From Candidatus Omnitrophota bacterium (GTDB taxonomy: Bacteria > Omnitrophota > Omnitrophia > Omnitrophales > Aquincolibacteriaceae): a DNA stretch of 64,000 nucleotides. Location: positions 7,515 through 71,514 of the forward strand of contig JAHFHG010000005.1 of assembly GCA_023247035.1 (NCBI GenBank), given 5' to 3'. Shown here one piece after another: positions 1 to 64,000 of the stretch. A program made the translations under genes and the position numbers. Under the pieces are notes generated by a model that was not told the origin of the DNA, ran no database searches, and saw only the letters and a list, made by a program, of their open reading frames with translations. Positions within the stretch are counted from its first letter, which is position 1; each line of letters begins with the position of its first letter.

Positions 1-44
1 AGCGGCTGCTTTCTTAATTTGAAATTTAAAAAGGGAGCGCCGAC

Positions 45-83
45 TTGCGAGCTTATCTTGCGAGCTCATCTTGCGAGCTCATC
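45..83. repeat. 13-nt tandem repeat x3 (TTGCGAGCT[C/T]ATC)
   Basis: Read directly: ttgcgagcttatc / ttgcgagctcatc / ttgcgagctcatc, head to tail, downstream of accA. Confidence 0.6.
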
Positions 84-305
84 CGCCGGTTTCTATAAGG
101 AGCTCCGCCGTGTAAGTGAGGTTGCGCTGTTAGAACTCTCGAGAAGAAAGCTTGAAAAAAATCTTTAAAGGAAAGAGGGTCTTTAAGAAATTCCTGCGGC
201 TGATGAAAGAAAACTTAACGACGAAGCCTGCAAGGGATCTAAGAAATAGAGCCGCGCGGCAACCTGAGCGGCCGGCGCCCGCTCTCGCCTGCCGATTATC
301 CCCTT

Positions 306-1346
306 TTACTTTTTTGAGGCAAATATCCCCATCTTTTTAAACTTCTGATACCTTTGTTCAGGCAATTCTTTGCGCGGAATTGCTTTCAACTCAGCGAGGG
401 CCTGGCCAACAAACTTTCGCACGTTCTCGGCCGTTTTTTCAAAATCCCGATGGGCGCCGCCTAAGGGTTCGGGGATGATTCCGTCGATGACGTTCAACTC
501 GAGCAAGTCCTGAGCCGTCAACTTGAGCGCTTTGGCCGCATCAGGAGCCCGGCTGGTCTCCTTCCACAAAATCGCGGCGCAGCCTTCCGGAGAGATGACG
601 GAATAATAGGCGTTTTCAAGCACATAAATTCTGTCTCCCACAGCAATGCCTAAGGCCCCCCCGCTTCCCCCTTCCCCAATGATAATCACGACGATAGGCA
701 CTGTTAGTCCGGCCATTTCACGCAAATTATAGGCAATCGCTGCGGCCTGGCCTCTTTCTTCGGCTCCAATGCCGGGATACGCGCCCGGCGTATCCACAAA
801 ACAAAGAATAGGATGCCCGAATTTTTCCGCCAGCTGCATGATCCGGATCGCCTTCCGGTAGCCTTCCGGATGGGCGCTTCCAAAACTCCGGAGAAGATTT
901 TCTTTGGTGTCTCTTCCTTTTTGATGCCCGATAATGCAGACGTTTTCTTTCCCGCCCCAGCGCGCAAACCCGCAAACGATCGCCTTGTCATCGCTAAAGT
1001 GGCGGTCTCCGTGGAGTTCCATGAAATCCTCCGTAAGATACCGGACATAATCCAAAGTATACGGCCTGAGAGGATGGCGGGCGACTTGAACGCGCTGCCA
1101 GGGAGTCAGGTTATCGAAAATTTCTTTTAAGGCCTTCTCCAGTTTTTTTTCAGCGCTTTTAATCTCACCGCTTAGGTCGATCCCTTCACTGCCGGCCGCT
1201 CTCAACTCGTTGATCTTTTTTTCCAGTTCAATGACAGGGCGCTCAAAGGCAAGGCAGGTTTCCCAAATTTCCCTCGTGCCTAAACGGATTTTCTCTTTTT
1301 TGGTTTCAGCCATTTCTTCCGCCTTCTTGTGTTTTGAATTTTTCAA
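306..1346 (-). CDS. accA: acetyl-CoA carboxylase carboxyltransferase alpha subunit
   Basis: 346 aa; conserved AccA core (FGSAHPEGYRKA, VVIIIGEGGSGGALG); full-length. Confidence 0.9.
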   Translation of the reverse strand: MKNSKHKKAEEMAETKKEKIRLGTREIWETCLAFERPVIELEKKINELRAAGSEGIDLSGEIKSAEKKLEKALKEIFDNLTPWQRVQVARHPLRPYTLDYVRYLTEDFMELHGDRHFSDDKAIVCGFARWGGKENVCIIGHQKGRDTKENLLRSFGSAHPEGYRKAIRIMQLAEKFGHPILCFVDTPGAYPGIGAEERGQAAAIAYNLREMAGLTVPIVVIIIGEGGSGGALGIAVGDRIYVLENAYYSVISPEGCAAILWKETSRAPDAAKALKLTAQDLLELNVIDGIIPEPLGGAHRDFEKTAENVRKFVGQALAELKAIPRKELPEQRYQKFKKMGIFASKK

Positions 1347-1349
1347 TGC

Positions 1350-2165
1350 TCACTTGGCAATCGTTACTTCCGTGTCTAAAGGAAGAAGGGAATAAAGCTC
1401 TTCAACATCTTCATTCAGCATTCGTATGCAGCCCAGAGAAACGTGCTTGCCGATGGATTCGGGTTCGAGGGTCCCGTGGATGCCGTATCCCTTAAGGTCA
1501 AAGCCCAGCCACCGGCTACCCAGCGAATTATCCGGGCTGCCGGAAGGCACAACGGCTCCAGTCCTATACCAAGTAGGCTGTTCGATCTTGTTGACGATTT
1601 TAAAAGTCCCCTCCGGCGTTTTATCTTCCGCTCCGGTCGCCACCCGGTAGCGCTTGACCGGCTTGCCGTCAATCAACAGGAATAACCGATTGCGCGATTT
1701 ATCGATCTGTAATGTAAAAACCCCCTGCACGATCTTCAACTTCATTCCCGGATATAACCAATCGGTTTTCAGGCCATTATTCCCTTTTATCAGGTCCGTT
1801 GTAGTGCCGTACTTCCTGGCCAACTCGTAAAGCGTATCCCCTTCCGCGACCGTGTAATCCAGTTCCTTGGCGTGTTTCGCCTTGGACAGAAGGAGTTTGA
1901 TTTTAAGGATTTCGTAATCTTTCCGTATTTCTTCAATCCCGTCCGGAGACGGCTTGGTTTGGTTTTTTTTAAGGATTCTTTCGTATATTTTTATAGCCTT
2001 TTGATACCTTCCCCGCTTTTGGAGATCCTTAGCCTTTTCAACAAGGGAGACGGGCTTTGCCTCAGGGGCATTGGCCGCAGCGCACAGGAGCGCCGTTAAA
2101 ATAACCGCCGCGCATCCCAAAAAAAACTTTTCGGCTCCTCCGGCCTTCATGAACGGCCTCCGCAA
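1350..2165 (-). CDS. L,D-transpeptidase (YkuD-type) with LysM domain and N-terminal signal peptide
   Basis: LysM segment (GDTLYELARKYGTT...LYPGMKLKI) followed by YkuD catalytic motif HGT...SLGCIRM. Confidence 0.7.
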   Translation of the reverse strand: MRRPFMKAGGAEKFFLGCAAVILTALLCAAANAPEAKPVSLVEKAKDLQKRGRYQKAIKIYERILKKNQTKPSPDGIEEIRKDYEILKIKLLLSKAKHAKELDYTVAEGDTLYELARKYGTTTDLIKGNNGLKTDWLYPGMKLKIVQGVFTLQIDKSRNRLFLLIDGKPVKRYRVATGAEDKTPEGTFKIVNKIEQPTWYRTGAVVPSGSPDNSLGSRWLGFDLKGYGIHGTLEPESIGKHVSLGCIRMLNEDVEELYSLLPLDTEVTIAK

Positions 2166-2608
2166 AATAAATAAGCCATCAGAATGCCTAAAAAAGCCCC
2201 CGCGAATACTTCAACCGGAGTATGCCCGAACAACTCTTTAAGGCGCTGCTCAGGGACCTGGCGTTTTGCATAGAGTTCGTCCAGGATCTTGTTCAAAATG
2301 GAGGCTTGACGGCCGACGTTGCGCCTCACTCCCGCGGCATCGAACATCGTGATGATTGAAAAAATGAGGACAATCAAAAAAATAACCGAGTTAAATCCAT
2401 AATAAAGGCCGGTAACCGTCGCCAAGCTGGCAACCGTCGCGGAATGGGCGCTAGGCATTCCCCCGGTATTAAAGAGCCAGCGCACGTTTATCCGTTTTTC
2501 CCGCAGCCCTCCCCGGATAAGTTTGATGATCTGAGCGACAAGCCAACTCAGAAAAACAGCCGAAAAAGCGCGCTCCTCTGAAAAGGGGGAGGACAAAGGG
2601 GTTAGCAA
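2147..2608 (-). CDS. divergent PAP2 / YuiD-family membrane protein (acid phosphatase/vanadium-haloperoxidase related, DUF212)
   Basis: GGMPSAHSA signature of YuiD/DUF212, several TM segments. Confidence 0.6.
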   Translation of the reverse strand: MLTPLSSPFSEERAFSAVFLSWLVAQIIKLIRGGLREKRINVRWLFNTGGMPSAHSATVASLATVTGLYYGFNSVIFLIVLIFSIITMFDAAGVRRNVGRQASILNKILDELYAKRQVPEQRLKELFGHTPVEVFAGAFLGILMAYLFCGGRS

Positions 2609-2759
2609 GTTATTGTTCTAGCGTACTTGAATGGATTGTGAGATGAGTTTGACAAAGGCGGAGTATTATGATTAAATTAGATAATATTTATTAATTTAAT
2701 ATATATCACCTATCGTGAAGGCATTATAAAAACCGTTTTTTCAAAAAGCAAGGTTTTTA
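2609..2759. promoter_or_regulatory. AT-rich divergent promoter region between yuiD-like (-) and yifB/comM (+)
   Basis: 150-nt AT-rich spacer between divergently oriented genes; no coding capacity. Confidence 0.35.
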
Positions 2760-4286
2760 ATGATCTCTACTGTTAAAAGCGCGGCTTGTTTAGGAATCCA
2801 CGCGTATCCTGTCCAAATAGAAGTCGATGTGGCCAGTGGTTTGCCTCAGTTTATCGTGGTTGGACTCCCTGATTTAAGCGTCAAAGAATCCCGCGAAAGG
2901 GTCCGGTCGGCTATAAAAAACAGCGGCTTCCCTTTTCCGGTGGACAAAATCACCATCAATTTGGCGCCGGCTGACATTAAAAAAGAAGGCGCGGCCTTTG
3001 ATCTTCCTATGGCGCTGGGTATTTTAGCCGCTCAGGGAATCATCCCGGCGGAAAAAATGCAGCCGCATACCTTCCTTGGTGAGCTTGCCCTAGACGGTTC
3101 ACTGCGCCCGTTTAAGGGAGCCATTGTGATTGCCTCCAGCTTAAAAACAGACTCCCAATCTCTTGTCCTGCCTTTGGAGAATGCCGAGGAAACCTCTTTA
3201 GAAAAAAATGTTTCTGTCTACCCGGCTCAGAACTTGCAGGAAGTCGTGCAGTTTCTGAACGGAGAAAAAACAATCTCTCCGGTCACGCATGAAGCGGTCA
3301 TTCATTCAAAATTGTCCGGCCAAGATTCGGTTGATTTCGCGGAGGTCAAAGGACAGCCTTTTGCAAAGCGAGCGATCGAGATTGCCGTTGCCGGAGGCCA
3401 CAACCTTCTGTTGATCGGTCCTCCCGGATCGGGAAAAAGCATGCTCAGCAGGCGGATCCCTACGATTTTGCCGCCGCTGGCGTTTGAAGAGGCGCTTGAA
3501 ATCACAAAAATTTACAGCGTGGCCGGACTCATCAATGGGCAAAACCTCATCTGCCAACGGCCGTTTCGCGCACCGCACCACTCCATCTCAGCCGTAGGCT
3601 TGGCCGGAGGAGGGAGCTGCCCGAAACCCGGAGAAATTTCCCTTGCTCACCGGGGCGTGCTTTTCCTCGATGAATTTCCAGAATTCCGCCGGGACGTCCT
3701 AGAAAGCCTGCGCAGCCCTATCGAGGAAGGCGAAATCACCATTTCAAGGTCCCGCTTTCAAATCACTTACCCTTCTTGTTTCCTGCTCGTCGCTGCAATG
3801 AATCCGTGTATGTGCGGGTATCTGAGCGATCCGAGAAAAAGCTGCCGGTGTTCTCTTGGGCAGATCCAGCGGTACCAATCCAAGGTCTCCGGGCCGATCC
3901 TGGACCGCATTGATCTTCACGTCGAGGTGCCGGCTCTCTCCTTTCAAGCCTTAACAAGCGACCTGCCCGAAGAATCTTCAGAAGACATCCGGAACCGGAT
4001 CATCCAATGCCGCGGCCGGCAAAACGAAAGGGGCCAAGGCCGTCCTTTTAAAGTCAACGCCTTGATGCGCGCAAAAGATATCCGTGAATTTGCAATGCCC
4101 GATCCGGAAGGAAGAAAGATGATCGAGATGGCTATGAAGGAGCTCCGACTTTCGGCGCGGGCCTATTACAAAATCCTAAAAATCGCCAGAACAATTGCCG
4201 ATTTGGCTGGTGAAGAAACCCTCTCAAGCGAGCACATTGCTGAGGCCATTCAATATAGAAGCCTAGACCGGCAGTGGTGGAGATAA
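2760..4286 (+). CDS. comM: YifB/ComM family Mg-chelatase-like AAA+ ATPase
   Basis: 508 aa; N-terminal Lon-like domain, Walker A LLIGPPGSGKSML, C-terminal ChlI-like region. Confidence 0.85.
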   Translation: MISTVKSAACLGIHAYPVQIEVDVASGLPQFIVVGLPDLSVKESRERVRSAIKNSGFPFPVDKITINLAPADIKKEGAAFDLPMALGILAAQGIIPAEKMQPHTFLGELALDGSLRPFKGAIVIASSLKTDSQSLVLPLENAEETSLEKNVSVYPAQNLQEVVQFLNGEKTISPVTHEAVIHSKLSGQDSVDFAEVKGQPFAKRAIEIAVAGGHNLLLIGPPGSGKSMLSRRIPTILPPLAFEEALEITKIYSVAGLINGQNLICQRPFRAPHHSISAVGLAGGGSCPKPGEISLAHRGVLFLDEFPEFRRDVLESLRSPIEEGEITISRSRFQITYPSCFLLVAAMNPCMCGYLSDPRKSCRCSLGQIQRYQSKVSGPILDRIDLHVEVPALSFQALTSDLPEESSEDIRNRIIQCRGRQNERGQGRPFKVNALMRAKDIREFAMPDPEGRKMIEMAMKELRLSARAYYKILKIARTIADLAGEETLSSEHIAEAIQYRSLDRQWWR

Positions 4287-4482
4287 GAAGGAACAGAAAA
4301 AGGGTAAAGATAAATTTAGAGACGTTGATTCAGAAATGGAACGGAAAACGGAAATACGAGACTCAGCGCCAAGTCGTTCTGGAGGCCATTGAAAGGATTG
4401 CCGGATCCGCCTCAAATTCAAAAAGCCGGTCGGTTTCACCCGCGCTAAGCAAAGCCGACGTTTGCGGGATCCAGCCCCGGAA

Positions 4483-4854
4483 CTAAGCGGCCTTAATCAG
4501 GCTGCGGATCGCTTGGATAAGCTTTTCGGATTCAAAGGGTTTTCCGTGCAAGGCGTAGTTCCGTCCGGCTGTAACAGGGATGGGGGGCCGGTCCTGCACA
4601 AGCGCGGACAGAAAGATCACCGGAACGGAACGGTCTAAGAGGCCCTCGGCAAGCAGTTCATCGTAGACAAGCGGGCCGTTTTTATCGCCCAGCATAATAT
4701 CTAAAATAATAAGGTCGGGCTTTTCAGAAAAGGCGCGCATTCTAAACTCCTCTTCATTACAAGCGGTGAAGACCTCAAAACCTTCGGACGTCAGCTCAAA
4801 TTTGAGCAACTCGAGGAATTGAACTTCATCATCGACCAATAGGATTTTTGCCAT
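4483..4854 (-). CDS. stand-alone response-regulator receiver (CheY-like REC) protein
   Basis: 123 aa; LLVDDE, phospho-acceptor context DLIILDIML, conserved KPF; no output domain and no adjacent histidine kinase. Confidence 0.75.
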   Translation of the reverse strand: MAKILLVDDEVQFLELLKFELTSEGFEVFTACNEEEFRMRAFSEKPDLIILDIMLGDKNGPLVYDELLAEGLLDRSVPVIFLSALVQDRPPIPVTAGRNYALHGKPFESEKLIQAIRSLIKAA

Positions 4855-4963
4855 TAAAGCCTCCCCCCTACGGTGGTTCTGATATAAATTTTAATACAAA
4901 ATGCGGTTTTTAAAATTAGCAAATTCTAACATTCCTTGTGTCTGATCAATCCACCGCCCAAAA

Positions 4964-5521
4964 TCACCTCTTCGAAAGACGTCCCGGGTCCGAGTGTTTT
5001 AAAATCCAGACCCCAAGCCATCCTCCCAATATTCCGATAAAAGCTCCCGCGGCCACATCCGAAGGGTAATGGACTCCTATAAAAATCCTGGAAATTGCGA
5101 CGATGAAAGCCGCCGGATAAACAAACCGGGCCGCCCGGCCATAAAAGAAATGCAGCAGTACGGCTGCGGCAAAGGCTGCGGCCGAATGCCCGGAGGGGAA
5201 GGAGTAGGTATCCGGACGGGCAAAGAGTGTCCGGATCACGATTTCAGGCGGAAAAAAATCATAAGGCCTGGGCCGCATAAAGGCAAGTTTGAGCCCGCCG
5301 GCGAATAAATAGACTATCGTCACGACAAGGGCGAAAGCAAGATAGTCCTTCATCCATCCCTTTTGCCTGGAAATCCACATCACGCAAAATACGACGCCCA
5401 GCAAAACTTCAAGCCGCCCCAATACCGTAGGCCAGCCCAATAAATAATTGAGCCACTCTCGATCGTTGAATCTGTTCATCCACAGGAATAATCGATGATC
5501 CAGGTCAAAAATCCAGTTCAT
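4964..5521 (-). CDS. PAP2-family membrane phosphatase (undecaprenyl-/lipid-phosphate phosphatase-like)
   Basis: PSGHS...GVHYPSDV PAP2 motifs; ORF in track extends to 5599 but the start is probably the internal Met at 5521. Confidence 0.65.
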   Translation of the reverse strand: MNWIFDLDHRLFLWMNRFNDREWLNYLLGWPTVLGRLEVLLGVVFCVMWISRQKGWMKDYLAFALVVTIVYLFAGGLKLAFMRPRPYDFFPPEIVIRTLFARPDTYSFPSGHSAAAFAAAVLLHFFYGRAARFVYPAAFIVAISRIFIGVHYPSDVAAGAFIGILGGWLGVWILKHSDPGRLSKR

Positions 5522-5544
5522 GCGCCTCGCAAAGGAAATCGAAT

Positions 5545-6585
5545 TTACTTGGTGGCAATAAGCATCCAGGCCTTTGGACGAATGAGAATGCGCGGCCAAA
5601 AAGTGATTTTTTGGATGAACTGATAAAGAAATTTTTGAGCCCGCGCCCAGCGGGCGAAGCTTAATTTAGAGGAGGAATGGATCCCCCTTTTTTCTTTGCG
5701 GTCGATATAGTCATCGATAAAAGAAAACAAATGAATCTTCACTTTCCGGAATCCGCCCTGCCGCGCTCTCTTTTCCCACTGCGGAATCGTATAGGCGTTC
5801 TCATTGAATCCCTCGTGAATCGCTTCCTGCAGGGCCTTGCCGGATTTATCTTCAAAAACTCCGAAGGCGCATTCGTGGAGCGCGACCACCCTCCCGTTCG
5901 GACGGAGGACGCGGCGGAATTCATGAAAGAGTTTGGACAAATCTTTGCAGTGATGAATGACGGAGTGGGAAAAAATAATGTCGAAGCTTTCGTCCTTAAA
6001 AGGAAGCGCGCTCATGTCCGCGCTGAGCCGATCGAAATAGCTTCCGTCTTGCTCAAAATAAAGGTCGGCCGTGATCAAATAATCCGTCACATCTAGGGCC
6101 ACGACCTCGCAGCCGCGCTGGGCCATACGCCAGGAAGCCCAGCCGAAACTTGCGCCGACCTCCAGGACTTTCTCCCGGCCCGTCAATCGGAGGAGTTCCA
6201 AGGTTTCAAAAAACCGCCGGGCATTGCCTGCTTGATTTTCAAAGCTCCCGCCGGGCTGGAAGTAACGGCTCCCGTCGCCCGTGGGCAATTGAAGGAAAAG
6301 ATCTTTAAATTGCGTGATGGTCTGGCGGTTGATCGAATATTTTTCCCCGCTTTCTGTGGTAAGGTAGCCGAAAGATTCGGCGTGGTCCTTTTCGTGGGCC
6401 ACTTCCTCGGGCAATATGCCGAGCGCGTTCAATATTCCGTTCTCAATCTTGTAAATTCTCCGGCAAAAGCTGCACTCCAGAATGCCTTCCCGGATTTCGC
6501 GCTCATCTTCAAGCGTCACGGTAAGATTCCACTCGGACTGCCGGCAATCCAAACAGCGGAGAAATGCCAAAAGGTCTCTTCTCAT
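5545..6585 (-). CDS. class I SAM-dependent methyltransferase with N-terminal Trm112-like zinc ribbon
   Basis: N-terminal C-x2-C ... C-x2-C ribbon (CLDC...CSFC, ...ENGILNAL) fused to a Methyltransf_11-like domain (VLEVGASFGW...ALD); overlaps the upstream JAMM gene by 4 nt. Confidence 0.65.
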   Translation of the reverse strand: MRRDLLAFLRCLDCRQSEWNLTVTLEDEREIREGILECSFCRRIYKIENGILNALGILPEEVAHEKDHAESFGYLTTESGEKYSINRQTITQFKDLFLQLPTGDGSRYFQPGGSFENQAGNARRFFETLELLRLTGREKVLEVGASFGWASWRMAQRGCEVVALDVTDYLITADLYFEQDGSYFDRLSADMSALPFKDESFDIIFSHSVIHHCKDLSKLFHEFRRVLRPNGRVVALHECAFGVFEDKSGKALQEAIHEGFNENAYTIPQWEKRARQGGFRKVKIHLFSFIDDYIDRKEKRGIHSSSKLSFARWARAQKFLYQFIQKITFWPRILIRPKAWMLIATK

Positions 6586-7040
6586 AAGACAAAATCCTTT
6601 TTACCCGGCTCCCAGTAAAAAAGATTAGACCCGTGCGCTTTTCCCTGGATCACGGAGACAACCAAATAATCGACGCCCGGGTAAGCGGGCTCTCCTTCAC
6701 AAAGGGCAATGCGCCGGTCTTCCTCTGAAAAATAAGCGCCGGCGTCGATGTGCGAATGATAAATCACGCGGATCCTTTCCTTTTTTCCGCGCATCTCCTT
6801 CTGGATCGCCAATAATTCCTTGGGCTCCATGAAATAAGCGGAGGCGGCCGTCCTCGGAAAATTCACGGGATCTTTTTGATGATATTCATTTTGGACGTTT
6901 CTGCAAGGCCGGAGGCGCGAAAATTTTTCCGGATTCCCTGCCGCGGTTAAGATCAAGCCGCAGCATTCGTTGGGGTATTCGCGTTCGGCCTGCTGAAAAA
7001 TCGGCGTTAAGAATTTTTGAGGAATCGCTAAACGCTTCAT
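6582..7040 (-). CDS. JAMM/MPN metalloprotease, Mec+ (CysO-cysteine peptidase)-like
   Basis: Perfect JAMM motif E...HSH-x7-S-x2-D (HSHIDAGAYFSEED). Track ORF extends to 7205, but its 5' part overlaps the cysM remnant; the likely start is Met56 (MKRLAIPQ). Confidence 0.7.
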   Translation of the reverse strand: MKRLAIPQKFLTPIFQQAEREYPNECCGLILTAAGNPEKFSRLRPCRNVQNEYHQKDPVNFPRTAASAYFMEPKELLAIQKEMRGKKERIRVIYHSHIDAGAYFSEEDRRIALCEGEPAYPGVDYLVVSVIQGKAHGSNLFYWEPGKKDFVL

Positions 7041-7780
7041 TTCATCCACAACTGCGCGCTCAGATACTTGTCTCCGCCGTCCGGGAAAACAATCACGGCA
7101 ACTCCCTCGTCTAAGTTTTTCAGGGCCTGGAAAACCCCGTGGAGCGCTGCCCCCGAGGACGGGCCGACAAGCCATCCTTCTTTGGCCGCGAGTTCGCGCG
7201 TCCATTCGTAGGCCGGCTCGGTCGGAACGGTGACTTTCTCGTCATGAACCGCAGGGTCATAAATCCGCACCGGAACCGAGGAATCCATATTCTTCAGGCC
7301 TTCGATGCCGTGGAATGATTCCGGCTGGACCGCGATGATTTTTATATTTTTGTTTTTTTCTTTCAAAAAACGGCCGGCCCCCATCAGCGCGCCCAGTCAG
7401 AGCCTTTCAAGGGATCGGTATAAATGATCCTTGCCCCGTAAGCCTCAAGGATCATTTTGCGCTCGTAGCTTACATTTTTGGGCGCGACCAATTCAACAGG
7501 AAAAACCATGGCCGCTCCGATCATCGCGTAAGCAGTGCCGGTATTGCCCGAGGTGGAATCCATTAAGGTCTGCCTTTTCCGAAAGACTCCGGAACTCAAT
7601 CCCTCGCGGATCATCCGGTAAGCAGGCCGGGATTGAACCGCTCGGCTTTCGCGTAGATCTCAAGCCTTGGCGAGATTTCCTTCAGAATCCGGCTCAAGCG
7701 CAAAAGCGGCGTGCCGCCGATATGATCCAGCACGGAAAATTTCTTTTCAGCCGTAATCGAAGCGCGCATACCGCATTTTA
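7037..7780 (-). pseudogene. cysM: cysteine synthase (CysM/CysK family) pseudogene: two internal deletions and frame changes
   Basis: Three consecutive ORF pieces in different frames (7617-7780 N-term ...AKAERFNPG; 7384-7614 PAYRMIREGL...TSGNTG...; 7037-7384 GAGRFLK...C-term). The PLP-lysine segment (G-S-[IV]-K-D-R) between NPG and PAYRMI is missing and the reading frame shifts there. About 55 aa is missing between GSDWAR and GAGRF. Confidence 0.7.
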
Positions 7781-8178
7781 CCTAAATGAAGGCTGATTGT
7801 TAATGCCTATCTGACGGAAAGCCCGGGCCATTTTTCCCGGCGGCGGGAGAACCTTTTAGACGAATTAAGACGAACGGCGCCTTATTTGAGCATCATCCGC
7901 TTGAGCGTTTTCATTTTGAGGCGTTTTTGCGGCGGGAAAGCCGAAAAAATTTATTAAACGATTCGGCAGATTTCGTTCTATTAAAGAGTTCGAAACAATA
8001 TCCTTTTCAAGCTACGACGCGAATGAAAGACAACCGGTATATTGAAAAAAGAACATAAAGATCGCGAAAAAATCCATATTTGCCGGCTCCATATCGACCG
8101 GGAGAAGGCAGCATCAAAGGGTTTGTTTCAAAAATTAGTAATGCGGCTTCCGAATGAGTAAGATTATTTCGAAGCGGA

Positions 8179-9825
8179 TCAATCTTCGTGAAGAACGCCG
8201 GCAAGGCCTTTGCCGGCTTTGAGTTCCACAAGCACATAGGGGCCCGGCTTCGAAGAGCGGGGGCGGCGGGTGCGTATTAAAAGGTTGATTCCCTCTCCTT
8301 GGGCAAACCATGCTTCTTCAAGAGGGATCGAAGGATTTTGAGCCGTAAAAGTTTTGATCTTCCGGCCTCGTTTTCCTGTTTTTCGAATGACATCCACCTC
8401 GTAAACGGAACCGTCTTGAGGCTCAAAACCATATTGGACGGCAAGGTCTTTAAAGTTCAGATGATTCCCCTGCAGCTCAAACTGATCCAGAGGATTGGAC
8501 TCCCGGAACCAGTGCTTCGCGATCAGATCGCGCCTTTCGGTTAAGACTTTTGCCAAATATTCGGCGTCTCCGGCCCGGCTCAGCTCGCCGGCTTGAACGA
8601 TCATTTTAATATCTTCATCGGTGAAGGCCGTCATGATTTTTGCAGCCCAAAAGCCGTCTGCCCGCGAAAGGTCTTTAAACGGAAAATACGGAAGCTGGGT
8701 CTTATATTGGGAAGGATCAAAATAGCGGTTATCAAAATAGCCCACGGCCGGGGAGTCGTGAACTTTCTCGCCGGCCTCGCGCCACCTTCTCTGCCAGGGT
8801 TTTTCCCATAACCCCAAACTGAGAAAGGCCTTTGCGGCCGCCCCGTAATCCAAGAAATATTCATGCCCCATGGGCGGAATCTTCGGGCCCTCCGTGGCCG
8901 AACCTAAGGTCATATTAAAATCAATGAGGTAATGCTTCAAAAATGATTTTCCATTTTCCGTGACCAGCATATCCAGCGTATTGCTCTCCCGGACATCGCA
9001 ATTATTCAGCCAGGAGGAAAAAACCTGCAGGGCCCGTATCGAGCGCCTGTCTTTATGATCCACAGGATCTTCAGGATCGTTTTTACGCCTTTTTTGAAAA
9101 CTGAAACTCCCCTTCTTTTCGCCTTTTAAAATTTTACTCGCCGACGCCCTTAACCGCCCCTCGGAATCCAAAGGCAAAAAGAGGATAAACTCTTCCAATT
9201 TATCTGGGGTCAACTTTTTCTTAAAACCCGTGGAGTCGATCACCTTCGCGTTCGGGCCCGGCACGAGTTTCTCCGGCGGGAAAACGACGTTGGTGTATTG
9301 GGGGACATGATAACCCAGGGCGTGATAAAAACGGCTGGCAATGACTTCCGCGCCCGTGGTCAGTTCAAAATAATCCTGCGGATCAAATTTTAGTAAATAC
9401 TCATCGCCCCGGCTGTCCTGAATAAAAAATCCAGGGTGCAGCCCTTCAAATTTGCCGCGGACAATCGTCAAATCGCCGCTTAAATCCGGGCCGTCCGTTT
9501 CGCGCGGACCGTCCTTGAGCTCCTGCGCTGAAAGGCGCTCGCGCCCGTGCCGGTTGACAAAAAACGCGGAATCCGGGACCTCGTCGTAAACATTGACATC
9601 CTTGGCGCGGAGACGTTTGCCGAATAAGGCCCGGTAAAGCCGCTCGAGGTGAAGAAACTGGGTGCCTTCGTAATATAAGTTCTGGTCAAAAACATCGCGG
9701 TAAAGACCTGTTTGATTTTTTTTGAATTCCACGGTCTCCGAGGCATAAACCCCGCGGCAGAGGGCGAAAGAAAAAATCGCGGCAATCAACAAGATGGGCT
9801 TAAAAAGGCGCTCGCGTCTCAACAT
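8179..9825 (-). CDS. secreted atypical kinase-like protein (PI3K/PI4K/HipA-CtkA superfamily catalytic motifs) with Sec signal peptide
   Basis: Signal peptide MLRRERLFKPILLIAAIFSFALCRGVYASE. Gly-rich loop and YLLKF segment; catalytic-loop-like NNCDVRESN (D-x-R-x-x-N) and LIDFNMTLG (IDF[GN]). Aligns with PI3/4K GDRHxDN...HIDFG and HipA GNtDDHlKN. Track ORF begins at 9876; start reassigned to the Met preceding the signal peptide. Confidence 0.45.
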   Translation of the reverse strand: MLRRERLFKPILLIAAIFSFALCRGVYASETVEFKKNQTGLYRDVFDQNLYYEGTQFLHLERLYRALFGKRLRAKDVNVYDEVPDSAFFVNRHGRERLSAQELKDGPRETDGPDLSGDLTIVRGKFEGLHPGFFIQDSRGDEYLLKFDPQDYFELTTGAEVIASRFYHALGYHVPQYTNVVFPPEKLVPGPNAKVIDSTGFKKKLTPDKLEEFILFLPLDSEGRLRASASKILKGEKKGSFSFQKRRKNDPEDPVDHKDRRSIRALQVFSSWLNNCDVRESNTLDMLVTENGKSFLKHYLIDFNMTLGSATEGPKIPPMGHEYFLDYGAAAKAFLSLGLWEKPWQRRWREAGEKVHDSPAVGYFDNRYFDPSQYKTQLPYFPFKDLSRADGFWAAKIMTAFTDEDIKMIVQAGELSRAGDAEYLAKVLTERRDLIAKHWFRESNPLDQFELQGNHLNFKDLAVQYGFEPQDGSVYEVDVIRKTGKRGRKIKTFTAQNPSIPLEEAWFAQGEGINLLIRTRRPRSSKPGPYVLVELKAGKGLAGVLHED

Positions 9826-11158
9826 AGAAATTTGTCCCTTCGTCGCCGTGGGCCCACTCCAATCCCAAGACGGCATGATTTAGAATGCTGATGCGGAATC
9901 CCAAGCCGTAGGACTCCTTGAAATCTTTGAACTGAAAATCCGAAAAGTCCCGAAACACCTGGCCCTCGTCCCAAAAAAGAACCGTATCGAGCTTCCAGTC
10001 TTTGTACTCCCAAATCGTATAACGGTATTCGAGGTTCAACAGCGCGTCGCTCTCGGCAAAAAATCTATTTTGAGCAAAGCCGCGCAGAGTCTGGCTTACG
10101 GAAGGATAAGCGCCGTAACCGCCCAGCTTAGCCATTTGATGAAAAGGGACGTCGCGGCCGGACAGTTCATTATTGTGCTCCCCGTGAAACCGAAGGGCAA
10201 GGACTCGGCGCGCGGAGCCTAAAGTGAAATAACGGCTTGCATCGGCTTCGTATTTGAAATAGCGCGCGGTCGAATTCCCAAGGCCTTCATTAAAATTGAA
10301 TCCCAGGCGCAGGCGCCCTCCCGCGGTCGAATTCTCCCGCTGGTTTCTCGTATCCCAGACAAACTCCGGCCCGATTGAAAGGAGTTCATCGCCGCTTAAA
10401 CCCGGAATAGACCCTGAAGAAAAGATGCGGTCGATAATCCCTCTGCCGCCGTCTTCGCCGTTTGTAATGTTAATGTTCCGGTAGGAAAATTTTAAGTCTC
10501 CGGAAAGCAAAGGATGCGGGGCATAGCCTACGTTTGCGCTGAGCGTTGTCGCCTCTAATTTATAGGATGTCCCGTCGCCCCGGCTTGTGTTTGGCCCGAT
10601 CCCGTGAAAATACTCCTCCGGACGGGATTCGTAGTTAAAAATCCCAAACGCGCGGAAGCCCGTGCCCCCGATACGCTCCAGCCCCGCTTTGGAACCCACC
10701 TCGAAAATCGACCGGTGCGCGTAAGAGGTCCAGCCCTGAACGATCAGGTCCGGGAAATGTGTTTTTTGCTGCGCCATACGGACAAAATCAAATTTTGTCC
10801 CGTTGTTGTTGAGGCCTATTTTGGGCGTAATTCCAAAATCCTGAATTTTCTCGTAGAGGTAGATGGTCTTTTCATACAAGTGTTCTTTCTCAACAAAAAC
10901 AAGGCCCTGGTCGACGGGCCATTTGATGAGTTCAAAAGGATAGACGAGAAAATGAGTAAGGGCATTTTGAGTCGAAGATTCCGGAGCCGGCTCCTTTTTG
11001 AAAATGGCGCCGTAGCGGTCGTAGCTTGCTTGCTCAGCCCAAGCTTGCAAGGAAATCCCCGCCAAGAAAAATCCCAGAAATCCGGCCGCAATTCGAGTGA
11101 AAACTGGGGTAGGTTTCAAAAGACGTGGCATAAGTGTTTCTTTATTACGGCTAGTCAT
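9800..11158 (-). CDS. Omp85-family (bacterial surface antigen D15-type) outer-membrane beta-barrel without recognisable POTRA domains
   Basis: C-terminal Omp85 barrel signature (NLEYRY...VLFWDEGQVF...YGLGFRI...LEWAHGDEGTNFYVETRAPF, terminal Phe); N-terminal signal-like hydrophobic segment; about 150 aa N-terminal region with no POTRA-like pattern. Confidence 0.55.
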   Translation of the reverse strand: MTSRNKETLMPRLLKPTPVFTRIAAGFLGFFLAGISLQAWAEQASYDRYGAIFKKEPAPESSTQNALTHFLVYPFELIKWPVDQGLVFVEKEHLYEKTIYLYEKIQDFGITPKIGLNNNGTKFDFVRMAQQKTHFPDLIVQGWTSYAHRSIFEVGSKAGLERIGGTGFRAFGIFNYESRPEEYFHGIGPNTSRGDGTSYKLEATTLSANVGYAPHPLLSGDLKFSYRNINITNGEDGGRGIIDRIFSSGSIPGLSGDELLSIGPEFVWDTRNQRENSTAGGRLRLGFNFNEGLGNSTARYFKYEADASRYFTLGSARRVLALRFHGEHNNELSGRDVPFHQMAKLGGYGAYPSVSQTLRGFAQNRFFAESDALLNLEYRYTIWEYKDWKLDTVLFWDEGQVFRDFSDFQFKDFKESYGLGFRISILNHAVLGLEWAHGDEGTNFYVETRAPF

Positions 11159-11167
11159 TCTTTTTTC

Positions 11168-13597
11168 TTAACTTCCAAGAATTTCGTGGAAACGCGGCTC
11201 ACGTTTGATCTTTTCAAGCTGCGGCCAGTTGCGGTTCCATTGGAGTTCGGAAACCACAAAAATTCCGATCAGGGAAAACCAGCGGTCTTCAAAACCGGCC
11301 AGCCCTTCGAGAATCCCCACAGCCTCCTCTTCTTCCGTAGACGAACTGTTGGGCTCCAAAACGCTCCCTAAAATGAGAAGGACGTCCGGCTCCACGGTGT
11401 TGGACAAAAGCTCGACGGCCTGCTGGCGGACAGGGTCGGATTCCGGGTGCTCCACAATCCAGGCGTGGATGTTGTGCATCATTTCGAGAGGGTACAAGAG
11501 ATCCAGGTAATGAAAAAGGCGTTCCAGGCTTTCGTCTAAAACGGTTTTGAGCGCCACCCTTAAGTACTTCGGATTCCCGCTCTTGGTTTGACGGTCATAA
11601 AAAAAAATCAATTTTTGAAAATTCTTATAAATTTTCACTTCGCGCGCGATCTCTGTTTTGATGGAAGCCGGGTTGATGGCCAGTTTCGGATCTTTTTCGT
11701 GCATCTGATCCAGCGCTTTTGCGATCACAAACCGGAATGCGTGATCCTGGGTTTCGCTGGAAAGCTTCAGAAGCAGGTCGAGAGCCTCCTGCTTGACGAT
11801 AAATCCCAGCAGCCGCACGGCTCTGCGTTTGGCATCCAGCCCTTCTTGCCGGTTTTCCAGGATTTTTTCCAATTGGTTTAAAATTTCCTGCGGGCCGCTT
11901 TGAAGATAATCCTTCCAGGCCGCCCGATTCAAAGCCTCCGGCCGTCCGTTTAAGAAAACGCGGTGGATGAAAAACCAATAATCATCGTGCGTCAGTTCAT
12001 CCTCAAGGCTGTTTAGGCTCTGATGAACCTGGAAGGCCTCTTCGCGGATCATCCGCTCCACCAGCCGCCTGGCCGAAGCCAGGTTCTGCGATCTCGTGTA
12101 AGCGAGGCAGGCCGTGGCCGCAATTTTTCGGGTATAAGAAGAAGGGTGGTTGATCAGAAATTGTATTTGATGCCAATTTTTTTCATCGTAAAGAAAACTC
12201 AGGACGTCGGTGGCCCGCTGGGCCTTGACGACTTCGGTGTGCGGCCAGCGGTGAAGCAGATGATGGCGCAAGAGATCGGAATAATTTTTACGCATTTGCC
12301 AGGCTAGGAAAAACCAAAGCGGCATCAACGTCAAAACCAGGATGCCGAGCCGTTCATCGCTAAGGCCCAAAAACGGCGCGGCAACGGCAATGTAAAGGCC
12401 GCCCAAGGTTTTTGCGCCTCGGAAACCCAGCATATCGATAATCGGTTTAACCCGGCGCCTGAGCGAACTTGAAAGAGGAAGAAACAGGACTTCCTTACTG
12501 GCCTGCTGAATGGAATAGTTAACGCTTCCGTCGAACGTTTTAAGAAGCAGGCTCGGAATCAGGAGCGCGGGAGAAAGAAAACTGAAAATAGAAAACGCGG
12601 CCAGCCCCAGCGGGAGCAGTTGAAGGGAAAATCCTATTCCAAGATACCGCAGACAAAGGCTGGTCAAAAAAAGCTGGATCAATAAAGAAACGCCGTTCAA
12701 AGAGGCCATAAATCCGCCCAGAAAAGCGGTCCGGTCGTCTTTGCCTAGAATCGCCAGCTCGACGCTGCGGCTGAATTGATTGTCAATAATCGTCGAGGCA
12801 ATCTTGGCGATTATGACGATCAAAGCAAGCATGATCAGGTAAGACGAACGGCGGACAATTTGAGGCCGCGCAGGATTCATCAAGGTAACCGTGAAGTCCG
12901 ACGAGTTCGCAGCTTGGCGCCTCTTCTCCCGGGGGTCGGGTGACTTGCCTGGGGAAGGATCGGAAGGCGCGGCGTCCATCCAATCCCGCGCCGGGACTTT
13001 TTTCCAGATCAAAAAGTTCAGGATCCCGCACAAGAAAAGAAGGCCGGCGACTCCTAAAAGCAAATCCTCCGTCTTCAGCCAGCGCACGGCGGCCTGCGTA
13101 AAAAAACCGCCCATCACTCCTCCGAGGGAGCCGCCGCTGATGATCAATCCAAAAAGACGTTTGGCCTCCGCCGGATTGAAAATATCATTGGCGAGGATCC
13201 AGAACTGCGTGGTCATCGTAATCGAAAAAGAAGCGACCCAGACATAAAAGAATGCGGAAAGATACGGCGTGTTCCGCCGGAACAAAAACCAGAAAATAAG
13301 AAGATTCGAGATAAAAAATGCGGGCACCAAAACGGAAAAGATATTTTTAGGAATGCGTTTGGATAAATAAACGTAAACCGCCACAACAAGAATAAGAAAA
13401 AATCCTTCGCCCATATACATAAACCGCAAATTCTGGGCGCCCAGCTCGGTCAAAAAAAGCGAGCTTCGCACAGGTTTGAGGATATAGATCAGGGCAATGA
13501 TCAGAAAAAAGCTGCAGAACATAAGGAACGTTTTTTTGCGTTCCCCGGGATGGATGTCGACAAACGCGCCCAGCAGCCGGCGCAGGAGTTGGGGCAT
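11168..13597 (-). CDS. TLC/AAA-family nucleotide (ATP/ADP) transporter-like permease fused to C-terminal HEAT-repeat domain
   Basis: N-terminal ~450 aa with 12 predicted TM helices and the TLC signature FW.LAN.I....EAKR.FG (FWILANDIFNPAEAKRLFGLI) matching Rickettsia/Chlamydia Tlc; C-terminal ~350 aa of alpha-helical HEAT/ARM-like repeats. Confidence 0.65.
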   Translation of the reverse strand: MPQLLRRLLGAFVDIHPGERKKTFLMFCSFFLIIALIYILKPVRSSLFLTELGAQNLRFMYMGEGFFLILVVAVYVYLSKRIPKNIFSVLVPAFFISNLLIFWFLFRRNTPYLSAFFYVWVASFSITMTTQFWILANDIFNPAEAKRLFGLIISGGSLGGVMGGFFTQAAVRWLKTEDLLLGVAGLLFLCGILNFLIWKKVPARDWMDAAPSDPSPGKSPDPREKRRQAANSSDFTVTLMNPARPQIVRRSSYLIMLALIVIIAKIASTIIDNQFSRSVELAILGKDDRTAFLGGFMASLNGVSLLIQLFLTSLCLRYLGIGFSLQLLPLGLAAFSIFSFLSPALLIPSLLLKTFDGSVNYSIQQASKEVLFLPLSSSLRRRVKPIIDMLGFRGAKTLGGLYIAVAAPFLGLSDERLGILVLTLMPLWFFLAWQMRKNYSDLLRHHLLHRWPHTEVVKAQRATDVLSFLYDEKNWHQIQFLINHPSSYTRKIAATACLAYTRSQNLASARRLVERMIREEAFQVHQSLNSLEDELTHDDYWFFIHRVFLNGRPEALNRAAWKDYLQSGPQEILNQLEKILENRQEGLDAKRRAVRLLGFIVKQEALDLLLKLSSETQDHAFRFVIAKALDQMHEKDPKLAINPASIKTEIAREVKIYKNFQKLIFFYDRQTKSGNPKYLRVALKTVLDESLERLFHYLDLLYPLEMMHNIHAWIVEHPESDPVRQQAVELLSNTVEPDVLLILGSVLEPNSSSTEEEEAVGILEGLAGFEDRWFSLIGIFVVSELQWNRNWPQLEKIKREPRFHEILGS

Positions 13598-14002
13598 CTA
13601 AAAAAGCCCGCCGCTTTCATCGCTCACCCCAAAGGCATTATCGATGAAACGCACTTGCGGTTCTCCCTGATTCCAAAGGATCGCTAAAACGGCAAATGAG
13701 ACGGGCATTTTTTCCAATTTTTTCTCTTTCCTAAACCATTCGGCAAGATGGATCAATTTCTTTTGTTTGACAAGGCCCACGGCCTCCTCCGGCCTCCCGC
13801 GCTCCGGGGAGTTTCGCGTCTTCACTTCAATGAAGAAAAGCCGTCTGTTTTTTTGGGCGACGGCGTCGATCTCTCCGATCTTGCACCGGTAATTTTTTTC
13901 CAAAATTTTAAAGCCCGCGCGCACCAGATAACCCCAGGCAATCATTTCCCCGCGCCTGCCCAAAGAAAGCTGAAAAGGCTCTTCCCGAGGCTGGAGCTTC
14001 AT
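13598..14002 (-). CDS. yraN: YraN-family (UPF0102) endonuclease
   Basis: GE.IA..YL...G..IL.KN.R...GEIDAVA......F.EVKTR pattern; canonical position downstream of rnhB. Confidence 0.75.
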   Translation of the reverse strand: MKLQPREEPFQLSLGRRGEMIAWGYLVRAGFKILEKNYRCKIGEIDAVAQKNRRLFFIEVKTRNSPERGRPEEAVGLVKQKKLIHLAEWFRKEKKLEKMPVSFAVLAILWNQGEPQVRFIDNAFGVSDESGGLF

Positions 14003-14790
14003 CGAGACTCTTTCTCAACAAAAAAACTGCGGACGGGTGAAAAGCTTTTCCGGTGGACCGGCGAAGGGCCGATTTTTTGAATCATTCGTAAATGCCTCGG
14101 CGTCGGGTAGCCTTTGTGATTTTTAAAATCATAGGCGGGATACAGTTCATCGAGGTGGCGCATCCAGGCGTCCCTATAGACCTTTGCAACAACGGAGGCA
14201 GCGGCAATGACTGCGGATTTTCCGTCTCCTCCGACAAGGGTCTGTTGAGTTAACGGGAGATCGATTCTGGCATTCCCGTCGATCAGCAATACGTCCGGAG
14301 TTCGAGATAGAGAAAGCACCGCCCGCTTCATGGCAAGGCGGCTTGCTTGGAAAATATTCAGGCGGTCAATCTGCTCTTCATCCACGACCCCGACACCGAT
14401 CAGCGCGATTTTCAAAATGGCTTGAAAAAGGATCTCGCGCCGCCGGGCCGGCAATTGTTTGGAATCATTGAGCCCTTGCAAGGCCCCAAGAAGGCTGTTC
14501 GTTCGGATGAAAATAACCGCGGCGGCCACCACCGGGCCGGCTAGAGGGCCTCGGCCGGCCTCATCGACGCCTGCGAACCGGCCGGTCGATTTCGCGGCGA
14601 GGAGAGAATCAAAGCGAAGAAGACGCGCAGTCGTCGACGTGTCCAAAAAATCGGGGCCTTTTAATTTTGAAAGAGAGATTCGTTCACTGAGACTTGTTGT
14701 TCTACGTATTGCTGATGCGGAAAACCGCTGCCCCAGGCTAAAGCCGGCGGCGCGCTTTGGGCCGTTGCGGCGTATTGCAATACGCCGCAA
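13999..14790 (-). CDS. rnhB: ribonuclease HII
   Basis: AGVDEAGRGPLAGPVV catalytic motif; the N-terminal ~45 aa of the track ORF are atypical, so the true start is probably a downstream non-ATG codon. Confidence 0.85.
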   Translation of the reverse strand: MRRIAIRRNGPKRAAGFSLGQRFSASAIRRTTSLSERISLSKLKGPDFLDTSTTARLLRFDSLLAAKSTGRFAGVDEAGRGPLAGPVVAAAVIFIRTNSLLGALQGLNDSKQLPARRREILFQAILKIALIGVGVVDEEQIDRLNIFQASRLAMKRAVLSLSRTPDVLLIDGNARIDLPLTQQTLVGGDGKSAVIAAASVVAKVYRDAWMRHLDELYPAYDFKNHKGYPTPRHLRMIQKIGPSPVHRKSFSPVRSFFVEKESR

Positions 14791-14813
14791 GCAAACCCTT
14801 GGTTTATAGAAAA

Positions 14814-15131
14814 CTATTTCGCTTTCAAATAATAAAGTTTGGCACGCCGCGCCTTCCCTTTGCGGCTGACGGCGATTTTTTCAACGCTGGGCGAATACAA
14901 GGGGAAATGTTTCTCCACAATATCCCCGTGCGTTTCCTTAAGAACCGTAAAGCTGGCTCCGGCTCCGGTCCCCCGGCGGCGGATGCAGATACCCTCGAAG
15001 ATCTGGGTGCGGGTCTTGTCCCCTTCCTTGACGCGGATATGAACCTTGAGCGTGTCCCCTACTTTAAACGCGGGGATCTCTTTTGTGCAGAATTCTTTCT
15101 CAACAAATTGAATGGCTTCCCTTGCTTTCAC
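14814..15131 (-). CDS. rplS: 50S ribosomal protein L19
   Basis: 105 aa, conserved L19 sequence. Confidence 0.9.
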   Translation of the reverse strand: MKAREAIQFVEKEFCTKEIPAFKVGDTLKVHIRVKEGDKTRTQIFEGICIRRRGTGAGASFTVLKETHGDIVEKHFPLYSPSVEKIAVSRKGKARRAKLYYLKAK

Positions 15132-15868
15132 AGATTAGTCTCCTTCTTGATTAAAGTAATTTTTTCCATCAGATCCGGCCGCTTTTTCCGGGTGATCTGC
15201 CGGGAAACCGTTTGACGCCACTTTTCCACTTCCCGGTGATTTCCAGAAGCGAGAATTTCCGGCACTTCCCACCCCCTGAATTTGCGCGGCCGTGTGTATT
15301 GCGGGTACTCCAGATATCCGTGCTGAAAACTTTCCTCTTTAAGAGAGTCTCGATTTCCTAAAACGCCGGGGACAAACCGGATCACGGCTTCCATAAGACA
15401 AAGGGCCGGCGCCTCCCCTCCCATCGTTACAAAATCGCCGACGGATACAACCTGGTCCGCAAGGCGTTCCTGGACGCGGTAATCCACGCCTTCATAATGC
15501 CCGCAAATCAGGATCAAACGCTTCCGCCGCGAGAGCTCTTTGGCCAGTTTCGGGGTTAAGGACTCTCCGCCGGCATCCAGGAGCACGACCCATCCGAGGC
15601 CGCCCGCGCTTTTTAATCCCGGTTTCTTCTCTTTAGCCTGAAGGGCCTCGACACACTCAAAAATGGGCTCAGGTTTCATCACCATTCCGGGACCTCCGCC
15701 GAACGGTTTGTCGTCCACGGTTTTGTGTCTGTCCCGGGTGTGATCCCGCAGATTATGGATCCGGATTTCGACGCGGCCGTTTTGCCGCGCGCGTTTGACG
15801 AGAGACTCCTCAAGCGGCCCCTCAAAAAAATCCGGAAATATCGTCAGCACATCAATCTGAAAGGCCAT
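15128..15868 (-). CDS. trmD: tRNA (guanine37-N1)-methyltransferase
   Basis: 246 aa, SPOUT TrmD core; overlaps rplS start by 4 nt. Confidence 0.9.
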   Translation of the reverse strand: MAFQIDVLTIFPDFFEGPLEESLVKRARQNGRVEIRIHNLRDHTRDRHKTVDDKPFGGGPGMVMKPEPIFECVEALQAKEKKPGLKSAGGLGWVVLLDAGGESLTPKLAKELSRRKRLILICGHYEGVDYRVQERLADQVVSVGDFVTMGGEAPALCLMEAVIRFVPGVLGNRDSLKEESFQHGYLEYPQYTRPRKFRGWEVPEILASGNHREVEKWRQTVSRQITRKKRPDLMEKITLIKKETNL

Positions 15869-15880
15869 TTCAATGACCCT

Positions 15881-16132
15881 TCAAACTTTTTTCAGCCTCT
15901 TGGCGCGCTTCAAAAGACTCCGAAGAGCACTGCTCAACTGAGCCCCTTGCTTGAGCCAATAGTCCAGCCGCTCTTTATTGACCTCGAACTTTTCATCGGC
16001 GGGAAGCGGATCGTAAGACCCGATCTCTTCGATAAACCGGCCGTCGCGCGGCATCTTTGCGTCGCTGACCACAATGCGCCACTGCTGGCGGTTTTTGGTC
16101 CCAAAACGTTTTAATCGAATATGGACAGCCAA
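15881..16132 (-). CDS. rpsP: 30S ribosomal protein S16
   Basis: 83 aa, S16 N-terminal consensus; TTG start with GGAGG RBS 5 nt upstream. Confidence 0.85.
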   Translation of the reverse strand: MAVHIRLKRFGTKNRQQWRIVVSDAKMPRDGRFIEEIGSYDPLPADEKFEVNKERLDYWLKQGAQLSSALRSLLKRAKRLKKV

Positions 16133-16291
16133 GTCAAACCTCCTTCATTAAGGTTAAGCACGAAATTTGAATCTCGAAATTCGAGTTTTCAAAATTTGGT
16201 TTATTAGAACTCAAGCTAGAATTTATTTCGTATTTCGCCTGCCTGCCGCCCGGAAGGGCCGGGATTTCGTGTTTCGTATTTTGCATTTCCA

Positions 16292-17557
16292 TCATTCTCT
16301 TTCCCGGTGGATCGACGCCCCTAAGAAAGAAAATTTTGTTTCCAGCTTTTCATATCCCCTGTCCAGGTGATAAACGCGGTGGACTTCCGTCGTCCCCTCC
16401 GCGACAAGCGCTGCAAGAACAAGGGCCGCGCTCGCCCTGAGATCCGAGGCCATCACGGGCGCGCCGCTCAAGCGCTTCACCCCGTGGACAATGGCGCTGT
16501 TGCCCTCCAGAAAAATTTTAGAGCCCATCCGGTTCAATTCGCTGACGTGCATAAAACGGTCGGGATAAATTTTTTCCGTAATCACGCTGATCCCGGGCGT
16601 GATTGACATTAAGGCCATCATCTGCGCCTGAAGGTCGGTAGGGAAACCCGGATAAGGCAACGTCGTCACATCGACCGGTTTCAGGCGGCCGTTGCGCCTG
16701 ACCCGCAGCGTCATTTTCCCTTTATCGATACGCACGCCCGATTGTCTCAATTTATCGGCCACCGCATGAGTATGAGCCGGTTCTGTTTTCTTGATCAGAA
16801 CATCCCCGCCGGTCATGGCAGCCGCAAAAAGATACGTCCCGGCTTCGATCCGGTCCGGGATCACCGCAAACCGTATCCCCCGCAATTTTTTAACCCCTTC
16901 AATTTCGAGGATCGGCGATCCTTCCCCGATAATTTTTGCGCCCATCTTTTTTAAAAACCGCGCCAGATCCACCACCTCAGGCTCGCAGGCCGCGTTTTCA
17001 ATCGTGGTCTTGCCTTGCGCCAGCACCGCCGCCATCATGACGTTGCCGGTCGCAAGCACGGAAGATCCGAAGGAACCTCCGAGAAAAATATCCGCGCCCC
17101 TTAACTTCTTGGGCGCCCTGGCATTGACATAACCGTGCTGGATTTCGACCTGCGCGCCCAGGGCCTCCAGTCCTTTAATATGCAAATCGATCGGGCGAGG
17201 GCCGATAATGCACCCGCCGGGGATCGAAACTTCCGCCTGTCCCATTCTCGCAAGGAGCGGCCCCATCACGCAAACCGAGGCGCGCATCGTGCTTACCAGC
17301 TTGTACGGCGCCACGGGATTGAGATTTTTTCCGGGCTTGACGGTCACCGTTCCGTTTTCATACTGGGCCTTTGCGCCAAGCGCCCTCAAAAGCCGCAGCA
17401 TGGTTTGGATGTCCCTTAAATCCGGAACATTTTCAATGACCGACTCTTCTTCGCTCAGAAGGCTGGCCGCAATGATCGGAAGGGCTGAATTTTTAGCGCC
17501 GGAAATTGCAACCTCGCCCTTGAGTTTCCGCCCGCCGGTAATGACAATTTTATCCAT
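16292..17557 (-). CDS. murA: UDP-N-acetylglucosamine 1-carboxyvinyltransferase
   Basis: 421 aa, full-length MurA. Confidence 0.9.
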   Translation of the reverse strand: MDKIVITGGRKLKGEVAISGAKNSALPIIAASLLSEEESVIENVPDLRDIQTMLRLLRALGAKAQYENGTVTVKPGKNLNPVAPYKLVSTMRASVCVMGPLLARMGQAEVSIPGGCIIGPRPIDLHIKGLEALGAQVEIQHGYVNARAPKKLRGADIFLGGSFGSSVLATGNVMMAAVLAQGKTTIENAACEPEVVDLARFLKKMGAKIIGEGSPILEIEGVKKLRGIRFAVIPDRIEAGTYLFAAAMTGGDVLIKKTEPAHTHAVADKLRQSGVRIDKGKMTLRVRRNGRLKPVDVTTLPYPGFPTDLQAQMMALMSITPGISVITEKIYPDRFMHVSELNRMGSKIFLEGNSAIVHGVKRLSGAPVMASDLRASAALVLAALVAEGTTEVHRVYHLDRGYEKLETKFSFLGASIHRERE

Positions 17558-17566
17558 GAATCATTT

Positions 17567-18499
17567 TCAACAATTGGCCTGCCCCATTAAAACCCGCTCG
17601 ATCTTGCTGTAATCTTGAAAGATCCGTATTTCCTTAAAGGAGTTCCTTTGCATTCTTTCGGCCACGCTTGCCGCCTGCCCTTGGCCGACCTCCACCGCAA
17701 GCCATCCTCCGGGATTTAAAAATTCCGCCGCCTCGCGAAGGATGCGGTCGTAAAAGACCAGTCCGTCTTCACCGCCATCCAAGGCCTGCCGGGGCTCAAA
17801 AAAAATTTCAGGTTCTACGCTTTCCCAGTCCCGTCTTGAAAGATACGGAGGATTGGAAACAATGGCATCCCACTTTTTCGGATTTACCTTAGAAACGTTT
17901 CGCGCGGCTTCGAACAAATCCGAACGCAGAATTTCCGAACGGGCTAAAAGACCGTAACGGGCTAAATTTTTGCCCGTAATCTGAAGCGCGGCTTCGGAAA
18001 TATCCAAGAAAGTCGCGCGGGCATTCTGAAAATAGCGCAAAAGCGCAATCCCAATCGCGCCGGAGCCGCACCCCAAGTCCAAAAACCGAAAACTTTTTTC
18101 TTTAGAAAATCCGGCGACGTCGATAAAACGCTCGACCAAAACTTCGGTTTCAGGACGCGGGATTAAGCACCCTTCGCGGACTTCAAGATATTCATTCCAA
18201 AAATACGCCCCGCCCGAAATATAAGCGGAAGGGATCCTCTTTTTCCGGAGCCGGATCCACTGCCGGTATTGCTTCAGATGTTTCGCCTCAACCGGCTGTT
18301 TGGCTTTAAGATAAAGGGCCGGCCTGGAGCAGCCCGATACTTCCCGAAGCAGCTTCTCAGCTTCCGCGGCCGCTTCTTGAATTCCAAGAAATTCCAGTTC
18401 TTTTTTTCCCCACTCGAGAATTTCTTCGATACTAAAGGATTGAAAGGGCGCGGGCTTGGAGAAAACCTTGGAAAGAGTTGCCTGAAAGAGAGGATTCAT
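17567..18499 (-). CDS. prmC: release factor glutamine N5-methyltransferase
   Basis: NPPY motif (IVSNPPY); immediately downstream of prfA with a 4-nt overlap. Confidence 0.85.
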
Positions 18500-19578
18500 G
18501 CGGCATCCGTCAGTTTCCGCTCTTTTTCACTTTTTTCCAGAGCCTGGATCAGCTCGTCCAAATGGCCGTCTAAAATATCATCCAAGCTGTGCAAAGTCAA
18601 ACCGATTCGATGGTCCGTAACCCGTTGATCGGGAAAGTTATAAGTGCGGATTTTTCCGGAGCGGTCGCCGGTTCCGACCTGCTCTTTACGCTGCTTGGCG
18701 ATTTCGCGCTGATGCTTCTGCTGCATTTCATCATAAAGCCTCGCCCTTAAAACGCGCAGGGCCTTGGTTTTATTCTTGTGCTGGGAGCGCTCATCCTGGC
18801 AGCTGACCACAAGCCCGCTCGGCAGGTGTGTAATCCGGACCGCGGACTCCGTTTTATTCACATGCTGGCCGCCAGCGCCCGAAGCCCGGAAAACATCGAT
18901 CTTCAGATCTTTCATATCGATTTCCACTTCCGTCTCATCCGCTTCAGGGAGCACCGCAACGGTAACCGCCGAAGTATGAATGCGGCCGCTGGATTCCGTT
19001 TCGGGCACGCGCTGCACCCGGTGGATCCCGCTTTCATACTTAAAAAATAAATAAGGCGATTTCCCCGCGACGCTGAAAATAACTTCTTTAAATCCTCCCT
19101 TGCCCGTCGGATTGGAACTCATCACCTCGAGTCCCAGCCCTCGATTCGATGCAAATTTCGAATACATTCTGAAGAGATCCGCGACAAACAGCGCCGCCTC
19201 TTCGCCGCCGGTCCCTGCGCGGATTTCAATAATACAGTCCCGGTTTGAGTTGGGATCGGAATCCTTGAGAAGACGGCCTTCGATCTCTTCGAGAATCCGG
19301 CTTTTCCGGGCCTCCAGGCTCTTTAATTCTTCTTCGTACAGTTTTTTCATCTCCAGATCCAAATCCCGCTCCCGCAATGCGTGCCCGATATCCGTTTCTT
19401 CCCTTTCAAGCTTAAGGTAGGCGTCGTAGCCTTCGGCGACCGGCCTTAATTCGGCAAGCTCCTTTGCAAACTTCTGATACCGGGACGGATCTTTCGCGGC
19501 CGCAGAATCCGAAAGTTCTTTTTCGAGCCCTGCGATTTTCTGCCTGATTTTTTCAAGACGGCTCAAAAGCTTTGTCAT
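18496..19578 (-). CDS. prfA: peptide chain release factor 1
   Basis: GGQHVN motif and the RF1 PxT-type domain; uninterrupted, so no RF2-style frameshift. Confidence 0.9.
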
Positions 19579-19608
19579 GCCCGCAGATGCTTCCGTGATT
19601 GCAATCGC

Positions 19609-19917
19609 TTATTCGGTTTCTTTTTTGAGATCTTTCAGAGAAGTTTTGAGCGGGAGTTTTTCTTTTGCCGGCGCCGCGGCGGACTTTTTCGTTTTTTTCT
19701 GAGTGCCCAAAGCCACGCGGGAGCCGAATTTTTTCTGAAACCGGTCAATGCGCCCTGCGGTGTCCATCAATTTTTGCTTGCCCGTAAAAAAGGGGTGGCA
19801 GGCGGAGCAGATTTCGACCTGAACCACTCCTTGAAGCGTGCCCTGGGTTTCAATCACGTTGCCGCACGCGCAATGAATGGACGCGTGGCCGTATTTGGGA
19901 TGAATGTCTTGTTTCAT
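19609..19917 (-). CDS. rpmE: 50S ribosomal protein L31 (Zn-ribbon type) with Lys-rich C-terminal extension
   Basis: MKQDIHPKY start, CxxC...CxxC; about 35 extra basic residues at the C-terminus. Confidence 0.85.
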
Positions 19918-19967
19918 CGTTTATTCTCCGTTTTAAATTTCCGCGCACGGATTTTCTCCGCGCCGGA

Positions 19968-21353
19968 TTATTTGTCCATCTTATTCATGCTCATCAAGAA
20001 TTCGGCGTTCGTTTTTGTTTTGGAAAGCCGGTCCACAAGAAGCTCCATCGCCTCGGCGGGATTGAGTTCGTTTAAAACCTTCCGCAGCAGCCACACGCGG
20101 TTCAGCTCGTCGGGGTGCATCAGAATGTCTTCTTTGCGCGTGTTGGATTTCTTCACGTCAATCGACGGGTAGATCCGCTTCTGGAACAGGTTACGGTCAA
20201 GCTGGAGCTCCATATTGCCCGTCCCTTTGAACTCCTCGAAAATAACCTCGTCCATCCGCGAGCCCGTATCCACCAAGGCCGTGGCGATGATCGTCAAGCT
20301 CCCGCCTTCTTCGATATTGCGGGCCGCGCCGAAAAACCGCTTCGGTTTGTGGAGCGCGCTCGAATCCACTCCGCCGGAAAGAATTTTGCCGGAGTGCGGG
20401 ACGACAGTATTGTAAGCGCGCGCAAGACGCGTGATGCTGTCCAAGAGAATGACCACGTCGCGCTTGTGCTCGACAAGCCGCTTGGCCTTTTCCAAGACGA
20501 CTTCGGCCACTTGAACGTGACGCTCCGCGGGCTCGTCAAAGGTGGAGGAAATCACTTCTCCCTTCACCGAACGCTGCATATCCGTCACTTCTTCTGGCCT
20601 TTCGTCGATCAGAAGCACGATCAAGTAAGCTTCCGGATGATTGCGGGTAATGCTGTTGGCGAGCTTTTGCAAAAGGATCGTTTTACCGCTGTAAGGCGGG
20701 GCCACGATCAATCCGCGCTGGCCGCAGCCGATCGGCGTCAAAAGATCCATCACGCGCATTGAGATTTCATCGTGCGTGGTCTCGAGCATGATTCTTTTTT
20801 CCGGATAAAGCGGCGTCAGATTATCGAAAGCGATCTTATCCTTGACGCTTTCCGGATCTTCGAAGTTCACCGCTTCCACCTTCAGAAGGGCGAAGTAACG
20901 CTCCCCTTCCTTGGGCGGGCGGATGTGGCCGCTTACGGTGTCACCCGTGCGCAGATTAAACCTCCGGATCTGGCTTGGGGAAACGTAAATATCGTCGGGA
21001 GAAGGAAGATAATTATAATTGGGCGAGCGCAAAAACCCGAATCCGTCCTGCAGGATTTCCAGGACTCCCTCTCCAAACATAAGCCCAGACCGCTCGGCCT
21101 GCGCCTGCAGGATCTTAAAAATAAGATCCTGCTTTTTAATCCCCGAGGTCGGGCCGATATTGAATTTCCGGGCCAGCTCATGAAGCTCATTGACCTTGAG
21201 CCGTTTCAGGCCCGCGACGTCAAAGGTTTTTTCGCCGGGCTGCGGCGCGCGGATCTGAACATCCGCATCGTCACCGTTCATTCCATTCACCGGACGGTTC
21301 GCCCCGGCAGCAGGATCTATTTTCTTCGTTGAGTGCATCTTTTCTTTAGCCAT
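19968..21353 (-). CDS. rho: transcription termination factor Rho
   Basis: 461 aa; OB/CSD-like domain plus RecA-like ATPase with Walker A; N-terminal insertion. Confidence 0.9.
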
Positions 21354-21359
21354 CTTCTT

Positions 21360-21989
21360 TTATGATCTCCTTTCAAAAACGGGACGTAGAGACTTCCAAA
21401 TTTTTTTCACTTCCCGTCGGGTTTGTTGGTAGTTTCCAGAATTATCGATAACAAAATCAGAACGTTTCTTTTTTTCTTCAGCGGCCAGCTGAGCCTTTTG
21501 ACGGGCTTCGATTTCCGCCGGCGTGTATCCTTTTTGCTTAAGCCGTCCGTACACCGATTTTACAGGCGCGGTGACGGCCACGGTTTTATCGCAAAAACGG
21601 TCAAAACCGCTTTCGTAGAGCAAAGGCGCTTCGACCGCGATGATTTTCTCCCCGGCCTTTTCAATCTCCCGCCGGATTCGATCCAGCACGTAAGGATGAA
21701 TGGCCGCTTCCAGCTTTTTTCGCCGCCGGGGGTTTTTAAAGACAAGCCGCGCCATTTTTTTACGGTCGACCCTTCCCTTGGCGTCACAGGCCTCTTGAAA
21801 TTGCCTTACGATTTGCGGATAGACCGGCGAATTTTTGCGAAGGGCTTGGTGAGCCCATTTATCGGCATCAATGACGCGCGCCCCAAGCTCTCCGAAAAAA
21901 CGCGCCGCCGTGCTTTTGCCGGATCCAAAATCCCCCGTAATCCCCACAATCACCTTGCCGGAATTTTTCGGATTCAGTTTTTGTACCAT
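21360..21989 (-). CDS. coaE: dephospho-CoA kinase
   Basis: P-loop GITGDFGSGKST; 209 aa. Confidence 0.85.
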   Translation of the reverse strand: MVQKLNPKNSGKVIVGITGDFGSGKSTAARFFGELGARVIDADKWAHQALRKNSPVYPQIVRQFQEACDAKGRVDRKKMARLVFKNPRRRKKLEAAIHPYVLDRIRREIEKAGEKIIAVEAPLLYESGFDRFCDKTVAVTAPVKSVYGRLKQKGYTPAEIEARQKAQLAAEEKKKRSDFVIDNSGNYQQTRREVKKIWKSLRPVFERRS

Positions 21990-24718
21990 GAATCGCCGAC
22001 AAAAATATCCGCCCGCAGCGGCACGCGGAGTTGATAAGACTCTTCCATTTCCTTTTTGACCAAAGCCGTGAGGTTTCCGGATTCGCCGGCAAGCATATCA
22101 AAGACCAGCTCGTCGTGGACCTGCATAATCATCAGGCTCTCGAGGCCTTCGCTTTCAAGCCGGTTCTGGATCGCAATCATCGCAAGCTTGATCAAATCCG
22201 CGGCGGAACCCTGGATCGGAGCATTGATTGCGGCGCGTTCGGCAAACTGGCGAAGCTGCAGGTTCTTGGAATGGATCTCGGGAAAATAAGAACGGCGCCC
22301 GAGAAGGGTTTCTAAATAACCGTTTTTGCGGGCCAGCTCTTTTTGATTTTCCAGATAATCTTTGACGGCCCGGTAGCGCTGAAAATAACTTTCAATGAAC
22401 CCGTCGGCCTCGGAAACCGAAATCCCTAGATCTTGAGACAAACCGAACGGGGTTTTGCCGTAAATAATGCTGAAGTTAATGGTCTTCGCGGCATTGCGCA
22501 TTTCGCGCGTGACGTCCGCTTCCTTGACGCCGTAAAGCAGGACCGCCGTGAATTTGTGAATGTCGCGGTCCTCGCCAAACGCCTCGGTCAAGTTCTCGTC
22601 TCCCGAAAGATGGGCGAGGATCCGGAGCTCGATTTGAGAATAGTCCGCCGAAAGGATCTTCCGCGGCCCCTTTTTATCCGGGCGGGGGATAAAGGCCTTG
22701 CGAATCATCCGTCCGGTTTCGGTGCGGATCGGAATGTTTTGAAGATTGGGGTCAGAACTGGAAAGCCGCCCGGTCACGGTCGTGGTTTGATTGTAAGAAG
22801 TGTGCACAAGTCCCGTGCGAGGCGAAATCATTTCGGGAAGCGCGTCAAGATACGTGGATTTAAGCTTGGCCTTCTCGCGGTATTCCAAAATTTTTTTCGG
22901 CATCTCGTAGTCCGGCGACAATTTTTCAAGCACGTTCACGTCGGTGGAATAGCCGGTTTTGGTCCGGCGGACGACGGGCAGTTTCAACTTCTCAAAAAGC
23001 ACTTCGGATAACTGTTTCGGTGAGTTGATATTGAATTCCTCTCCGGCCAGGGAAAAAATTTCGCGCGTCAGAAGCTCGAGGTCGCGGCCCGCCTCGCCCG
23101 AGAGCTTCTTTAAAAGATCACGGTCAAGGCTCACGCCGTTCATTTCCATTTTGGCAAGCACTTCCACAAGCGGCATTTCCACTTCCCTATAAAGCTTCAT
23201 CAAGCCCAACTCCTCGAGCTTCTGCCTCAAAAGAGGCGCAAGCCGGAACACGCAGTCCGCGTCCTCGCAGGCGTAAGGCGAAATCTGCTCGAGCGGGACC
23301 TCGGCCATTGTAATTTGAGCCTTGCCTTTCCCGATTAAGGATTGTGTCGTGATCTTGCGGACGCCCAAAAACTCCAGGGTAATTTCATCCAAATTGTGGT
23401 TCAGCTTGATGGGATTGGCCAGGTAGCTTGCGACCATCGTATCCAATTCAATGCCCCGGATTGTGATCCCGAGTTTTTTCATCACGATCCAATCGTATTT
23501 AATGTTTTGCCCGTACTTTTTTTGTTTGGGATTCTCGAGGACCGGCTTTAAACCGCTTAAAACTTTTTCGATAGGGAGCCCGGAACCTTGATGTTCCTTG
23601 GGAAAAGAAACAGGAATGTAATAAGCGCGGAAAGGATCCCACGCAAAACTCAGGCCCACAAGCGCGGCCGAGACCGGATCTTCGGCGGTCGTTTCCGTAT
23701 CAAAACTAAAGGCCTCGGCCTTCTTCAGTTTGGCAATAAATTCTTCCAGTTCCTTTTCTGTCTGGACCGGCTGATAAGACCTTTGCTCTTCCTGAACGGC
23801 GCCGGCCGGCGTCACTTCCTTCAAAAAGGCGCGGAATTCAAAGCGTTTATAAAATTCGCTCAGGCCCTCCCGGTCGGGCTCGGTCATTTGGAGTTGGCCC
23901 CAGTTAAGTTCTATCGGCGCGTTCGTGTCAATCGTGGCGAGCTCTTTGGAAAGGCGGATCTTCTCGATATTCGATTTCAAAAGTTCCTGCTGGGTTTTGG
24001 ATTGAATTTTTCCAAGATCGCGGATGAGATTTTCTACGGATCCAAATTGTTGAATGAGCTTGAGGGCTGTTTTTTCGCCGACGCCTGAAACGCCGGGGAT
24101 ATTATCGGAGGCATCTCCCATTAAGGCCATCACATCGACGACCTTTTCAGGGCCCAATCCTTCGAAACGTTCCTTCACCTTTTGGGAATCGTAAATCCGG
24201 CTTTCCTTGTGAGGATTCAAAACTTTAATGTGCTCGCTTACAAGCTGCATTGCGTCTTTGTCTGCCGTGACGATGAAAATTTCATACCCTTTCTTTTCCG
24301 CTTTGACGGCAAGCGTCCCGATCAAATCGTCGGCCTCATAGCCCGGCATTTCATAAATTGCAAAACCCGAGAGGCGGCAAAATTTTTTAATCGGCTCAAT
24401 CTGCGAGACCAAATCTTCGGGCATCGGCTTGCGGTGCGCCTTGTAATCTTTAAACCGCTCGTGGCGGAATGTCGGCTCGTGCCGGTCAAAGCAGATCGCA
24501 ATGCTGTGAGGCGCCTCCTCTTTGAAGAGCTTGCGCAGCATCGTGATAAATCCATAAAGGGCGTTAGTCGGTTCTCCTTTGGAATTCGAAAGTGACCGGA
24601 TCGCGTAATAAGCCCGGTAGCAAAAAGAGTTTCCGTCCACCAAAAGGAGTTTCTTGAGGGACGTTTCTTGGAGCGCTTTTGGGGACGGTTCGTGTCCGTT
24701 ATGCTGGGTCCGTTTCAT
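21974..24718 (-). CDS. polA: DNA polymerase I (5'-3' exo, 3'-5' exo and polymerase domains)
   Basis: 914 aa; 3'-5' exo motif FDTETT present; family A polymerase motifs. Confidence 0.92.
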   Translation of the reverse strand: MKRTQHNGHEPSPKALQETSLKKLLLVDGNSFCYRAYYAIRSLSNSKGEPTNALYGFITMLRKLFKEEAPHSIAICFDRHEPTFRHERFKDYKAHRKPMPEDLVSQIEPIKKFCRLSGFAIYEMPGYEADDLIGTLAVKAEKKGYEIFIVTADKDAMQLVSEHIKVLNPHKESRIYDSQKVKERFEGLGPEKVVDVMALMGDASDNIPGVSGVGEKTALKLIQQFGSVENLIRDLGKIQSKTQQELLKSNIEKIRLSKELATIDTNAPIELNWGQLQMTEPDREGLSEFYKRFEFRAFLKEVTPAGAVQEEQRSYQPVQTEKELEEFIAKLKKAEAFSFDTETTAEDPVSAALVGLSFAWDPFRAYYIPVSFPKEHQGSGLPIEKVLSGLKPVLENPKQKKYGQNIKYDWIVMKKLGITIRGIELDTMVASYLANPIKLNHNLDEITLEFLGVRKITTQSLIGKGKAQITMAEVPLEQISPYACEDADCVFRLAPLLRQKLEELGLMKLYREVEMPLVEVLAKMEMNGVSLDRDLLKKLSGEAGRDLELLTREIFSLAGEEFNINSPKQLSEVLFEKLKLPVVRRTKTGYSTDVNVLEKLSPDYEMPKKILEYREKAKLKSTYLDALPEMISPRTGLVHTSYNQTTTVTGRLSSSDPNLQNIPIRTETGRMIRKAFIPRPDKKGPRKILSADYSQIELRILAHLSGDENLTEAFGEDRDIHKFTAVLLYGVKEADVTREMRNAAKTINFSIIYGKTPFGLSQDLGISVSEADGFIESYFQRYRAVKDYLENQKELARKNGYLETLLGRRSYFPEIHSKNLQLRQFAERAAINAPIQGSAADLIKLAMIAIQNRLESEGLESLMIMQVHDELVFDMLAGESGNLTALVKKEMEESYQLRVPLRADIFVGDSWYKN

Positions 24719-24994
24719 TTCAAAGGGGCAAAGAGTTCGGCAGGATTCATTTTTTCGATTGTATGGCTAATAAGCGAAAATAGTGAGGCTTTCTTCTTCA
24801 AATTTGAATTAGGGATTCAAAGCTTTTTGCGTGGATTCTTGGATTGGCTTTCCCAAAACGCGGGCTTAAGATACCCGAATTGTTCTCTGCGGTCAAGGAT
24901 TTTGTTTTGGTTTGTCCTTTATTAATCCTTACCGCAGCCGGTTATAAATACGGCTTCTTACTTAAAAAGAAGAATTGGCGGTATAGCGAAAAGC

Positions 24995-26071
24995 CTACTT
25001 TTTCCCCGACACCGCGGTACGGGAAGCGCGCTCGGCAAGTTCGCGCGGATCCTGGGCCGCATCAATCATCGAGTCGTAGCTGATCATCCCGGCCTGATAC
25101 ATTTCCTTCAAATGATCGTCCAGCGCTTTCATCCCGAACCGGGTTCCTGTTTGAATTTCCGAGACCACTTGATACGTTTTTCCTTCGCGGATCAGATTGC
25201 GGATCGCGGGCGTGGCGATCATAATTTCAAACGCGCAGATGCGGCCGGAGGTATCAATGCGCGGAAGCAGGGTCTGAGAGACCACAGCGACAAGGGTTGA
25301 AGCCAGCTGGATCTTGACTTGCGCCTGCTGGCCGGACGGGAACACGTCAATAATTCTGTCCACGGTCCTGGCCGCGCCCGTGGTGTGAAGCGTGGAGAAG
25401 ACAAGATGCCCGGTCTCGGCCGCGCGGATCGCCGATTCCATCGTCGCAATGTCGCGCATTTCACCGATTAAAATGACGTCCGGGTCTTGGCGGAGCGCCT
25501 TGATCACCGCCTCGGAAAAACTGGGCACGTCCTCGCCCACTTCGCGCTGGGTGACAATGGACTTTTTGTGCGGATGCATAAATTCGATAGGATCTTCCAC
25601 CGTAATAATGTGCTTCGCGTAATTTTCATTGATGTGATTGAGCATGGTGGCAAGCGAGGTTGTCTTTCCCGATCCGGTAGGCCCGGTGACGAGAATAAGC
25701 CCGCGGGGGCGCGAGAGAAGTTCCTTAAGCTGCGCCGGAAGCCCGATCTGTTCAAATGTATAAAAACGGTTAGGGAGCTGGCGGAGGACCATCGCAAAAG
25801 TTCCCTTTTGCTTGTAGCAGGAAACGCGGAAACGCGCGTTTTCATTATACGAAAAACCAAAATCAATCCCGCCCACTTCCTCGATTTTTTTGCGCTGTTC
25901 CTCCGTGGTAATTTCCCGCGCCAGGGATTCCGTTTCCTGCGGCGTGAGCGGTTTATCGTCCATCGACACAATCGCTCCGTGAATACGCAGGGACCGCGGA
26001 CGGCCCACGCTTAAATGAATATCCGAGGCCTGTTTTTCGATCGCATCATTCAAAATCGCTTCAATGGGCAT
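24995..26071 (-). CDS. pilT: type IV pilus retraction ATPase PilT (twitching motility protein)
   Basis: 358 aa; PilT N-terminal consensus, Walker A GPTGSGKTT, His-box/Asp-box region. Confidence 0.85.
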   Translation of the reverse strand: MPIEAILNDAIEKQASDIHLSVGRPRSLRIHGAIVSMDDKPLTPQETESLAREITTEEQRKKIEEVGGIDFGFSYNENARFRVSCYKQKGTFAMVLRQLPNRFYTFEQIGLPAQLKELLSRPRGLILVTGPTGSGKTTSLATMLNHINENYAKHIITVEDPIEFMHPHKKSIVTQREVGEDVPSFSEAVIKALRQDPDVILIGEMRDIATMESAIRAAETGHLVFSTLHTTGAARTVDRIIDVFPSGQQAQVKIQLASTLVAVVSQTLLPRIDTSGRICAFEIMIATPAIRNLIREGKTYQVVSEIQTGTRFGMKALDDHLKEMYQAGMISYDSMIDAAQDPRELAERASRTAVSGKK

Positions 26072-26248
26072 ACGTTTTCTCCTCTTTTTTCAAAGTATAG
26101 CACGGCCGCGCGGAACCGCCAGGGGTTAAGGCAAAGCCGAAAGAAAAATTAAAAAGGCAAAAGGATAAAAAATTAAAGGCGGCAAATCCGCTTGGAATAT
26201 TTCGATTTCAACTTCCAGGTTGCGCTTTTTCCTTTTCGCTTTGCCTTT

Positions 26249-26800
26249 TTAAGGATTGATCCGGAAAATAGAAACGGCCTTCAAGATCAATGCAATGACA
26301 GCCGCTAGGAAAAATAAAAACGCCGGGCCTTCCCCGTTGCGCGGAAGCGGCGTCAAGGCCAAACGGCTCCTCACGCCTCGCAGCAAAATTTGAAAAAGCG
26401 AGGCCGCCGCGGCGAGCAACGCGGAAAAATAAACACAATCCCAAAAGCTCCGGCTTCTTTCCGCAGCCAAAAAGGAAAATCCCGCGGCCGTGATATAGAA
26501 AGCCCAAGATTTTTTTTGCGTTCGCTGAAGCTCATAACCGAGAGGCAGGAGAAGCAGGATCAAGAATTCCCCGTTTCGGATTTTCTCCAAAGGCAGGACG
26601 GAAAGAATCCAGCGGCAAAGAACGGCCGCCAGCGCGCTGGCGGCAAAAATTTCGACGCCTTCTTTGATAATATGGAAAAAGTTTTTTAAAGAAATTTCTT
26701 CCCGTTTTTCCTTCTCCAAAGACATCAGCAGCCCGAGGCTGACCGCGGCAAAAAAGAGGCCGTTCACTTTACGATTTCCTTTCCCGGCTGGTTTTGCCAC
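26249..26800 (-). CDS. divergent RnfA/RnfE-family membrane subunit
   Basis: Polytopic membrane protein; C-terminal RSRLALTPLPRNGEGPAFLFFLAAVIAL resembles RnfA [21 protein letters not shown]. Confidence 0.35.
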   Translation of the reverse strand: MAKPAGKGNRKVNGLFFAAVSLGLLMSLEKEKREEISLKNFFHIIKEGVEIFAASALAAVLCRWILSVLPLEKIRNGEFLILLLLPLGYELQRTQKKSWAFYITAAGFSFLAAERSRSFWDCVYFSALLAAAASLFQILLRGVRSRLALTPLPRNGEGPAFLFFLAAVIALILKAVSIFRINP

Positions 26801-27285
26801 AGCCAGGCCGCAAACGCAATCAGAAATAAGACGCCGGCAGGTTGATCAAAAAAAAGAGTGCCTGCGTTCCTGAAAATTTCTCGGCTGACTCCAAGGTAAA
26901 TCAAAATCGCCGCAAAACCGATCCCCCTCGGCACCGCAGAGCCCGGGCTTGCGATCCAAGAATCCGGAGCGCTGAGTTTCAATTCCTTGATAAAATAAAA
27001 GGAGAGGAGCAACAGAAGGCTCAAAGCGCAAAAAGGGCTAAGGCCCTCGCCGGCGGTATACGTGAGAGCCGCTTCTGTCCACGCCGCAATCCAAAGGACG
27101 ATTGAGATTCCCAGCCCTTTTTTAGGAAACAGAGGCCGGCTTACTTTGAAAAAAAATATCGTGAGCCAAAAAATTGATACGACAACCCCTGAGATTTTCA
27201 AGGCCGCAGAAAAAGAATCGGCTTTATCTAAAAGGGGGAGGGCGGCTAAAACTATATTTAAAAATGCCCGTTCACTGCTCTTCAT
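26764..27285 (-). CDS. divergent RnfE/RnfA-family membrane subunit
   Basis: GIGFAAILIYLGVSREIFRNAGTLF matches RnfE [24 protein letters not shown]; polytopic. Confidence 0.4.
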   Translation of the reverse strand: MKSSERAFLNIVLAALPLLDKADSFSAALKISGVVVSIFWLTIFFFKVSRPLFPKKGLGISIVLWIAAWTEAALTYTAGEGLSPFCALSLLLLLSFYFIKELKLSAPDSWIASPGSAVPRGIGFAAILIYLGVSREIFRNAGTLFFDQPAGVLFLIAFAAWLWQNQPGKEIVK

Positions 27286-27544
27286 AAGAAAGGCCGGGAG
27301 AATGTTCTTCCGACGCGGCTTGAAAATACCTCAGAAATTTTCGACTGACGGATGGATCGAGAAAAGATTCTTTATTCTTAACTTGAGTTCCGGGCGGCTC
27401 TTTTTGAAAAGCCGGCCCGTGTTTCGCGCGGGCTTCCAGACCGCTCGGGAATCGGAGCTCCCCGCCTTGTTTTAAAAATCGAACGAGATAAACGAGGCCG
27501 CCTAAGGCCGCAAGAAAAAGAATAAAAAATAAGCGGCGGAACAT
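27272..27544 (-). CDS. small membrane-anchored protein in Rnf cluster (RnfG position, no FMN-binding domain recognisable)
   Basis: Single N-terminal TM helix (MFRRLFFILFLAALGGLVYLV) plus a short soluble tail; start set to the internal Met. Confidence 0.25.
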   Translation of the reverse strand: MFRRLFFILFLAALGGLVYLVRFLKQGGELRFPSGLEARAKHGPAFQKEPPGTQVKNKESFLDPSVSRKFLRYFQAASEEHSPGLSYEEQ

Positions 27545-27597
27545 TTCGATGAAAAATTCCTTCGGCGGGAAAGTGAAAAAATGCGGCGGGCGCGTTT

Positions 27598-28506
27598 TCA
27601 TGGGTTTTGAATCGAAGCCCGGGCGCGCTTCGGGCGAACCCATTCGTCAATCCACGGGGTTAAGGCATTCATGAAAAGGACGGCAAAAATAATCCCGCCG
27701 GAGGGCGATCCCCGGCGCATAAAAACCGTGCAAACGGCCGCCCCCAGCGCAAAAAGCCAGTTTCCTTTTTGAGTCGACGGCGTCGTGACGGGATCTGTGA
27801 TGAAAAAAAAGGCGGCGAAAAAAGCGCCGCCCCACAAAAGATTCTTCCAGGGATCCAAGCCCGCCGCGCGAGAAAACAAAAAGAGGGCCCCTAAAAAAAT
27901 GGCGGGGACCCTCCAATCGATATATTTTTTCCAGATCAGCGCCAACCCTCCGGCTAAAAGCGCGGCCGCGCTCGTTTCACCGATCATCCCGGCGTCGTGG
28001 CCCAAAAAAAGACCGGGCGCCGGCAATCCCCCGCCGTCAAGGCTGAGCGGATGATTTGTCAAAATTCCGGTAAGCGGCTCTGGAGTCCGGCTCATCCCTT
28101 CCGGGAAAATGGCCCACAAAAAACCGGCGCCCAGAAGCGACGGGTGAAACGGATTTGCGCCCAAGCCTCCGAAAATTTCCTTCCCGAATAAAACCGTCAC
28201 GAAGCCGCCAAGAATGACTCTCCAAAAGGGAATGCCGGCCGGCATCAGCATTGAAAAAAGAAGGGCGGATAAAACTGTAAACCCGTTATAAAATGCCGGC
28301 TTTTTCCCAAACAGACGCGCGCTTAGGAATTCCGTAACCAGCCCCGTCAAAACCGCGGTGAAGACAATCCTTGCGGCATCCCAGCGGAACCAAAAAAAAG
28401 CGCTCGCAAGCGATGGAATAAGAGCCGCAACCGTAATCCAGAATCGCTGAGGCACGGAATCAAACGCTTTGATATGAGGCGGAAAAGTTGTGCGGTAAGG
28501 GGTCAT
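27598..28506 (-). CDS. rnfD: electron transport complex subunit RnfD/NqrB family
   Basis: 302 aa polytopic; GGLGANPFHPSLLGAGFL matches the RnfD GxNPFNPAL region. Confidence 0.7.
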   Translation of the reverse strand: MTPYRTTFPPHIKAFDSVPQRFWITVAALIPSLASAFFWFRWDAARIVFTAVLTGLVTEFLSARLFGKKPAFYNGFTVLSALLFSMLMPAGIPFWRVILGGFVTVLFGKEIFGGLGANPFHPSLLGAGFLWAIFPEGMSRTPEPLTGILTNHPLSLDGGGLPAPGLFLGHDAGMIGETSAAALLAGGLALIWKKYIDWRVPAIFLGALFLFSRAAGLDPWKNLLWGGAFFAAFFFITDPVTTPSTQKGNWLFALGAAVCTVFMRRGSPSGGIIFAVLFMNALTPWIDEWVRPKRARASIQNP

Positions 28507-28611
28507 TGGAATGCCGGCAAAGCGTCTGTCTTATGTAACTTGAGTTGTGCAAATTTTGTTTTTCTTTCCGTCATTGTAAGAATGAAAAGGGTTATCTTTG
28601 ATGAAAGACCC

Positions 28612-29907
28612 TTAGGATTTTTTGGCCGTCCCGCCCAACTCGTTTTGAACAATCTTCTCAAAATTTTCGTACGGCTGAGCCCCGGAAACAGGATTGCCAT
28701 TGATAAAAAACGCCGGCGTTCCTCTGACCCCGGCAGCCTCGCCCGCCGCGATATCCTTTTTAACCGAATCCTTGTATCTCCCTTTGGCGAGGCATTCCTC
28801 GAATTTTTTTCTCTTCATCCCGGCCTCGTCCGCCAGACGGCTCAAGACGGCGTCGCCTTCGGCCAGGGCCGCCTGATTTTCAAAAAGCTTGTCGTGATAT
28901 TCCCAGAATTTTCCTTGTTCGGCCGCGCACTGAGACGCCTCGTGAGTCCGCTGGGACCCCTGATGAAAACTCAAAGGAAAATGCCGCCAAATTCTGCGGA
29001 CTTTTTTAGGATAATTTTCCAGCAGTTTATCGAGCGTCGGGCCTACCCTTTTACAAAAAGGGCAGTGGAAATCACTGAACTCGACGAGCGTAACCGGCGC
29101 GGATTGCGGGCCCTTCGAAGGTTTCCCCTCAAGATCACTGAAGAAAACCGGTTTCTTCGGCTCCGGGGAAACCTGCCGCGGCGCAGCCCTTGAAGGAGCC
29201 GCGGGCTGATTTTGATTTCCCCTCTTGGGATTCAAAATACTCTCCATAAGCTGCTCAAATTGCTCCGGCACGAACGTGCCCGAGCTCCGGTATTCATTGG
29301 CGACCTTAATCACAAAAGTGGGCGTTCCGAAAATATTATCTTCCTTGGCCCGCCGGATTTCTTCCTGAATAGCCTTCCGGTATTTTCCGCTTTTCAGGCA
29401 TTCTTGAAAGCGGTTCGGCTCGACGCCTGCGCCTTGGGCAATACGCGCAAGATCCAATTCCTTCGGAGGTTCTGGGAGATCAAAAACAGCGTCGTGAAAC
29501 GGCCAAAATTTTCCTTGCTCATAAGCGCACGCCGAGGCTTCGTGAGTGAAGAACGCGCCGGAGCCGGGAGAAGAGCCCGCATTGGGGAAATGGCGGAAAA
29601 TCATACGGACTGTCGTGGGATACTGCGTCATTATTTTTTTCACGCTCGCAGCCGCCAACCGGCTGTAAGGGCAATGAAAGTCCGCATATTCGATAAGGGT
29701 TACCGGGGCTTTATCGACATACCGGTAAGGCGCGGCCAGCTGGGCTGAGTTATCCGATAGAACAGCTTTCTCCTCGGCCTTGCTAAAAAGGCATTTTGAA
29801 CCTAAGCGCGGGATCGAAACGCCGGCGGCCTTGATCAGCAGGATCAAGAGCATTGAAAGAACCGCTCCTGACATAAGGCCTAAAAAGAAAAGTTTATTTT
29901 TCTCCAT
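28612..29907 (-). CDS. membrane-anchored protein with two tandem DsbA-like thioredoxin domains
   Basis: N-terminal TM anchor, then two DsbA-like modules with CxxC (DFHCPYS and DFHCPFC) separated by a Pro-rich linker (NQNQPAAPSRAAPRQVSPEPKKP); sits between rnfC and rnfD. Confidence 0.6.
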   Translation of the reverse strand: MEKNKLFFLGLMSGAVLSMLLILLIKAAGVSIPRLGSKCLFSKAEEKAVLSDNSAQLAAPYRYVDKAPVTLIEYADFHCPYSRLAAASVKKIMTQYPTTVRMIFRHFPNAGSSPGSGAFFTHEASACAYEQGKFWPFHDAVFDLPEPPKELDLARIAQGAGVEPNRFQECLKSGKYRKAIQEEIRRAKEDNIFGTPTFVIKVANEYRSSGTFVPEQFEQLMESILNPKRGNQNQPAAPSRAAPRQVSPEPKKPVFFSDLEGKPSKGPQSAPVTLVEFSDFHCPFCKRVGPTLDKLLENYPKKVRRIWRHFPLSFHQGSQRTHEASQCAAEQGKFWEYHDKLFENQAALAEGDAVLSRLADEAGMKRKKFEECLAKGRYKDSVKKDIAAGEAAGVRGTPAFFINGNPVSGAQPYENFEKIVQNELGGTAKKS

Positions 29908-31255
29908 AAGAGGAAGTAACGGCTGTTTCAACATTTGTTTTAGAATTTTGCGTTTCAAATTGCGCAGGCTCGGGATCCGGCTTGGAAATGCGCGAAGAAG
30001 CATAACGCAAAAGTTCCAGCATCGGGCGCTTCGAGGGGCACACGTAAGAGCAGTTTCCGCATTCGATGCAGCGCTCGACGCCGTAATCGCGGGCCGTTTC
30101 GAAAAGATCCCGTTCCGCGGCCAGCGTGATCATCACGGGAGAAATTTCAACCGGGCAATGGGCCACGCATTCCCCGCACCGGATACACGGTTCGACTCGC
30201 CCGGGCTTGGCAATTTCCGGAGGAAGCCCCAGGACCGCCGAGGTCGAAGCGATGACCGGCACGGCAAGATGTTCCTGCGCCATTCCCCTCATCGCCCCGC
30301 CCATAATGATTTTCTCTGGCCGGCGAAGCAAACCCCGCGCGCTTTTAATCAAGAATTCAAAATCCGCTCCGATGCGCGCCCAAACATTCTGTGGTTCCAC
30401 GATACATTCTCCGCCCACCGTCACGACCCTTTCATAAAAAGGCTTCTGAAGCGCGACCGCTTCGTAAGCCGCAAACGCGGCGGCCGGTTCAAAGACAGCG
30501 ATCGAATCTTCTGTTTCCTTGGAGCGAAATTGTTCAATGAGCAAAGAGGGCTCGTCTTGAGGAAATAGGGACGGAAAGATCCGGACCTCAAAATTTTTCC
30601 ACTTGAGGAAATAAATCTTGCTCTTCAGGATCTCCGCGGACTCCATCTTATCCGTTTCGGTCGCAATCATGACCCGTTCCGCCTCCGCCGCGCGCCGCAA
30701 AATCTCCGCGCCCTTCAAAAGTTCCAAAGGATGCGCCATCATTAACGCCTGGGCCGCGCTCACGTAAGGATCGGATTCGCAGGCGTTGATCACCATCGTG
30801 CGGATTCCCCGATGTTTCAAGATTTTTACGTGAAGGGGCATATTTTCGCGCTTGAAATCCGTGAGCCCCGCGTCGCGAAAAAGATTCAAATAATCTTCCG
30901 CGGAAAAAATCTCCCAGCCTTTTCTTTCAACGCCGATTTCGGCAAGCCGGCTGTCGCGCGAATCGGAAGTAATCTCAACACCGGAAGCAATGCCTTTTAA
31001 AGGATGCGGGAAAAATCCGAGGCCCGTCACTTCTCCCGCCACGCTGGAATGAATCGCGAGAGATTCGCCGCCGGAAGGAAGCGCGATCGTTTCTCCGACT
31101 TTCACGCGCGCGCCGAGGGCGACGCAGGGAACCGCCGGAGGCCCTGAAAAATCATCGTAAGGGATCCTGACTTTTGCCGGTGGAAACGGGCGGCGGATCT
31201 TGCAGGAAAGCAGGCTCGATTCTTTTTTGGATTTAAGAAGGATTCCCGGTGACAT
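29894..31255 (-). CDS. rnfC: electron transport complex subunit RnfC (NADH-binding, 2x[4Fe-4S])
   Basis: Two ferredoxin-type clusters CIRCGECVAHCP and CIECGNCSYVCP; RnfC N-terminal barrel-sandwich and 51-kDa-like region; track ORF extends to 31315. Confidence 0.75.
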   Translation of the reverse strand: MSPGILLKSKKESSLLSCKIRRPFPPAKVRIPYDDFSGPPAVPCVALGARVKVGETIALPSGGESLAIHSSVAGEVTGLGFFPHPLKGIASGVEITSDSRDSRLAEIGVERKGWEIFSAEDYLNLFRDAGLTDFKRENMPLHVKILKHRGIRTMVINACESDPYVSAAQALMMAHPLELLKGAEILRRAAEAERVMIATETDKMESAEILKSKIYFLKWKNFEVRIFPSLFPQDEPSLLIEQFRSKETEDSIAVFEPAAAFAAYEAVALQKPFYERVVTVGGECIVEPQNVWARIGADFEFLIKSARGLLRRPEKIIMGGAMRGMAQEHLAVPVIASTSAVLGLPPEIAKPGRVEPCIRCGECVAHCPVEISPVMITLAAERDLFETARDYGVERCIECGNCSYVCPSKRPMLELLRYASSRISKPDPEPAQFETQNSKTNVETAVTSSYGEK

Positions 31256-31399
31256 GATTTTGTGTGTTGTTGATTTCAATAAAAAAAATAATTTTATTGC
31301 CCCCTGCAGAATCAATTTTAAGGGCGTATGGCAACCTGCCGGCTCGCCTTTCGGCGGACCTGCGGCGAGCGAGGCAGGTACGCCCCTACAGTGGGAACG

Positions 31400-32290
31400 T
31401 CAGTTTTGAATCTTCAACCCGTCGTTTAATTTTCCTTGGCGATACCCTTCCGGATCAATCTCAACGGATTCAAACCCGAGCTGCTTCAATTTTGAGGAAA
31501 TTTTTTCAGTGAGCGCCGGATCCGAAATGAGACGGGCCAATTCCTCTTTTCCTAATTCCACTTTCGCATCATTTCCAAAATGCCGGAGCCGGACGATCCG
31601 GAATCCGCACGATTTTAAAAAAGCCTCGCCTAAATCAACTTGCCGGAGTTTGGCCGGCGTAATTTGCTCGCCGTAAGGAAAACGGCTTGAGAGGCAGGCG
31701 GCGGCGGGCTTATTCCAAGTCGGAAGCCCCAGTCCGCGGGAAATTTCCCGGATCTCGCTTTTGATAAGGCCCGCCTCCACAAGCGGGCTTTTAATCTGAT
31801 GCTCCGCCGCCGCGACCAGCCCGGGACGCCAATCGCCGAGGTCGTCTACGTTCACTCCATTGGCAATCGTTTTGATCTTCCACCGGCCGGCAAGATTTGT
31901 AAGCTGAGTATAAAGCTCCGTTTTGCAAAAGTAGCAGCGGTTGGCGGGATTGGCGGCGTAATTCGGATTTTCAATCTCCCGCGTTTCGATCCAGGAATGG
32001 TCAATGTCAAACTGATCCTTCAAGGATTCCACTTCTTTGAGTTCGGCCTGCGGCAGGGATTCGCTCTTTGCGGTCACGGCCTTTATCCGTTCACGTCCGA
32101 GGACGTCCCGCGCCACCTTCGCCACCAGCGCGGAATCGCAGCCCCCGGAGAAAGCAATGATCACGCTTTCATAGGAAGCCAGAATCTTTTTAAGGCTCTC
32201 GTATTTCTCAGGCAAAGGAATCAATCCAGCCTCCTCCCAAAACGCGCGGGCCGTCGTAGAAAACCGCGGCCTGGCCCGGGGTGATGGCAT
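31400..32290 (-). CDS. PP-loop ATP pyrophosphatase, LarE/TIGR00268-like family
   Basis: SGGCDS PP-loop, NP..RCYFCK and AAACLSSRFPYG segments typical of the LarE-like family. Confidence 0.55.
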   Translation of the reverse strand: MPSPRARPRFSTTARAFWEEAGLIPLPEKYESLKKILASYESVIIAFSGGCDSALVAKVARDVLGRERIKAVTAKSESLPQAELKEVESLKDQFDIDHSWIETREIENPNYAANPANRCYFCKTELYTQLTNLAGRWKIKTIANGVNVDDLGDWRPGLVAAAEHQIKSPLVEAGLIKSEIREISRGLGLPTWNKPAAACLSSRFPYGEQITPAKLRQVDLGEAFLKSCGFRIVRLRHFGNDAKVELGKEELARLISDPALTEKISSKLKQLGFESVEIDPEGYRQGKLNDGLKIQN

Positions 32291-33305
32291 CTTGCGGCTC
32301 GTCGAAAGTAACTCTTACAGACTTATAATCGCTTCCGACTTCCAGCGCTGCGGGAGCCTTTTTGTGCTGGGAACGGATTTTCACCTGAGCGCGGAAATGC
32401 AGCCTCTCGCCCGGATTTAAGAACCAGTTGACCTTTCCCACTTCACAGGTACGATTGAAGACCTCCTCCTTGGCGCCGACCACAATTTCGTTTTTTTCAG
32501 GATCCGTATCGATCACGTAAAGCCGCTCCGAGTGGGCGACTCCCAATCCTCTTCGCTGCCCTCTTGTATAATGAAAAAATCCCGAATGTTCGCCTAAGAT
32601 TTTTCCGTCTTTTGTGCGGATTGCGCCTCGAGATTGAGCCTGAGCAGCCTCTGGTTTTTCGCGTTTCAAAAACGTCCCGTAATCATTGCTCGGGATAAAA
32701 CAAATTTCCTGGGAATCGGGCTTGTCCGCGACGCAAAGATTCCTATTTTTGGCCTCGGCTCGGATCTCAGCCTTCGTGTAGCGGCCCAGCGGAAGCGTAA
32801 GATGTTTTAAAACATCGCTGTCCAGAGGAAACAAAACATAAGACTGGTCTTTGGAGCTGTCCAGGCCTTCTGAAAGAAAAAAAGCTTCGTTTGGAGCGTC
32901 GTAATCCAGACGGGCGTAATGGCCGGTGGCGATAAAATCGTAGCCAAGCTGGCGCGCGCGGGAAAGAAACAGACGGAATTTAATGTGCTCATTGCAGGCA
33001 ATGCAGGGATTCGGCGTGCGGCCTTTGAGGTATTCGGCGGTAAAATAATCCACGACGTATTGCTTGAACTCTTTTTCGAAATTAAAAACCCAATAACGAA
33101 TGCCTAAAGTATCCGCCACCTCGCGCGCGTCTTCAACTCCCGTAAGCCCGCAGCACGTTTTGGTATTACGGTCCGCGCACGTCTCCGAGGCCCAGGTGCG
33201 GATCGTAGCTCCGGCCACCTCGTGGCCTTCCTCTTTCAACAAGGCCGCCGCCACCGAGCTGTCCACTCCGCCGCTCATGGCCACAAGGATTTTTTTTCTG
33301 TCCAT
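32208..33305 (-). CDS. mnmA: tRNA 2-thiouridine(34) synthase
   Basis: 365 aa; PP-loop AMSGGVDSS and conserved MnmA Cys residues. Confidence 0.88.
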   Translation of the reverse strand: MDRKKILVAMSGGVDSSVAAALLKEEGHEVAGATIRTWASETCADRNTKTCCGLTGVEDAREVADTLGIRYWVFNFEKEFKQYVVDYFTAEYLKGRTPNPCIACNEHIKFRLFLSRARQLGYDFIATGHYARLDYDAPNEAFFLSEGLDSSKDQSYVLFPLDSDVLKHLTLPLGRYTKAEIRAEAKNRNLCVADKPDSQEICFIPSNDYGTFLKREKPEAAQAQSRGAIRTKDGKILGEHSGFFHYTRGQRRGLGVAHSERLYVIDTDPEKNEIVVGAKEEVFNRTCEVGKVNWFLNPGERLHFRAQVKIRSQHKKAPAALEVGSDYKSVRVTFDEPQDAITPGQAAVFYDGPRVLGGGWIDSFA

Positions 33306-33334
33306 AAAATTTCCCGGAAATTATTTGAAAACGA

Positions 33335-34075
<741 letters not shown>

Positions 34076-34134
34076 TTAAAGGAACGTGCAATCCGCCGAG
34101 GATCGTGATGGATCGTCATTGTGATTTGAACGGC

Positions 34135-35523
34135 TCACTGATCTTCCGCTTCTTCCCGAATGGATTCATAGGTGACATCAAGCAGAAAATTTAATTCCTC
34201 ATGAGAAATCGTTAAAGGCGGCATCAAAACAATCACCGGGCCCAGCGGGCGCAGGATCACACCTTTTTTTTTGGCGCGCCGGGTCACGCGAAGGCCTATC
34301 TTTTCGCGCCAGGGGAAAGGCTCCTTTGTCTTCGCGTCCTTCACAAGCTCAATGCCGATCATAAATCCTGCCTGCCGAATATCGCCGACAATCGGAATGT
34401 TATAAAAATCCGCAAGCCTTCGCTGCGCAAGACTGATTTTGAGTTCCAGTTTTTCCAGGACCCTGTTTTTTCCAAAAAGCTTCAAGCTCGCAAGCGCGGC
34501 GCTGCACGCTAAGGGATTGGCCGTAAATGTATGGCCGTGGAAAAAAGTTTTGAATTCTTGGTACTCTCCCAGGAAAGCGCTGTAAATTTTTTCGGTTGCA
34601 AGGGTCGCAGCAAGGGGAAGGTACCCGCCGGATAACCCCTTTGCGACGGCCATAAGATCAGGGGCCGCATTTTCCTGCCGGCTTGCAAACAAGCTCCCCG
34701 TTCTCCCAAAACCAGTTGCCACCTCGTCGGCAATAAGCAGCACATTATACTTTCTGGTCAGTTCCCTTGCACGCGAAATGTAGCCGGAGGGCTGATCAAT
34801 CATTCCCGCCGCGCCCTGCATCAGAGGCTCCAAGACAAGCGCCGCGATTTCTTGATGATGCCGGGCGAGCACCTTCTCAAGCCCGCTCAAGGCCTCGTCT
34901 CGGACCCTGTCGGCCTCACTTCCTCCCGGCCACCGGTACCGGTAAGGAGAAGGGGCGCTGAAGGTCTCAAAAAGAAGCGGCCTGTAAATTTCGTGGAAAA
35001 GATCAATCCCTCCGACACTTACGGATCCCAGGGTATCGCCGTGATAAGCGTTGACCAGCTTGACAAATTTGGTCTTGGCGGGTTTGCCGGTCTGGCGCCA
35101 GTATTGATACGCCATCTTCAAAGCAATTTCAACGGCCTCGGAACCGGAGTCGGAATAAAAAACCCGCGCCAATCCCGCCGGGGCGATACGGATTAATGCT
35201 TCGGCAAGCAGGATCGCGGGGCCATTGGAAAGCCCAAGGAAGGTGGAATGAGAAATGGCGTTAAGTTGTTTTTTGACGGCCGCGTCGATTTCTTTGACGC
35301 GGTGGCCGTGGACATTGCACCAAAGGGAGGAAACGCCGTCCAAATAACGTTTGCCGTCCATATCCTCAAGCCAGACGCCGCTGCCGCTGCGAATAATCGT
35401 GATTTTTTCCTTCTCCCAATCTTTCATTTGGGTAAAAGGATGCCACACGTATTTTTTGTCTTTGGCTTCTAAGGATCGCTTTTTATAAGCCTTTTTTTTT
35501 ACGGCCGTCTTCACCGATTGCAT
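34135..35523 (-). CDS. bioA: adenosylmethionine-8-amino-7-oxononanoate aminotransferase
   Basis: 462 aa class-III aminotransferase with a BioA-type N-terminus (YVWHPFTQM). Confidence 0.85.
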   Translation of the reverse strand: MQSVKTAVKKKAYKKRSLEAKDKKYVWHPFTQMKDWEKEKITIIRSGSGVWLEDMDGKRYLDGVSSLWCNVHGHRVKEIDAAVKKQLNAISHSTFLGLSNGPAILLAEALIRIAPAGLARVFYSDSGSEAVEIALKMAYQYWRQTGKPAKTKFVKLVNAYHGDTLGSVSVGGIDLFHEIYRPLLFETFSAPSPYRYRWPGGSEADRVRDEALSGLEKVLARHHQEIAALVLEPLMQGAAGMIDQPSGYISRARELTRKYNVLLIADEVATGFGRTGSLFASRQENAAPDLMAVAKGLSGGYLPLAATLATEKIYSAFLGEYQEFKTFFHGHTFTANPLACSAALASLKLFGKNRVLEKLELKISLAQRRLADFYNIPIVGDIRQAGFMIGIELVKDAKTKEPFPWREKIGLRVTRRAKKKGVILRPLGPVIVLMPPLTISHEELNFLLDVTYESIREEAEDQ

Positions 35524-35600
35524 TTCTTGCAGCTTTTCGCCTTCCGCCCTGACGAGCGGGCCGGGGACAAAGGCTTTTAAATCAGAACAACGATTGATTT

Positions 35601-36359
35601 TTAAACGAGCGGCGGGCCCTCTTCGCAGTGCAGGAGCCGGGTCTTCTTCCTCAGCGTCCTAAGGACAATGTAAACAAAAAAGCCGATACTCAAAAAGAAA
35701 ATCCAAACCGGCCGGAATTCAAGCTCGTGGTTCCCCAATAATTCAGCAAAGAATTTAATGGCGACGAACCCGGCGATGATGCCGAAGAAAGTTGAATATT
35801 CGCGTTTCAAGACCATACGCCACGAAAATCGGGCCGCCGGCCTGCGCCACTTCCGCAGATTGGGGAAAAACGCGGGCGTTGCGTCGGCCCATTTTTGGAA
35901 AGTTTCTCCAAATTCCTTTTCGAGGAATGCCTCCTCCGCAAAAATAATCCGCTCATAAAAAAGGCAGAAGAGGAGCGAAAACATAACGACGAACCACCAC
36001 ACCTGAACAAACAAGGCAAATCCGAGGGTGATCATGAAATTTCCAAGGTAAAGCGGATGCCGCATCATCGAGTAAGGGCCTTGGGTATTCAAAAATTTGG
36101 CAAGTTGGCCCTGGGTGTTCCGGCCCGATGTACCTTCCGGAACCCAGCCCACCGTGAGCATCCTCAGCCCAAGGCCGCTGAAGGAAATAAGAATACAAAA
36201 GATTTCCCATACCGTCTGCACTCCGTCCCCAAAATGCCGGCCGATATATTCGGAGTCCCTTAAAGCAGCGAGCAGCAAAGGAAGGATCAGCAGCGGGAAA
36301 TAACTGCGGCGCCTAAAAAGCCAGTTGCCTCTTTTTTCGAAATCGCGGCTGAGATTCAT
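35601..36359 (-). CDS. isoprenylcysteine carboxyl methyltransferase (ICMT/PEMT) family membrane methyltransferase
   Basis: RHPLYLG motif and the EE..L...FG..Y C-terminal motif; polytopic. Confidence 0.6.
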   Translation of the reverse strand: MNLSRDFEKRGNWLFRRRSYFPLLILPLLLAALRDSEYIGRHFGDGVQTVWEIFCILISFSGLGLRMLTVGWVPEGTSGRNTQGQLAKFLNTQGPYSMMRHPLYLGNFMITLGFALFVQVWWFVVMFSLLFCLFYERIIFAEEAFLEKEFGETFQKWADATPAFFPNLRKWRRPAARFSWRMVLKREYSTFFGIIAGFVAIKFFAELLGNHELEFRPVWIFFLSIGFFVYIVLRTLRKKTRLLHCEEGPPLV

Positions 36360-36364
36360 GGAGA

Positions 36365-37135
36365 TTAAAAACTTAAAACCGCAGGGCTGTCCTGGCCGCC
36401 GGCGATACAGCAAATCCGTTTCTTGCCCTGGCGTTTGGCCTGGTCCAGCGCCGCTTGAGCGCGAGAAGAAAACTCCTTCCTCTCCTCGCCGGTTTGATAA
36501 GAAGTGATGCCTGCGCTAAAACCGATATCCATTTTCTCCTCGGCCTGAATGAGAAGGCGGGAAAGAAGTTTTTCAGAACGGACAAGGTCGGTGTGAGGAA
36601 GCGCAATGCAAAAAGTGTCGTTTTCAACGCGGGTTAGAATGTCCGAGGAGCGGGTATGCCCCTGCAGAAAATGGGAGAATGTTCTTAATACCTCGTCGCC
36701 CCGAGCCCGGCCAAACTGCTCATTGCAGGAAGTAAAATGATCCAAATCCAAAAAACACAGCGCGATTGGAAAATGATAACGGCCGGCCCTCCGCAATTCA
36801 TTTTCAAGGGCCTGTTCAAATCCGGCGTGGTTCATCAATCCGGTGAGATCATCGCACAAAAGCCTTCTCTCAAGCTCAAGCCACCGCTTGCGGAAAAGCA
36901 AGGCTGAAACGCCCAAAAGAAGATTCAAAACACAAAGGCCGCCTACCCCGGCCCACAATCCTGCTTCCCTCTTGTTTTGAACAAGCCCTGCCCAATTTCC
37001 TTTAGTAAGATAAAACAAAATGCCTAACGCCAATACGCTGCAAAACCCCGTGGATTTAAGGAAAATTTCTTCGAGCCTTCTGCAGGAGTCCCGCTGACTG
37101 GTAAGATGATGATTTGCTAAGCGGTCAAATTTCAA
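36365..37135 (-). CDS. membrane-anchored degenerate GGDEF-domain protein (A-site ENDTF, I-site RSSD retained)
   Basis: DDLTGLMNHAGF...LDLDHF...GD GGDEF-domain core, but the GG[DE]EF position reads ENDTF; RxxD (RSSD) sits 5 residues upstream, as in PleD. Confidence 0.6.
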   Translation of the reverse strand: MKFDRLANHHLTSQRDSCRRLEEIFLKSTGFCSVLALGILFYLTKGNWAGLVQNKREAGLWAGVGGLCVLNLLLGVSALLFRKRWLELERRLLCDDLTGLMNHAGFEQALENELRRAGRYHFPIALCFLDLDHFTSCNEQFGRARGDEVLRTFSHFLQGHTRSSDILTRVENDTFCIALPHTDLVRSEKLLSRLLIQAEEKMDIGFSAGITSYQTGEERKEFSSRAQAALDQAKRQGKKRICCIAGGQDSPAVLSF

Positions 37136-37201
37136 TCGATGGGTCCTTTTTTCAAGAAACGCGTGTCGGTGTTGCGCGTCATTATCGCACAGCCGGGATC
37201 T

Positions 37202-38386
37202 TTAGGCTATGGGAGATTGTTTGCTTTTCCCCAGGCAAGAAACCAACGCCCCAAGAAAGCGTTCGATATCTTCTTCCGTGTGATCCGCCCTCAATGTCAC
37301 GCGAAGCCTCGCCTTTCCCTTCGGGACCGAAGGCGGCCTGATGGCCGGCGCCAAAAAACCCTGATCCCTGAGACGATCAGAGACCGCAAGGGCGTCTTCT
37401 TCGGAACCTATAAGAATGGGAAAAATGGGAGAAGAAATCTTTTCCTGCAAAAGGCCTGCCTCAAAAAGCCCCCGCGTCATTTTTTGGACATTTCGCGCGA
37501 GATCAGCCCGCAGCCCCGGTTCCTCTCGAATAAGGCGCAAGGCCTGCGAAGCCGCTGCGCACACCGCAGGCGGAAGGGCCGTTGCAAAAATAAACGGCCG
37601 GGCGTGATTGATCAGGTATTCCCAGATGGTTTTAGAAGTTGCCGCAAAGCCGCCGAGACACCCCAGCGACTTCGACAAAGTCCCGACAATGACGTCGACC
37701 TCATTTTCGAGTCCGGCCTCTTCAACCGCTCCCCGTCCCCCCGCGCCGAGAACTCCCGTGCCGTGCGCGTCGTCGAGAATAAGCAGGCACTCATATTTTT
37801 TTTTCAGCCTCGCAAGCTCGTTCAGATCCGCGCAGTCTCCGTCCATACTGAACACGGTATCGGAAACTAAAACCCGCCGCCGGTAATTTTTGCTTTTCTC
37901 AAGGATTTCGAAACAGCGTCTGTAATTTTTATGGGGGAAAACGCGGATCGCGGCCCCGGACAGCCTGGCCCCGTCAATCAGCGAGGCGTGGCATAATTTA
38001 TCCATCACGATAACGTCTTTTTCATTCGCAAGCGCGCTTACGACTCCAATGTTGGCAAGATAGCCTGCGGTAAAAAGAAGGGCCTTTTCCTTTTTTTTGA
38101 AGTCTGCGATTTCCTTTTCAAGCCGGGTGTGAAGATCCGTGGTGCCGGAAATCAGACGAGCGGCTCCGGCCCCTACGCCGTAAAGTTCCGCGGCCTGTTT
38201 GAAGGCGCGGATCAGGCGCGGATGATGGGCCAATCCCAAATAATCGTTGCCGCAAAAAAGCAAAATTTCCCGGCCGTCCAGGAACGCATATTTTCCTTTG
38301 GGATCGGAAAGGAAACGCAAGCTGCGGTGCGAATGGCTGGCGCGAAGAAGGGCAAGCTCCTCCTCAAAGACCTGAAGAACGCTCAT
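37202..38386 (-). CDS. bioF: 8-amino-7-oxononanoate synthase
   Basis: 394 aa, alpha-oxoamine synthase family with PLP lysine region. Confidence 0.85.
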   Translation of the reverse strand: MSVLQVFEEELALLRASHSHRSLRFLSDPKGKYAFLDGREILLFCGNDYLGLAHHPRLIRAFKQAAELYGVGAGAARLISGTTDLHTRLEKEIADFKKKEKALLFTAGYLANIGVVSALANEKDVIVMDKLCHASLIDGARLSGAAIRVFPHKNYRRCFEILEKSKNYRRRVLVSDTVFSMDGDCADLNELARLKKKYECLLILDDAHGTGVLGAGGRGAVEEAGLENEVDVIVGTLSKSLGCLGGFAATSKTIWEYLINHARPFIFATALPPAVCAAASQALRLIREEPGLRADLARNVQKMTRGLFEAGLLQEKISSPIFPILIGSEEDALAVSDRLRDQGFLAPAIRPPSVPKGKARLRVTLRADHTEEDIERFLGALVSCLGKSKQSPIA

Positions 38387-39606
38387 CGCTTTGTCTGGGC
38401 AAGGGCAATGGCGGCGATATGCCCTCCAAATCCCATTGAAAGAGAGACCGCGGTTTCGACCTGGGCCTTGCGTGCCTTTAAGGGCGTGTAATCCAGATCG
38501 CAGACAGGGTCACGTTCTTCGAGACCGGCCGTGGGAGGGATAAAGCCTTCATTCATTGCGAGGAGACACGCGATAATCTCAACCGCGCCCGAGGCGCCAA
38601 GCATATGTCCGGTCATTGATTTGGTTGAGCTCATCGGAATGCGACAGGCCTCGCGCCCGAACGCTTTTTTAAGCTGATCCGTTTCGTAAATGTCGCCGCT
38701 CAACGTTCCTGTGCCGTGCAGATTGATGTAATCGATCGTTCGCGGATCAAGCCGCGTTTTCTTCATGAGGTCACGCAGCGTTCTTTCCAGCGTATTGTTC
38801 TCCTTCTTAAAATGGAGAGGATCGGACGAGTCGATTCCGTAAGCGCCGCCTAAAATTTCTCCATAAATCCGGGCGTTTCTGGCTTTTGCGCTTTCCATCG
38901 TTTCAAGAAACACGATCCCCGCTCCCTCGCCGATTAAAAAACCGCTCCTCCGCTTGTCAAAAGGCCTCATTGAATCCTTGGCCAGGACTTTCATCTTCTT
39001 ATATCCTGCCAAAAGGAGCGGTACGATCGAGGCGTCGCTGGCGCCGGCGATACAATAATCAACCACGCCGTCGGAAACCATCCGCGCTCCCTCAAGAACC
39101 GCAACCGTGCCTGTGGCGCAGGCCGCAACGTAGCACTTGGCCGGGCCCTGGATCTTCCAGCGCCGGGCAATCCACTGGGCCGCAAAGTTCGGAACCGTAT
39201 TGGAATAAATCCGAGCGCCAAGAATAGCGCTCGGGTGTTTGGCGAACCGCTCCTTAAACCGGTCCAGCGTATGCATTCCGCCCTTGCTTGAACTGACTGA
39301 GATTCCGATCCGGTAACGGTCTATGGTTTCGGGATCAAAATAGGCGTTTTGAATCGCTTCGCCCGCCGCGGCGACGGCGTATTGAATAAAAGGATCCAAA
39401 AAATGGGCCTTGTGGGCGCGCGCCTCGAAATTTTTTACCTCAAAGGCCTTCGTGACGGGAAAATTAGAACAATCAAAACAGGTAATGCGTCCTTCCCCGG
39501 AAATCCCGCCGGAAAGATTTTTACAAAACGCGGGAACCCCGATGCCGATCGGGGAGACAACGCCCATTCCCGTCACCACAACCCGCCTTGGCAAATTAAT
39601 CCTCAA
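38383..39606 (-). CDS. beta-ketoacyl-ACP synthase (FabF/FabB-like KAS I/II) in biotin cluster
   Basis: Cys-His-His triad context (AACATG, NLHGTGT, MTGHMLGASGA); 4-nt overlap with bioF. Confidence 0.7.
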   Translation of the reverse strand: MRINLPRRVVVTGMGVVSPIGIGVPAFCKNLSGGISGEGRITCFDCSNFPVTKAFEVKNFEARAHKAHFLDPFIQYAVAAAGEAIQNAYFDPETIDRYRIGISVSSSKGGMHTLDRFKERFAKHPSAILGARIYSNTVPNFAAQWIARRWKIQGPAKCYVAACATGTVAVLEGARMVSDGVVDYCIAGASDASIVPLLLAGYKKMKVLAKDSMRPFDKRRSGFLIGEGAGIVFLETMESAKARNARIYGEILGGAYGIDSSDPLHFKKENNTLERTLRDLMKKTRLDPRTIDYINLHGTGTLSGDIYETDQLKKAFGREACRIPMSSTKSMTGHMLGASGAVEIIACLLAMNEGFIPPTAGLEERDPVCDLDYTPLKARKAQVETAVSLSMGFGGHIAAIALAQTKR

Positions 39607-39706
39607 TCCTTTTTATGAACCGGCGCCGCCTTGCGCGATGGGTGTAAAATAAAAAATAAAAAACAGACGGGGCGGGCTGGAGATAACGGTTCGAAAATCT
39701 TTAAGA

Positions 39707-41542
39707 TCAAAGCGCCGTTTCTGAAGATGAGCGAAGAACCTTTTCGGATTCAAGCAGGGCCAGGATTTTCTTGGCGTTTTTATTGACCGCATCTTGAGGA
39801 TCTAAGTTTAAATCGACAATCCCTTCCCGGAAACTATTCTCTCCCACGTTTACAATAAACATATCCGCGCGGTCCGCCACTTCCTGCAGCAGTCTCAGCT
39901 CCTCATCATTAAGATTGCTGGCGGTTGCAAGAACGATCAAGCCCGCATCCATCAGAAGGTGCGAGACTTCCCCGAGCCGGCGGACGTGCTCTCTTCGCGC
40001 GGAGCGGTCTTTTTCAAGATCCGCGTCCAGCCCGCGCAGCAGATTGCCAATGCCTAAAAAATATGTTTTTGCCTCTCGTTCAAAGAGGATTTTTTCCACT
40101 TCCTTGGCGATCGATTTTTTGTCGACCCCGACTTTCCCGGTGAGCAGGATCAGCTTGGGGCGGTGGCCGTAGCGGGCCTCGCGTGCCTTGGGATCTACAA
40201 TGCTGAAATCCCATTTCATTTCGCGCTTCTGGACCTGTTCCCGGACCTCAGCCTGATCATCTTTGACCAGGGCGGAAATAATCCCTCCGCCCGAAATATC
40301 ATATTTGTCCACGATCACGAACCGGCCGGTGGCTTCGATGCTGCTTGCGAGATCAAAGGCGACCGGCGAAGCGCACTCCAGAATAACTTGCGCGACGTCG
40401 TGCCGGTCAATGCGGTTTTTTTTTCTTTTTTTCAGATCCGAGGCGTCGATAATTTTTTTGATCTTCCGGAGCCGCGCCGGGACCTTGGCGGCCGCGATCT
40501 TCAATTGGTATTCCTTATCAAGGGCCATAGGCTCCTTGCCCATCCAGAAAATTTCCGCCTGGATCAGCGTGCTGACCCACGGGGGAGGCTCCTCGAGCTT
40601 GCACATCATGTCCCCGCGGTTGATATAGATCTGCTCCTTCAAGGTGAAGCCCGCCGAATAACCGGCCGCTGTCTTTTTGCGCGGCGCCGCATTGAATGCT
40701 TCGATCGATTTGATTTCCGAACGCTTGTTGGAAGGCAGAAAAACCACCTTGTCTCCGGCCGCGATCGAGCCGGATTCGATCTTACCGGCAATGATCCTCC
40801 GGTCGTCCCCGGCTTCGGTGAATTTGTAGACCGCCTGCACCGGCATACGGAAGGGTTTTTCCTCAAGGCTCTTGGCGTTTTCAAAAGAATCCAGCACCTC
40901 AAGAATCGATTCCCCTGAAAACCATGCAAATTTGGGTTGTTCGGGCAGAATATTTATGCCTTTAAGGGCGGAGATCGGAATAAAGAATTTGGGTTCGATA
41001 TCAATTTGCTTCAAAAATTTCCGGTATTCATTCTCAATCTTTCTAAAAACTTTTTCGTCATTGCCGACAAGATCCATTTTGTTGATGCAAACCGCGATCT
41101 GGCGAATGCCCAACATGGAAAGCAGATAACCGTGCCGGCGGGAATTTTCCTGCACGCCCTCCTTGGCGTCGATCACAAGCAGGGCCGCCTCGGCGCGCGC
41201 CGCGCCGCTCACCATATTTTTGAGGAATTCAATATGCCCCGGCGCGTCAATGATGAGGTATTCCCTCTTCCGGCTCCTGAAAAAACAACGGGCGCTGTCA
41301 ATGGTGATCCCTTGAGCTTGCTCATCTTTAAGGGCGTCTAAAAGAAAGGCGTACTCAAAAGGTTTGGCGTTTCGGGCGCACTCCGCGCGGACCTGTTCCA
41401 GCTTGCCTTGGGGAAGAGAACCGGTGTCGTGAAGGAGCCGGCCGATCACCGTGCTCTTGCCGTGATCCACGTGGCCGACAATCACGATATTCATTTTTTC
41501 ATTTGAAGATTTTTTCATAGCGGAATGGGCGGGCCGGCTCAC
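39707..41542 (-). CDS. cysNC: bifunctional sulfate adenylyltransferase subunit 1 / APS-kinase-like (CysN-CysC fusion; kinase Walker A degenerate)
   Basis: N-terminal EF-Tu-like GTPase ([10 protein letters not shown]), central CysN beta-barrels, C-terminal APS-kinase-like domain where the usual GLSGSGKST reads GKVGVDKKS. Confidence 0.8.
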
Positions 41543-42420
41543 ATATAACCTTCGCGGCGCAGGGTCTCGAGTCCGCCGCCGTCTTCTTTATCCTGCGCGC
41601 GGCCGGCTCGTTCGGCCACATGGGCGAATTTTCCGGTCTTGAGCTCGGCGATAATTTCTTTCACGTTTTTAGCGGTCGATGGAACGGGAAACGTGCACGG
41701 GTAGCAGCCGAGCGACCGGTACCTTTCCCCTTTTCCGTGATCAAAATAAAGAGAAACGACCGGGATGTTCTCGCGGTCAATGTATTCCCAAATATTCAGT
41801 TCCGTCCAATCCAGAAGCGGATGGATCCGGACGTGGGTCCCTGGAGCGAAATCCGTTTTAAATTGGTTCCAAAGTTCGGGCGGCTGGTCTCCGACATTCC
41901 AATCGCTTCGCTTATCGCGCGGTGAAAAATACCGCTCCTTTGAGCGGCTTCCCTCTTCATCCGAACGCACTCCGACAATGACGCCGGTATAAGGCTCTTT
42001 ATTTTTATCCGGGACATATTTTTTCTGCCGATGATCCAGCCGGTAGCGCGTCCACTGGCCGGATAACGTATTCCTCAAGGCGTCTGTTTTAAGCGTCCGG
42101 CAGCAGGAGATCCTGTCCAGCGCGCCGTCGGGAAAGGTCTGCTTCTCGCGGAGCGCCTGTTCATTTTGCCCGTAAATCATATTCAGCTTCCACTCCAGGG
42201 CCAGCTTGTCGCGGTATTGAATCATTTCAGGAATTTTATAGGCGGTATCAATATGCGCCAGCGGAAAAGGGACGTGGCCGAAAAACGCCTTGCGGGCAAG
42301 CCATAAGAGGACTGTGCTGTCTTTGCCGATGGACCACAGCATTGCGAGGTTTTTAAATTGGCTGTAGGCCTCCCGCAAGATATAAACGGACTGGCTTTCG
42401 AGTTTTTCTAAATGATCCAT
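41539..42420 (-). CDS. cysD: sulfate adenylyltransferase subunit 2
   Basis: 293 aa PAPS-reductase-like fold with SIGKDS PP-motif. Confidence 0.88.
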
Positions 42421-42751
42421 CTTCTCCCTCAGAAAAGGCCGTATTATAACATAATTCCGCTTGAGATCTCGCGCAGGGATAGAAGGCTATTAGCATAAGG
42501 AAGTTTTTTTCAGCGTCATTCTTATTCGAAAGGCGAGAAAGCGGAAAAAATAACACGGCTGGGGGGAAAAATGCAAACCACGAAAAACTGCCGGAACCCT
42601 GAACCAAGTCCTGGTTTATCGCGTGGAGTCGAAAGGGCTCATTCGTTAAGAACCTAAGACTCGCTGCGCCTGCTGGCAGGCAGATTCGCTCAGGATAAGG
42701 CCCCGTTTGTAGAGATCAAGAATTTCCGAGGACTCAAATCATATAAGATCG

Positions 42752-42842
42752 GCGGAGAGTGAGCGATTCGAACGCTCGAGGGCGGCTTTCACCACCCCAG
42801 CGGTTTAGCAAACCGCCGCCTTAGACCACTCGGCCAACTCTC
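42752..42842 (-). tRNA. tRNA-Ser (anticodon GCT)
   Basis: Cloverleaf folded by hand: acceptor GGAGAGT/ACTCTCC, anticodon stem GCGGT/ACCGC, loop TTGCTAA, T-loop TTCGAAT, long variable arm. Confidence 0.8.
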
Positions 42843-42907
42843 CGCGATAAGAGGAATGGGAAACAAAAAATAAATCAGAGGGCAAGTCCCTCCAGATCGA
42901 ATAATAT

Positions 42908-42990
42908 CGGAGGGCGAGGGACTCGAACCCCCAAGTCCTCGCGGACGGCGGTTTTCAAGACCGCTGCCATACCAGTTAGGCGAGCCCTCC
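42908..42990 (-). tRNA. tRNA-Ser (anticodon TGA)
   Basis: Acceptor GGAGGGC/GCCCTCC, anticodon loop CTTGAAA, T-loop TTCGAGT, long variable arm (GTCC-GCGA-GGAC). Confidence 0.75.
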
Positions 42991-43113
42991 TAAAATCAGT
43001 TTGACGGATCGGAAACGATTTCCCCGCCAAACTTCGCGGCGGGCGCTCGTCCCCTCTTTCTTGTTAAGATTATCGCGGATTTCACCGCGAATTTCAGCAG
43101 AAAGTTTAGAAAT

Positions 43114-44406
43114 TTATCCTAACCGCGATTCCAGATAAGGCCTTAGCGCTTTCGGGAATTGTTCCGCGCTTCGGATCCCGTCTCGGGTCTGGATATTTTC
43201 AAGGAGGCATAAGACAATCCGCGCCAGCGCCAGGCCCGAACCGTTTAGCGTGTGAACGTACTCCGGTTTCTGATTCGCCCGGCGCCTGAATCGAATGTTC
43301 ATCCGGCGCGCCTGAAAATCCCCAAAAACACTGCAGCTTGAAACCTCAAACCATTTCTCCGTCGCCGGCGCCCACACTTCCAAGTCGTAACATTTTTCCG
43401 CCGCGAAGCTCAAATCCCCGCTCCCAAGCAGGACGACACGATAAGGCAGCTCGAGGGCCTGCAAAACCTCCTCCGCGTCTTTGACTAAGAATTCCAGCTC
43501 GGCCTGGGAGTCTTCCGGCTTCACAAATTTCACAAGCTCGATCTTATCAAACTGATGGACCCGCGAAAGGCCGCGCGTCTCTTTTCCATAAGAGCCCGCC
43601 TCCCGTCTGAAACAGGGAGAGTAGGCCGTAAATTTTTTAGGCAGATTTTCTTCATTAAGAATTTCGTCGCGTAAAATATTGGTCACAGGAACTTCGGCCG
43701 TGGGGACAAGAAAAAAATCCTCGTCTTTTAACCGGTACATATCTTCTTCCATTTTGGGAAGCTGCCCCGTGCCGGTCATTGACTTGCGATTCACCAGCGC
43801 AGGCGGCCAAACCTCGGTATACCCGTGCTTCGTGGTGTGCCAATCAAGCATAAAATTGATCAAGGCCCTTTGGAGTCTCGCCCAAAGTCCAAAAAAGACC
43901 GGAAAACCGGAGCCCGTGATTTTGCTTCCTGTTTCCATTTGAAGACAGCCTATATCAACCGCCAGCTCTGCTAACTCCAGATGATCCCTAGGCTTAAAAT
44001 CAGTGAATTTTTTGGGTTCTCCCCAGGAGCGGACGATCTTGTTCCCGCTGGAACCTTTCGCCACAGGAACTGTATTATGTGGAATATTTGGGATGATTAA
44101 TAAAATTTTATCGGTTTCTAAAGAAATAAACCCCACTTCGTCATCAATTTCTTTTATTTTTTGGGATAATGTCTTTAAATCCCTTATAAGGGCTTCAGCC
44201 TCCGCGTTACGGCCTTCTTTTTTATAGCGGGCAATGGCGTCGTTGGCGTTGTTGCGCTGGGATTTGAGCTGCTCGACCTCGGCAAGGAGGCGCCGGCGCT
44301 GTTGATCCAGTTTTAGGAGGCGGTCAAGATCAAAGGGGGTATTTTTTGCGGCTAATCCGTTACGGACCTTCTCTGTATTTTCGCGTATCCACTTAAGATC
44401 AAGCAC
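43114..44406 (-). CDS. serS: seryl-tRNA synthetase
   Basis: 430 aa; N-terminal coiled-coil plus class II core. Confidence 0.9.
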   Translation of the reverse strand: MLDLKWIRENTEKVRNGLAAKNTPFDLDRLLKLDQQRRRLLAEVEQLKSQRNNANDAIARYKKEGRNAEAEALIRDLKTLSQKIKEIDDEVGFISLETDKILLIIPNIPHNTVPVAKGSSGNKIVRSWGEPKKFTDFKPRDHLELAELAVDIGCLQMETGSKITGSGFPVFFGLWARLQRALINFMLDWHTTKHGYTEVWPPALVNRKSMTGTGQLPKMEEDMYRLKDEDFFLVPTAEVPVTNILRDEILNEENLPKKFTAYSPCFRREAGSYGKETRGLSRVHQFDKIELVKFVKPEDSQAELEFLVKDAEEVLQALELPYRVVLLGSGDLSFAAEKCYDLEVWAPATEKWFEVSSCSVFGDFQARRMNIRFRRRANQKPEYVHTLNGSGLALARIVLCLLENIQTRDGIRSAEQFPKALRPYLESRLG

Positions 44407-44424
44407 AGGTGAACTCCCCGCCGA

Positions 44425-46938
44425 TTATTTTTCCTCTTGCTCGTCTTCTTCCTGGAGTTCAAGCTGATCGGACCCCTCTGCGGATTCCGCTCCTTCTTTT
44501 TCGACGACGCGGATCGCGGCGGCGACGCGCTGCTTGTCTTTTAATCGAATGACGTGCACGCCCTGCGCGTTTCTTCCGGAAGTCCGAATCTGGCTCACGG
44601 GGCAGCGGACGACCATTCCGCCGGTGGTGACAATAACCAGTTCGTCTTCCTCGTGAACGGTCAGGACATTAACCACGGGACCGTTTTTCGACGTGACTTT
44701 GACATTAATAATTCCCTTCCCGCCGCGCGACTGGACGCGGTATTCTTTGAATTTCGTCTTCTTGCCAAAACCGAGCTCGGTCACGCTTAAGCACACCGCT
44801 TCAGAATCCGCAATCTCCATTGCGATCACTTCGTTTTTTTTCTCGAGCCGGATGCCGCGGACGCCCGAGGCGGTGCGGCCCATATCCCTGACTTGTTTTT
44901 CTGAAAAACGAATCGCCTTCCCGGTGCGTGTCGCAAGAAAGATTTCGTCTTTTCCGGACGTCAATTTACAGGATACAAGCTCATCTTTGTCGCGCAAAGT
45001 GATCGCGTTAATTCCCGTAGTGCGCGGATGGGAATAGTGAACAAGGTTCGTCTTTTTGATGATCCCGTTTTTGGTGGCCATCAGGACGTATTGTTTGTCA
45101 TTGAATTTTTTGACCTGAAGGAAACTTGAAATCTTCTCGTCCTGGCCCAGCGAAAGAAGATTCACAATAGCCTTGCCTCGCGCCTGTCGCGACGCCTGGG
45201 GAATTTCATAAGCCTTCCGCCAATAGACGCGGCCCTTATTCGTAAAAAAAAGGATCGAGTCGTGCGTAGAAGACAAAAACATGTGCTCGATAAAATCTTC
45301 CTCGTCCCGCATTCCGGCCCCCGTAACGCCCGTGCCGCCGCGGCGCTGCTTGCGGTACATCGAAACCGGAATCCGCTTGATATATCCGGCGTGCGAGATC
45401 GAGATCAAAACGTCCTCTTCGGCGATCAAATCCTCGATTTCAATTTCTTCTTCCGCGGCCACAATCTGGGTCCGCCTTTCATCGCCGTATTTTTTAGCCA
45501 ATTCTTCGCATTCGGCCCTTACGATTTCCAGCACCCTTTTGCGGCTTTTGAGCACCGCGCGGTAATCTTCGATTTTTTTGATCAGCCCCAAGTATTCCTC
45601 GTCGATCTTCTCCCGCTCAAGGGCCGTCAGCCGCTGGAGCTGCATTTCCAAAATCGCCTGCGCCTGGACTTCCGTAAGTTTAAAATTCTCCAGTAAGCCT
45701 TGTTTCGCGGCCTCCGGGCTTTTTGAAGCGCGGATCACCTTGATGACTTTATCCAGATTCGCAATCGCGATCTTGAGGCCTTCTAAAATGTGCGCGCGCT
45801 TTTCGGCCTTTTCCAGCTCGAAGCGGGTACGCCGGATCACCACCTCCACGCGGAATTCTATAAAATGCTCAATCGCCTGTTTGATCGTCAGCACGCGCGG
45901 CTGGCCGTCGACCAAGGCCAGCATAATCACGCCGAAGGTTTCCTGCATCTGAGTGTGTTTGTAGAGCTGGTTCAGAACAATCTGAGGCACGGCGTCGCGC
46001 TTGATTTCGATCACCGCCCTCATTCCGTCGCGGTCCGATTCGTCGCGGATATCGTGGATGCCTTCTATTTTTTTGGCCTCCACTAAATGCGCTATCGACT
46101 GAATCAAATTGGCCTTGTTGACCTGGTAAGGGATTTCCGTAATGACAATCGCGTCTTTTTTCGTTTTCGAAGTTTCGATCACGGCCTTCGCGCGCACCAC
46201 GATCCGGCCGCGCCCCGTCTCTTGAGCGCTCCTGATCCCGTCTCTTCCCAAAATCAATCCGCCCGTCGGAAAGTCAGGGCCTTTGATAATCTTGGAAAGT
46301 TCCTTGATCGTGACTGCGGGATTTTCAATCGTGGCGATAATTCCCGACACGATTTCTCTAAGGTTGTGCGGCGGCACATTCGTCGCCATTCCCACCGCGA
46401 TTCCGCTCGATCCGTTGACTAAAAGACTGGGCAGGCGCGCGGGCAGAAGCGTCGGCTCTTCCAAGGACTCGTCGAAATTCGGCGTGAAACTCACCGTCTC
46501 CTTGTCGATGTCCGTCAGAAGCTCGTTGCTGATCGCTGAAAGCCGTGCCTCGGTATACCGCATCGCCGCGGGATTGTCGCCGTCGATCGATCCGAAATTC
46601 CCCTGGCCTTCGACGAGCGGGTAGCGCAGGGAAAAATCCTGGACCATCCTCACCAGCGCGTCATAAACCGCCATATCGCCGTGCGGGTGATATTTCCCGA
46701 GCACTTCTCCGACGATACGCGCCGCTTTTTTATAAGGCCTATTGTGCGCCAGCCCCAATTCATTCATCGCATAAAGAATGCGGCGGTGAACGGGCTTGAG
46801 CCCGTCGCGGACATCCGGCAAAGCCCGGCCGACAATGACGGACATTGCGTAGTCAATGTATGAATGCCGCATTTCGTCTTCGATTGGGGTCGGGACTATT
46901 TTTTCATTCATTGCGTAAAGATTCATATCGTCGGGCAT
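44425..46938 (-). CDS. gyrA: DNA gyrase subunit A
   Basis: 837 aa; active-site Tyr region AARYTE-like plus C-terminal beta-pinwheel repeats. Confidence 0.92.
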
Positions 46939-47055
46939 ATATAATTCCTATTTTATTCTCTCGTTTAAAGGATTCTCAAAATTGTCGTGGGGCTTCGCCG
47001 CTGGGTTCTCGCGATGACGCAAGATAAGGTTTTTATTCGCAGGCCCTGCAGCGCA

Positions 47056-49560
<2,505 letters not shown>

Positions 49561-49585
49561 TTAACCTTTTTGGTAAATTCATGTT

Positions 49586-49876
49586 CTAACGAAGCTGGCC
49601 CACATAAATGCGGACGGTTTTAACTTCTTCTCCCAGCTCCGCCTGTGCGCGCTTTAAAAGCGTGCGTTTGTATCTTTGATTGAGTTCAAAGGCCAAAGCC
49701 GCCTGTTCGACCCAAACGGAGAGCTCACCGTTTTTTCCCAGGCAAGGCTTGGTGCAGGAACTGATTTTAGAGCCCGCAATGCTCGGCCATTTTTCCACAA
49801 GCCGGCTTCTTTTCAGCGCCAAAGGGGTCATTAAATTTTGAAAAACCGCGGGCAGAATATCTTTGACGGCCTGCAT
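49586..49876 (-). CDS. DUF721/DciA-like small protein in the recF position (possible helicase-loader-type factor)
   Basis: 96 aa; located between dnaN and gyrB, where DUF721/DciA (e.g. Mtb Rv0004) is typically found; 1-nt overlap with dnaN. Confidence 0.4.
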   Translation of the reverse strand: MQAVKDILPAVFQNLMTPLALKRSRLVEKWPSIAGSKISSCTKPCLGKNGELSVWVEQAALAFELNQRYKRTLLKRAQAELGEEVKTVRIYVGQLR

Positions 49877-50976
49877 TAATTCAATTGCATAGGCATCACC
49901 ACGTAGAGATACCCGTCCTTTCCGCGCACAAGGCCCGGCTTATCGGGATCGGTCAGCGAGAGAGAGATTGTTTCAATATCCAGATTTTTTAAGACATCAA
50001 TAAGATAGTGAGGATTAAACCCTATCGCAACTTCATCGCCCGTCACCTCGGCGGGAAGCTCTTCTTTGGCCTCGCCAAGATTCGGCGAGCGCGAAGAGAC
50101 AAGGATTTTGCCACGGATAAAATCCAGTTTGACGGCGGGTGAATCAGGCGAAGTCAGAAGCGCTGTTCTTCGTATCGCCTGGAGAAACTCCTCCCGATTT
50201 GCGGATGAAGTTGTTTTTTCCGTCTTGGGGATAACCTGTTCATAATTTGGAAAATGCCCTTCGATAAGCCGGGAAAACAACTGAGTTTCTCCTAAATTGA
50301 AAATGGCCTGATTTTGAGAAAAAACAATTTGCATTGTCCCTTCCCAAGCAAGCAATTTAAGAAGTTCTTGCACAGCCTTCACAGGGACAATCATCTCGAA
50401 GTGGCGATTATTTTTATTCTTAAACTCTTTTTCAATATAAGCCAGCCGGCGGCCGTCTGTGGAGACAAAGCGGATTTGATTCCCTTTGACTGAAATAAGA
50501 ACTCCATTTAAAACATAACGTGTTTCATCGTAAGAAATTGCAAAGGAAGTTAATCCGAGGCTTTCTTTAACTAAGGACTGCTCAATTTCTATTGCGTCTT
50601 CGCTGGACCATTCGGGGAATTTTGGATAATCCTCTTTGGCCAGGCCCATAATTTTAAAATACGCGGTTCCTGACTTGATATTAACGGCATTGTTTTTCGC
50701 AACTGTAATCTCAATCTCTCCTTCGGGAAGTTCGCGCACAATTTCATAAATTTTTTTAGAGGGAATGGTAATACTTCCAGGTTTGATCACGTGCGCGGGA
50801 ATATTTGTGGAAATCCCAACCTCTAAATCTGTGCCGATCACTCGAAGAGTATCTTGAGTCACGGTCTCAAAGAGAATATTTCCTAAAATAGGGAGTGTGT
50901 TTGTTCGCTGAGAAGCAACGTTTGAAACGTTCCCCAACACCTTTGAAAGGGTGTTCTTTAAAATCTTAATCTCCAT
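49876..50976 (-). CDS. dnaN: DNA polymerase III beta sliding clamp
   Basis: 366 aa, three-domain clamp. Confidence 0.9.
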   Translation of the reverse strand: MEIKILKNTLSKVLGNVSNVASQRTNTLPILGNILFETVTQDTLRVIGTDLEVGISTNIPAHVIKPGSITIPSKKIYEIVRELPEGEIEITVAKNNAVNIKSGTAYFKIMGLAKEDYPKFPEWSSEDAIEIEQSLVKESLGLTSFAISYDETRYVLNGVLISVKGNQIRFVSTDGRRLAYIEKEFKNKNNRHFEMIVPVKAVQELLKLLAWEGTMQIVFSQNQAIFNLGETQLFSRLIEGHFPNYEQVIPKTEKTTSSANREEFLQAIRRTALLTSPDSPAVKLDFIRGKILVSSRSPNLGEAKEELPAEVTGDEVAIGFNPHYLIDVLKNLDIETISLSLTDPDKPGLVRGKDGYLYVVMPMQLN

Positions 50977-51114
50977 AAATATTCTCCTTTGTTTCTAATA
51001 AGACTTTATATTTTAACAAAATAGTCGTCATAATAATAGGCTTTGTTTGTATGTGGATAAATATTTTAACTTGTTTTAAACATTAAAGTTATAAAAATTA
51101 AAAGTTGTGGATAA
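50977..51114. promoter_or_regulatory. dnaA-dnaN intergenic oriC-like segment: AT-rich with two DnaA boxes (TGTGGATAA at 51052-51060 and 51106-51114)
   Basis: Two perfect 9-mers complementary to TTATCCACA in a >75% AT spacer. Confidence 0.6.
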
Positions 51115-52509
51115 TTAACCCCTTCTTTTCAACAAATCCACAAGCTCCTCAATTTGTCTTTTGGTTTGTATATTCTGTTTAACCTCGGCGCCAAGTTTAT
51201 TAAAAGCATGAAGCACGGTTGTGTGGTCCCTTCCCCCAAAATATTCCCCAATTTCAGGCAAAGAATGAGTTGTTACCGACCGAATCAAATACATTGCAAT
51301 TTGACGGGGCCTGACGATTGACCGGTTGCGTCTTTTAGCTCTTAAATCGGAAACCTTCAAATGGAAGTAGTCGGCCACAATGCGCTGAATTTGTTCCATA
51401 CTGATTTTTTGTTCTTCTTCTTTCAAGGAATCCCGTAAGATTTCTTGGGCAAGTTTGAGATTAAGCGCCTTTCCGGTAAGCGTGCAGTAAGCCACCACGC
51501 GGATAAGGGCCCCTTCCAGCTCCCTGATATTCGACCGGATTTTGCTGGCGATAAAAAAGGCGACATCATCCGGAACAACCACCGTTTCCTTTTCCATTTT
51601 TTTTCTCAGGATAGCCACCCGAGTCTCGAAATCAGGAGGTTGAATATCGGTCACCAATCCCCAGCTAAACCGCGAAACAAGGCGCTCTTCTAATCCGGGA
51701 ATATCTTTGGGCGGGCGGTCGCTGGAAACAATGATTTGTTTGTGGGCATCGTAGAGCGTATTGAAGGTGTGAAAAAACTCTTCCTGCGTCGCTTCTTTTT
51801 CCGCGATAAAGTGGATGTCGTCGATCAACAAAAGATCCAGCGTCCGGTATTTATTCCGGAACTGGTGCGTGGAGCGGTTCTGAATGGCTGTGATGAGCTG
51901 GTTGGTGAATTTCTCGCTTGAAATATAAAGCACACGGAAATCCGGGCAGCGTTTTTTAATCTCGTGGGCGATGGCTTGCATCAAATGAGTTTTTCCTAAA
52001 CCCACGGGGCCGTAAATAAAGAGAGGATTATACTGGCGCGCCGGCGCTTGGCAAACGGCCAGGGCCGCGGCGTGGCCAAAACGATTGCTGGGCCCCACCA
52101 CAAAATTTTCGAAAGTATAATGGCTGTTCAACGCGCTGTCGGGCGCATCCCCGTAAGAGCGGCTCTTTGCCGCCTCATTATTTTTGACTGACGCCGAACG
52201 CGGCGGCTCGACAATTTTATATTTGATTTGAAGCGCCGCTCCAAGCGTTTCTTCAACCGCGCTGGAAATCAGGTTTTCATAATGAGTCTTGAGCCAATGC
52301 CCATAATAACTATCAGGCACGCTTAGCGTTATAGAATTTCCGTCCAGATCCAGACAGCGCACAGGCTCAAGCCACGTCTTGAAGGATTGTTCACTGAGCT
52401 CTCGGGCCAAAACTTGCCTGATTTTGTTCCAGGCATTGAGGAACCGTTCAGCCTTTTTTACGACGTCGGGCTGAACAGTTGATAAAGAGGGTATTGAGAA
52501 ATTATCCAC
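51115..52509 (-). CDS. dnaA: chromosomal replication initiator protein DnaA
   Basis: 464 aa; AAA+ Walker A GPVGLGKTHL, C-terminal DnaA signature domain; GTG start overlapped by a DnaA box. Confidence 0.92.
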   Translation of the reverse strand: MDNFSIPSLSTVQPDVVKKAERFLNAWNKIRQVLARELSEQSFKTWLEPVRCLDLDGNSITLSVPDSYYGHWLKTHYENLISSAVEETLGAALQIKYKIVEPPRSASVKNNEAAKSRSYGDAPDSALNSHYTFENFVVGPSNRFGHAAALAVCQAPARQYNPLFIYGPVGLGKTHLMQAIAHEIKKRCPDFRVLYISSEKFTNQLITAIQNRSTHQFRNKYRTLDLLLIDDIHFIAEKEATQEEFFHTFNTLYDAHKQIIVSSDRPPKDIPGLEERLVSRFSWGLVTDIQPPDFETRVAILRKKMEKETVVVPDDVAFFIASKIRSNIRELEGALIRVVAYCTLTGKALNLKLAQEILRDSLKEEEQKISMEQIQRIVADYFHLKVSDLRAKRRNRSIVRPRQIAMYLIRSVTTHSLPEIGEYFGGRDHTTVLHAFNKLGAEVKQNIQTKRQIEELVDLLKRRG

Positions 52510-52510
52510 A
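52502..52510. promoter_or_regulatory. DnaA box TTATCCACA overlapping the dnaA start codon
   Basis: Perfect consensus 9-mer read directly. Confidence 0.55.
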
Positions 52511-52805
52511 GCCTATCAACAACGGTTAACGAAGATAATTTTAGGAGATCCTAAAAAAAGACAGAAAAACCAAATGAATCCGCCGGAATTCAGGAGTTTC
52601 TTAAAAACCAGGGCGCGCACATTATCATCCGGCGTTTTGAAATTGTCCAAGGATTTGTTCAATTCAATCCTGCCGGATTAACTGTAGCGGCGGGCGAGCC
52701 CGGGAAAAAAGAATAAAAAAACGCGAAATCGTTGATTCCGGTCTTCTTTTTGCTATAATCGCAAAACTTTATGAAAATCAGAAAGCGGGAAGATCATAAA
52801 ATCAA

Positions 52806-52949
52806 ATGAAGAGAACATATCAGCCCTCCAAAAGAAAAAGACGCAACAAGCACGGCTTCCTTAGCCGGACAAGGACTCAAGGAGGCCGCAAGGTTCTTCG
52901 CAGGCGGCGTAAAAAAGGAAGAAAACGCCTCATACCGATTTACTCCTAA
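52806..52949 (+). CDS. rpmH: 50S ribosomal protein L34
   Basis: Hand-translated: [47 protein letters not shown] (47 aa). Below the ORF-track length cutoff. Preceded by an extended -10 TGCTATAAT at about 52752-52760. Confidence 0.9.
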
Positions 52950-52953
52950 GGTC

Positions 52954-53361
52954 TTGTCATTAGAAGGAGATCAAAGCGCGCGATCGTTTTTGAAAATGAG
53001 CCTTCCCTTACCGCGAAGTCAAAGGATTCGGAAGCAAGGGAATTTTCAGCTCATATTCAGCAAAGGAGAGTTTGCGAAGGGCGAGTTTCTTTTGATGTGG
53101 ACTTATCATTCTTCCAGAGATGCCAAGGGCGGCGCGGCGCCGAAAGTCGGCATTATCGTAAGCCGGAAAACAGACCGACGGGCGACCCGCAGGAATCTGT
53201 GGAAGCGAAGGATCCGGGAAGCCTTTCGGGAACTTCAGGTGAAGGTAAAAGAAAACGCCGAGATTCTTATCAAGTCCAGAGAATGCAATATGATACCTTC
53301 GTATCAGGAAATCAAGCGGGAATTGGAAACGCTTTTGCGCAAGACTGAGAGTCTAAAATAA
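52954..53361 (+). CDS. rnpA: ribonuclease P protein component
   Basis: Conserved RNR motif region (KRATRRNLWKRRIRE); canonical position after rpmH. Confidence 0.85.
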   Translation: MSLEGDQSARSFLKMSLPLPRSQRIRKQGNFQLIFSKGEFAKGEFLLMWTYHSSRDAKGGAAPKVGIIVSRKTDRRATRRNLWKRRIREAFRELQVKVKENAEILIKSRECNMIPSYQEIKRELETLLRKTESLK

Positions 53362-53573
53362 TGAACGCGTTGTTTCTTTTTATCGTCCGCCAATACCGCA
53401 GGCTGATTTCGCCTCTCTTGGGAAGGCGCTGCCGGTTTTTTCCTTCCTGCTCCGATTACGCCGAACAAGCGCTGATGAAAAAATCAGCGCCGCGGGCCTG
53501 CGGGCTTATTTTCAAAAGACTTCTGAAGTGCCACCCCTTTTATTCTGGAGGCTATGATCCCCTTGAATCCTGA
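53361..53573 (+). CDS. yidD: membrane protein insertion efficiency factor YidD
   Basis: 70 aa; conserved Cys pattern (C..FFPSCS.Y), overlapping rnpA stop and yidC start. Confidence 0.85.
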   Translation: MNALFLFIVRQYRRLISPLLGRRCRFFPSCSDYAEQALMKKSAPRACGLIFKRLLKCHPFYSGGYDPLES

Positions 53574-55209
53574 ACGGAAACCGGACCGGAATTACTGGAT
53601 CTTTTTAGCCTTATCAATGATCGTTTTGCTGGCGTATCCGTTTTTTCTAAAAAAAGCCGGCCGCCACGCCAATCCGCTGCCTCAAGAAGAAATTTCCCAA
53701 TCGTCGGCAAAAAGCTACGCCGGGAGGCGGCTGCAGAGCGCTTTAACCACTCCCGAAGGGCCTTTTTTAGAAAGGGCCGCGGCCCCCGCCATTATTCCTT
53801 TTGAGAATGATTTATATGAGGTGAAATTTTCCACCCTGGGCGCATCAATCGTGTATTTAAAATATAAGGGCCAAAACGGAAAACACCGGCTGCCGCCGAC
53901 GCTTTTCTATGAGGGAGAAACAGACGCCTCGGGTCTTTTCGGGACCCGTCTTTCCAACGAAGAAGTGGAATTAACGGAAGCGCAATTCAAGCTTTACCAT
54001 CGTGACGCCCAGGACCAAAGCTTTACTTTTATTTATGAAAAGCCGGAGGAATACCGGCTGGTCAAACAGTACAAGTTTCCCGCTGAAAAGCCGGCGATCC
54101 AGATCAATATTTCCGTTGAAAATTTATCGCCGAGGGAAAAACATTTTCCGCTGGAATTTTTTTACGGAATCGATACTCAAGGGCAGACGCCGCAAAGCGA
54201 GCCCGAGGCCCTTGTCTTTGAGGATAAGGTCAGGTCTGAAAAATTGGGAAGGATTTCGAAAAAGGGATTTCAAGTTTCAGGTCAGATCCAGTGGGCCGGA
54301 CTTTTAAAAAAATACTTTGCGGTCCTTGTCAAGCCGGACTGGAAAATTATTGCGCAGCAGGCGTATTTTAAGCCTCCTACCCTCTGGTCTCAGCTCAAAA
54401 TGGAGCCCCTTTCTTTAGCTCCCGGTGAAAAGGCCGCGAAAGGATTTTTGATTTACGCCGGCCCGCAGCAGTACGAGACGCTTCGGAAATTTGACGTGGA
54501 TTTTGAGCACGTGCTCTCTCGCGGGTTTTTTGGAATCTTCAAGATCTGGTTTTTGATCGCGCTGAAATTTCTGACTCAATTCACGCACAATTACGGCTGG
54601 GCCATTATCCTTTTGACGCTTGCCCTGAAGGGAGCTTTTACTCCCCTCACGCACATGAGTTATGAGTCGATGCGGAAGATGCAGGCGCTTCAGCCCAAGC
54701 TGAAATCCCTTCAGGAAAGATATAAAAAAGATCCCACCAAACTTCAGCACGAAATGATGCAGCTTTACCGGCGTAATCACGTTAATCCGATGGGCGGCTG
54801 CCTGCCGATGCTCTTGCAGATACCGATTTTTATCGCGTTTTACCAGGTTTTAAACGAAACAGTCGAAATCAAGGGCGCGCCTTTTATTTTTTGGATTCAA
54901 GATTTGTCCGAACCCGACCGGCTTTTTCATTTCCCGTTCATGATTCCTTTGATCGGGCAGAGTTTTAATCTCCTTCCCCTTCTGATGCTGGGCTCGATGG
55001 TGTGGCAGCAAAAACTCACTCCCCAGGCCGGCGCGACTCCCGAACAAACGAAGATGATGGCCTTTATGCCGCTTATTTTTGGATTTTTGTTTTATCAAAT
55101 GCCTTCCGGATTAGTCCTCTACTGGTTTATCAATAATATGCTGACCATTCTTCATCAGACGTTCATCAAAAAAATGGCCGTTGTCCTCCACCACGAAGAC
55201 CGCGAATAG
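53554..55209 (+). CDS. yidC: membrane protein insertase YidC
   Basis: 551 aa; N-terminal TM helix, periplasmic domain, 5-TM Oxa1-like core. Confidence 0.9.
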   Translation: MIPLNPERKPDRNYWIFLALSMIVLLAYPFFLKKAGRHANPLPQEEISQSSAKSYAGRRLQSALTTPEGPFLERAAAPAIIPFENDLYEVKFSTLGASIVYLKYKGQNGKHRLPPTLFYEGETDASGLFGTRLSNEEVELTEAQFKLYHRDAQDQSFTFIYEKPEEYRLVKQYKFPAEKPAIQINISVENLSPREKHFPLEFFYGIDTQGQTPQSEPEALVFEDKVRSEKLGRISKKGFQVSGQIQWAGLLKKYFAVLVKPDWKIIAQQAYFKPPTLWSQLKMEPLSLAPGEKAAKGFLIYAGPQQYETLRKFDVDFEHVLSRGFFGIFKIWFLIALKFLTQFTHNYGWAIILLTLALKGAFTPLTHMSYESMRKMQALQPKLKSLQERYKKDPTKLQHEMMQLYRRNHVNPMGGCLPMLLQIPIFIAFYQVLNETVEIKGAPFIFWIQDLSEPDRLFHFPFMIPLIGQSFNLLPLLMLGSMVWQQKLTPQAGATPEQTKMMAFMPLIFGFLFYQMPSGLVLYWFINNMLTILHQTFIKKMAVVLHHEDRE

Positions 55210-55304
55210 CGGATACTTTTTGCTACAGTTCGTTTTGATTTTATTGTAGACTGCCTCCGCGCGAATACTCCGCTATTCTCTCGAATCCAAAATCCTTATC
55301 GCCG

Positions 55305-57146
55305 TTGATCATGACGAACAGCAGAAAATACGACTCTATTATCGTGGGCGCCGGACACGCCGGCGTTGAAGCTTCGCTTGCTCTGGCCAGGGCCGGCTAC
55401 GAGATCCTTTTGTTGACGATGTCGCTGGATTCGATTGCAAAGATGTCCTGCAATCCCGCTATTGGAGGACTCGCTAAAGGGCATATGGTCCGCGAAATCG
55501 ATGCCTTAGGCGGGGAAATGGGACGCGCTGCGGATGCAACGGGCATTCAATTCCGAATGCTCAACCGCTCCAAGGGGCCGGCGGTTTGGGCGCCCCGGGC
55601 GCAGGCCGATAAAAAGCAGTATTCTCTTTATATGCGGCGCGCGGTGGAACGTGAGCCGAATATTGATTTAAAGCAGGGCGAGGCGGCGGAGATTCTTATC
55701 AAAAATGGGGCCTGTTATGGGATTGTTACTAAAGATCAGGAAGTTATTTTTTCACAAACGGTTATACTCACCACAGGGACGTTTCTTCAAGGCCTTATCC
55801 ACATCGGAGACGTGAATTTTCCAGGCGGCCGCGGGGGCGAACAGCCCGCCGTAGGTCTATCGGCTTCGTTGAGGAACCACGGCATTGAACTTATCCGGTT
55901 TAAGACAGGCACTCCGCCCAGGCTGCAGGCGGCGAGCATTGACTGGGATAAAACCGAAGAGCAAAAAGGAGACGATCCGCCGCTACCCTTTTCCTTTAGA
56001 ACAGAAAAGCTGTTCGTGGATCAGCTTTCCTGCTATTTAACCTATACGAACGAAAAAACCCACGATTGGATCCGTAAAAACCTCCACCGTTCGCCTCTTT
56101 ATGCCGGAAAGATTACAGGCGCTGGCCCGCGCTACTGCCCTTCGATTGAAGATAAAGTCGTGAAATTTTCCGACAAGGCCCGCCATCAGATTTACTTAGA
56201 GCCTGAAGGAAGGGATACGGACGAAATTTATGTGAACGGGCTTTCGACAAGCCTCCCCGAAGATGTTCAATATGAAGTGGTGCATTCGATCCTGGGTTTG
56301 GAGAACGCAAAATTTATCCGTCTGGCTTACGCGATTGAATATGATTGTGCGCCGCCCACGCAGCTCAAACATTCCTTGGAAACAAAGAAGATCGAGAATC
56401 TTTTTTTGGCTGGCCAGATCAACTGTACTTCCGGATACGAAGAGGCTGCAAGCCAAGGTCTTATGGCAGGGTTGAATGTTATACAAAAATTGCGCCGGCG
56501 TCCCGCTTTTGTACTGGATCGCTCGGAAGCCTATATCGGCGTCCTTATTGATGATCTCGTAACTCGTGGCACTCAAGAGCCTTACAGAATGTTTACTTCA
56601 CGAGCAGAATTCCGGCTGCTGCTTCGCCAGGATAATGCAGATGAACGGCTAACAAAATACGGTTTTGAGTTCGGCCTTATTGAATCAGAGCATTTTGAAA
56701 AATTTCGAGAGAAATCCAAACGGATAAAAGAAGAAATCGTGAGATTAAAATCAACCCGTTTCGAAAACGGAACTTTGGATAGATTTTTGAAAAGGCCGGA
56801 GATTTCTTATCAAGATTTGATTCAAAGAGAAATGCACAGCACAAGTCTAAGCAATGAGGACATCGTTCATGTTGAAAATGAAATTAAATATGACGGGTAT
56901 ATTTCTAGGCAGCTTGCGGAAGTGAAGCGGTTCAAAAAAGTAGAGCAAAAGCAAATTCCAAATCATATTGATTATTCTAACATTGCTGGGATGAGCCGGG
57001 AGGCAAAGGAAAAACTAAGTAAACTCAAGCCGTTTTCTTTAGGCCAGGCAGCCAGAATTCCAGGGATTTCACCCTGCGATCTTTCTCTTTTAGCTGTTTT
57101 TATGGAGAAAAATGCTAGAAGTTATGTTTCACGTGAAACACAATAA
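55305..57146 (+). CDS. mnmG: tRNA uridine 5-carboxymethylaminomethyl modification enzyme MnmG/GidA
   Basis: 613 aa; FAD-binding GAGHAG, full-length. Confidence 0.92.
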   Translation: MIMTNSRKYDSIIVGAGHAGVEASLALARAGYEILLLTMSLDSIAKMSCNPAIGGLAKGHMVREIDALGGEMGRAADATGIQFRMLNRSKGPAVWAPRAQADKKQYSLYMRRAVEREPNIDLKQGEAAEILIKNGACYGIVTKDQEVIFSQTVILTTGTFLQGLIHIGDVNFPGGRGGEQPAVGLSASLRNHGIELIRFKTGTPPRLQAASIDWDKTEEQKGDDPPLPFSFRTEKLFVDQLSCYLTYTNEKTHDWIRKNLHRSPLYAGKITGAGPRYCPSIEDKVVKFSDKARHQIYLEPEGRDTDEIYVNGLSTSLPEDVQYEVVHSILGLENAKFIRLAYAIEYDCAPPTQLKHSLETKKIENLFLAGQINCTSGYEEAASQGLMAGLNVIQKLRRRPAFVLDRSEAYIGVLIDDLVTRGTQEPYRMFTSRAEFRLLLRQDNADERLTKYGFEFGLIESEHFEKFREKSKRIKEEIVRLKSTRFENGTLDRFLKRPEISYQDLIQREMHSTSLSNEDIVHVENEIKYDGYISRQLAEVKRFKKVEQKQIPNHIDYSNIAGMSREAKEKLSKLKPFSLGQAARIPGISPCDLSLLAVFMEKNARSYVSRETQ

Positions 57147-57260
57147 GGCCACAATTTTTCTATCGCTATTCAAGAATTCCAAAAATTTGACGATTTAATT
57201 TAAAAATTATCCTATAATGATCCGGATTCTTTATCGGAAACGTTCTGTTTCACGTGAAAC

Positions 57261-58115
57261 ATGGGAGAAATTATGAAAAATATATTTGCCTTTTGTAATC
57301 AAAAAGGAGGAGTCGGAAAGACAACCTCTGTGGTTAATATTTCGGCTGTTTTGGCTCAAGAATGCCAACGTGTTCTGGTTATTGATATGGATGCTCAAGC
57401 AAATGCAACAAGCGGATTTGGAGAAGAAAAGCCGGGTATAGAATTCACAACTTATCAACTTCTTGTGGAAAATGATCAGCCCCAAAAAGTGATTAAGAAA
57501 ACGGCTATTCAAAATTTGGATTTAATCCCCTCAAATACGGATTTATCAGGCGTGGAGTTGGATTTAATCTCCCGTCAAAGAAGGGAATACATCCTGAAAG
57601 AAAAGGTCAGCCTTATTTCAGCGGATTACGATTACATCTTTATCGATTGCCCGCCCTCGCTTGGCCTGACCACGATTAATGCTCTTTGTGCAAGCGATTA
57701 TTTAATCATCCCAATGCAGTGCGAATATTATGCCCTGGAAGGACTCAGCCACCTTTTAGGCACATTTCAGCTGGTCCAGAAAAACCTGAATCCTTCTTTA
57801 GAAATCGGCGGAGTCATTTTAACGATGGCGGATTTCCGCACCAACCTTACCCAGCAGGTCATTGAAGAGGTGAAGAATTTTTTCAAAAATAAAGTATTTG
57901 ATACAGTCATCCCGCGATCCGTGAGGCTTTCTGAGGCGCCGAGTTTTGGAAAGCCGGCCGTGATTTACGATCCGCTTGCAAAGGGATCAAAATGTTATCA
58001 GGCCATTGCTCGAGATTTTATGAAACGATTCGGTTCGAAAATGGAATTGAAGGAGCCGAAAACACCAGCCTGCGATCAGGAAAAAAGCCGCCAAAAAGAG
58101 GAGATCAAAATATGA
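57261..58115 (+). CDS. parA: chromosome partitioning ATPase ParA/Soj
   Basis: Deviant Walker A KGGVGKTT; 284 aa. Confidence 0.9.
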   Translation: MGEIMKNIFAFCNQKGGVGKTTSVVNISAVLAQECQRVLVIDMDAQANATSGFGEEKPGIEFTTYQLLVENDQPQKVIKKTAIQNLDLIPSNTDLSGVELDLISRQRREYILKEKVSLISADYDYIFIDCPPSLGLTTINALCASDYLIIPMQCEYYALEGLSHLLGTFQLVQKNLNPSLEIGGVILTMADFRTNLTQQVIEEVKNFFKNKVFDTVIPRSVRLSEAPSFGKPAVIYDPLAKGSKCYQAIARDFMKRFGSKMELKEPKTPACDQEKSRQKEEIKI

Positions 58116-59017
58116 AGAAGGCCTTAGGAAAAGGATTAAGCGCTTTAATACCAGATAGTTATATAAATGAAATAAAATCTTTGTCTTCCTCACAGGCAAC
58201 AGACAATACGCCGGAAGCGGCCAGTTTTCAATTGATTCCTCTTTCTGATATTCTTATGAACCAGGATCAACCGAGGCGGGATTTCCAGGAAGCAAAAATA
58301 GAGGAGCTGGCGGCTTCGATCAAGGAAAACGGGATTTTACAGCCCGTTGTTGTAAAGCAGATTGAAAATGGAAAATATAGGCTCATCTGCGGCGAGAGAA
58401 GATTCCGGGCCGCGCGGCTTTGCGGATTAAACGAGATCCCTGCCGTGGTCAAAGACGTTGCTCCGGAGCGGTTTTTAGAATGGGCTTTAGTAGAAAATAT
58501 CCAGCGCGAGGATTTGAATCCGCTGGAAGAGGCCGAGGCTTACCGCAGGCTTGTGGAGGAGCAAACGCTTTCCCAAGATGAGATTGCAAAGCGTGTCGGC
58601 AAAGACCGCTCCACGGTTGCGAATATGCTGCGTTTGCTGAGGCTTCCTCAAGAAGTCAGCCAATATGTTGAGCAGGGAAGGCTGACTGCCGGGCACGCCC
58701 GCGCCCTTTTGGGGCTGCTGACGCCTGAGCATCAAAGGCAATTAGCGAAACGGATTGTCGAGGAAAATCTTTCGGTGCGCCAAGTGGAACAGATCGTCAA
58801 TCGAAGCGCGGCTCACAAACGCAGAGCGAAGCCGGCGCGGTATCTGGGGCCGGAAATTATGGATTTGGAAAACCGATTAAGCCGTTATCTCGGGACTCAA
58901 GTTAAAATTTTTTCTAGAAAGAGTCAAAAAGAAGGCCGCATTGAGATCCGCTATTTTTCTTTAGACGACCTGGAGCGGCTCCTTGATAAAATAGGGTTAA
59001 CCCCTTCCCAAATTTAA
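58112..59017 (+). CDS. parB: chromosome partitioning protein ParB/Spo0J
   Basis: ParB N-terminal box (GERRFRAA), HTH, C-terminal dimerisation domain; start set to the Met overlapping the parA stop (ATGA). Confidence 0.88.
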   Translation: MKKALGKGLSALIPDSYINEIKSLSSSQATDNTPEAASFQLIPLSDILMNQDQPRRDFQEAKIEELAASIKENGILQPVVVKQIENGKYRLICGERRFRAARLCGLNEIPAVVKDVAPERFLEWALVENIQREDLNPLEEAEAYRRLVEEQTLSQDEIAKRVGKDRSTVANMLRLLRLPQEVSQYVEQGRLTAGHARALLGLLTPEHQRQLAKRIVEENLSVRQVEQIVNRSAAHKRRAKPARYLGPEIMDLENRLSRYLGTQVKIFSRKSQKEGRIEIRYFSLDDLERLLDKIGLTPSQI

Positions 59018-59139
59018 AGTTAGAATTGACACGCGAAGGTTCTATGATATAATTCCAGAACTTTTCAAAAGCTTTAAAGATAAGTCGCTTTAATTAAATT
59101 CTTCACAAAAAATTTAATGTTTTCCGCGCCTCACAAATC

Positions 59140-60426
59140 ATGGATTTAAAAATTTTCCAGAAAATTTTTATCGCGATCCTTTTCACAATCCTTTCCGGAT
59201 GCGACCGTATGATCCCTCAAGAAAACGTAACGCCCGTGAAGGTCACTTTTTGGGGGAGCCCGGAAGAAATCGACATTATTACTCATTCGATAAGCGACTG
59301 GCAGGCCGCGCATCCGGAAATCAAAGTTGTTTTTGAACACACTCCCTACGGCGGTTATGACAGCAAAATCCTTACGCGGATTGCCGGCGGCGCCGCGCCC
59401 GACCTCATTGCAACCGAGGTTGATTATTTTGTCACCTTCGCAAGCAAAAAAGTTTTGGAGGATTTGACGCCTTATATCGAAAGCGACGTCGGGTTTTCGA
59501 AAGCCGATTTTTTCCCTACGATCCTGAACCGTTTTACCGTGGACGGCCGGATCTTGGCAATCCCGCGTGACGTGGCGCCTTTTGCCTGCGTTTTTTATAA
59601 TAAGGATTTGTTCAGCCAAGCCGGTCTTCCTTATCCCACGGACGATTGGACATGGGATGACCTGCTCCGCCTGGCCCGGGCGTTGACCAAGAAAGACGCG
59701 AGCGGCAGGGTTGTGCAGTACGGCTTTTACGGATGGGCGTGGCAGAATTTTGTTTACGGAAACGGCGGGGCCCTTGTCGATAATATCAACCATCCGACCC
59801 GCACCCTTATTGAAGATCCCAAATCCGTCCAGGGCCTGCAATTTTATTCCGATCTCGTGAACCTTTATAACGTGATGCCGGCTCCCGTAGCCTTGGCCAA
59901 TATGGGAATGGGCGTCGATCTTATGTTTGCAAGCGGAAGGCTGGCGATGTTTCTTTCCGGGATCTGGGAAACGCCGGGCTTGAGAAATTACAATTTCAAT
60001 TGGGACGTTGCGATGTTTCCCAAAAGTTCCAGCGGAATGCGTGCTTTTGGGTCCGGCGGATCAGGCTACGCGATTTTGAAATCTTCCAAACATAAAAAAG
60101 AAGCCTGGGAAGTGATTAAGGCTCTGACCGGGCCGAAAGGGCAGGAAAAATTAGCCGAGCGAGGGCTTGCCCAGCCTTCACGGATTTCGGTCGCAAAGGG
60201 TCCTTCCTGGGGAGAGCATCCGGCCCCTCCGGCCAATAAAAAAATGTTAAACGAAGCGGTAACGCACGTTGTTTTCAGCCCGTTTCATCCGCGCTGGCGC
60301 GAGATCGAAGAAAAGTACCTTAGACCTCAGCTTGATCTTGTTTTTAATGGGAAGGAAACCGCCGCCGAAGCCGCCCGAAAAATCGCCTCCCGAATGAATG
60401 CGGTTTTGCAATCCAAAGAAAATTAA
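59140..60426 (+). CDS. ABC transporter substrate-binding lipoprotein, carbohydrate-type (SBP family 1)
   Basis: Lipobox LSGC; MalE-like sugar SBP; no permease genes adjacent. Confidence 0.7.
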   Translation: MDLKIFQKIFIAILFTILSGCDRMIPQENVTPVKVTFWGSPEEIDIITHSISDWQAAHPEIKVVFEHTPYGGYDSKILTRIAGGAAPDLIATEVDYFVTFASKKVLEDLTPYIESDVGFSKADFFPTILNRFTVDGRILAIPRDVAPFACVFYNKDLFSQAGLPYPTDDWTWDDLLRLARALTKKDASGRVVQYGFYGWAWQNFVYGNGGALVDNINHPTRTLIEDPKSVQGLQFYSDLVNLYNVMPAPVALANMGMGVDLMFASGRLAMFLSGIWETPGLRNYNFNWDVAMFPKSSSGMRAFGSGGSGYAILKSSKHKKEAWEVIKALTGPKGQEKLAERGLAQPSRISVAKGPSWGEHPAPPANKKMLNEAVTHVVFSPFHPRWREIEEKYLRPQLDLVFNGKETAAEAARKIASRMNAVLQSKEN

Positions 60427-60498
60427 AAGTTGCCTTTTCGGCGCCCGCTTTTTGGAGGGATACGCCGCGAAATTATTTCTACATTGAAAGGATTAAAA

Positions 60499-62970
60499 AT
60501 GCCGAAGACAACGTTAGAAAGGAAAGCCAAAGCAGTGAGCAAAAATAAAGTAAAGACCAAACCGCCTCAACCTAAAGAGGAGCGGAAATTCGAATCGAAA
60601 TACGGGTATTTTACGGCCGACGGCCGTGAATATGTGATCACCCGTCCCGATACGCCGAGACCGTGGGTCAATGTGATTTGTAACGGGGATTACGGCATTA
60701 TCGAAACGCAGACCGGCTCCGGATTTTCTTGGCGGGATAATTCGAATCTTTCGCGCATTACGCGCTGGGAACAGGATCTGATCCGCGACAGCTGGGGAAA
60801 ATATATTTATGTCCGCGACAAAGAGACGGGAAAATTCTGGTCCGGAACCTGGAAACCCTGCTGCATGAAAATGGATTTTTATGAAGTCCGCCACGGCCAG
60901 GGGTACTCCGTTTTGAAAAGCCGGGTGAACGGCATCACCTTTGAAAAAACAATTTTCGTGGATGCCGAGGAGCCGGTCGAAGTCTGGAAAATCGTTTTAA
61001 CGAATGAAGGAACCCAAAAGCGGCGGCTGAGTTTGTTCACCTATTTTGAGTGGTGCTTGGGAAATGCGGGAGACACCCACCGTGAATTCCAGAAGACCTT
61101 TATCGAAACGCGCATTGACCGTAAAAACGGGGCGCTTTTCGGCCTGAAACGCGCGCCGCTTGTCCCAGGATTTATTTCTACGGGAATGACCGAAAAGCCG
61201 CTTGAGGCTTTTCACGCTTCCAACGTCAAGCCGGCAAATTATGAAGGGGACAAGGAAGCCTTTTTCGGGCGCTACGGCGAGATCCAGGCCCCGAAGGCTG
61301 TTGTTGAAGGGAAGTTGAATAATACAGAAGGCAAGTGGGGCGATTCCATCGCAAGCCTTCAGGTGGACGTTGAGCTGAATGCCAAGGAATCCAAAACAAT
61401 CATTTTTACGGTCGGCTCCACGCGCTCCCGCGAGCAGGCTGAAAGGATCATCAAGAAATATTTGAATCCAAAGAATGCGGACCGGGAGCTTTCAAAAGCA
61501 AAAGCCCTGTGGGATTCTTTTGTCAACGCCACCACGATTGAAACGCCGGATGAATCCATGAATTTTATGACCAATATCTGGATGAAATACCAAACCATTT
61601 CGGGGCGTTTGTGGGGACGCTGCGGTTATTATCAATCCAGCGGCGGATTCGGGTTCCGCGACCAGCTTCAGGACTGCCAGATTTTTTTTGCGACCAAGCC
61701 CGAGCTTGCCCGAAAGCAAATTCTGCTCCACGCCGAGCAGCAATTCCCGGACGGGACGGTTTATCACTGGTGGCATCACGGGACGAGTATGGGCGCGATT
61801 ACCCACTGCTCGGATGATCTTCTGTGGCTTGATTTCATCACCTTGAATTATCTGGATGAAACGGCGGATGAATCTATTTTGGACATCCAAGTAAAATTTC
61901 TTCCGGACCCGAAGACAAAAGAAGTCACGGAAGGGCCGCTTTACGAGCACTTGATCCGCGCGATTGACAAGGTGTTCACGAGATTTTCCGAGCGCGGCCT
62001 GCCGCTTATGGGCGAATGCGATTGGAATGACGGCTTGAGCCACGTCGGAATCCGCTGGAAAGGGGAATCGATTTGGCTGGGGCATTTTCTTTACGGGATC
62101 CTGACGCGGATTGCCCCTCTTATTGAAAAGCGCGGTGATAAAAAGCGTGCGGCGGATTATTTGAAGCGCGCCGGGGCGTTAAAAGAGGCCCTCAATCTTC
62201 ACGGCTGGGACGGAGAGTGGTATCTGGGCGCGACGCGCGACGACGGCCGTCCGCTCGGCAGCAAAACCTGCGACCAGGGAAAAATATTTTTGAATTGCCA
62301 AACGTGGGCCGTGATCACGGGCGTTGCTTCACCGGAGCGCGCAAAGCAAGTGATGAGCGCCGCGGCAAAGCACTTGTACCGGGAATACGGGCCGCTTCTT
62401 TTGACGCCGGCTTACCACGTGACCGACCCTACTATCGGATACATTACACGGTACGCGCCGTCGGTGCGCGAAAACGGAGGCCTGTATACGCACGCCGGAA
62501 CCTGGGCCGTGCAGGCTGAGGCGATGATGCGAAACGGCGAAAGGGCTTATGAGGTTTACCGGAGCTTTAATCCCGCGGTTCGCGGGCTGGATCCTGATCT
62601 CTATTTTGTGGAGCCTTATGTGACTCCCGGCAACGTGGACGGCCCGGACTCTCCGAATTTCGGACGCGGCGGGTGGAGCTGGTATACGGGTTCCGCAGCC
62701 TGGTATGCCGTAACCCTATTGAATTGGTTTTTGGGCATACGGCCTGTGAAAGAAGGGCTGTTGATTGATCCGGTGATCCCAAAAAAATGGCCCGGATTCC
62801 GCGTCAAGCGGCTCTTTCGAGGCGCCACATATTGGATCGAGGTTAAAAATTCCGGCGGGACCGGGCAGGGAGTAAAACAAATTACGGTTGACGGCAAAAA
62901 AATCGCTTCCAAGATTGTTCCCGCTTTTAAGGATAGTCGCGAACACCGCGTTGAAGTTGCGCTGGGGTAG
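60499..62970 (+). CDS. GH94 glycoside phosphorylase (cellobiose/cellodextrin/chitobiose phosphorylase family)
   Basis: N-terminus YGYFTADGREYVITRPDTPRPWVNVI matches the GH94 N-terminal beta-sandwich; catalytic-region GECDWNDG motif; about 820 aa. Track ORF starts at 60430; start reassigned to the Met with an AAAGGA RBS. Confidence 0.7.
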   Translation: MPKTTLERKAKAVSKNKVKTKPPQPKEERKFESKYGYFTADGREYVITRPDTPRPWVNVICNGDYGIIETQTGSGFSWRDNSNLSRITRWEQDLIRDSWGKYIYVRDKETGKFWSGTWKPCCMKMDFYEVRHGQGYSVLKSRVNGITFEKTIFVDAEEPVEVWKIVLTNEGTQKRRLSLFTYFEWCLGNAGDTHREFQKTFIETRIDRKNGALFGLKRAPLVPGFISTGMTEKPLEAFHASNVKPANYEGDKEAFFGRYGEIQAPKAVVEGKLNNTEGKWGDSIASLQVDVELNAKESKTIIFTVGSTRSREQAERIIKKYLNPKNADRELSKAKALWDSFVNATTIETPDESMNFMTNIWMKYQTISGRLWGRCGYYQSSGGFGFRDQLQDCQIFFATKPELARKQILLHAEQQFPDGTVYHWWHHGTSMGAITHCSDDLLWLDFITLNYLDETADESILDIQVKFLPDPKTKEVTEGPLYEHLIRAIDKVFTRFSERGLPLMGECDWNDGLSHVGIRWKGESIWLGHFLYGILTRIAPLIEKRGDKKRAADYLKRAGALKEALNLHGWDGEWYLGATRDDGRPLGSKTCDQGKIFLNCQTWAVITGVASPERAKQVMSAAAKHLYREYGPLLLTPAYHVTDPTIGYITRYAPSVRENGGLYTHAGTWAVQAEAMMRNGERAYEVYRSFNPAVRGLDPDLYFVEPYVTPGNVDGPDSPNFGRGGWSWYTGSAAWYAVTLLNWFLGIRPVKEGLLIDPVIPKKWPGFRVKRLFRGATYWIEVKNSGGTGQGVKQITVDGKKIASKIVPAFKDSREHRVEVALG

Positions 62971-63160
62971 ATTATTTTCACGGTGGAACGAACGGCCCCT
63001 CGCCTTCAATTGAAGACCTTCGGATCCGTCATCTTCGCGGGAGATCACACAGCGAGGAAATCCCTGCTTGTCCGGCAGGCAAGTGACCCATCCAAAATCA
63101 ATCTGAGAATGACAAATTAGAAGATCTTGGGGCAGCCTTGATTTTCTCCGATCAGGAATT

Positions 63161-64000
63161 ATGCCGCAACAGCGAGACAGAGGGATTCCGCCCTTACCTC
63201 TTGAGGATGCCTTGCGAATAGGAACCTACCTTCGAATTCTCTCCTTTTTTTTATTTCTGATTTTTTTATGCGGCACTTTTAATCCTCCCGCCTTTTGCCT
63301 TCCTTCCACAGATCCGGCCGCAGAAGTTTATCAAACTGTTTCAGGTGAAAAATCCCTGGCAACGTCGCCTCATTTTGTGGTTGTAGATGATTTCAACACC
63401 GGTCAGTTGAACACCCAGAACGGCGCAGTTTGGCGCACCAAAGCCCCCGGAATGGGCGCGCTGGATCTTAGTTTGGAGAAGGAAGACTCACGCCGGCCCC
63501 GCGGTTATTCCTTGAACGCAAATTTTAATTTGCTGGCCGGCGAGACGGCCTCCTTGCAAGGTTTTTTAAAGCGTCTGGACGTCAGTCAAGCAGAGTCCTT
63601 GGTCTTTCAAGTCCGGTTAAATCTCAAAGAACCTCGAGGCTCTTCTGCGGGCGTCAAATTGAAAGTGGCGCTTGAGGATTTCAGGCGCCGAGAAAAAGTT
63701 CGCGAGGTTGTTTTGCCTCCTTCGCGCCTTTGGAAGGCCTGCGAAATCCCGCTGTCTTTTTTTGAAGGAGTTGATTTGAACCAGCTTTTTCTCCTGCGGT
63801 TTACGCTGGTAGCCGGAGAAAATAAAACGACAGGCTTTCTGGGGATCGATGAAATCGCCTTCTTCGGATCGAAGGACGTAGCTTTTGAAAGCCGCCGCGA
63901 CAACCTTGCCGGATTTCCTCAAAAAGTTTGTGATTCGAAAAGGCGCGAAAAAATAAGACGGAAAAAAAAGGACGGGGATCTCCTCAAAGAGATCGCGCGC
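63161..64000 (+). CDS. predicted lipoprotein with CBM-like (CIA30/CBM11-like) beta-sandwich domain, 3'-truncated by window end
   Basis: Not in the supplied ORF track because it has no stop in the window. Hand-translated as an open frame from ATG 63161 to the window end with lipobox ...LIFLCGTF. Downstream segment VVVDDFNTGQ...GAVWRT...GMGALDLSL resembles a CIA30/CBM-like fold. Confidence 0.4.
   Translation, partial: MPQQRDRGIPPLPLEDALRIGTYLRILSFFLFLIFLCGTFNPPAFCLPSTDPAAEVYQTVSGEKSLATSPHFVVVDDFNTGQLNTQNGAVWRTKAPGMGALDLSLEKEDSRRPRGYSLNANFNLLAGETASLQGFLKRLDVSQAESLVFQVRLNLKEPRGSSAGVKLKVALEDFRRREKVREVVLPPSRLWKACEIPLSFFEGVDLNQLFLLRFTLVAGENKTTGFLGIDEIAFFGSKDVAFESRRDNLAGFPQKVCDSKRREKIRRKKKDGDLLKEIAR

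What the first reader, a model, noticed from the sequence alone, without database searches (positions are those of the whole stretch)
8179..13597. Compact operon: TLC-HEAT nucleotide transporter, POTRA-less Omp85 barrel and secreted PI3K/HipA-like kinase
Three accessory genes sit with 0-26 nt spacing or overlap directly downstream of rnhB-yraN on the same strand. First is an inner-membrane TLC-family ATP/ADP-translocase-like permease with a ~350-aa HEAT-repeat tail. Second is an Omp85-family outer-membrane barrel lacking POTRA domains. Third is a Sec-signal-bearing protein whose catalytic and activation segments align with PI3K/PI4K and HipA/CtkA kinases (WLNNCDVRESN...LVTENGKSFLKHYLIDFNMTLG versus GDRHnDNimvtedGklfHIDFGhiLG). 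TLC transporters are a hallmark of energy parasites such as Rickettsia and Chlamydia. CtkA-type kinases are exported effectors. A transporter, an outer-membrane channel and a periplasmic/secreted kinase as one envelope-spanning unit does not correspond to any described system I know of. It could be a host-interaction module (ATP import plus exported kinase) or an envelope signalling device.
Basis: partly seen in the sequence, partly recalled or inferred. Interest (0 to 1): 0.78.

Follow-up and report, generated by a model that had tools for sequence, protein, structure and literature searches.

The report
Exported kinase, Omp85 barrel, ATP carrier
An Omnitrophota genome carries a conserved gene unit that pairs an exported, apparently active kinase with its own outer-membrane barrel and an ATP/ADP-carrier-type transporter, which suggests that some bacteria feed ATP to a kinase working outside the cytoplasm, where ATP is normally thought to be absent.

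Summary

The Omp85-kinase pair is adjacent in about 70 of 72 loci from at least seven phyla. A TLC gene lies beside it in 22 of 46 fully flanked loci, on either side. Exported phosphatases of three unrelated families also join the cluster. All 35 kinases with a neighbouring TLC gene keep the catalytic pentad. Of 42 without one, 28 have lost it, in about ten different ways.

Best reading (inferred, about 0.45): the kinase works in the envelope docked at the barrel, and the TLC exchanger supplies ATP to the periplasm. The host-parasitism reading is disfavoured. I found no description of the system in the literature I could search. Substrate, transport direction and kinase location remain untested.

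The parts
11168..13597 (-). Gene A: TLC/NTT-family transporter with a C-terminal HEAT-repeat tail (809 aa). Its ATG directly follows the yraN stop codon.
   Evidence: Pfam TLC E 2e-12 and HEAT_2 E 2e-7. PDB 9j3n 'ADP,ATP carrier protein 1' E 2.6e-6. Homologues are named Npt1/Npt2 family nucleotide transporter or ATP:ADP antiporter. Junction sequence.
12278..13597 (-). TLC membrane domain (aa 1-440). About 11-12 hydrophobic segments, with a basic N-terminus and a basic central loop.
   Evidence: Hydropathy scan. The alignment to 9j3n covers aa 25-438 and keeps the FW..AN.I...EAKR and SKE...PL...K..ID signature stretches.
11168..12277 (-). HEAT-repeat tail (aa 441-809 plus stop). It is inferred to be cytoplasmic.
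   Evidence: HEAT_2 hit at aa 576-636. The topology is inferred from a 12-TM MFS-like layout and the positive-inside distribution. The tail is optional in relatives, where TLC genes of 431-479 aa occur.
9800..11158 (-). Gene B: POTRA-less Omp85 outer-membrane barrel (ORF 452 aa; probable start at 11131, 443 aa). It has a signal peptide, three short periplasmic helices, a barrel of about 16 strands, and an LRGF loop-6 motif at aa 349.
8179..9825 (-). Gene C: exported atypical kinase of an unannotated family (548 aa). Layout: signal peptide, conserved N-terminal extension, kinase core, helical C-lobe, FN3-like C-terminal domain.
9742..9825 (-). Sec-type signal peptide of the kinase (MLRRERLFKPILLIAAIFSFALCRGVYA, predicted cleavage before SE).
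   Evidence: Sequence. An N-terminal hydrophobic segment is present in 61 of 64 close and 47 of 50 distant homologues. No conserved twin-arginine motif.
9800..9825 (-). 26-nt overlap of the Omp85 3' end with the kinase 5' end, with a GAAGGGA ribosome-binding-like site 9 nt before the kinase ATG. This suggests translational coupling.
   Evidence: Sequence. Overlaps or gaps of 14 nt or less are the rule in related loci.
9388..9390 (-). Codon for K146, the predicted beta3 ATP-binding lysine (YLLKFDP).
   Evidence: Lies on strand 142-147 of the model. K in 61 of 64 and 47 of 50 homologues. Replaced by E, R, Q, V or Y only in loci without a TLC gene.
8980..8997 (-). Catalytic loop D277-V-R-E-S-N282 (D-x-[RK]-x-x-N).
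   Evidence: Translation. Follows the alphaE-like helix 261-273 in the model. D is conserved at 97% and 90%, N at 97% and 94%, in the two alignments.
8914..8922 (-). D302-F-N, the DFG equivalent (metal-binding Asp). Most distant relatives read IDFGSTLG.
8179..8490 (-). C-terminal beta-sandwich (aa 446-548) with a conserved H-x-D end.
4964..5599 (-). PAP2 membrane phosphatase, 2.6 kb downstream. Its membership of the unit is uncertain.
   Evidence: Pfam PAP2 E 1.6e-24. Und-PP phosphatase/PgpB-like by NCBIfam. A PAP2 gene directly follows the kinase in L004, L015 and L022. In the window it is separated by a broken cysteine synthase, JAB and methyltransferase genes.

Best explanation
This is an envelope phosphorylation module.

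Shown by computation:
- C is a Sec-exported protein with a protein-kinase-like fold and a complete catalytic set.
- C is encoded in an overlapping, near-universal pair with a dedicated POTRA-less Omp85 barrel (B).
- In about half of the lineages a TLC/NTT exchanger, with or without a HEAT tail, lies next to the pair.
- Exported phosphatases are often present in the cluster as well.
- The catalytic residues of the kinase are kept wherever a TLC gene is adjacent, and are frequently lost where it is not.

Inferred:
- After export, the kinase stays in the periplasm docked to, or handled by, the barrel at the inner face of the outer membrane.
- The inner-membrane TLC carrier runs as an ATP(out)/ADP(in) exchanger and supplies the kinase with ATP.
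- The kinase phosphorylates an envelope substrate. This could be a protein or an outer-membrane lipid or glycan; it has not been identified.
- The PTP-like, metallophosphoesterase or PAP2 phosphatases reverse the mark.
- The cytoplasmic HEAT tail would gate or regulate the carrier.

The window carries the 'active' version: an intact KEDND pentad plus TLC-HEAT.
For: Fold and active site:
- Model pLDDT 89.6.
- K146, E160, D277, N282 and D302 are conserved.

Export:
- Signal peptides are present on the kinase in 61 of 64 and 47 of 50 homologues, and on the barrel in 61 of 62.
- There is no Tat motif.

Pairing:
- Omp85 lies directly upstream of the kinase on the same strand in 68 of 72 loci by the script. 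The figure is about 70 of 72 after two ORF-calling artefacts are discounted.
- The two genes usually overlap.
- The loci come from Omnitrophota, Acidobacteriota, Ignavibacteria, Zixibacteria, Poribacteria and Calditrichota.

TLC linkage:
- TLC is adjacent in 22 of 46 fully flanked loci, 11 upstream and 11 downstream. This permuted order extends across phyla.

Catalysis tracks TLC:

| Locus set | TLC present, pentad intact | TLC present, degenerate | TLC absent, intact | TLC absent, degenerate | Fisher p |
|---|---|---|---|---|---|
| All non-duplicate loci | 35 | 0 | 14 | 28 | 7e-11 |
| Full flanks only | 22 | 0 | 5 | 19 | 1e-8 |

- About ten different degenerate patterns are scattered over the tree.

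Exported phosphatases beside the pair, all with intact kinases:
- PTP/DSP-like with HCxxGxxRT and a signal peptide in 8 loci.
- Purple-acid-phosphatase-like metallophosphoesterases with signal peptides in 4 loci.
- PAP2 in 3 loci.

Other:
- The DUF5329 partner is also exported, with a lipobox or a signal peptide.
- From established knowledge: Rickettsia and Chlamydia TLC carriers are obligate, reversible ATP/ADP exchangers, so a cell that makes its own ATP would export it against periplasmic ADP.
Against: - No transport, kinase or localisation experiment exists for any member.
- The TLC domain is a divergent family member: TIGR00769 scores 31 bits against a cut-off of 387. Its substrate is unknown, as it is for the whole NTT-HEAT clade (PMC5381601).
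- Half of the loci have no adjacent TLC gene, and five fully flanked loci keep an intact kinase without one.
- Seymour et al. found K03301 translocases in only two Omnitrophota classes. TLC therefore cannot be the universal ATP source, unless it is encoded elsewhere or missed.
- The correlation test is not phylogenetically corrected, and much of the degenerate set falls in one large Omnitrophota sub-clade.
- Nothing distinguishes a periplasmic from a surface or secreted location for the kinase.
- The substrate is unknown.
- The Omp85-kinase complex could not be modelled with the tools available.
Confidence: 0.45

Rival explanations
1. Host- or prey-interaction module. The Omp85 barrel acts as a two-partner-like exporter that releases or displays the kinase as an effector. 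The TLC carrier imports ATP stolen from the partner cell.
For: - Omnitrophota are proposed to be host-dependent, and their ATP/ADP translocases have been read as ATP scavengers (PMC10066038).
- The closest structural neighbours include the secreted H. pylori kinase CtkA and the Legionella effector MavQ.
- Omp85 proteins with a downstream passenger are the type Vb logic.
- A relative occurs in predatory Bradymonadia.
- Joint loss of TLC and of kinase catalysis could reflect a shared lifestyle rather than biochemical coupling.
Against: - The cluster is present in Acidobacteriota, Ignavibacteria, Calditrichota, Zixibacteria, Latescibacterota and Poribacteria, which are not known parasites.
- It sits at a fixed core-genome position after rnhB-yraN in Omnitrophota.
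- The kinase has no TPS domain.
- Exported phosphatases are encoded in the same operons.
- Pseudokinase versions keep the barrel pairing.
Confidence: 0.15
2. The pair is an outer-membrane biogenesis or scaffold unit. In this reading the kinase-fold protein mainly binds rather than phosphorylates, or performs other nucleotide chemistry such as AMPylation. The TLC-like MFS protein moves a different solute, for example a phosphorylated precursor or product, rather than ATP/ADP.
For: - Many lineages keep the Omp85 partner and the non-catalytic invariant residues (R92, D137, R261, R264, D390, W393, R431) while losing the catalytic pentad. A non-catalytic role therefore exists.
- Distant long paralogues also lack the catalytic Asp.
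- The TLC domain is far below the NTP/NDP-exchanger equivalog score, and also weakly matches generic MFS_1.
- Kinase folds are known to be reused for AMPylation or glutamylation (established knowledge: SelO, SidJ).
Against: - Where TLC is present, all five classical phosphotransfer residues are strictly kept (35 of 35).
- The D-x-[RK]-x-x-N plus DFG signature is that of phosphotransferases.
- Three unrelated phosphatase families co-cluster with the pair, which argues for a phosphate mark.
- The TLC signature motifs are retained against a solved ADP/ATP carrier.
Confidence: 0.2
3. The three genes are merely neighbouring, unrelated housekeeping genes. For example, B would be the organism's general BamA or TamA, and the adjacency would be an accident of a compact genome.
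For: - The region is dense with housekeeping genes (rpsP-trmD-rplS-rnhB-yraN upstream).
- I could not inspect the rest of this genome for a canonical BamA.
Against: - The Omp85-kinase adjacency is kept in about 70 of 72 loci across at least six phyla, with overlapping reading frames.
- TLC appears on either side of the pair in unrelated genomic contexts.
- B scores 49 bits against the BamA equivalog cut-off of 297 and has no POTRA domain.
- Kinase catalytic integrity tracks TLC presence.
Confidence: 0.02

Closest known systems
Eukaryotic secretory-pathway kinases (Fam20C/Fam20B) fed by an ER/Golgi ATP/ADP exchanger
   Different: There is no detectable sequence relationship. The carrier here is TLC/NTT (MFS-like), not an SLC35 protein. 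The compartment is a bacterial periplasm. A dedicated Omp85 barrel is part of the unit. The functional analogy is inferred, not tested.
CtkA and HipA-family kinases (Pfam HipA_C PF07804, HipA_2 PF20613)
   Different: The window protein hits neither Pfam model, and no homologue reaches the gathering score. It carries a signal peptide, a conserved 90-aa N-terminal extension, a large helical C-lobe and an FN3-like domain. It is not part of a toxin-antitoxin pair.
NTT-HEAT clade of nucleotide transport proteins (Major, Embley & Williams 2017, PMC5381601), and the Rickettsia/Chlamydia Tlc/Npt1 ATP/ADP translocases
   Same: A TLC domain followed by HEAT repeats. Relatives include NTT-HEAT-cNBD architectures. 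The signature motifs align with a solved ADP/ATP carrier.
   Different: The function of NTT-HEAT proteins is unknown. The characterised translocases import host ATP into parasites. The proposed direction here is export, and the gene is tied to an Omp85-kinase pair. More distant NTT-HEAT-cNBD loci lack that pair.
'noNterm' Omp85 proteins (Heinz & Lithgow 2014, PMC4104836; Leptospira paralogues, PMC11358297)
   Same: An Omp85 barrel of 16 strands without POTRA domains. Function is unknown, and the gene is often flanked by a gene for an exported protein or lipoprotein.
   Different: Those papers report no kinase or TLC neighbour. B has a conserved three-helix periplasmic segment, and its own NCBIfam subfamily signal stays below the cut-off.
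Two-partner secretion (TpsB/TpsA) and TamA/TamB
   Same: An Omp85-family barrel gene followed by the gene of a periplasm-exported partner with which it works.
   Different: B has no POTRA domains, and the partner has no TPS domain and no AsmA-like or DUF490 domain. The barrel is closer to BamA, TamA and Sam50 than to FhaC or CdiB.
LpxT-type periplasmic phosphorylation (PMC2229476)
   Same: Phosphate is added to an envelope molecule on the periplasmic side. PAP2-family enzymes are involved.
   Different: LpxT uses undecaprenyl pyrophosphate as donor, because ATP is not available there. The present module has an ATP-type kinase fold and a candidate ATP supply.

Membership tests
TLC / NTT nucleotide transporter family (Pfam PF03219) | Sequence match above the Pfam gathering score | tested here: met
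   47.1 bits against a cut-off of 21, E 2e-12, aa 125-439. phmmer E 2.6e-6 to the solved ADP,ATP carrier 9j3n.
TLC / NTT nucleotide transporter family (Pfam PF03219) | Membership of the curated NTP/NDP exchanger family TIGR00769 | tested here: not met
   31.4 bits against a cut-off of 387. This is a divergent branch.
TLC / NTT nucleotide transporter family (Pfam PF03219) | About 12 transmembrane helices | tested here: inconclusive
   A simple hydropathy scan finds 11 peaks, some merged or missed. No dedicated topology predictor was available.
TLC / NTT nucleotide transporter family (Pfam PF03219) | ATP/ADP (or other nucleotide) counter-exchange activity | not testable with these tools
   This needs uptake or efflux assays. 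The residues that bind nucleotide in 9j3n could not be mapped because no paper on that structure was found.
NTT-HEAT fusion clade (PMC5381601) | TLC domain fused C-terminally to HEAT repeats | tested here: met
   HEAT_2 scores 31.6 bits against a cut-off of 27.7 at aa 576-636, after the TLC domain. Homologues carry PF03219 + PF13646 (+ PF00027).
NTT-HEAT fusion clade (PMC5381601) | Phylogenetic placement inside the monophyletic NTT-HEAT clade | not tested
   No tree with the reference sequences was built.
Omp85 superfamily (Pfam PF01103) | Omp85 barrel domain above the gathering score, and a 16-stranded barrel | tested here: met
Omp85 superfamily (Pfam PF01103) | Loop-6 (V/I/L)RG(F/Y) motif | tested here: met
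   LRGF at aa 349 of the 443-aa form. The Arg is invariant in 62 homologues (R350).
BamA / TamA / TpsB | One or more N-terminal POTRA domains | tested here: not met
   Between the signal peptide and the barrel there are only three short helices (aa 53-98). The BamA equivalog TIGR03303 scores 49 bits against a cut-off of 297.
'noNterm' Omp85 class (PMC4104836) | Omp85 barrel without an N-terminal POTRA extension | tested here: met
   Placement in that paper's own clustering was not tested.
Two-partner secretion (type Vb) | TPS (haemagglutination activity) domain at the N-terminus of the partner protein | tested here: not met
   The kinase has no Pfam hit of any kind. Its N-terminal region is helical or extended and packs on the kinase core.
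Protein-kinase-like (PKL) superfamily | Bilobal kinase fold | tested here: met
Protein-kinase-like (PKL) superfamily | beta3 Lys, alphaC Glu, catalytic-loop Asp and Asn, and DFG Asp | tested here: met
   K146, E160, D277, N282 and D302 are present in the window protein and conserved at 82-100%. Their positions fit the secondary-structure order of the model. No coordinate superposition was possible.
Protein-kinase-like (PKL) superfamily | ATP-dependent phosphotransfer activity | not testable with these tools
   This needs biochemistry.
HipA / CtkA family (PF07804, PF20613) | Sequence match to the family models | tested here: not met
   No hit for the window protein. Only 5 of 50 homologues hit HipA_2 and 4 of 50 hit HipA_C at E<=0.1, all below the gathering score.
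PI3K/PI4K family (PF00454) | Sequence match to the family model | tested here: not met

The most novel reading that the evidence does not exclude
Many diderm bacteria run an ATP-dependent kinase/phosphatase cycle in the periplasm. A TLC/NTT carrier exports cytoplasmic ATP in exchange for ADP. An exported atypical kinase docked on a dedicated POTRA-less Omp85 barrel uses that ATP to phosphorylate an envelope target, and exported phosphatases reset the mark. This would be a bacterial counterpart of the eukaryotic secretory-pathway kinase system. It would assign a function to the orphan NTT-HEAT clade. It would also recast the 'ATP/ADP translocase' of Omnitrophota from a parasitism marker into an envelope-energising device.
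Probability: 0.4. Interest if true: 0.9.

Novelty: categorically new. Interest (0 to 1): 0.8.

Why it matters
The periplasm is taught to be ATP-free. Known envelope modifications therefore use lipid-linked or other non-nucleotide donors; LpxT, for example, uses undecaprenyl pyrophosphate (PMC2229476).

If the proposed coupling holds, three things follow:
- That rule has a widespread exception. The kinase family spans at least 502 species-level genomes, 2482 protein clusters at 50% identity and at least seven phyla.
- The NTT-HEAT transporters (PMC5381601), the 'noNterm' Omp85 proteins (PMC4104836) and a large family of 'hypothetical' exported kinases would all receive a testable function at once.
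- The use of ATP/ADP translocase genes as evidence for a host-dependent lifestyle in Omnitrophota (PMC10066038) would be called into question.

The individual parts are known folds. What is new is the combination, together with the evolutionary coupling between carrier presence and kinase catalysis. Even if the ATP-export step is wrong, the Omp85-kinase pair is a conserved, undescribed outer-membrane system.

Tried and rejected
Family and structure searches that gave nothing:
- Pfam and NCBIfam on the kinase: no hit.
- Sequence and profile searches of the PDB with the kinase and with two alignments: only spurious armadillo or Ig matches.
- PDB search with DUF5329: no hit. NCBIfam gives only 'hypothetical protein' models for it.
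- PADLOC defence models: nothing relevant.
- The search for related loci with the diverse alignment A2 failed for lack of a conserved stretch, so A1 was used instead.

Hypotheses tested and dropped:
- Tat export, which would allow a folded, nucleotide-loaded kinase to cross: rejected. There was no strict twin-arginine motif in 114 sequences.
- Lipoprotein anchoring of the window kinase: rejected, because FALC is not a lipobox. However, 15 of 50 distant homologues do have lipobox-like motifs.

Operon boundaries:
- Promoter and terminator scans were not above shuffled expectation.
- Rfam found nothing in the 410-nt spacer after the kinase gene.

Unusual relatives:
- A GT4 glycosyltransferase-kinase fusion (P0237) is a single case and possibly a gene-call merger. 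I gave it no weight.
- The long paralogues P0234, P0229 and P0262 have no Pfam domain in their extra regions and lack the catalytic Asp.

Literature:
- Searches for the system (noNterm Omp85, periplasmic kinase or ATP, DUF5329, surveys of kinase-like families) found no description.
- I could not find a paper on the 9j3n NTT structure, so nucleotide-binding residues were not mapped.

- I could not check whether this genome has a separate canonical BamA. None lies in the 64-kb window.

Full report
**1. What is in the window**

Three genes lie head to tail on the minus strand, after rpsP-trmD-rplS-rnhB-yraN.

- Gene A runs from 11168 to 13597 and encodes 809 aa. Its ATG directly follows the yraN stop codon.
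- Gene B is an ORF from 9800 to 11158. The database gene call starts at 11131 and gives 443 aa.
- Gene C runs from 8179 to 9825 and encodes 548 aa. An identical protein in the database uses the same start.
- B and C overlap by 26 nt, and a GAAGGGA ribosome-binding-like site lies inside the end of B.
- After C comes about 410 nt of non-coding DNA with no Rfam match.
- Base composition across the three genes matches the rest of the window, about 0.50-0.51 GC.
- Names attached to homologues identify the organism as a member of Omnitrophota.

**2. Domain assignments**

*Gene A.*
- It passes the Pfam gathering scores for TLC (47.1 bits against 21) and HEAT_2 (31.6 against 27.7).
- It aligns over aa 25-438 with the solved 'ADP,ATP carrier protein 1' 9j3n (E 2.6e-6) and keeps the family's signature stretches.
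- It is nevertheless a divergent member. The curated NTP/NDP-exchanger model scores 31 bits against a cut-off of 387.
- Hydropathy and charge distribution fit a 12-helix carrier whose N-terminus, central loop and HEAT tail face the cytoplasm. This topology is an inference.
- Relatives are annotated as Npt1/Npt2 nucleotide transporters and include NTT-HEAT-cNBD architectures. A therefore belongs with the NTT-HEAT proteins of Major et al. (PMC5381601). Those proteins are widespread in free-living bacteria and their function is unknown.

*Gene B.*
- It is an Omp85 barrel (Pfam E 1.5e-19).
- The AlphaFold model (pLDDT 88.4) has a signal helix, three short helices (aa 53-98) and about 16 strands. 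It has no POTRA unit.
- The loop-6 LRGF motif is present.
- The BamA equivalog model is far from met, at 49 bits against 297.
- B thus fits the 'noNterm' Omp85 class, whose function is unknown (PMC4104836, PMC11358297).

*Gene C.*
- It matches no Pfam or NCBIfam model and no PDB sequence, even with profiles.
- Only a few homologues give sub-threshold HipA_2 or HipA_C hits.
- The model is confident (pLDDT 89.6, pTM 0.89).
- The secondary-structure order places K146 on beta3, E160 on the alphaC-like helix, D277-x-R-x-x-N282 after the alphaE-like helix, and D302-F-N after two further strands.
- These residues are 82-100% conserved. Most distant relatives read IDFGSTLG at the DFG position.
- The C-terminal 100 residues form an FN3-like sandwich.
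- The N-terminus is a Sec-type signal peptide, conserved in 61 of 64 and 47 of 50 homologues. It has no Tat motif.

**3. How widespread it is**

- The kinase family has 2482 clusters at 50% identity with E<=1e-3, and 629 with E<=1e-30.
- At least 502 species-representative genomes carry it. Most are Omnitrophota, but Acidobacteriota, Ignavibacteria, Zixibacteria, Latescibacterota, Poribacteria, Calditrichota and Bradymonadia are also represented.
- Every member that carries a name is a 'hypothetical protein'.

**4. Gene neighbourhood**

I labelled the ORFs of 85 fetched loci with jackhmmer profiles seeded from the window proteins and counted the results.

- An Omp85 gene lies directly upstream of the kinase on the same strand in 68 of 72 loci with enough upstream sequence.
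- Two of the four misses (L053, L064) are ORF-overlap artefacts, because the barrel is visibly there. The true figure is therefore about 70 of 72.
- The two genes usually overlap, or are 14 nt or less apart.
- A TLC gene lies within 4.5 kb on the same strand in 22 of 46 loci with full flanks. It is upstream in 11 and downstream in 11.
- The TLC gene carries a HEAT tail in 16 of those 46 loci.
- The TLC-bearing loci include non-syntenic contexts and other phyla (L004, L068, L069, L073, L079, L081, L083, L086).
- A small exported protein, DUF5329, accompanies TLC in 11 of those 22 loci. It carries either a lipobox or a signal peptide.
- More distant NTT-HEAT-cNBD genes are not next to the pair.

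The core is therefore the Omp85-kinase pair, and TLC(-HEAT) is a frequent, order-permuted partner.

**5. Exported phosphatases**

Three unrelated phosphatase families recur next to the pair.

| Family | Features | Loci |
|---|---|---|
| PTP/dual-specificity-like | HCRRGAERTG active site and a signal peptide; directly upstream of the barrel | L050, L053, L056, L057, L061, L062, L063, L086 |
| Purple-acid-phosphatase-like metallophosphoesterase | Signal peptide | L069, L073, L079, L083 |
| PAP2 membrane phosphatase | Directly downstream of the kinase | L004, L015, L022 |

- In the window itself a PAP2 gene lies 2.6 kb downstream, so its membership of the unit is uncertain.
- All of these loci have catalytically intact kinases.
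- Kinase and phosphatases are all exported. This points to a phosphate mark made and removed outside the cytoplasm.

**6. Catalysis tracks the carrier**

I aligned all full-length locus kinases to the family profile and read out the pentad K146/E160/D277/N282/D302.

| Locus set | TLC present, intact | TLC present, degenerate | TLC absent, intact | TLC absent, degenerate | Fisher p |
|---|---|---|---|---|---|
| All non-duplicate loci | 35 | 0 | 14 | 28 | 7e-11 |
| Full flanks only | 22 | 0 | 5 | 19 | 1e-8 |

- Most of the 'TLC absent, intact' loci in the full set are truncated contigs.
- About ten different degenerate patterns occur: EEDDD, KEDTG/REDTS, KERND/KERSD, KEGNN, KENNG, QEDNN, RDEND/REEND, VSDIQ, YMNSG, EEDND and KEDAD.
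- On a neighbour-joining tree they are interleaved with intact, TLC-linked sisters such as L017 and L024.
- The test is not phylogenetically corrected, and many degenerate members share one large Omnitrophota sub-clade.
- Even so, repeated independent decay only where the carrier is missing is what a biochemical dependence of catalysis on the carrier predicts.
- The degenerate proteins keep the barrel partner and a second set of invariant residues (R92, D137, R261, R264, D390, W393, R431). The pair therefore also has a non-catalytic role.

**7. Mechanism proposed**

- *Shown:* sections 2 to 6.
- *From established knowledge:* TLC carriers of Rickettsia and Chlamydia are obligate ATP/ADP exchangers, and the gradients set their direction. 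The periplasm has no ATP-generating system, and known periplasmic phosphorylation uses other donors (LpxT, PMC2229476).
- *Inferred:* in a cell that makes its own ATP the carrier exports ATP against periplasmic ADP. The Sec-exported kinase, translationally coupled to and presumably docked on its POTRA-less barrel, uses that ATP on an envelope substrate. The exported phosphatases reset the mark, and the cytoplasmic HEAT tail regulates the carrier.

The substrate class remains open. The D-x-[RK]-x-x-N loop and most structural neighbours are protein kinases. However, PI4K2A, MavQ and Fam20B, together with the PAP2 neighbours, keep lipids and glycans in play. I put about 0.45 on this whole chain.

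**8. Rivals**

It is also the published reading of Omnitrophota translocases (PMC10066038), a paper that mentions neither the barrel nor the kinase. Against it stand the distribution in phyla not known to be parasitic, the fixed core-genome position, the lack of POTRA and TPS domains, the BamA/TamA-like barrel and the co-encoded exported phosphatases. I give it 0.15.
- *Scaffold or other chemistry, with a non-nucleotide cargo for the carrier.* The pseudokinase lineages and the divergence of the TLC domain support this. The strict retention of phosphotransfer residues wherever TLC is present, and the phosphatases, argue against it. I give it 0.2.
- *Chance adjacency.* This is excluded by the counts in section 4.

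**9. Novelty**

I found no description of the kinase family, of the Omp85-kinase pair or of its link to TLC carriers. I looked in Pfam, NCBIfam, PADLOC and the searchable literature, including surveys of Omp85 diversity, of NTT diversity, of Omnitrophota and of bacterial kinase-like families. The library is incomplete, so this is absence of evidence rather than proof. The parts are known folds. The system, and the idea that a bacterial carrier energises a periplasmic kinase, would be new.

**10. Limits**

- There is no experiment for any member.
- No complex model could be built, because structure jobs were capped and restricted.
- No whole-genome check for TLC or BamA elsewhere was possible.
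- Nucleotide-binding residues of the carrier were not mapped.
- Neighbourhood labels rest on my own ORF calls and profiles, with Pfam spot-checks.

Noticed in passing
window 7037-7769 (-): A cysteine synthase (CysK/CysM-like) gene between the kinase and the JAB gene is split over three reading frames (7611-7769, 7384-7614, 7037-7384). It is either a frameshifted pseudogene or the result of assembly errors. It sits next to a JAB/Mec+-like gene (6582-7205), the usual partner in CysO-type cysteine synthesis.
   Followed up: partly
loci L001, L009, L013, L019, L023, L026, L027, L030-L034, L036-L038, L040-L042, L044, L045, L047-L049, L051, L058, L085: Many Omnitrophota carry versions of the exported kinase that have lost one or more catalytic residues. 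An example is a clade with K146E plus N282D. These versions still keep the Omp85 partner, so the pair appears to have a second, non-catalytic function.
   Followed up: partly
L069 2874-8522; L075 8247-9815; L067 13959-14534; L083 6635-9388: Outside Omnitrophota the kinase often sits beside signalling genes. Examples are a 1882-aa PAS/GAF hybrid histidine kinase (L069), a 7TMR-DISM histidine kinase in place of the barrel (L075), a response regulator (L067) and a Ser/Thr kinase with TPR repeats (L083). This hints at a link to signal transduction.
   Followed up: no
proteins P0234, P0229, P0262 (distant relatives, 742-1158 aa): These longer paralogues lack the catalytic-loop Asp and carry 200-600 extra C-terminal residues with no Pfam match. 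P0237 is a GT4 glycosyltransferase-kinase fusion, or a merged gene call.
   Followed up: partly
window 44425-52509 and about 50000-52000: This is probably the replication-origin region. The genes gyrA, gyrB, a 366-aa ORF (49876-50976, probably dnaN, not checked) and dnaA lie on the minus strand. GC dips to 0.43 at 50-52 kb, and GC skew changes sign there.
   Followed up: partly
window 56001-58000: There is a second low-GC stretch (0.42) downstream of mnmG, covering the ORFs 57261-58115 and 57992-59017. I did not examine it.
   Followed up: no
window 39707-41542 (-) and 60430-62970 (+): The first is a CysN-like GTPase fused to an APS-kinase domain (sulfate activation). The second is a GH94 cellobiose/chitobiose-phosphorylase-type enzyme. 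Both are ordinary metabolism genes, noted only for context.
   Followed up: no
L087 5347-10356; L069 12943-17205: TLC genes often come as a tandem of a short (about 436-440 aa) and a long HEAT-bearing (about 930-945 aa) paralogue, sometimes followed by a cNMP-binding protein. This occurs both with and without the Omp85-kinase pair nearby.
   Followed up: no

Follow-up and report, generated by a model that had tools for sequence, protein, structure and literature searches.

The stretch of DNA analysed here (the window) spans 64 kb of the genome of a Candidatus Omnitrophota bacterium. Its minus strand carries a gene, hereafter X, for a putatively exported protein of 548 aa with a predicted kinase fold, which lies behind the genes for an outer-membrane barrel and a membrane transporter. 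The reading frame of X (8179..9825, minus strand) runs from the ATG at 9825 to the stop codon at 8179-8181. A longer reading of 565 aa could begin at 9876; homologues align to the ATG at 9825, and an AAGGGA Shine-Dalgarno-like site is found approximately 10 nt upstream of that ATG. The start of X overlaps by 26 nt the stop of the upstream gene (9800..11158, minus strand; Pfam E 1.5e-19), which encodes an Omp85-family barrel of the POTRA-less or 'noNterm' kind and whose probable true start is M10, at 11131. A further 9 nt upstream lies a gene (11168..13597, minus strand) for a TLC-family, ATP/ADP-translocase-like MFS transporter with C-terminal HEAT repeats (Pfam TLC and HEAT_2). A PAP2 lipid-phosphate phosphatase gene (4964..5599, minus strand; Pfam PAP2, E 1.6e-24) is a possible looser associate. 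No second copy of X was found in the 64-kb window, and promoter and terminator scans of positions 7600-15200 gave counts at or below shuffled expectation. An origin of X in a defence island or a phage was rejected on account of its housekeeping flanks and the lack of PADLOC matches.

The protein begins with a signal-peptide-like segment (aa 1-28; 9742..9825, minus strand), MLRRERLFKPILLIAAIFSFALCRGVYA/SE, in which a basic n-region with four Lys or Arg residues is followed by a hydrophobic core of 12 residues (mean Kyte-Doolittle 2.93) and a small-x-small site. The Sec signal peptide proposed in the preliminary description was upheld by a hydrophobicity and charge heuristic and by conservation of the feature: a hydrophobic segment after basic residues is present at the N-terminus of 39/40 and 57/58 aligned homologues and of 133 of the 143 family representatives with an initial Met (about 93% of full-length members). 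Of these Met-starting representatives, 40 (about 28%) carry a lipobox-like L-x-[GAS]-C motif, which suggests that many members are membrane-tethered, probably to the outer membrane. Since the export feature survives a switch between signal-peptidase-I and lipoprotein types, the N-termini argue strongly that the family works outside the cytoplasm.

Behind the signal segment, the protein is divided into a conserved N-terminal segment (aa 35-118; 9472..9723), a kinase core (aa 119-330; 8836..9471), a helical subdomain (aa 331-445; 8491..8835) and a C-terminal FN3-like beta-sandwich (aa 446-548; 8182..8490), all on the minus strand. An AlphaFold2 model built on 40 homologues was confident (pLDDT 87, pTM 0.87), with the signal segment modelled as a lone helix of low pLDDT. 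The N-terminal segment consists of a helical hairpin (41-68) and an extended, well-packed but irregular linker (70-118); it reaches pLDDT 81-95 though it has little secondary structure, and its linker bears the motif N78-x2-D-E-V-P-D-S-x-F-F-x-N-R92-H (nt 9547-9594, minus strand), which is invariant within the homologue alignment A1. The core, which was delimited by translation, conservation, the order of secondary structure and fold matches to kinases, is bilobal (119-330): strands predominate in the N-lobe, which holds a Gly-rich loop, and helices in the C-lobe, which holds a catalytic loop. Helices at 327-442 of the model make up the helical subdomain, which carries D390, W393 and R431 as its invariant or nearly invariant residues, and the beta-sandwich (446-548) forms the C-terminus.

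Direct translation recovered the kinase hallmarks that had been read from the DNA at the outset. The Gly-rich loop and the YLLKF strand (G124-K-F-E-G-L-H-P-G-F-F...Y-L-L-K146) lie at 9388-9456, with the loop G124-F134 at 9424-9456 and the beta3 Lys, K146, at 9388-9390. The segment D277-V-R-E-S-N282...I-D302 lies at 8920-8997 and contains the catalytic loop D277-N282 (8980-8997), while the metal-binding D302-F-N304 occupies 8914-8922, all on the minus strand. In the model, K146 is placed on strand 142-147 and the acidic alphaC residue E160 on helix 155-170, and the D-x4-N of the catalytic loop is followed by the metal-binding Asp, the equivalent of that in DFG. The core also contains the block D250/D253/H257/R261/R264, which is invariant or nearly so. 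On motif order and fold matches, X is predicted to hold a complete set of phosphotransfer residues, namely the Gly-rich loop, K146, E160, D277, N282 and D302. In fold comparison the closest structural match was CtkA, and the core is predicted to be a kinase fold of the CtkA / Fam20 / PI4K-II / HipA type, in line with the PI3K/PI4K/HipA-like kinase first proposed; the fold scores fail to separate lipid kinases from protein kinases. The DFN triplet pointed out earlier is indeed present in X but is a minority variant, the family consensus being DFG (G in 103/149 representatives, N in 8/149).

Sequence searches of X against Pfam, NCBIfam and PADLOC models returned no match, and those against PHROGs only a weak one, to phrog_3162 (a family of unknown function, E 1.9e-4). 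The phmmer and hmmsearch comparisons with PDB sequences, carried out with the protein, a full-length profile and a kinase-core profile, yielded spurious matches only (GST, armadillo repeats, pyruvate carboxylase). Pfam HipA_2/HipA_C was touched, just below threshold, by 16/40 close homologues. The long homologues (742-1158 aa) contained no Pfam domains and no fusion to Omp85 or TLC. An exhaustive profile search retrieved 3,427 representatives of 50%-identity clusters at E <=1e-3, and 1,009 cluster representatives at E 1e-30; a word-indexed search gave more than 890 matches, all labelled "hypothetical". Named members belong to Omnitrophota, Zixibacteria, Acidobacteriota, Calditrichia and Krumholzibacteriia, and the family appears to be near-core in Omnitrophota. 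With at least 3,400 clusters at 50% identity, the family is absent from Pfam and NCBIfam and wholly unannotated.

Residue conservation was counted across 149 sequences, each representing a cluster at 50% identity. K146 is found in 134/149, position 160 is Glu or Asp in 134/149, and N282 is kept in 135/149; the putative catalytic and metal-binding Asp residues, for which a conservation check had been suggested, are retained in 135/149 (D277) and 141/149 (D302). The full five-residue catalytic set is present in 116 of the 149 (78%), and as sequences that keep it have diverged to about 30% identity, purifying selection on catalysis is indicated; judged by these counts, the motifs are far beyond chance. 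At least one of K, D, N or D is lost in 27/149 representatives (about 18%), among them near relatives within Omnitrophota as well as three long forms whose C-terminal extensions lack annotation. The strictest-conserved residues differ from the canonical catalytic ones: R261, R264, G308, D390 and W393 are invariant (149/149), R431 is found in 148/149, D253 in 146/149, D250 and H257 each in 145/149, and R92 of the N-terminal motif in 138 of 139 aligned representatives.

The genomic context of the family was examined in 80 loci from a genome scan seeded with alignment A1, a set dominated by Omnitrophota because of that seeding. Adjacency to Omp85 was counted in the 75 deduplicated loci whose sequence reaches 1.5 kb or more upstream. 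In 73/75 of them, a strict comparison of coordinates places an Omp85 gene immediately upstream of X on the same strand, and in the other two the same was found by inspection; all loci examined from further lineages (L086, L087, L088, L090-L095) show this arrangement too. Start/stop overlaps between the two genes are frequent across loci. The partner resembles BamA/TamA and lacks POTRA domains, and it is retained in every lineage examined in which X has a degenerate site. X thus stays coupled to Omp85 whatever its catalytic state, an indication that the two are physical or structural partners; X might, for example, provide in trans the periplasmic module missing from the POTRA-less barrel.

The transporter shows a different relationship to X. 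In the window it scores 47.1 bits against Pfam TLC (cut-off 21), and its residues 25-438, covering the whole membrane domain, align to the solved 'ADP,ATP carrier protein 1' 9j3n (E 2.5e-5). Against the NCBIfam equivalog TIGR00769 it scores 31.4 bits, far below the cut-off of 387, so that its nucleotide specificity is putative. The arrangement in the window clade is TLC-(DUF5329)-Omp85-X, and the order Omp85-X-TLC is seen in L091, in L092 and in a clade of Omnitrophota that branches deeper. In L090, two TLC genes lie nearby on the opposite strand; the Acidobacteriota locus L086 has a TLC-like gene upstream, which is very divergent.

The state of K146, D277, N282 and D302 was recorded for every X, and the 8 kb flanks of every locus were checked for a TLC gene. 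Among loci with adequate flanks, tblastn detected a TLC gene near 26/34 intact and 0/24 degenerate copies of X (Fisher p 1.4e-9, not corrected for phylogeny). With gene calls and later look-ups added, the counts became 28/35 and 0/26, the seven remaining intact members having no TLC gene within reach of the 8 kb flanks. In a rough neighbour-joining tree, copies of X without TLC fall into no fewer than three or four distinct clades, each lying among intact, TLC-linked sequences, and the pattern of decay at the four scored positions differs from clade to clade (EDDD, REND, KRND, YNSG, KGNN and others). Members that lack the transporter yet remain intact are located near the base of each decayed clade (L034, L050, L051). 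The chromosomal site is alike with or without the transporter, reading RNase HII, YraN, [TLC], Omp85, X. Three genomes have two copies of X, with Omp85 kept in all cases; in two of them an intact, TLC-linked copy accompanies a degenerate, TLC-less one (L029/L064 and L082/L067), and in the third (L023/L034) both copies are intact. This coupling of the predicted catalytic site to the TLC gene points to a nucleotide-dependent reaction that would need the transporter.

These two patterns bear on whether X serves chiefly as a structural subunit, without catalysis or at most binding nucleotide, that gives the POTRA-less barrel its periplasmic domain in trans, in the way that BamA relies on the BAM lipoproteins or Fam20C on the pseudokinase Fam20A, the kinase residues in the window being ancestral relics or regulatory. 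Such a role would account for the Omp85 gene kept in every degenerate-site lineage, for the 27/149 representatives without K, D, N or D, for the position of most invariant residues outside the catalytic motifs and for the many members that are outer-membrane-type lipoproteins; it also agrees with the fact that, to our knowledge, ATP is not available from any known source in the periplasm. It does not predict that residue loss should be tied so tightly to absence of the TLC gene, and the window protein together with 78% of representatives keeps the five residues and the Gly-rich loop at about 30% identity. We regard this explanation as rather unlikely for the window protein. For the pair as such, the core role may be non-catalytic, because about 18% of representatives have lost catalytic residues yet keep Omp85.

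A second alternative starts from CtkA being the top structural match, and holds that X is a secreted effector kinase like that of H. pylori, exported across the outer membrane by Omp85 in a manner resembling two-partner secretion and acting on a host or prey with host ATP. The signal peptide, the adjacent Omp85-superfamily gene and the FN3-like domain, of a kind typical of extracellular proteins, would all be accommodated, and Omnitrophota have been proposed to be host-dependent (PMC10066038). However, the partner is BamA/TamA-like and POTRA-less, lipoprotein forms exist, the genomic context is housekeeping, and the family is also present in a 5.1-Mb Acidobacteriota genome. We consider this very unlikely; of the comparison with exported CtkA made in the preliminary description, the conserved export signal stands and the effector reading is disfavoured.

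We instead propose that X in the window is most likely an ATP-dependent phosphotransferase that would act on the periplasmic side of the outer membrane. It would cross the inner membrane by means of its Sec signal peptide, for which other lineages have a lipoprotein signal, and in the periplasm it would be dedicated to the POTRA-less, BamA/TamA-like Omp85 barrel, whose gene lies immediately upstream and is translationally coupled to its own. The TLC-type antiporter would export ATP in exchange for the ADP made by the kinase; in the simplest reading, a cell with high cytoplasmic ATP sends ATP to the periplasm and retrieves ADP. We know of no bacterial TLC protein that exports ATP. As candidate substrates, we place components of the Omp85 barrel or its clients first and a lipid or glycan of the envelope second, the latter in view of the neighbouring PAP2 and DgkA genes. 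A periplasmic kinase docked on Omp85 and fed with ATP by a TLC antiporter is in our view the best explanation, one that may well be right and may equally be wrong. Within it, the physical complex of X with Omp85, the identity of donor (ATP) and substrate, and the direction in which TLC transports are inferred.

A PAP2 gene is immediately downstream of X in three loci (L004, L020, L029), and PAP2 and DAGK_prokar genes are upstream of X in L091; this linkage is sporadic in comparison with that of Omp85 and TLC. X could on such grounds be an envelope lipid or glycan kinase, with chemistry like that of PI4K-II, MavQ or Fam20B, in an outer-membrane or periplasmic lipid phosphate cycle with PAP2, the barrel and the MFS protein serving lipid or precursor trafficking. 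In all but the substrate and the role of the transporter, this model is the same as the one we prefer. The sporadic PAP2 linkage speaks against it, as do fold scores that do not split lipid from protein kinases and a transporter homologous to nucleotide carriers rather than to known lipid flippases, and we judge it unlikely.

If the kinase docked on Omp85 is real, reactions that depend on ATP, the phosphorylation of barrel-handled proteins or lipids for instance, would reach the outer membrane, which textbooks treat as an ATP-free compartment. The co-variation of TLC with intactness offers an answer, concrete enough to test, to two long-standing questions: how such chemistry could reach the periplasm or outer membrane, and which roles POTRA-less Omp85 proteins and free-living TLC/HEAT transporters have. 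As a tentative and on balance doubtful generalisation, several diderm phyla could share an envelope phosphorylation module in which TLC-exported ATP feeds a kinase-fold enzyme on a POTRA-less Omp85 barrel. Some genes annotated as 'ATP/ADP translocase' in Omnitrophota would then serve this module and would not mark energy parasitism, and catalytically dead paralogues of X would be pseudokinase partners of the Fam20A kind. TLC homologues in uncultured phyla should accordingly be read as signs of energy parasitism with caution.

The fold of X is already known; in the literature searched, we found no description of a resident envelope kinase family of diderms paired with Omp85, and the family, its envelope location, its one-to-one pairing with noNterm Omp85 and the tie of TLC to catalysis appear to be new. 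Among kinases of this fold, HipA is cytoplasmic, Fam20 belongs to the eukaryotic secretory pathway and CtkA is a secreted effector. X has no detectable sequence similarity to CtkA (Helicobacter pylori JHP0940, PDB 3akj), as phmmer and hmmsearch against PDB sequences did not retrieve 3akj even at E <=10. It is twice as long, with an extra conserved N-terminal segment, the helical subdomain and the FN3-like domain, and it carries a classical signal peptide or a lipobox; its Omp85 partner is obligate. Moreover, its family is large and environmental, whereas CtkA is a strain-specific virulence gene. X itself does not match the Pfam models of HipA / HipT (HipA_C, HipA_2), its best homologue reaching 26.8 bits against a gathering threshold of 27, and hhalign of the X core profile with E. 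coli HipA was insignificant (probability 0.4%). A HipA toxin-antitoxin module was rejected, as X is exported, unlike cytoplasmic HipA, and has no HipB or HipS antitoxin neighbour. The SEAE1 PIK-like family, a new bacterial putative lipid kinase of PKL fold with K140, D216, N221 and D241 and a PAP2 neighbour, shares the K...D-x4-N...D pattern and has the same D-N-D spacing as X (bioRxiv 10.64898/2026.09.18.752743). It differs from X in being reported as non-secreted, with no Omp85 or TLC context reported (bioRxiv 10.64898/2026.09.18.752743), and its Lys-to-Asp distance is about 55 residues shorter than in X.

With regard to the barrel, classical type Vb two-partner secretion was rejected: TpsB has two POTRA domains and a ShlB-type barrel, which the X locus lacks, and X has no TPS domain, with no Pfam match and an N-terminus that is a helical hairpin and linker, not a beta-helix. 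The window locus does conform to the pairing of a noNterm Omp85 gene with an immediately downstream gene for an exported (lipo)protein. In Leptospira, 'noNterm' Omp85 genes directly precede lipoprotein genes, and the roles considered for such pairs are TPS-like export or the display of lipoproteins on the surface (PMC11358297). The two systems have in common a POTRA-less barrel and an exported (lipo)protein gene directly after it; the downstream Leptospira proteins carry DUF1566 or Big/integrin domains, with no kinase fold and no TLC reported (PMC11358297). The window transporter, for its part, resembles the TLC/NTT proteins of Rickettsia, Chlamydia and plastids in passing the Pfam threshold and aligning to the solved ADP/ATP carrier. 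Unlike those antiporters, it has a C-terminal HEAT domain and occurs in non-intracellular bacteria, and its proposed direction (ATP out) is the reverse of energy parasitism.

The Fam20 / four-jointed kinases (Fam20C, Fam20B and the pseudokinase Fam20A) are a family of the eukaryotic Golgi lumen, and X has no Pfam Fam20C match; its Omp85 and TLC partners are bacterial. Within that lumen, the Fam20 kinases rely on imported ATP, and one of their paralogues, Fam20A, is a pseudokinase. The model of an ATP supply to the envelope that we propose for X would mirror the eukaryotic secretory pathway with its Fam20 kinases.

Downstream of the gene for the 548-aa exported kinase-fold protein (here X; 8179-9825, minus strand) and before the Prok-JAB gene, a cysteine synthase gene (CysK/CysM-like; 7037-7800, minus strand) is spread over three reading frames, with pieces at about 7610-7790, 7384-7614 and 7037-7384, each in a different frame. 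The split gene is either a pseudogene or the product of assembly frameshifts. The Prok-JAB protein (6582-7205, minus strand) as annotated runs into the cysteine synthase remnant, so its true start probably lies further downstream. Together, the cysteine synthase and the adjoining Prok-JAB gene resemble a sulfur-carrier cluster of the CysO/CysM/Mec type. A gene for a Trm112-like zinc ribbon with a SAM methyltransferase follows (5545-6585, minus strand), and this JAB-methyltransferase pair was seen again 3' of X in many Omnitrophota loci.

Elsewhere in the window, GC content falls to approximately 0.42 at 50000-52000 and 56000-58000, compared to about 0.51-0.53 in the remainder, and near 53 kb the genes change from mostly minus to plus strand and the sign of the GC skew flips. 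These low-GC stretches and the change in orientation and skew could represent an island or a replication-related switch.

The surroundings of the gene for the ATP/ADP-translocase-like transporter with C-terminal HEAT repeats (TLC) vary between loci. In part of an Omnitrophota clade a DUF5329 gene lies between TLC and the POTRA-less Omp85 barrel gene, as in L003 (6080-6685) and L004 (6102-6656); the window has none, and no mention of DUF5329 was found in the literature searched. The TLC genes of two distant loci, L090 (401-4362) and L091 (8823-15049), are doubled into a short form and a long HEAT form, accompanied by a Hanks-type Pkinase gene in L090 and by cNMP-binding, histidine-kinase and response-regulator genes in L091. 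The ATP/ADP translocase (K03301) was used as a marker of symbiosis and energy parasitism in Omnitrophia and Aquiviventia (Seymour et al. 2023, PMC10066038). If those K03301 genes are themselves the TLC-type genes that accompany Omp85-X (11168-13597, minus strand, in the window), their use as such a marker may have to be reconsidered.

The kinase core of X (residues 127-310) weakly matched phrog_3162 (E 1.9e-4), a family of phage proteins without assigned function; judged from this sequence match, a related atypical kinase fold may also occur in phage-encoded proteins. Three X-family members are long, namely P0227 (1158 aa), P0235 (742 aa, L093) and P0261 (969 aa, L088); the catalytic Lys and Asp are gone from each of them. 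Their C-terminal extensions (200-620 aa) contain no Pfam domain and have sequence in common, e.g. 'FGGTYQ..LIDDWV.RFN'.

Two Omp85-X pairs per genome were found in CAZKMJ01 (L064/L029), PCVY01 (L067/L082) and JBMONI01 (L034/L023). In two of these three genomes, an intact TLC-linked copy of X (K146, D277, N282 and D302 all present) occurs together with a degenerate TLC-less copy, an arrangement within one genome that resembles the Fam20C/Fam20A kinase-pseudokinase pair.

Follow-up and report, generated by a model that had tools for sequence, protein, structure and literature searches.

A TLC-HEAT fusion protein of Omnitrophota whose gene is linked to those of an Omp85 barrel and an exported kinase-like protein

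The window analysed here, a stretch of 64,000 nucleotides, carries on its minus strand (11168..13597) a gene that fuses a TLC/NTT membrane domain to a HEAT-like domain. It is an ATG-to-stop reading frame of 809 amino acids plus the stop codon, and the Pfam families TLC and HEAT_2 both match its product above their cutoffs. The protein is an inner-membrane member of the TLC/NTT family with a cytoplasmic helical-repeat domain. The TLC-HEAT architecture itself has been described previously and is uncharacterised; the new part is the gene context, in which the transporter stands beside genes for an Omp85-family barrel and an exported kinase-like protein. We tentatively propose, with a probability of roughly 0.4, that the protein is an inner-membrane nucleotide counter-exchanger of the NTT-HEAT clade, accessory to this Omp85-kinase module, with import as the preferred direction. 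Its sequence is identical to that of a database protein from an NCBI contig, and a database search returned more than 100 full-length homologues (about 780-820 aa, 35-54% identity); nearly all of those with a named source are labelled Omnitrophota or Omnitrophica. When each half of the protein was compared by phmmer with all six-frame open reading frames of the window, only the protein itself was recovered, and thus no second NTT paralogue.

The preliminary description of this DNA had assigned the N-terminal half to the TLC family rather than to generic MFS permeases and had given it twelve transmembrane helices, and both points were borne out. An AlphaFold2 model built with 61 homologues as input (pLDDT 86.9, pTM 0.84) has 12 long helices in the membrane domain, arranged 6+6 around a disordered central loop (residues 201-243). 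This domain spans residues 1-450 (12248..13597, minus strand), as delimited by the model, Foldseek and hhalign. Pfam TLC (PF03219) matches residues 125-439 with 47.1 bits against a cutoff of 21 (E 2e-12), and profile-profile alignment to canonical NTT1 by hhalign gave a probability of 99.6% (E 9.3e-24, 391 columns). The best five Foldseek matches of the model were all solved NTT structures (9j3n, 9j3o, 9j3j, 9j3l and 9j3m; E 4.6e-9 to 6.5e-7). A chance match is excluded by the profile alignment (99.6%, E 9e-24) together with the structural matches at E values down to 5e-9. A generic MFS permease with a superficial likeness to TLC would fit the weak MFS_1 match (18.6 bits) and the fold, which MFS proteins and the TLC family have in common. 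However, MFS_1 falls under its own cutoff (33.4) whereas TLC exceeds its own, the best generic MFS fold (E 1.4e-4) comes behind all five NTT cryo-EM structures (5e-9 to 7e-7) by some three orders of magnitude or more, and the TLC signature is invariant in the homologues. The Pfam scores, the Foldseek ranking and the alignment to NTT1 refute this reading, which we regard as extremely improbable. By sequence and predicted structure the protein thus belongs to the TLC/NTT superfamily (PF03219; TCDB 2.A.12, AAA family), and nucleotide transport is its predicted activity.

The signature quoted in the preliminary description, FWILANDIFNPAEAKRLFG, is present at residues 132-150 (13148..13204, minus strand) and matches the canonical motif, aligning with FWGFAN(Q/E)IT..EAK(K/R)FY.LFG of AtNTT1 and CpNTT1. 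Within it W133, A136, N137, D138, F140, E144, A145, K146, R147, F149 and G150 are invariant or nearly so among the 61 homologues. The canonical class I exchangers, namely Chlamydia pneumoniae NTT1/Npt1 (9j3n, 9j3o), Arabidopsis AtNTT1 (9j3j, 9j3l, 9j3m) and Rickettsia Tlc1, fold like the 809-aa protein into 12 helices (TM-score 0.61-0.74 on the target) and likewise have the TLC signature and the K384/D388 motif, residues corresponding to E385 and K527, and both termini in the cytoplasm. They differ from it in that identity is only about 20%, Y61 and A122 stand in the place of K155 and E245, the 347-aa cytoplasmic domain is additional here, and the source phylum is reported to have a fairly complete metabolism.

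Four charged residues, K155, E245, E385 and K527 in AtNTT1 numbering, are given as essential (Trentmann 2000, as cited in PMC4256464 and PMC4776705), and our residue mapping covered these four mutagenesis-defined positions. By both hhalign and MAFFT, K527 corresponds to K396 and E385 to D272, while K155 and E245 are replaced by Y61 and A122, a replacement found throughout the clade. TIGR00769, which covers the canonical NTP/NDP exchangers of Tlc1/Npt1/NTT1 type, scored 31.4 bits on the 809-aa protein, far under its NCBIfam cutoff of 387.2. This score and the loss of the K155 and E245 equivalents rule out a canonical ATP/ADP translocase; of the earlier assignment to the nucleotide transporters, family membership stands and identity with the ATP/ADP translocases does not.

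The same two results count against a nucleotide exchanger, while the retention of K396, D272, the EAKR and KE..PL motifs and K384/D388 counts for a nucleotide substrate. K396, whose equivalent K527 is tied in the literature to nucleoside-triphosphate transport, is retained in all members of the clade that carries the three-gene set described below, as are K41, R44, K146, R147 and K384. Where three of these four positions have changed in microsporidian NTTs, conserved residues of the right identity lie within 3-4 positions. It is also conceivable, if unlikely, that the TLC domain carries something other than ATP/ADP: another nucleotide, a cofactor (NAD+, SAM) or a phosphorylated metabolite that the exported kinase/phosphatase pair makes or uses up. 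The loss of two of the four ATP/ADP-exchange residues and the gain of K265, an invariant, clade-specific lysine in the seventh transmembrane helix, would fit such a carrier. Moreover, NAD+ and SAM carriers as well as broad NTP transporters are already known among the characterised NTTs, and substrate range in the family is unpredictable from sequence. Against it stand the triphosphate-linked K396 and the other basic residues that are kept, and nothing points positively to any particular alternative substrate.

An NTT-HEAT fusion clade has been described in bacteria and oomycetes by Major, Embley & Williams 2017 (PMC5381601) as functionally uncharacterised; the preliminary description likewise calls the role of TLC-HEAT fusions unestablished. 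On sequence grounds the 809-aa protein is a member of this clade, outside the canonical ATP/ADP exchangers. In a neighbour-joining tree, which has no bootstrap support and does not include the Major et al. dataset, its TLC domain tentatively groups with the long NTT-HEAT proteins (30% identity vs. 20% to canonical NTTs). NTT-HEAT(-cNBD) proteins likewise carry a HEAT domain on the C-terminal side of a TLC/NTT domain, have homologous C-terminal domains and have lost K155 and E245. In the 809-aa protein, by comparison, the solenoid is shorter and more divergent (about 350 aa with one HEAT_2 match vs. 450-500 aa with several), K368 and K396 are kept and K265 is gained. The Pfam cNMP_binding domain, an optional trait of NTT-HEAT members, has no match in the protein or in its neighbour genes. 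The subclade described here is linked to the Omp85/exported-kinase pair, whereas the three loci of classical long NTT-HEAT(-cNBD) genes that we examined have no such neighbours. The NTT-HEAT clade is common among free-living bacteria (PMC5381601), so that lifestyle cannot be read from the TLC-HEAT gene alone; the link to obligate intracellular or epibiotic life holds for canonical NTTs.

Residues 463-809 (11171..12211, minus strand) form an all-alpha domain in the DSSP assignment of the model, with 19 helices covering 257 of its 347 residues, and HEAT_2 (PF13646) matches residues 576-636 (11690..11872, minus strand; 31.6 bits vs. a cutoff of 27.7). The positive-inside count (27 vs. 7 K+R) places this domain on the cytoplasmic side; both termini of the protein are cytoplasmic and its periplasmic loops are short. 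Used alone as a query, the domain matched residues ~650-890 of proteins of 900-1000 aa (E 1e-13 to 1e-5) through its own residues ~560-755, and in a Pfam scan the sampled matches and related long proteins were of TLC+HEAT_2 architecture, some with cNMP. The all-helical prediction, the HEAT_2 match and the homology to HEAT repeats in longer proteins of the same type support the HEAT/ARM-like solenoid of about 350 aa that had been predicted, and the charge count supports its cytoplasmic placement.

Conservation of so large a cytoplasmic solenoid might suggest a sensor, or 'transceptor', rather than a bulk transporter, with ligand binding in the TLC domain relayed through the HEAT repeats to cytoplasmic partners. 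In related long NTT-HEAT proteins cNMP-binding domains are fused or encoded nearby, and signalling genes (an HD-domain response regulator, a histidine kinase, SpoIIE) lie next to them. However, one sublineage has lost the HEAT domain and retains the TLC domain and the module, which argues for an independent function of the membrane part; in the window no signalling gene adjoins the TLC-HEAT gene, and the transport-pathway residues of the TLC domain are still invariant. We consider a sensor very unlikely. The preferred reading, a transporter, would treat the solenoid as a regulatory or docking module on the cytoplasmic face, dispensable for the core activity because the TLC-only forms nest within one of the clades (clade A) and retain the module.

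Immediately upstream of the TLC-HEAT gene lies a tightly packed minus-strand string (13598..16132) that keeps the same order in relatives. It consists of UPF0102/YraN (13598-14002) and RNase HII (13999-14790), both assigned by Pfam, and of rplS (14814-15131), trmD (15128-15868) and rpsP (15881-16132), assigned by size and position relative to annotated syntenic loci. The TAG stop of UPF0102 abuts the TLC ATG. Promoter and terminator signals between 7200 and 17800 were no more numerous than in shuffled sequence, so that operon boundaries come from gene spacing only. Location within a ribosomal-protein and tRNA-modification string suggests constitutive rather than host-induced expression.

Downstream, 9 nt past the TLC stop codon, begins the gene for a 452-aa Omp85-family outer-membrane barrel (9800..11158, minus strand), which scores 71.1 bits with Pfam Omp85 against a cutoff of 24. 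NCBIfam Omp85_fam matches it below cutoff and the BamA equivalog far below, and no POTRA family was found by Pfam at E<=0.1. The presence of the Omp85 domain and the lack of a reported POTRA indicate a barrel-only protein of noNterm-like type. The third gene (8179..9825, minus strand) shares 26 nt with the end of the Omp85 gene and encodes a putative exported kinase-fold protein of 548 aa, counted from the M at 9825 in a reading frame that reaches 9876. A signal-peptide-like N-terminus was present in 51 of its 55 homologues, and each of K146, E160, D277, N282 and D302 is kept in between 51 and 55 of the 55 sequences. The AlphaFold2 model (pLDDT 85.6) gave CtkA as its best Foldseek match (E 2.3e-3, TM 0.51), followed by weaker matches to Fam20C, Rio2 and VPS34. 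The window's protein has no Pfam match, one homologue reached 26.8 bits with HipA_2, just under the cutoff of 27, and a PDB sequence-profile search returned spurious armadillo-repeat matches only. As this search gave no kinase, the assignment depends on the fold, the catalytic motif and the weak HipA_2 match.

Barrels of the noNterm Omp85 type have been proposed as translocators of the passengers encoded downstream of them (Heinz & Lithgow 2014, PMC4104836; a Leptospira study, PMC11358297), which would place the kinase at the cell surface. The arrangement resembles noNterm Omp85/two-partner secretion in that the gene of a POTRA-less barrel immediately precedes that of a protein with a signal peptide. 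It differs in that the candidate passenger has a kinase fold and no TPS domain.

The trio of TLC, Omp85 and kinase-like genes is complete in 34 of 42 non-redundant related loci; its genes occur in two orders and in several genomic settings, a Terriglobia MAG among them, and of the eight loci without the full trio seven are truncated at a contig end or very short. The Omp85 gene is always directly upstream of the kinase-like gene. Where at least 7 kb was available on both sides, however, only 12 of 26 Omp85-kinase loci had a TLC gene nearby, and the rnhB-UPF0102-[ ]-Omp85-kinase slot occurs both with and without it. Since about half of the full-flank loci, some of identical synteny, are without TLC, the kinase appears to be independent of a linked transporter. 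Our best reading of this gene distribution is that the transporter is accessory to the Omp85-kinase envelope pair. The recurrent neighbours in TLC-less loci, from example sequences read by eye, were an aminotransferase, a GNAT-like protein, a hydrolase, two-component signalling and Fe-S assembly, and no substitute transporter was seen among them. In some relatives the module also includes an exported PTP phosphatase, a DUF5329 lipoprotein and a porin; our literature search found no mention of DUF5329.

We propose that the 12-helix TLC domain would move a nucleotide, most likely a nucleoside triphosphate/diphosphate, by counter-exchange between periplasm and cytoplasm, as one accessory component of a conserved module of the envelope with the POTRA-less Omp85 barrel and the exported kinase-like enzyme at its core. 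Nucleotides from outside (host or prey) would be imported in exchange for ADP, and the Omp85-kinase pair would act at the cell surface. Family and clade membership, topology, gene linkage and the export signals of the partner proteins are what the analysis shows; from these we infer the substrate, the direction, the role of the solenoid and any physical coupling between the parts of the module. The direction is probably import, which is favoured because the characterised NTTs all import nucleotides and because in relatives the transporter comes together with a porin and a lipoprotein. In Omnitrophota, ATP/ADP translocase genes (K03301) are patchy (11 of 31 Aquiviventia and 20 of 36 Omnitrophia genomes), and ATP scavenging during symbiosis has been proposed as their role (Seymour et al. 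2023, PMC10066038). Those proteins and ours probably belong to the same gene family; that study is silent on the HEAT domain and on the neighbouring genes. An accessory status fits both the patchiness and the scavenging proposal. The import reading has points against it too, namely the relatively complete metabolisms reported for Omnitrophota, the constitutive expression suggested by the surrounding gene string, and the tight transporter-kinase linkage, which import alone leaves unexplained. The free-living NTT-HEAT bacteria and the module in a Terriglobia MAG argue against a role limited to parasitism.

That linkage would find an explanation if the transporter worked in the opposite direction, sending cytoplasmic ATP out and taking periplasmic ADP (+Pi) in, and thereby fuelled the exported kinase-like enzyme; a PTP phosphatase, where present, would release the Pi needed to close the cycle of ATP against ADP+Pi, and the HEAT domain would gate this costly export by cell state. 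We see this as possible but doubtful. The sole module component with a cytoplasmic face belongs to a nucleotide-transporter family, and its operon partner has a signal peptide and the full kinase catalytic set (K146, E160, D277-x4-N282, D302). The short periplasmic loops of the transporter make small-molecule coupling the simplest link, and in the loci of the second gene order (order B) the exported phosphatase gene lies directly upstream of Omp85. NTT counter-exchange is electroneutral, loss of ATP for external ADP is a documented risk in Rickettsia, and an AtNTT1 structure with ADP/Pi bound exists; import of external ATP is, besides, implausible in free-living NTT-HEAT bacteria. On the other hand, TLC accompanies fewer than half of the full-flank Omp85-kinase loci, exported ATP would leak through outer-membrane porins, of which one is part of the extended module, and no NTT is known as a physiological ATP exporter. 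The kinase fold itself has modest scores (Foldseek E 2e-3, TM 0.5; HipA_2 below cutoff; no kinase among PDB profiles). A literature search on periplasmic ATP supply or NTT-coupled periplasmic kinases found nothing relevant.

In eukaryotes an ATP/ADP exchanger of the ER/Golgi feeds the Fam20C-type kinases of the secretory pathway. There, as would be the case here, a kinase outside the cytoplasm depends on an ATP/ADP exchanger in the membrane, and Fam20C is among the best folds of the partner protein. The analogy is functional only, since the transporter families are unrelated, and it holds only if ATP is exported. Carried further, export could make of the module a trans-envelope phosphorylation system, in which a HEAT-gated NTT would export ATP, retrieve ADP+Pi and power an exported kinase working with the Omp85 barrel, opposed in some lineages by the PTP phosphatase. 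We hold this extended scheme to be quite doubtful.

The NTT-HEAT fusion is a widespread protein type, found in oomycetes as well as in cyanobacteria and many other bacteria, and no member has been characterised; the gene context described here gives one subclade defined partners and so makes its function testable. Under import or export alike, 'ATP/ADP translocase' matches call for caution as markers of energy parasitism in genome surveys, because the 809-aa protein passes Pfam TLC yet fails TIGR00769 and has lost two of the four essential residues. If ATP export were true, it would overturn the working assumption that the periplasm is without an ATP supply. With the trans-envelope phosphorylation system, a bacterial periplasm would for the first time be seen to have a dedicated source of ATP, and the NTT-HEAT clade of free-living bacteria would gain a candidate function. 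If import, the preferred direction, is correct, it would support the host-dependent lifestyle proposed for many Omnitrophota and would link nucleotide uptake to a surface kinase system.

The minus-strand ORF at 11168-13597 encodes a protein of 809 aa, identical to a public protein from a 74,970-bp contig (P0001). A preliminary description had read it as a nucleotide transporter-like permease with a TLC signature and 12 transmembrane segments, fused to a cytoplasmic HEAT-like solenoid of about 350 aa, and each of these features was recovered. The Pfam TLC domain matched residues 125-439 (47.1 bits vs. a cutoff of 21), the TLC motif quoted in that description, FWILANDIFNPAEAKRLFG, lying at residues 132-150, and HEAT_2 matched residues 576-636 (31.6 bits vs. 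a cutoff of 27.7). An AlphaFold2 model, built with 61 full-length homologues as input, was confident (mean pLDDT 86.9, pTM 0.84) and showed 12 long helices, arranged 6+6 around a disordered loop (residues 201-243), followed by 19 helices that make up 257 of the last 347 residues. Because the membrane loops carry 27 Lys and Arg residues on the N-terminal side vs. 7 on the opposite side, the positive-inside rule places both termini and the helical domain in the cytoplasm.

The five best matches to the membrane domain in a PDB fold search were 2025 cryo-EM structures of ATP/ADP translocators from Chlamydia pneumoniae and Arabidopsis (E 4.6e-9 to 6.5e-7, TM-score 0.61-0.74 on the target), compared to 1.4e-4 for the highest-scoring generic MFS transporter. 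The first 455 residues of the family, as a profile, also aligned to the canonical NTT1 profile (99.6% probability, E 9e-24, 21% identity). Together, these results indicate genuine, though distant, homology of the membrane domain to nucleotide transporters. A generic MFS identity was excluded, since MFS_1 fell below its cutoff (18.6 vs. 33.4 bits) where TLC lay above, and solved NTTs outscored MFS transporters in the fold search; a canonical exchanger identity was likewise rejected (TIGR00769, 31.4 bits vs. a cutoff of 387.2).

Four residues of the Arabidopsis translocator AtNTT1 matter for transport (K155, E245, E385 and K527), the last being linked to transport of triphosphates rather than diphosphates (PMC4256464, PMC4776705). 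Two independent alignments gave the same mapping: in contrast to canonical NTTs, the window protein has lost K155 and E245 (Y61 and A122, respectively), while E385 is conservatively changed (D272) and K527 is kept (K396). In addition, the window subclade has an invariant lysine in the seventh transmembrane helix (K265), where canonical NTTs have a glycine. One of these papers warns that NTT substrates are not predictable from sequence; it adds that microsporidian NTTs differing at three of the four sites still have the expected amino acids, conserved, within 3-4 positions. Given the conserved fold, signature and K527 equivalent, and the basic residues that are retained, the transporter would most likely move a nucleotide across the inner membrane by counter-exchange. 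That it carries a substrate other than ATP/ADP, we consider unlikely.

Proteins in which HEAT repeats follow an NTT domain, some of them with a cyclic-nucleotide-binding domain as well, were described as a widespread monophyletic clade of uncharacterised function (Major et al. 2017, PMC5381601), in agreement with the earlier statement that the function of TLC-HEAT fusions is not established. Sequence comparison suggests that the window protein fits this clade by both domains. The C-terminal 349 residues, searched alone against 1.84 billion representative proteins, gave 264 matches; beyond the close family, residues ~560-755 aligned to residues ~650-890 of proteins of 900-1000 aa. Sampled matches and related long proteins carried TLC and HEAT_2, and part of them cNMP_binding (Pfam). 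In a distance tree without support values, TLC domains from the window family clustered with the long NTT-HEAT proteins (30% identity), with the canonical NTTs distant (20%), and the whole fusion clade has likewise lost K155 and E245. Homologues with a source name were almost all labelled Omnitrophota, two classes of which were already reported to have 'ATP/ADP translocases', with ATP scavenging proposed (Seymour et al. 2023, PMC10066038). Given these two reports, both the architecture and its presence in Omnitrophota were already known; the window protein is not a canonical ATP/ADP translocase and belongs to a known, functionally uncharacterised kind. The association first drawn between the TLC family and an intracellular or epibiotic lifestyle does not extend to the fusion clade, which occurs in free-living bacteria (PMC5381601) and is thus no marker of that lifestyle.

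In a closely packed string of minus-strand genes (rpsP, trmD, rplS, RNase HII, UPF0102, TLC-HEAT, Omp85 and a gene for a 548-aa protein), the transporter gene comes sixth. Neighbouring genes overlap slightly or lie 0-9 nt apart, and TLC starts immediately after the UPF0102 stop codon. Linkage of the last three genes persists through rearrangement. All three were on one strand in 34 of 42 non-redundant loci encoding transporter relatives; seven loci, L042 among them, were very short or ended by contig ends, and one, on a Riflebacteria contig (27% identity), was without the partners. The window clade has the order TLC-Omp85-X, X being the 548-aa protein. Two further clades have Omp85-X-TLC, in one case within a different genomic setting. 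A Terriglobia contig also carried the set. These neighbours were not found beside three classical long NTT-HEAT(-cNBD) genes; in contrast to the window subclade, classical loci adjoin cNMP-binding and two-component signalling genes. The classical genes are often neighbouring paralogue pairs (L047, 2460-8767; L048, 5347-9790; L043, 489-4611), encoding 846 + 1232 aa or 436 + 929 aa, with two adjacent in Terriglobia. No published description of the transporter-Omp85-kinase association was found in the searchable literature.

Downstream of the module (4964-7205, minus strand) lie genes for a Prok-JAB protein, a methyltransferase with an N-terminal Trm112-like zinc ribbon and a PAP2-family phosphatase, the first two of which recur there in relatives. 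Elsewhere, the window contains two adjacent tRNA-Ser genes with anticodons GCT and TGA (42751-42990, minus strand) and a chromosomal replication-origin region (44425-59017), in which gyrA, gyrB, dnaN and dnaA (minus strand) are separated by a ~1-kb gap (about 52.5-53.5 kb) from yidC, mnmG, parA and parB (plus strand); the cumulative GC skew minimum is near 50 kb, and GC content is 0.42-0.43 at 50-52 and 56-58 kb. The genes at 59140-62970 (plus strand), for a solute-binding protein and, after it, a GH94 glycan phosphorylase of the cellobiose/chitobiose phosphorylase type, point to uptake and phosphorolysis of beta-linked disaccharides.

The Omp85 protein (9800-11158) has a barrel domain and no detectable POTRA, and so resembles noNterm members of its superfamily, suggested to translocate proteins encoded just downstream (PMC4104836, PMC11358297). 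The 548-aa protein (8179-9825) has no Pfam match, shows stronger conservation than the transporter does (51-80% identity) and has a signal-peptide-like N-terminus in 51 of 55 homologues. Its model is confident (pLDDT 85.6, pTM 0.87), and its best structural matches, with modest scores, are all kinases: secreted CtkA of H. pylori (E 2.3e-3, TM 0.51), the Golgi casein kinase Fam20C, Rio2 and VPS34. Its C-terminal part matched FN3-like sandwiches. A sequence-profile search of the PDB found no kinase. In favour of a kinase, two homologues had weak HipA_2 matches (26.8 bits vs. a cutoff of 27), and the full catalytic set K146, E160, D277-x4-N282 and D302 is conserved in 51-55 of the 55 sequences. 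Outside the kinase core, residues 78-92 form a motif, NVNxFDEVPDSxFFxNRH, in which N78, D81, E82, D85, F89, N91 and R92 are invariant (55/55). The main rival to nucleotide uptake is that the transporter exports ATP in exchange for ADP and Pi, fuelling the exported kinase. This would account for a nucleotide carrier being so closely linked to a kinase, and for free-living bacteria having the clade; it also agrees with reports that NTT exchange can run in reverse.

A reciprocal metagenome scan, starting from the kinase-like family, gave 80 loci and weighs against ATP export, as many kinase loci are without the transporter; we regard export as somewhat improbable. Wherever a locus reached far enough upstream, the gene next to the kinase gene on that side was Omp85, whereas the TLC gene was present in only 12 of 26 loci with at least 7 kb on both sides. 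The slot between RNase HII-UPF0102 and Omp85-kinase occurs both with and without TLC (plus DUF5329), and no other transporter occupied it in TLC-less loci, as judged from example sequences. By these counts the core is Omp85 with the kinase, to which the transporter is an accessory, matching the patchy distribution of Omnitrophota translocases (PMC10066038). The pair itself (8179-11158, minus strand, in the window), of which we found no description, is in every informative locus with or without the transporter; the sole exception to adjacency seen was the short contig L042 (1-2588) among the transporter loci, with TLC-DUF5329-kinase and no Omp85 gene between.

Relatives extend the module, of which the window has the minimal trio only. 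In 26 loci of both gene orders, the gene immediately after TLC encodes a DUF5329 protein (~200 aa, in most cases with an L-x-G-C lipobox; e.g. L019, 9448-10038; none in the window). This gene is mostly absent where TLC is absent, suggesting a transporter-lipoprotein sub-unit. In the Omp85-kinase-TLC order, an OmpL-like porin (BBP2, 228 bits) often follows DUF5329, and an exported PTP/dual-specificity phosphatase (Y_phosphatase2, 68.9 bits; HCxxGxxR motif; signal-peptide-like N-terminus) lies directly upstream of Omp85 (L018, L019, L021-L023, L031, L039, L041, L045 and L005); L100 and L105 also have the phosphatase.

The transporter alone in the module has a cytoplasmic part, and its solenoid may act as a regulatory or docking module; a sensor role seems very improbable. 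Several lineages of the window's own clade have TLC proteins of ~435 aa without HEAT repeats (L028, L029, L032-L035, L037 and L046, all Omnitrophota), which are 46-53% identical to the window membrane domain; on contigs long enough to show it, their genes share the module of Omp85 and kinase. Since they are nested inside the fusion clade (distance tree without support values), the solenoid appears to have been lost secondarily and to be dispensable for the core function.

For the direction of transport we tentatively favour import (probability roughly 0.4): all NTTs characterised so far are importers; this one is an optional extra to a pair whose site of action may be the cell surface; in relatives it comes together with a porin and a lipoprotein; and a host-dependent life has been proposed for Omnitrophota. 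To what was known of this family, our data add the Omp85/kinase association and its asymmetry, the secondary loss of HEAT repeats and a residue map against canonical NTTs. Their interest is moderate, and would be high if the transporter does export ATP.
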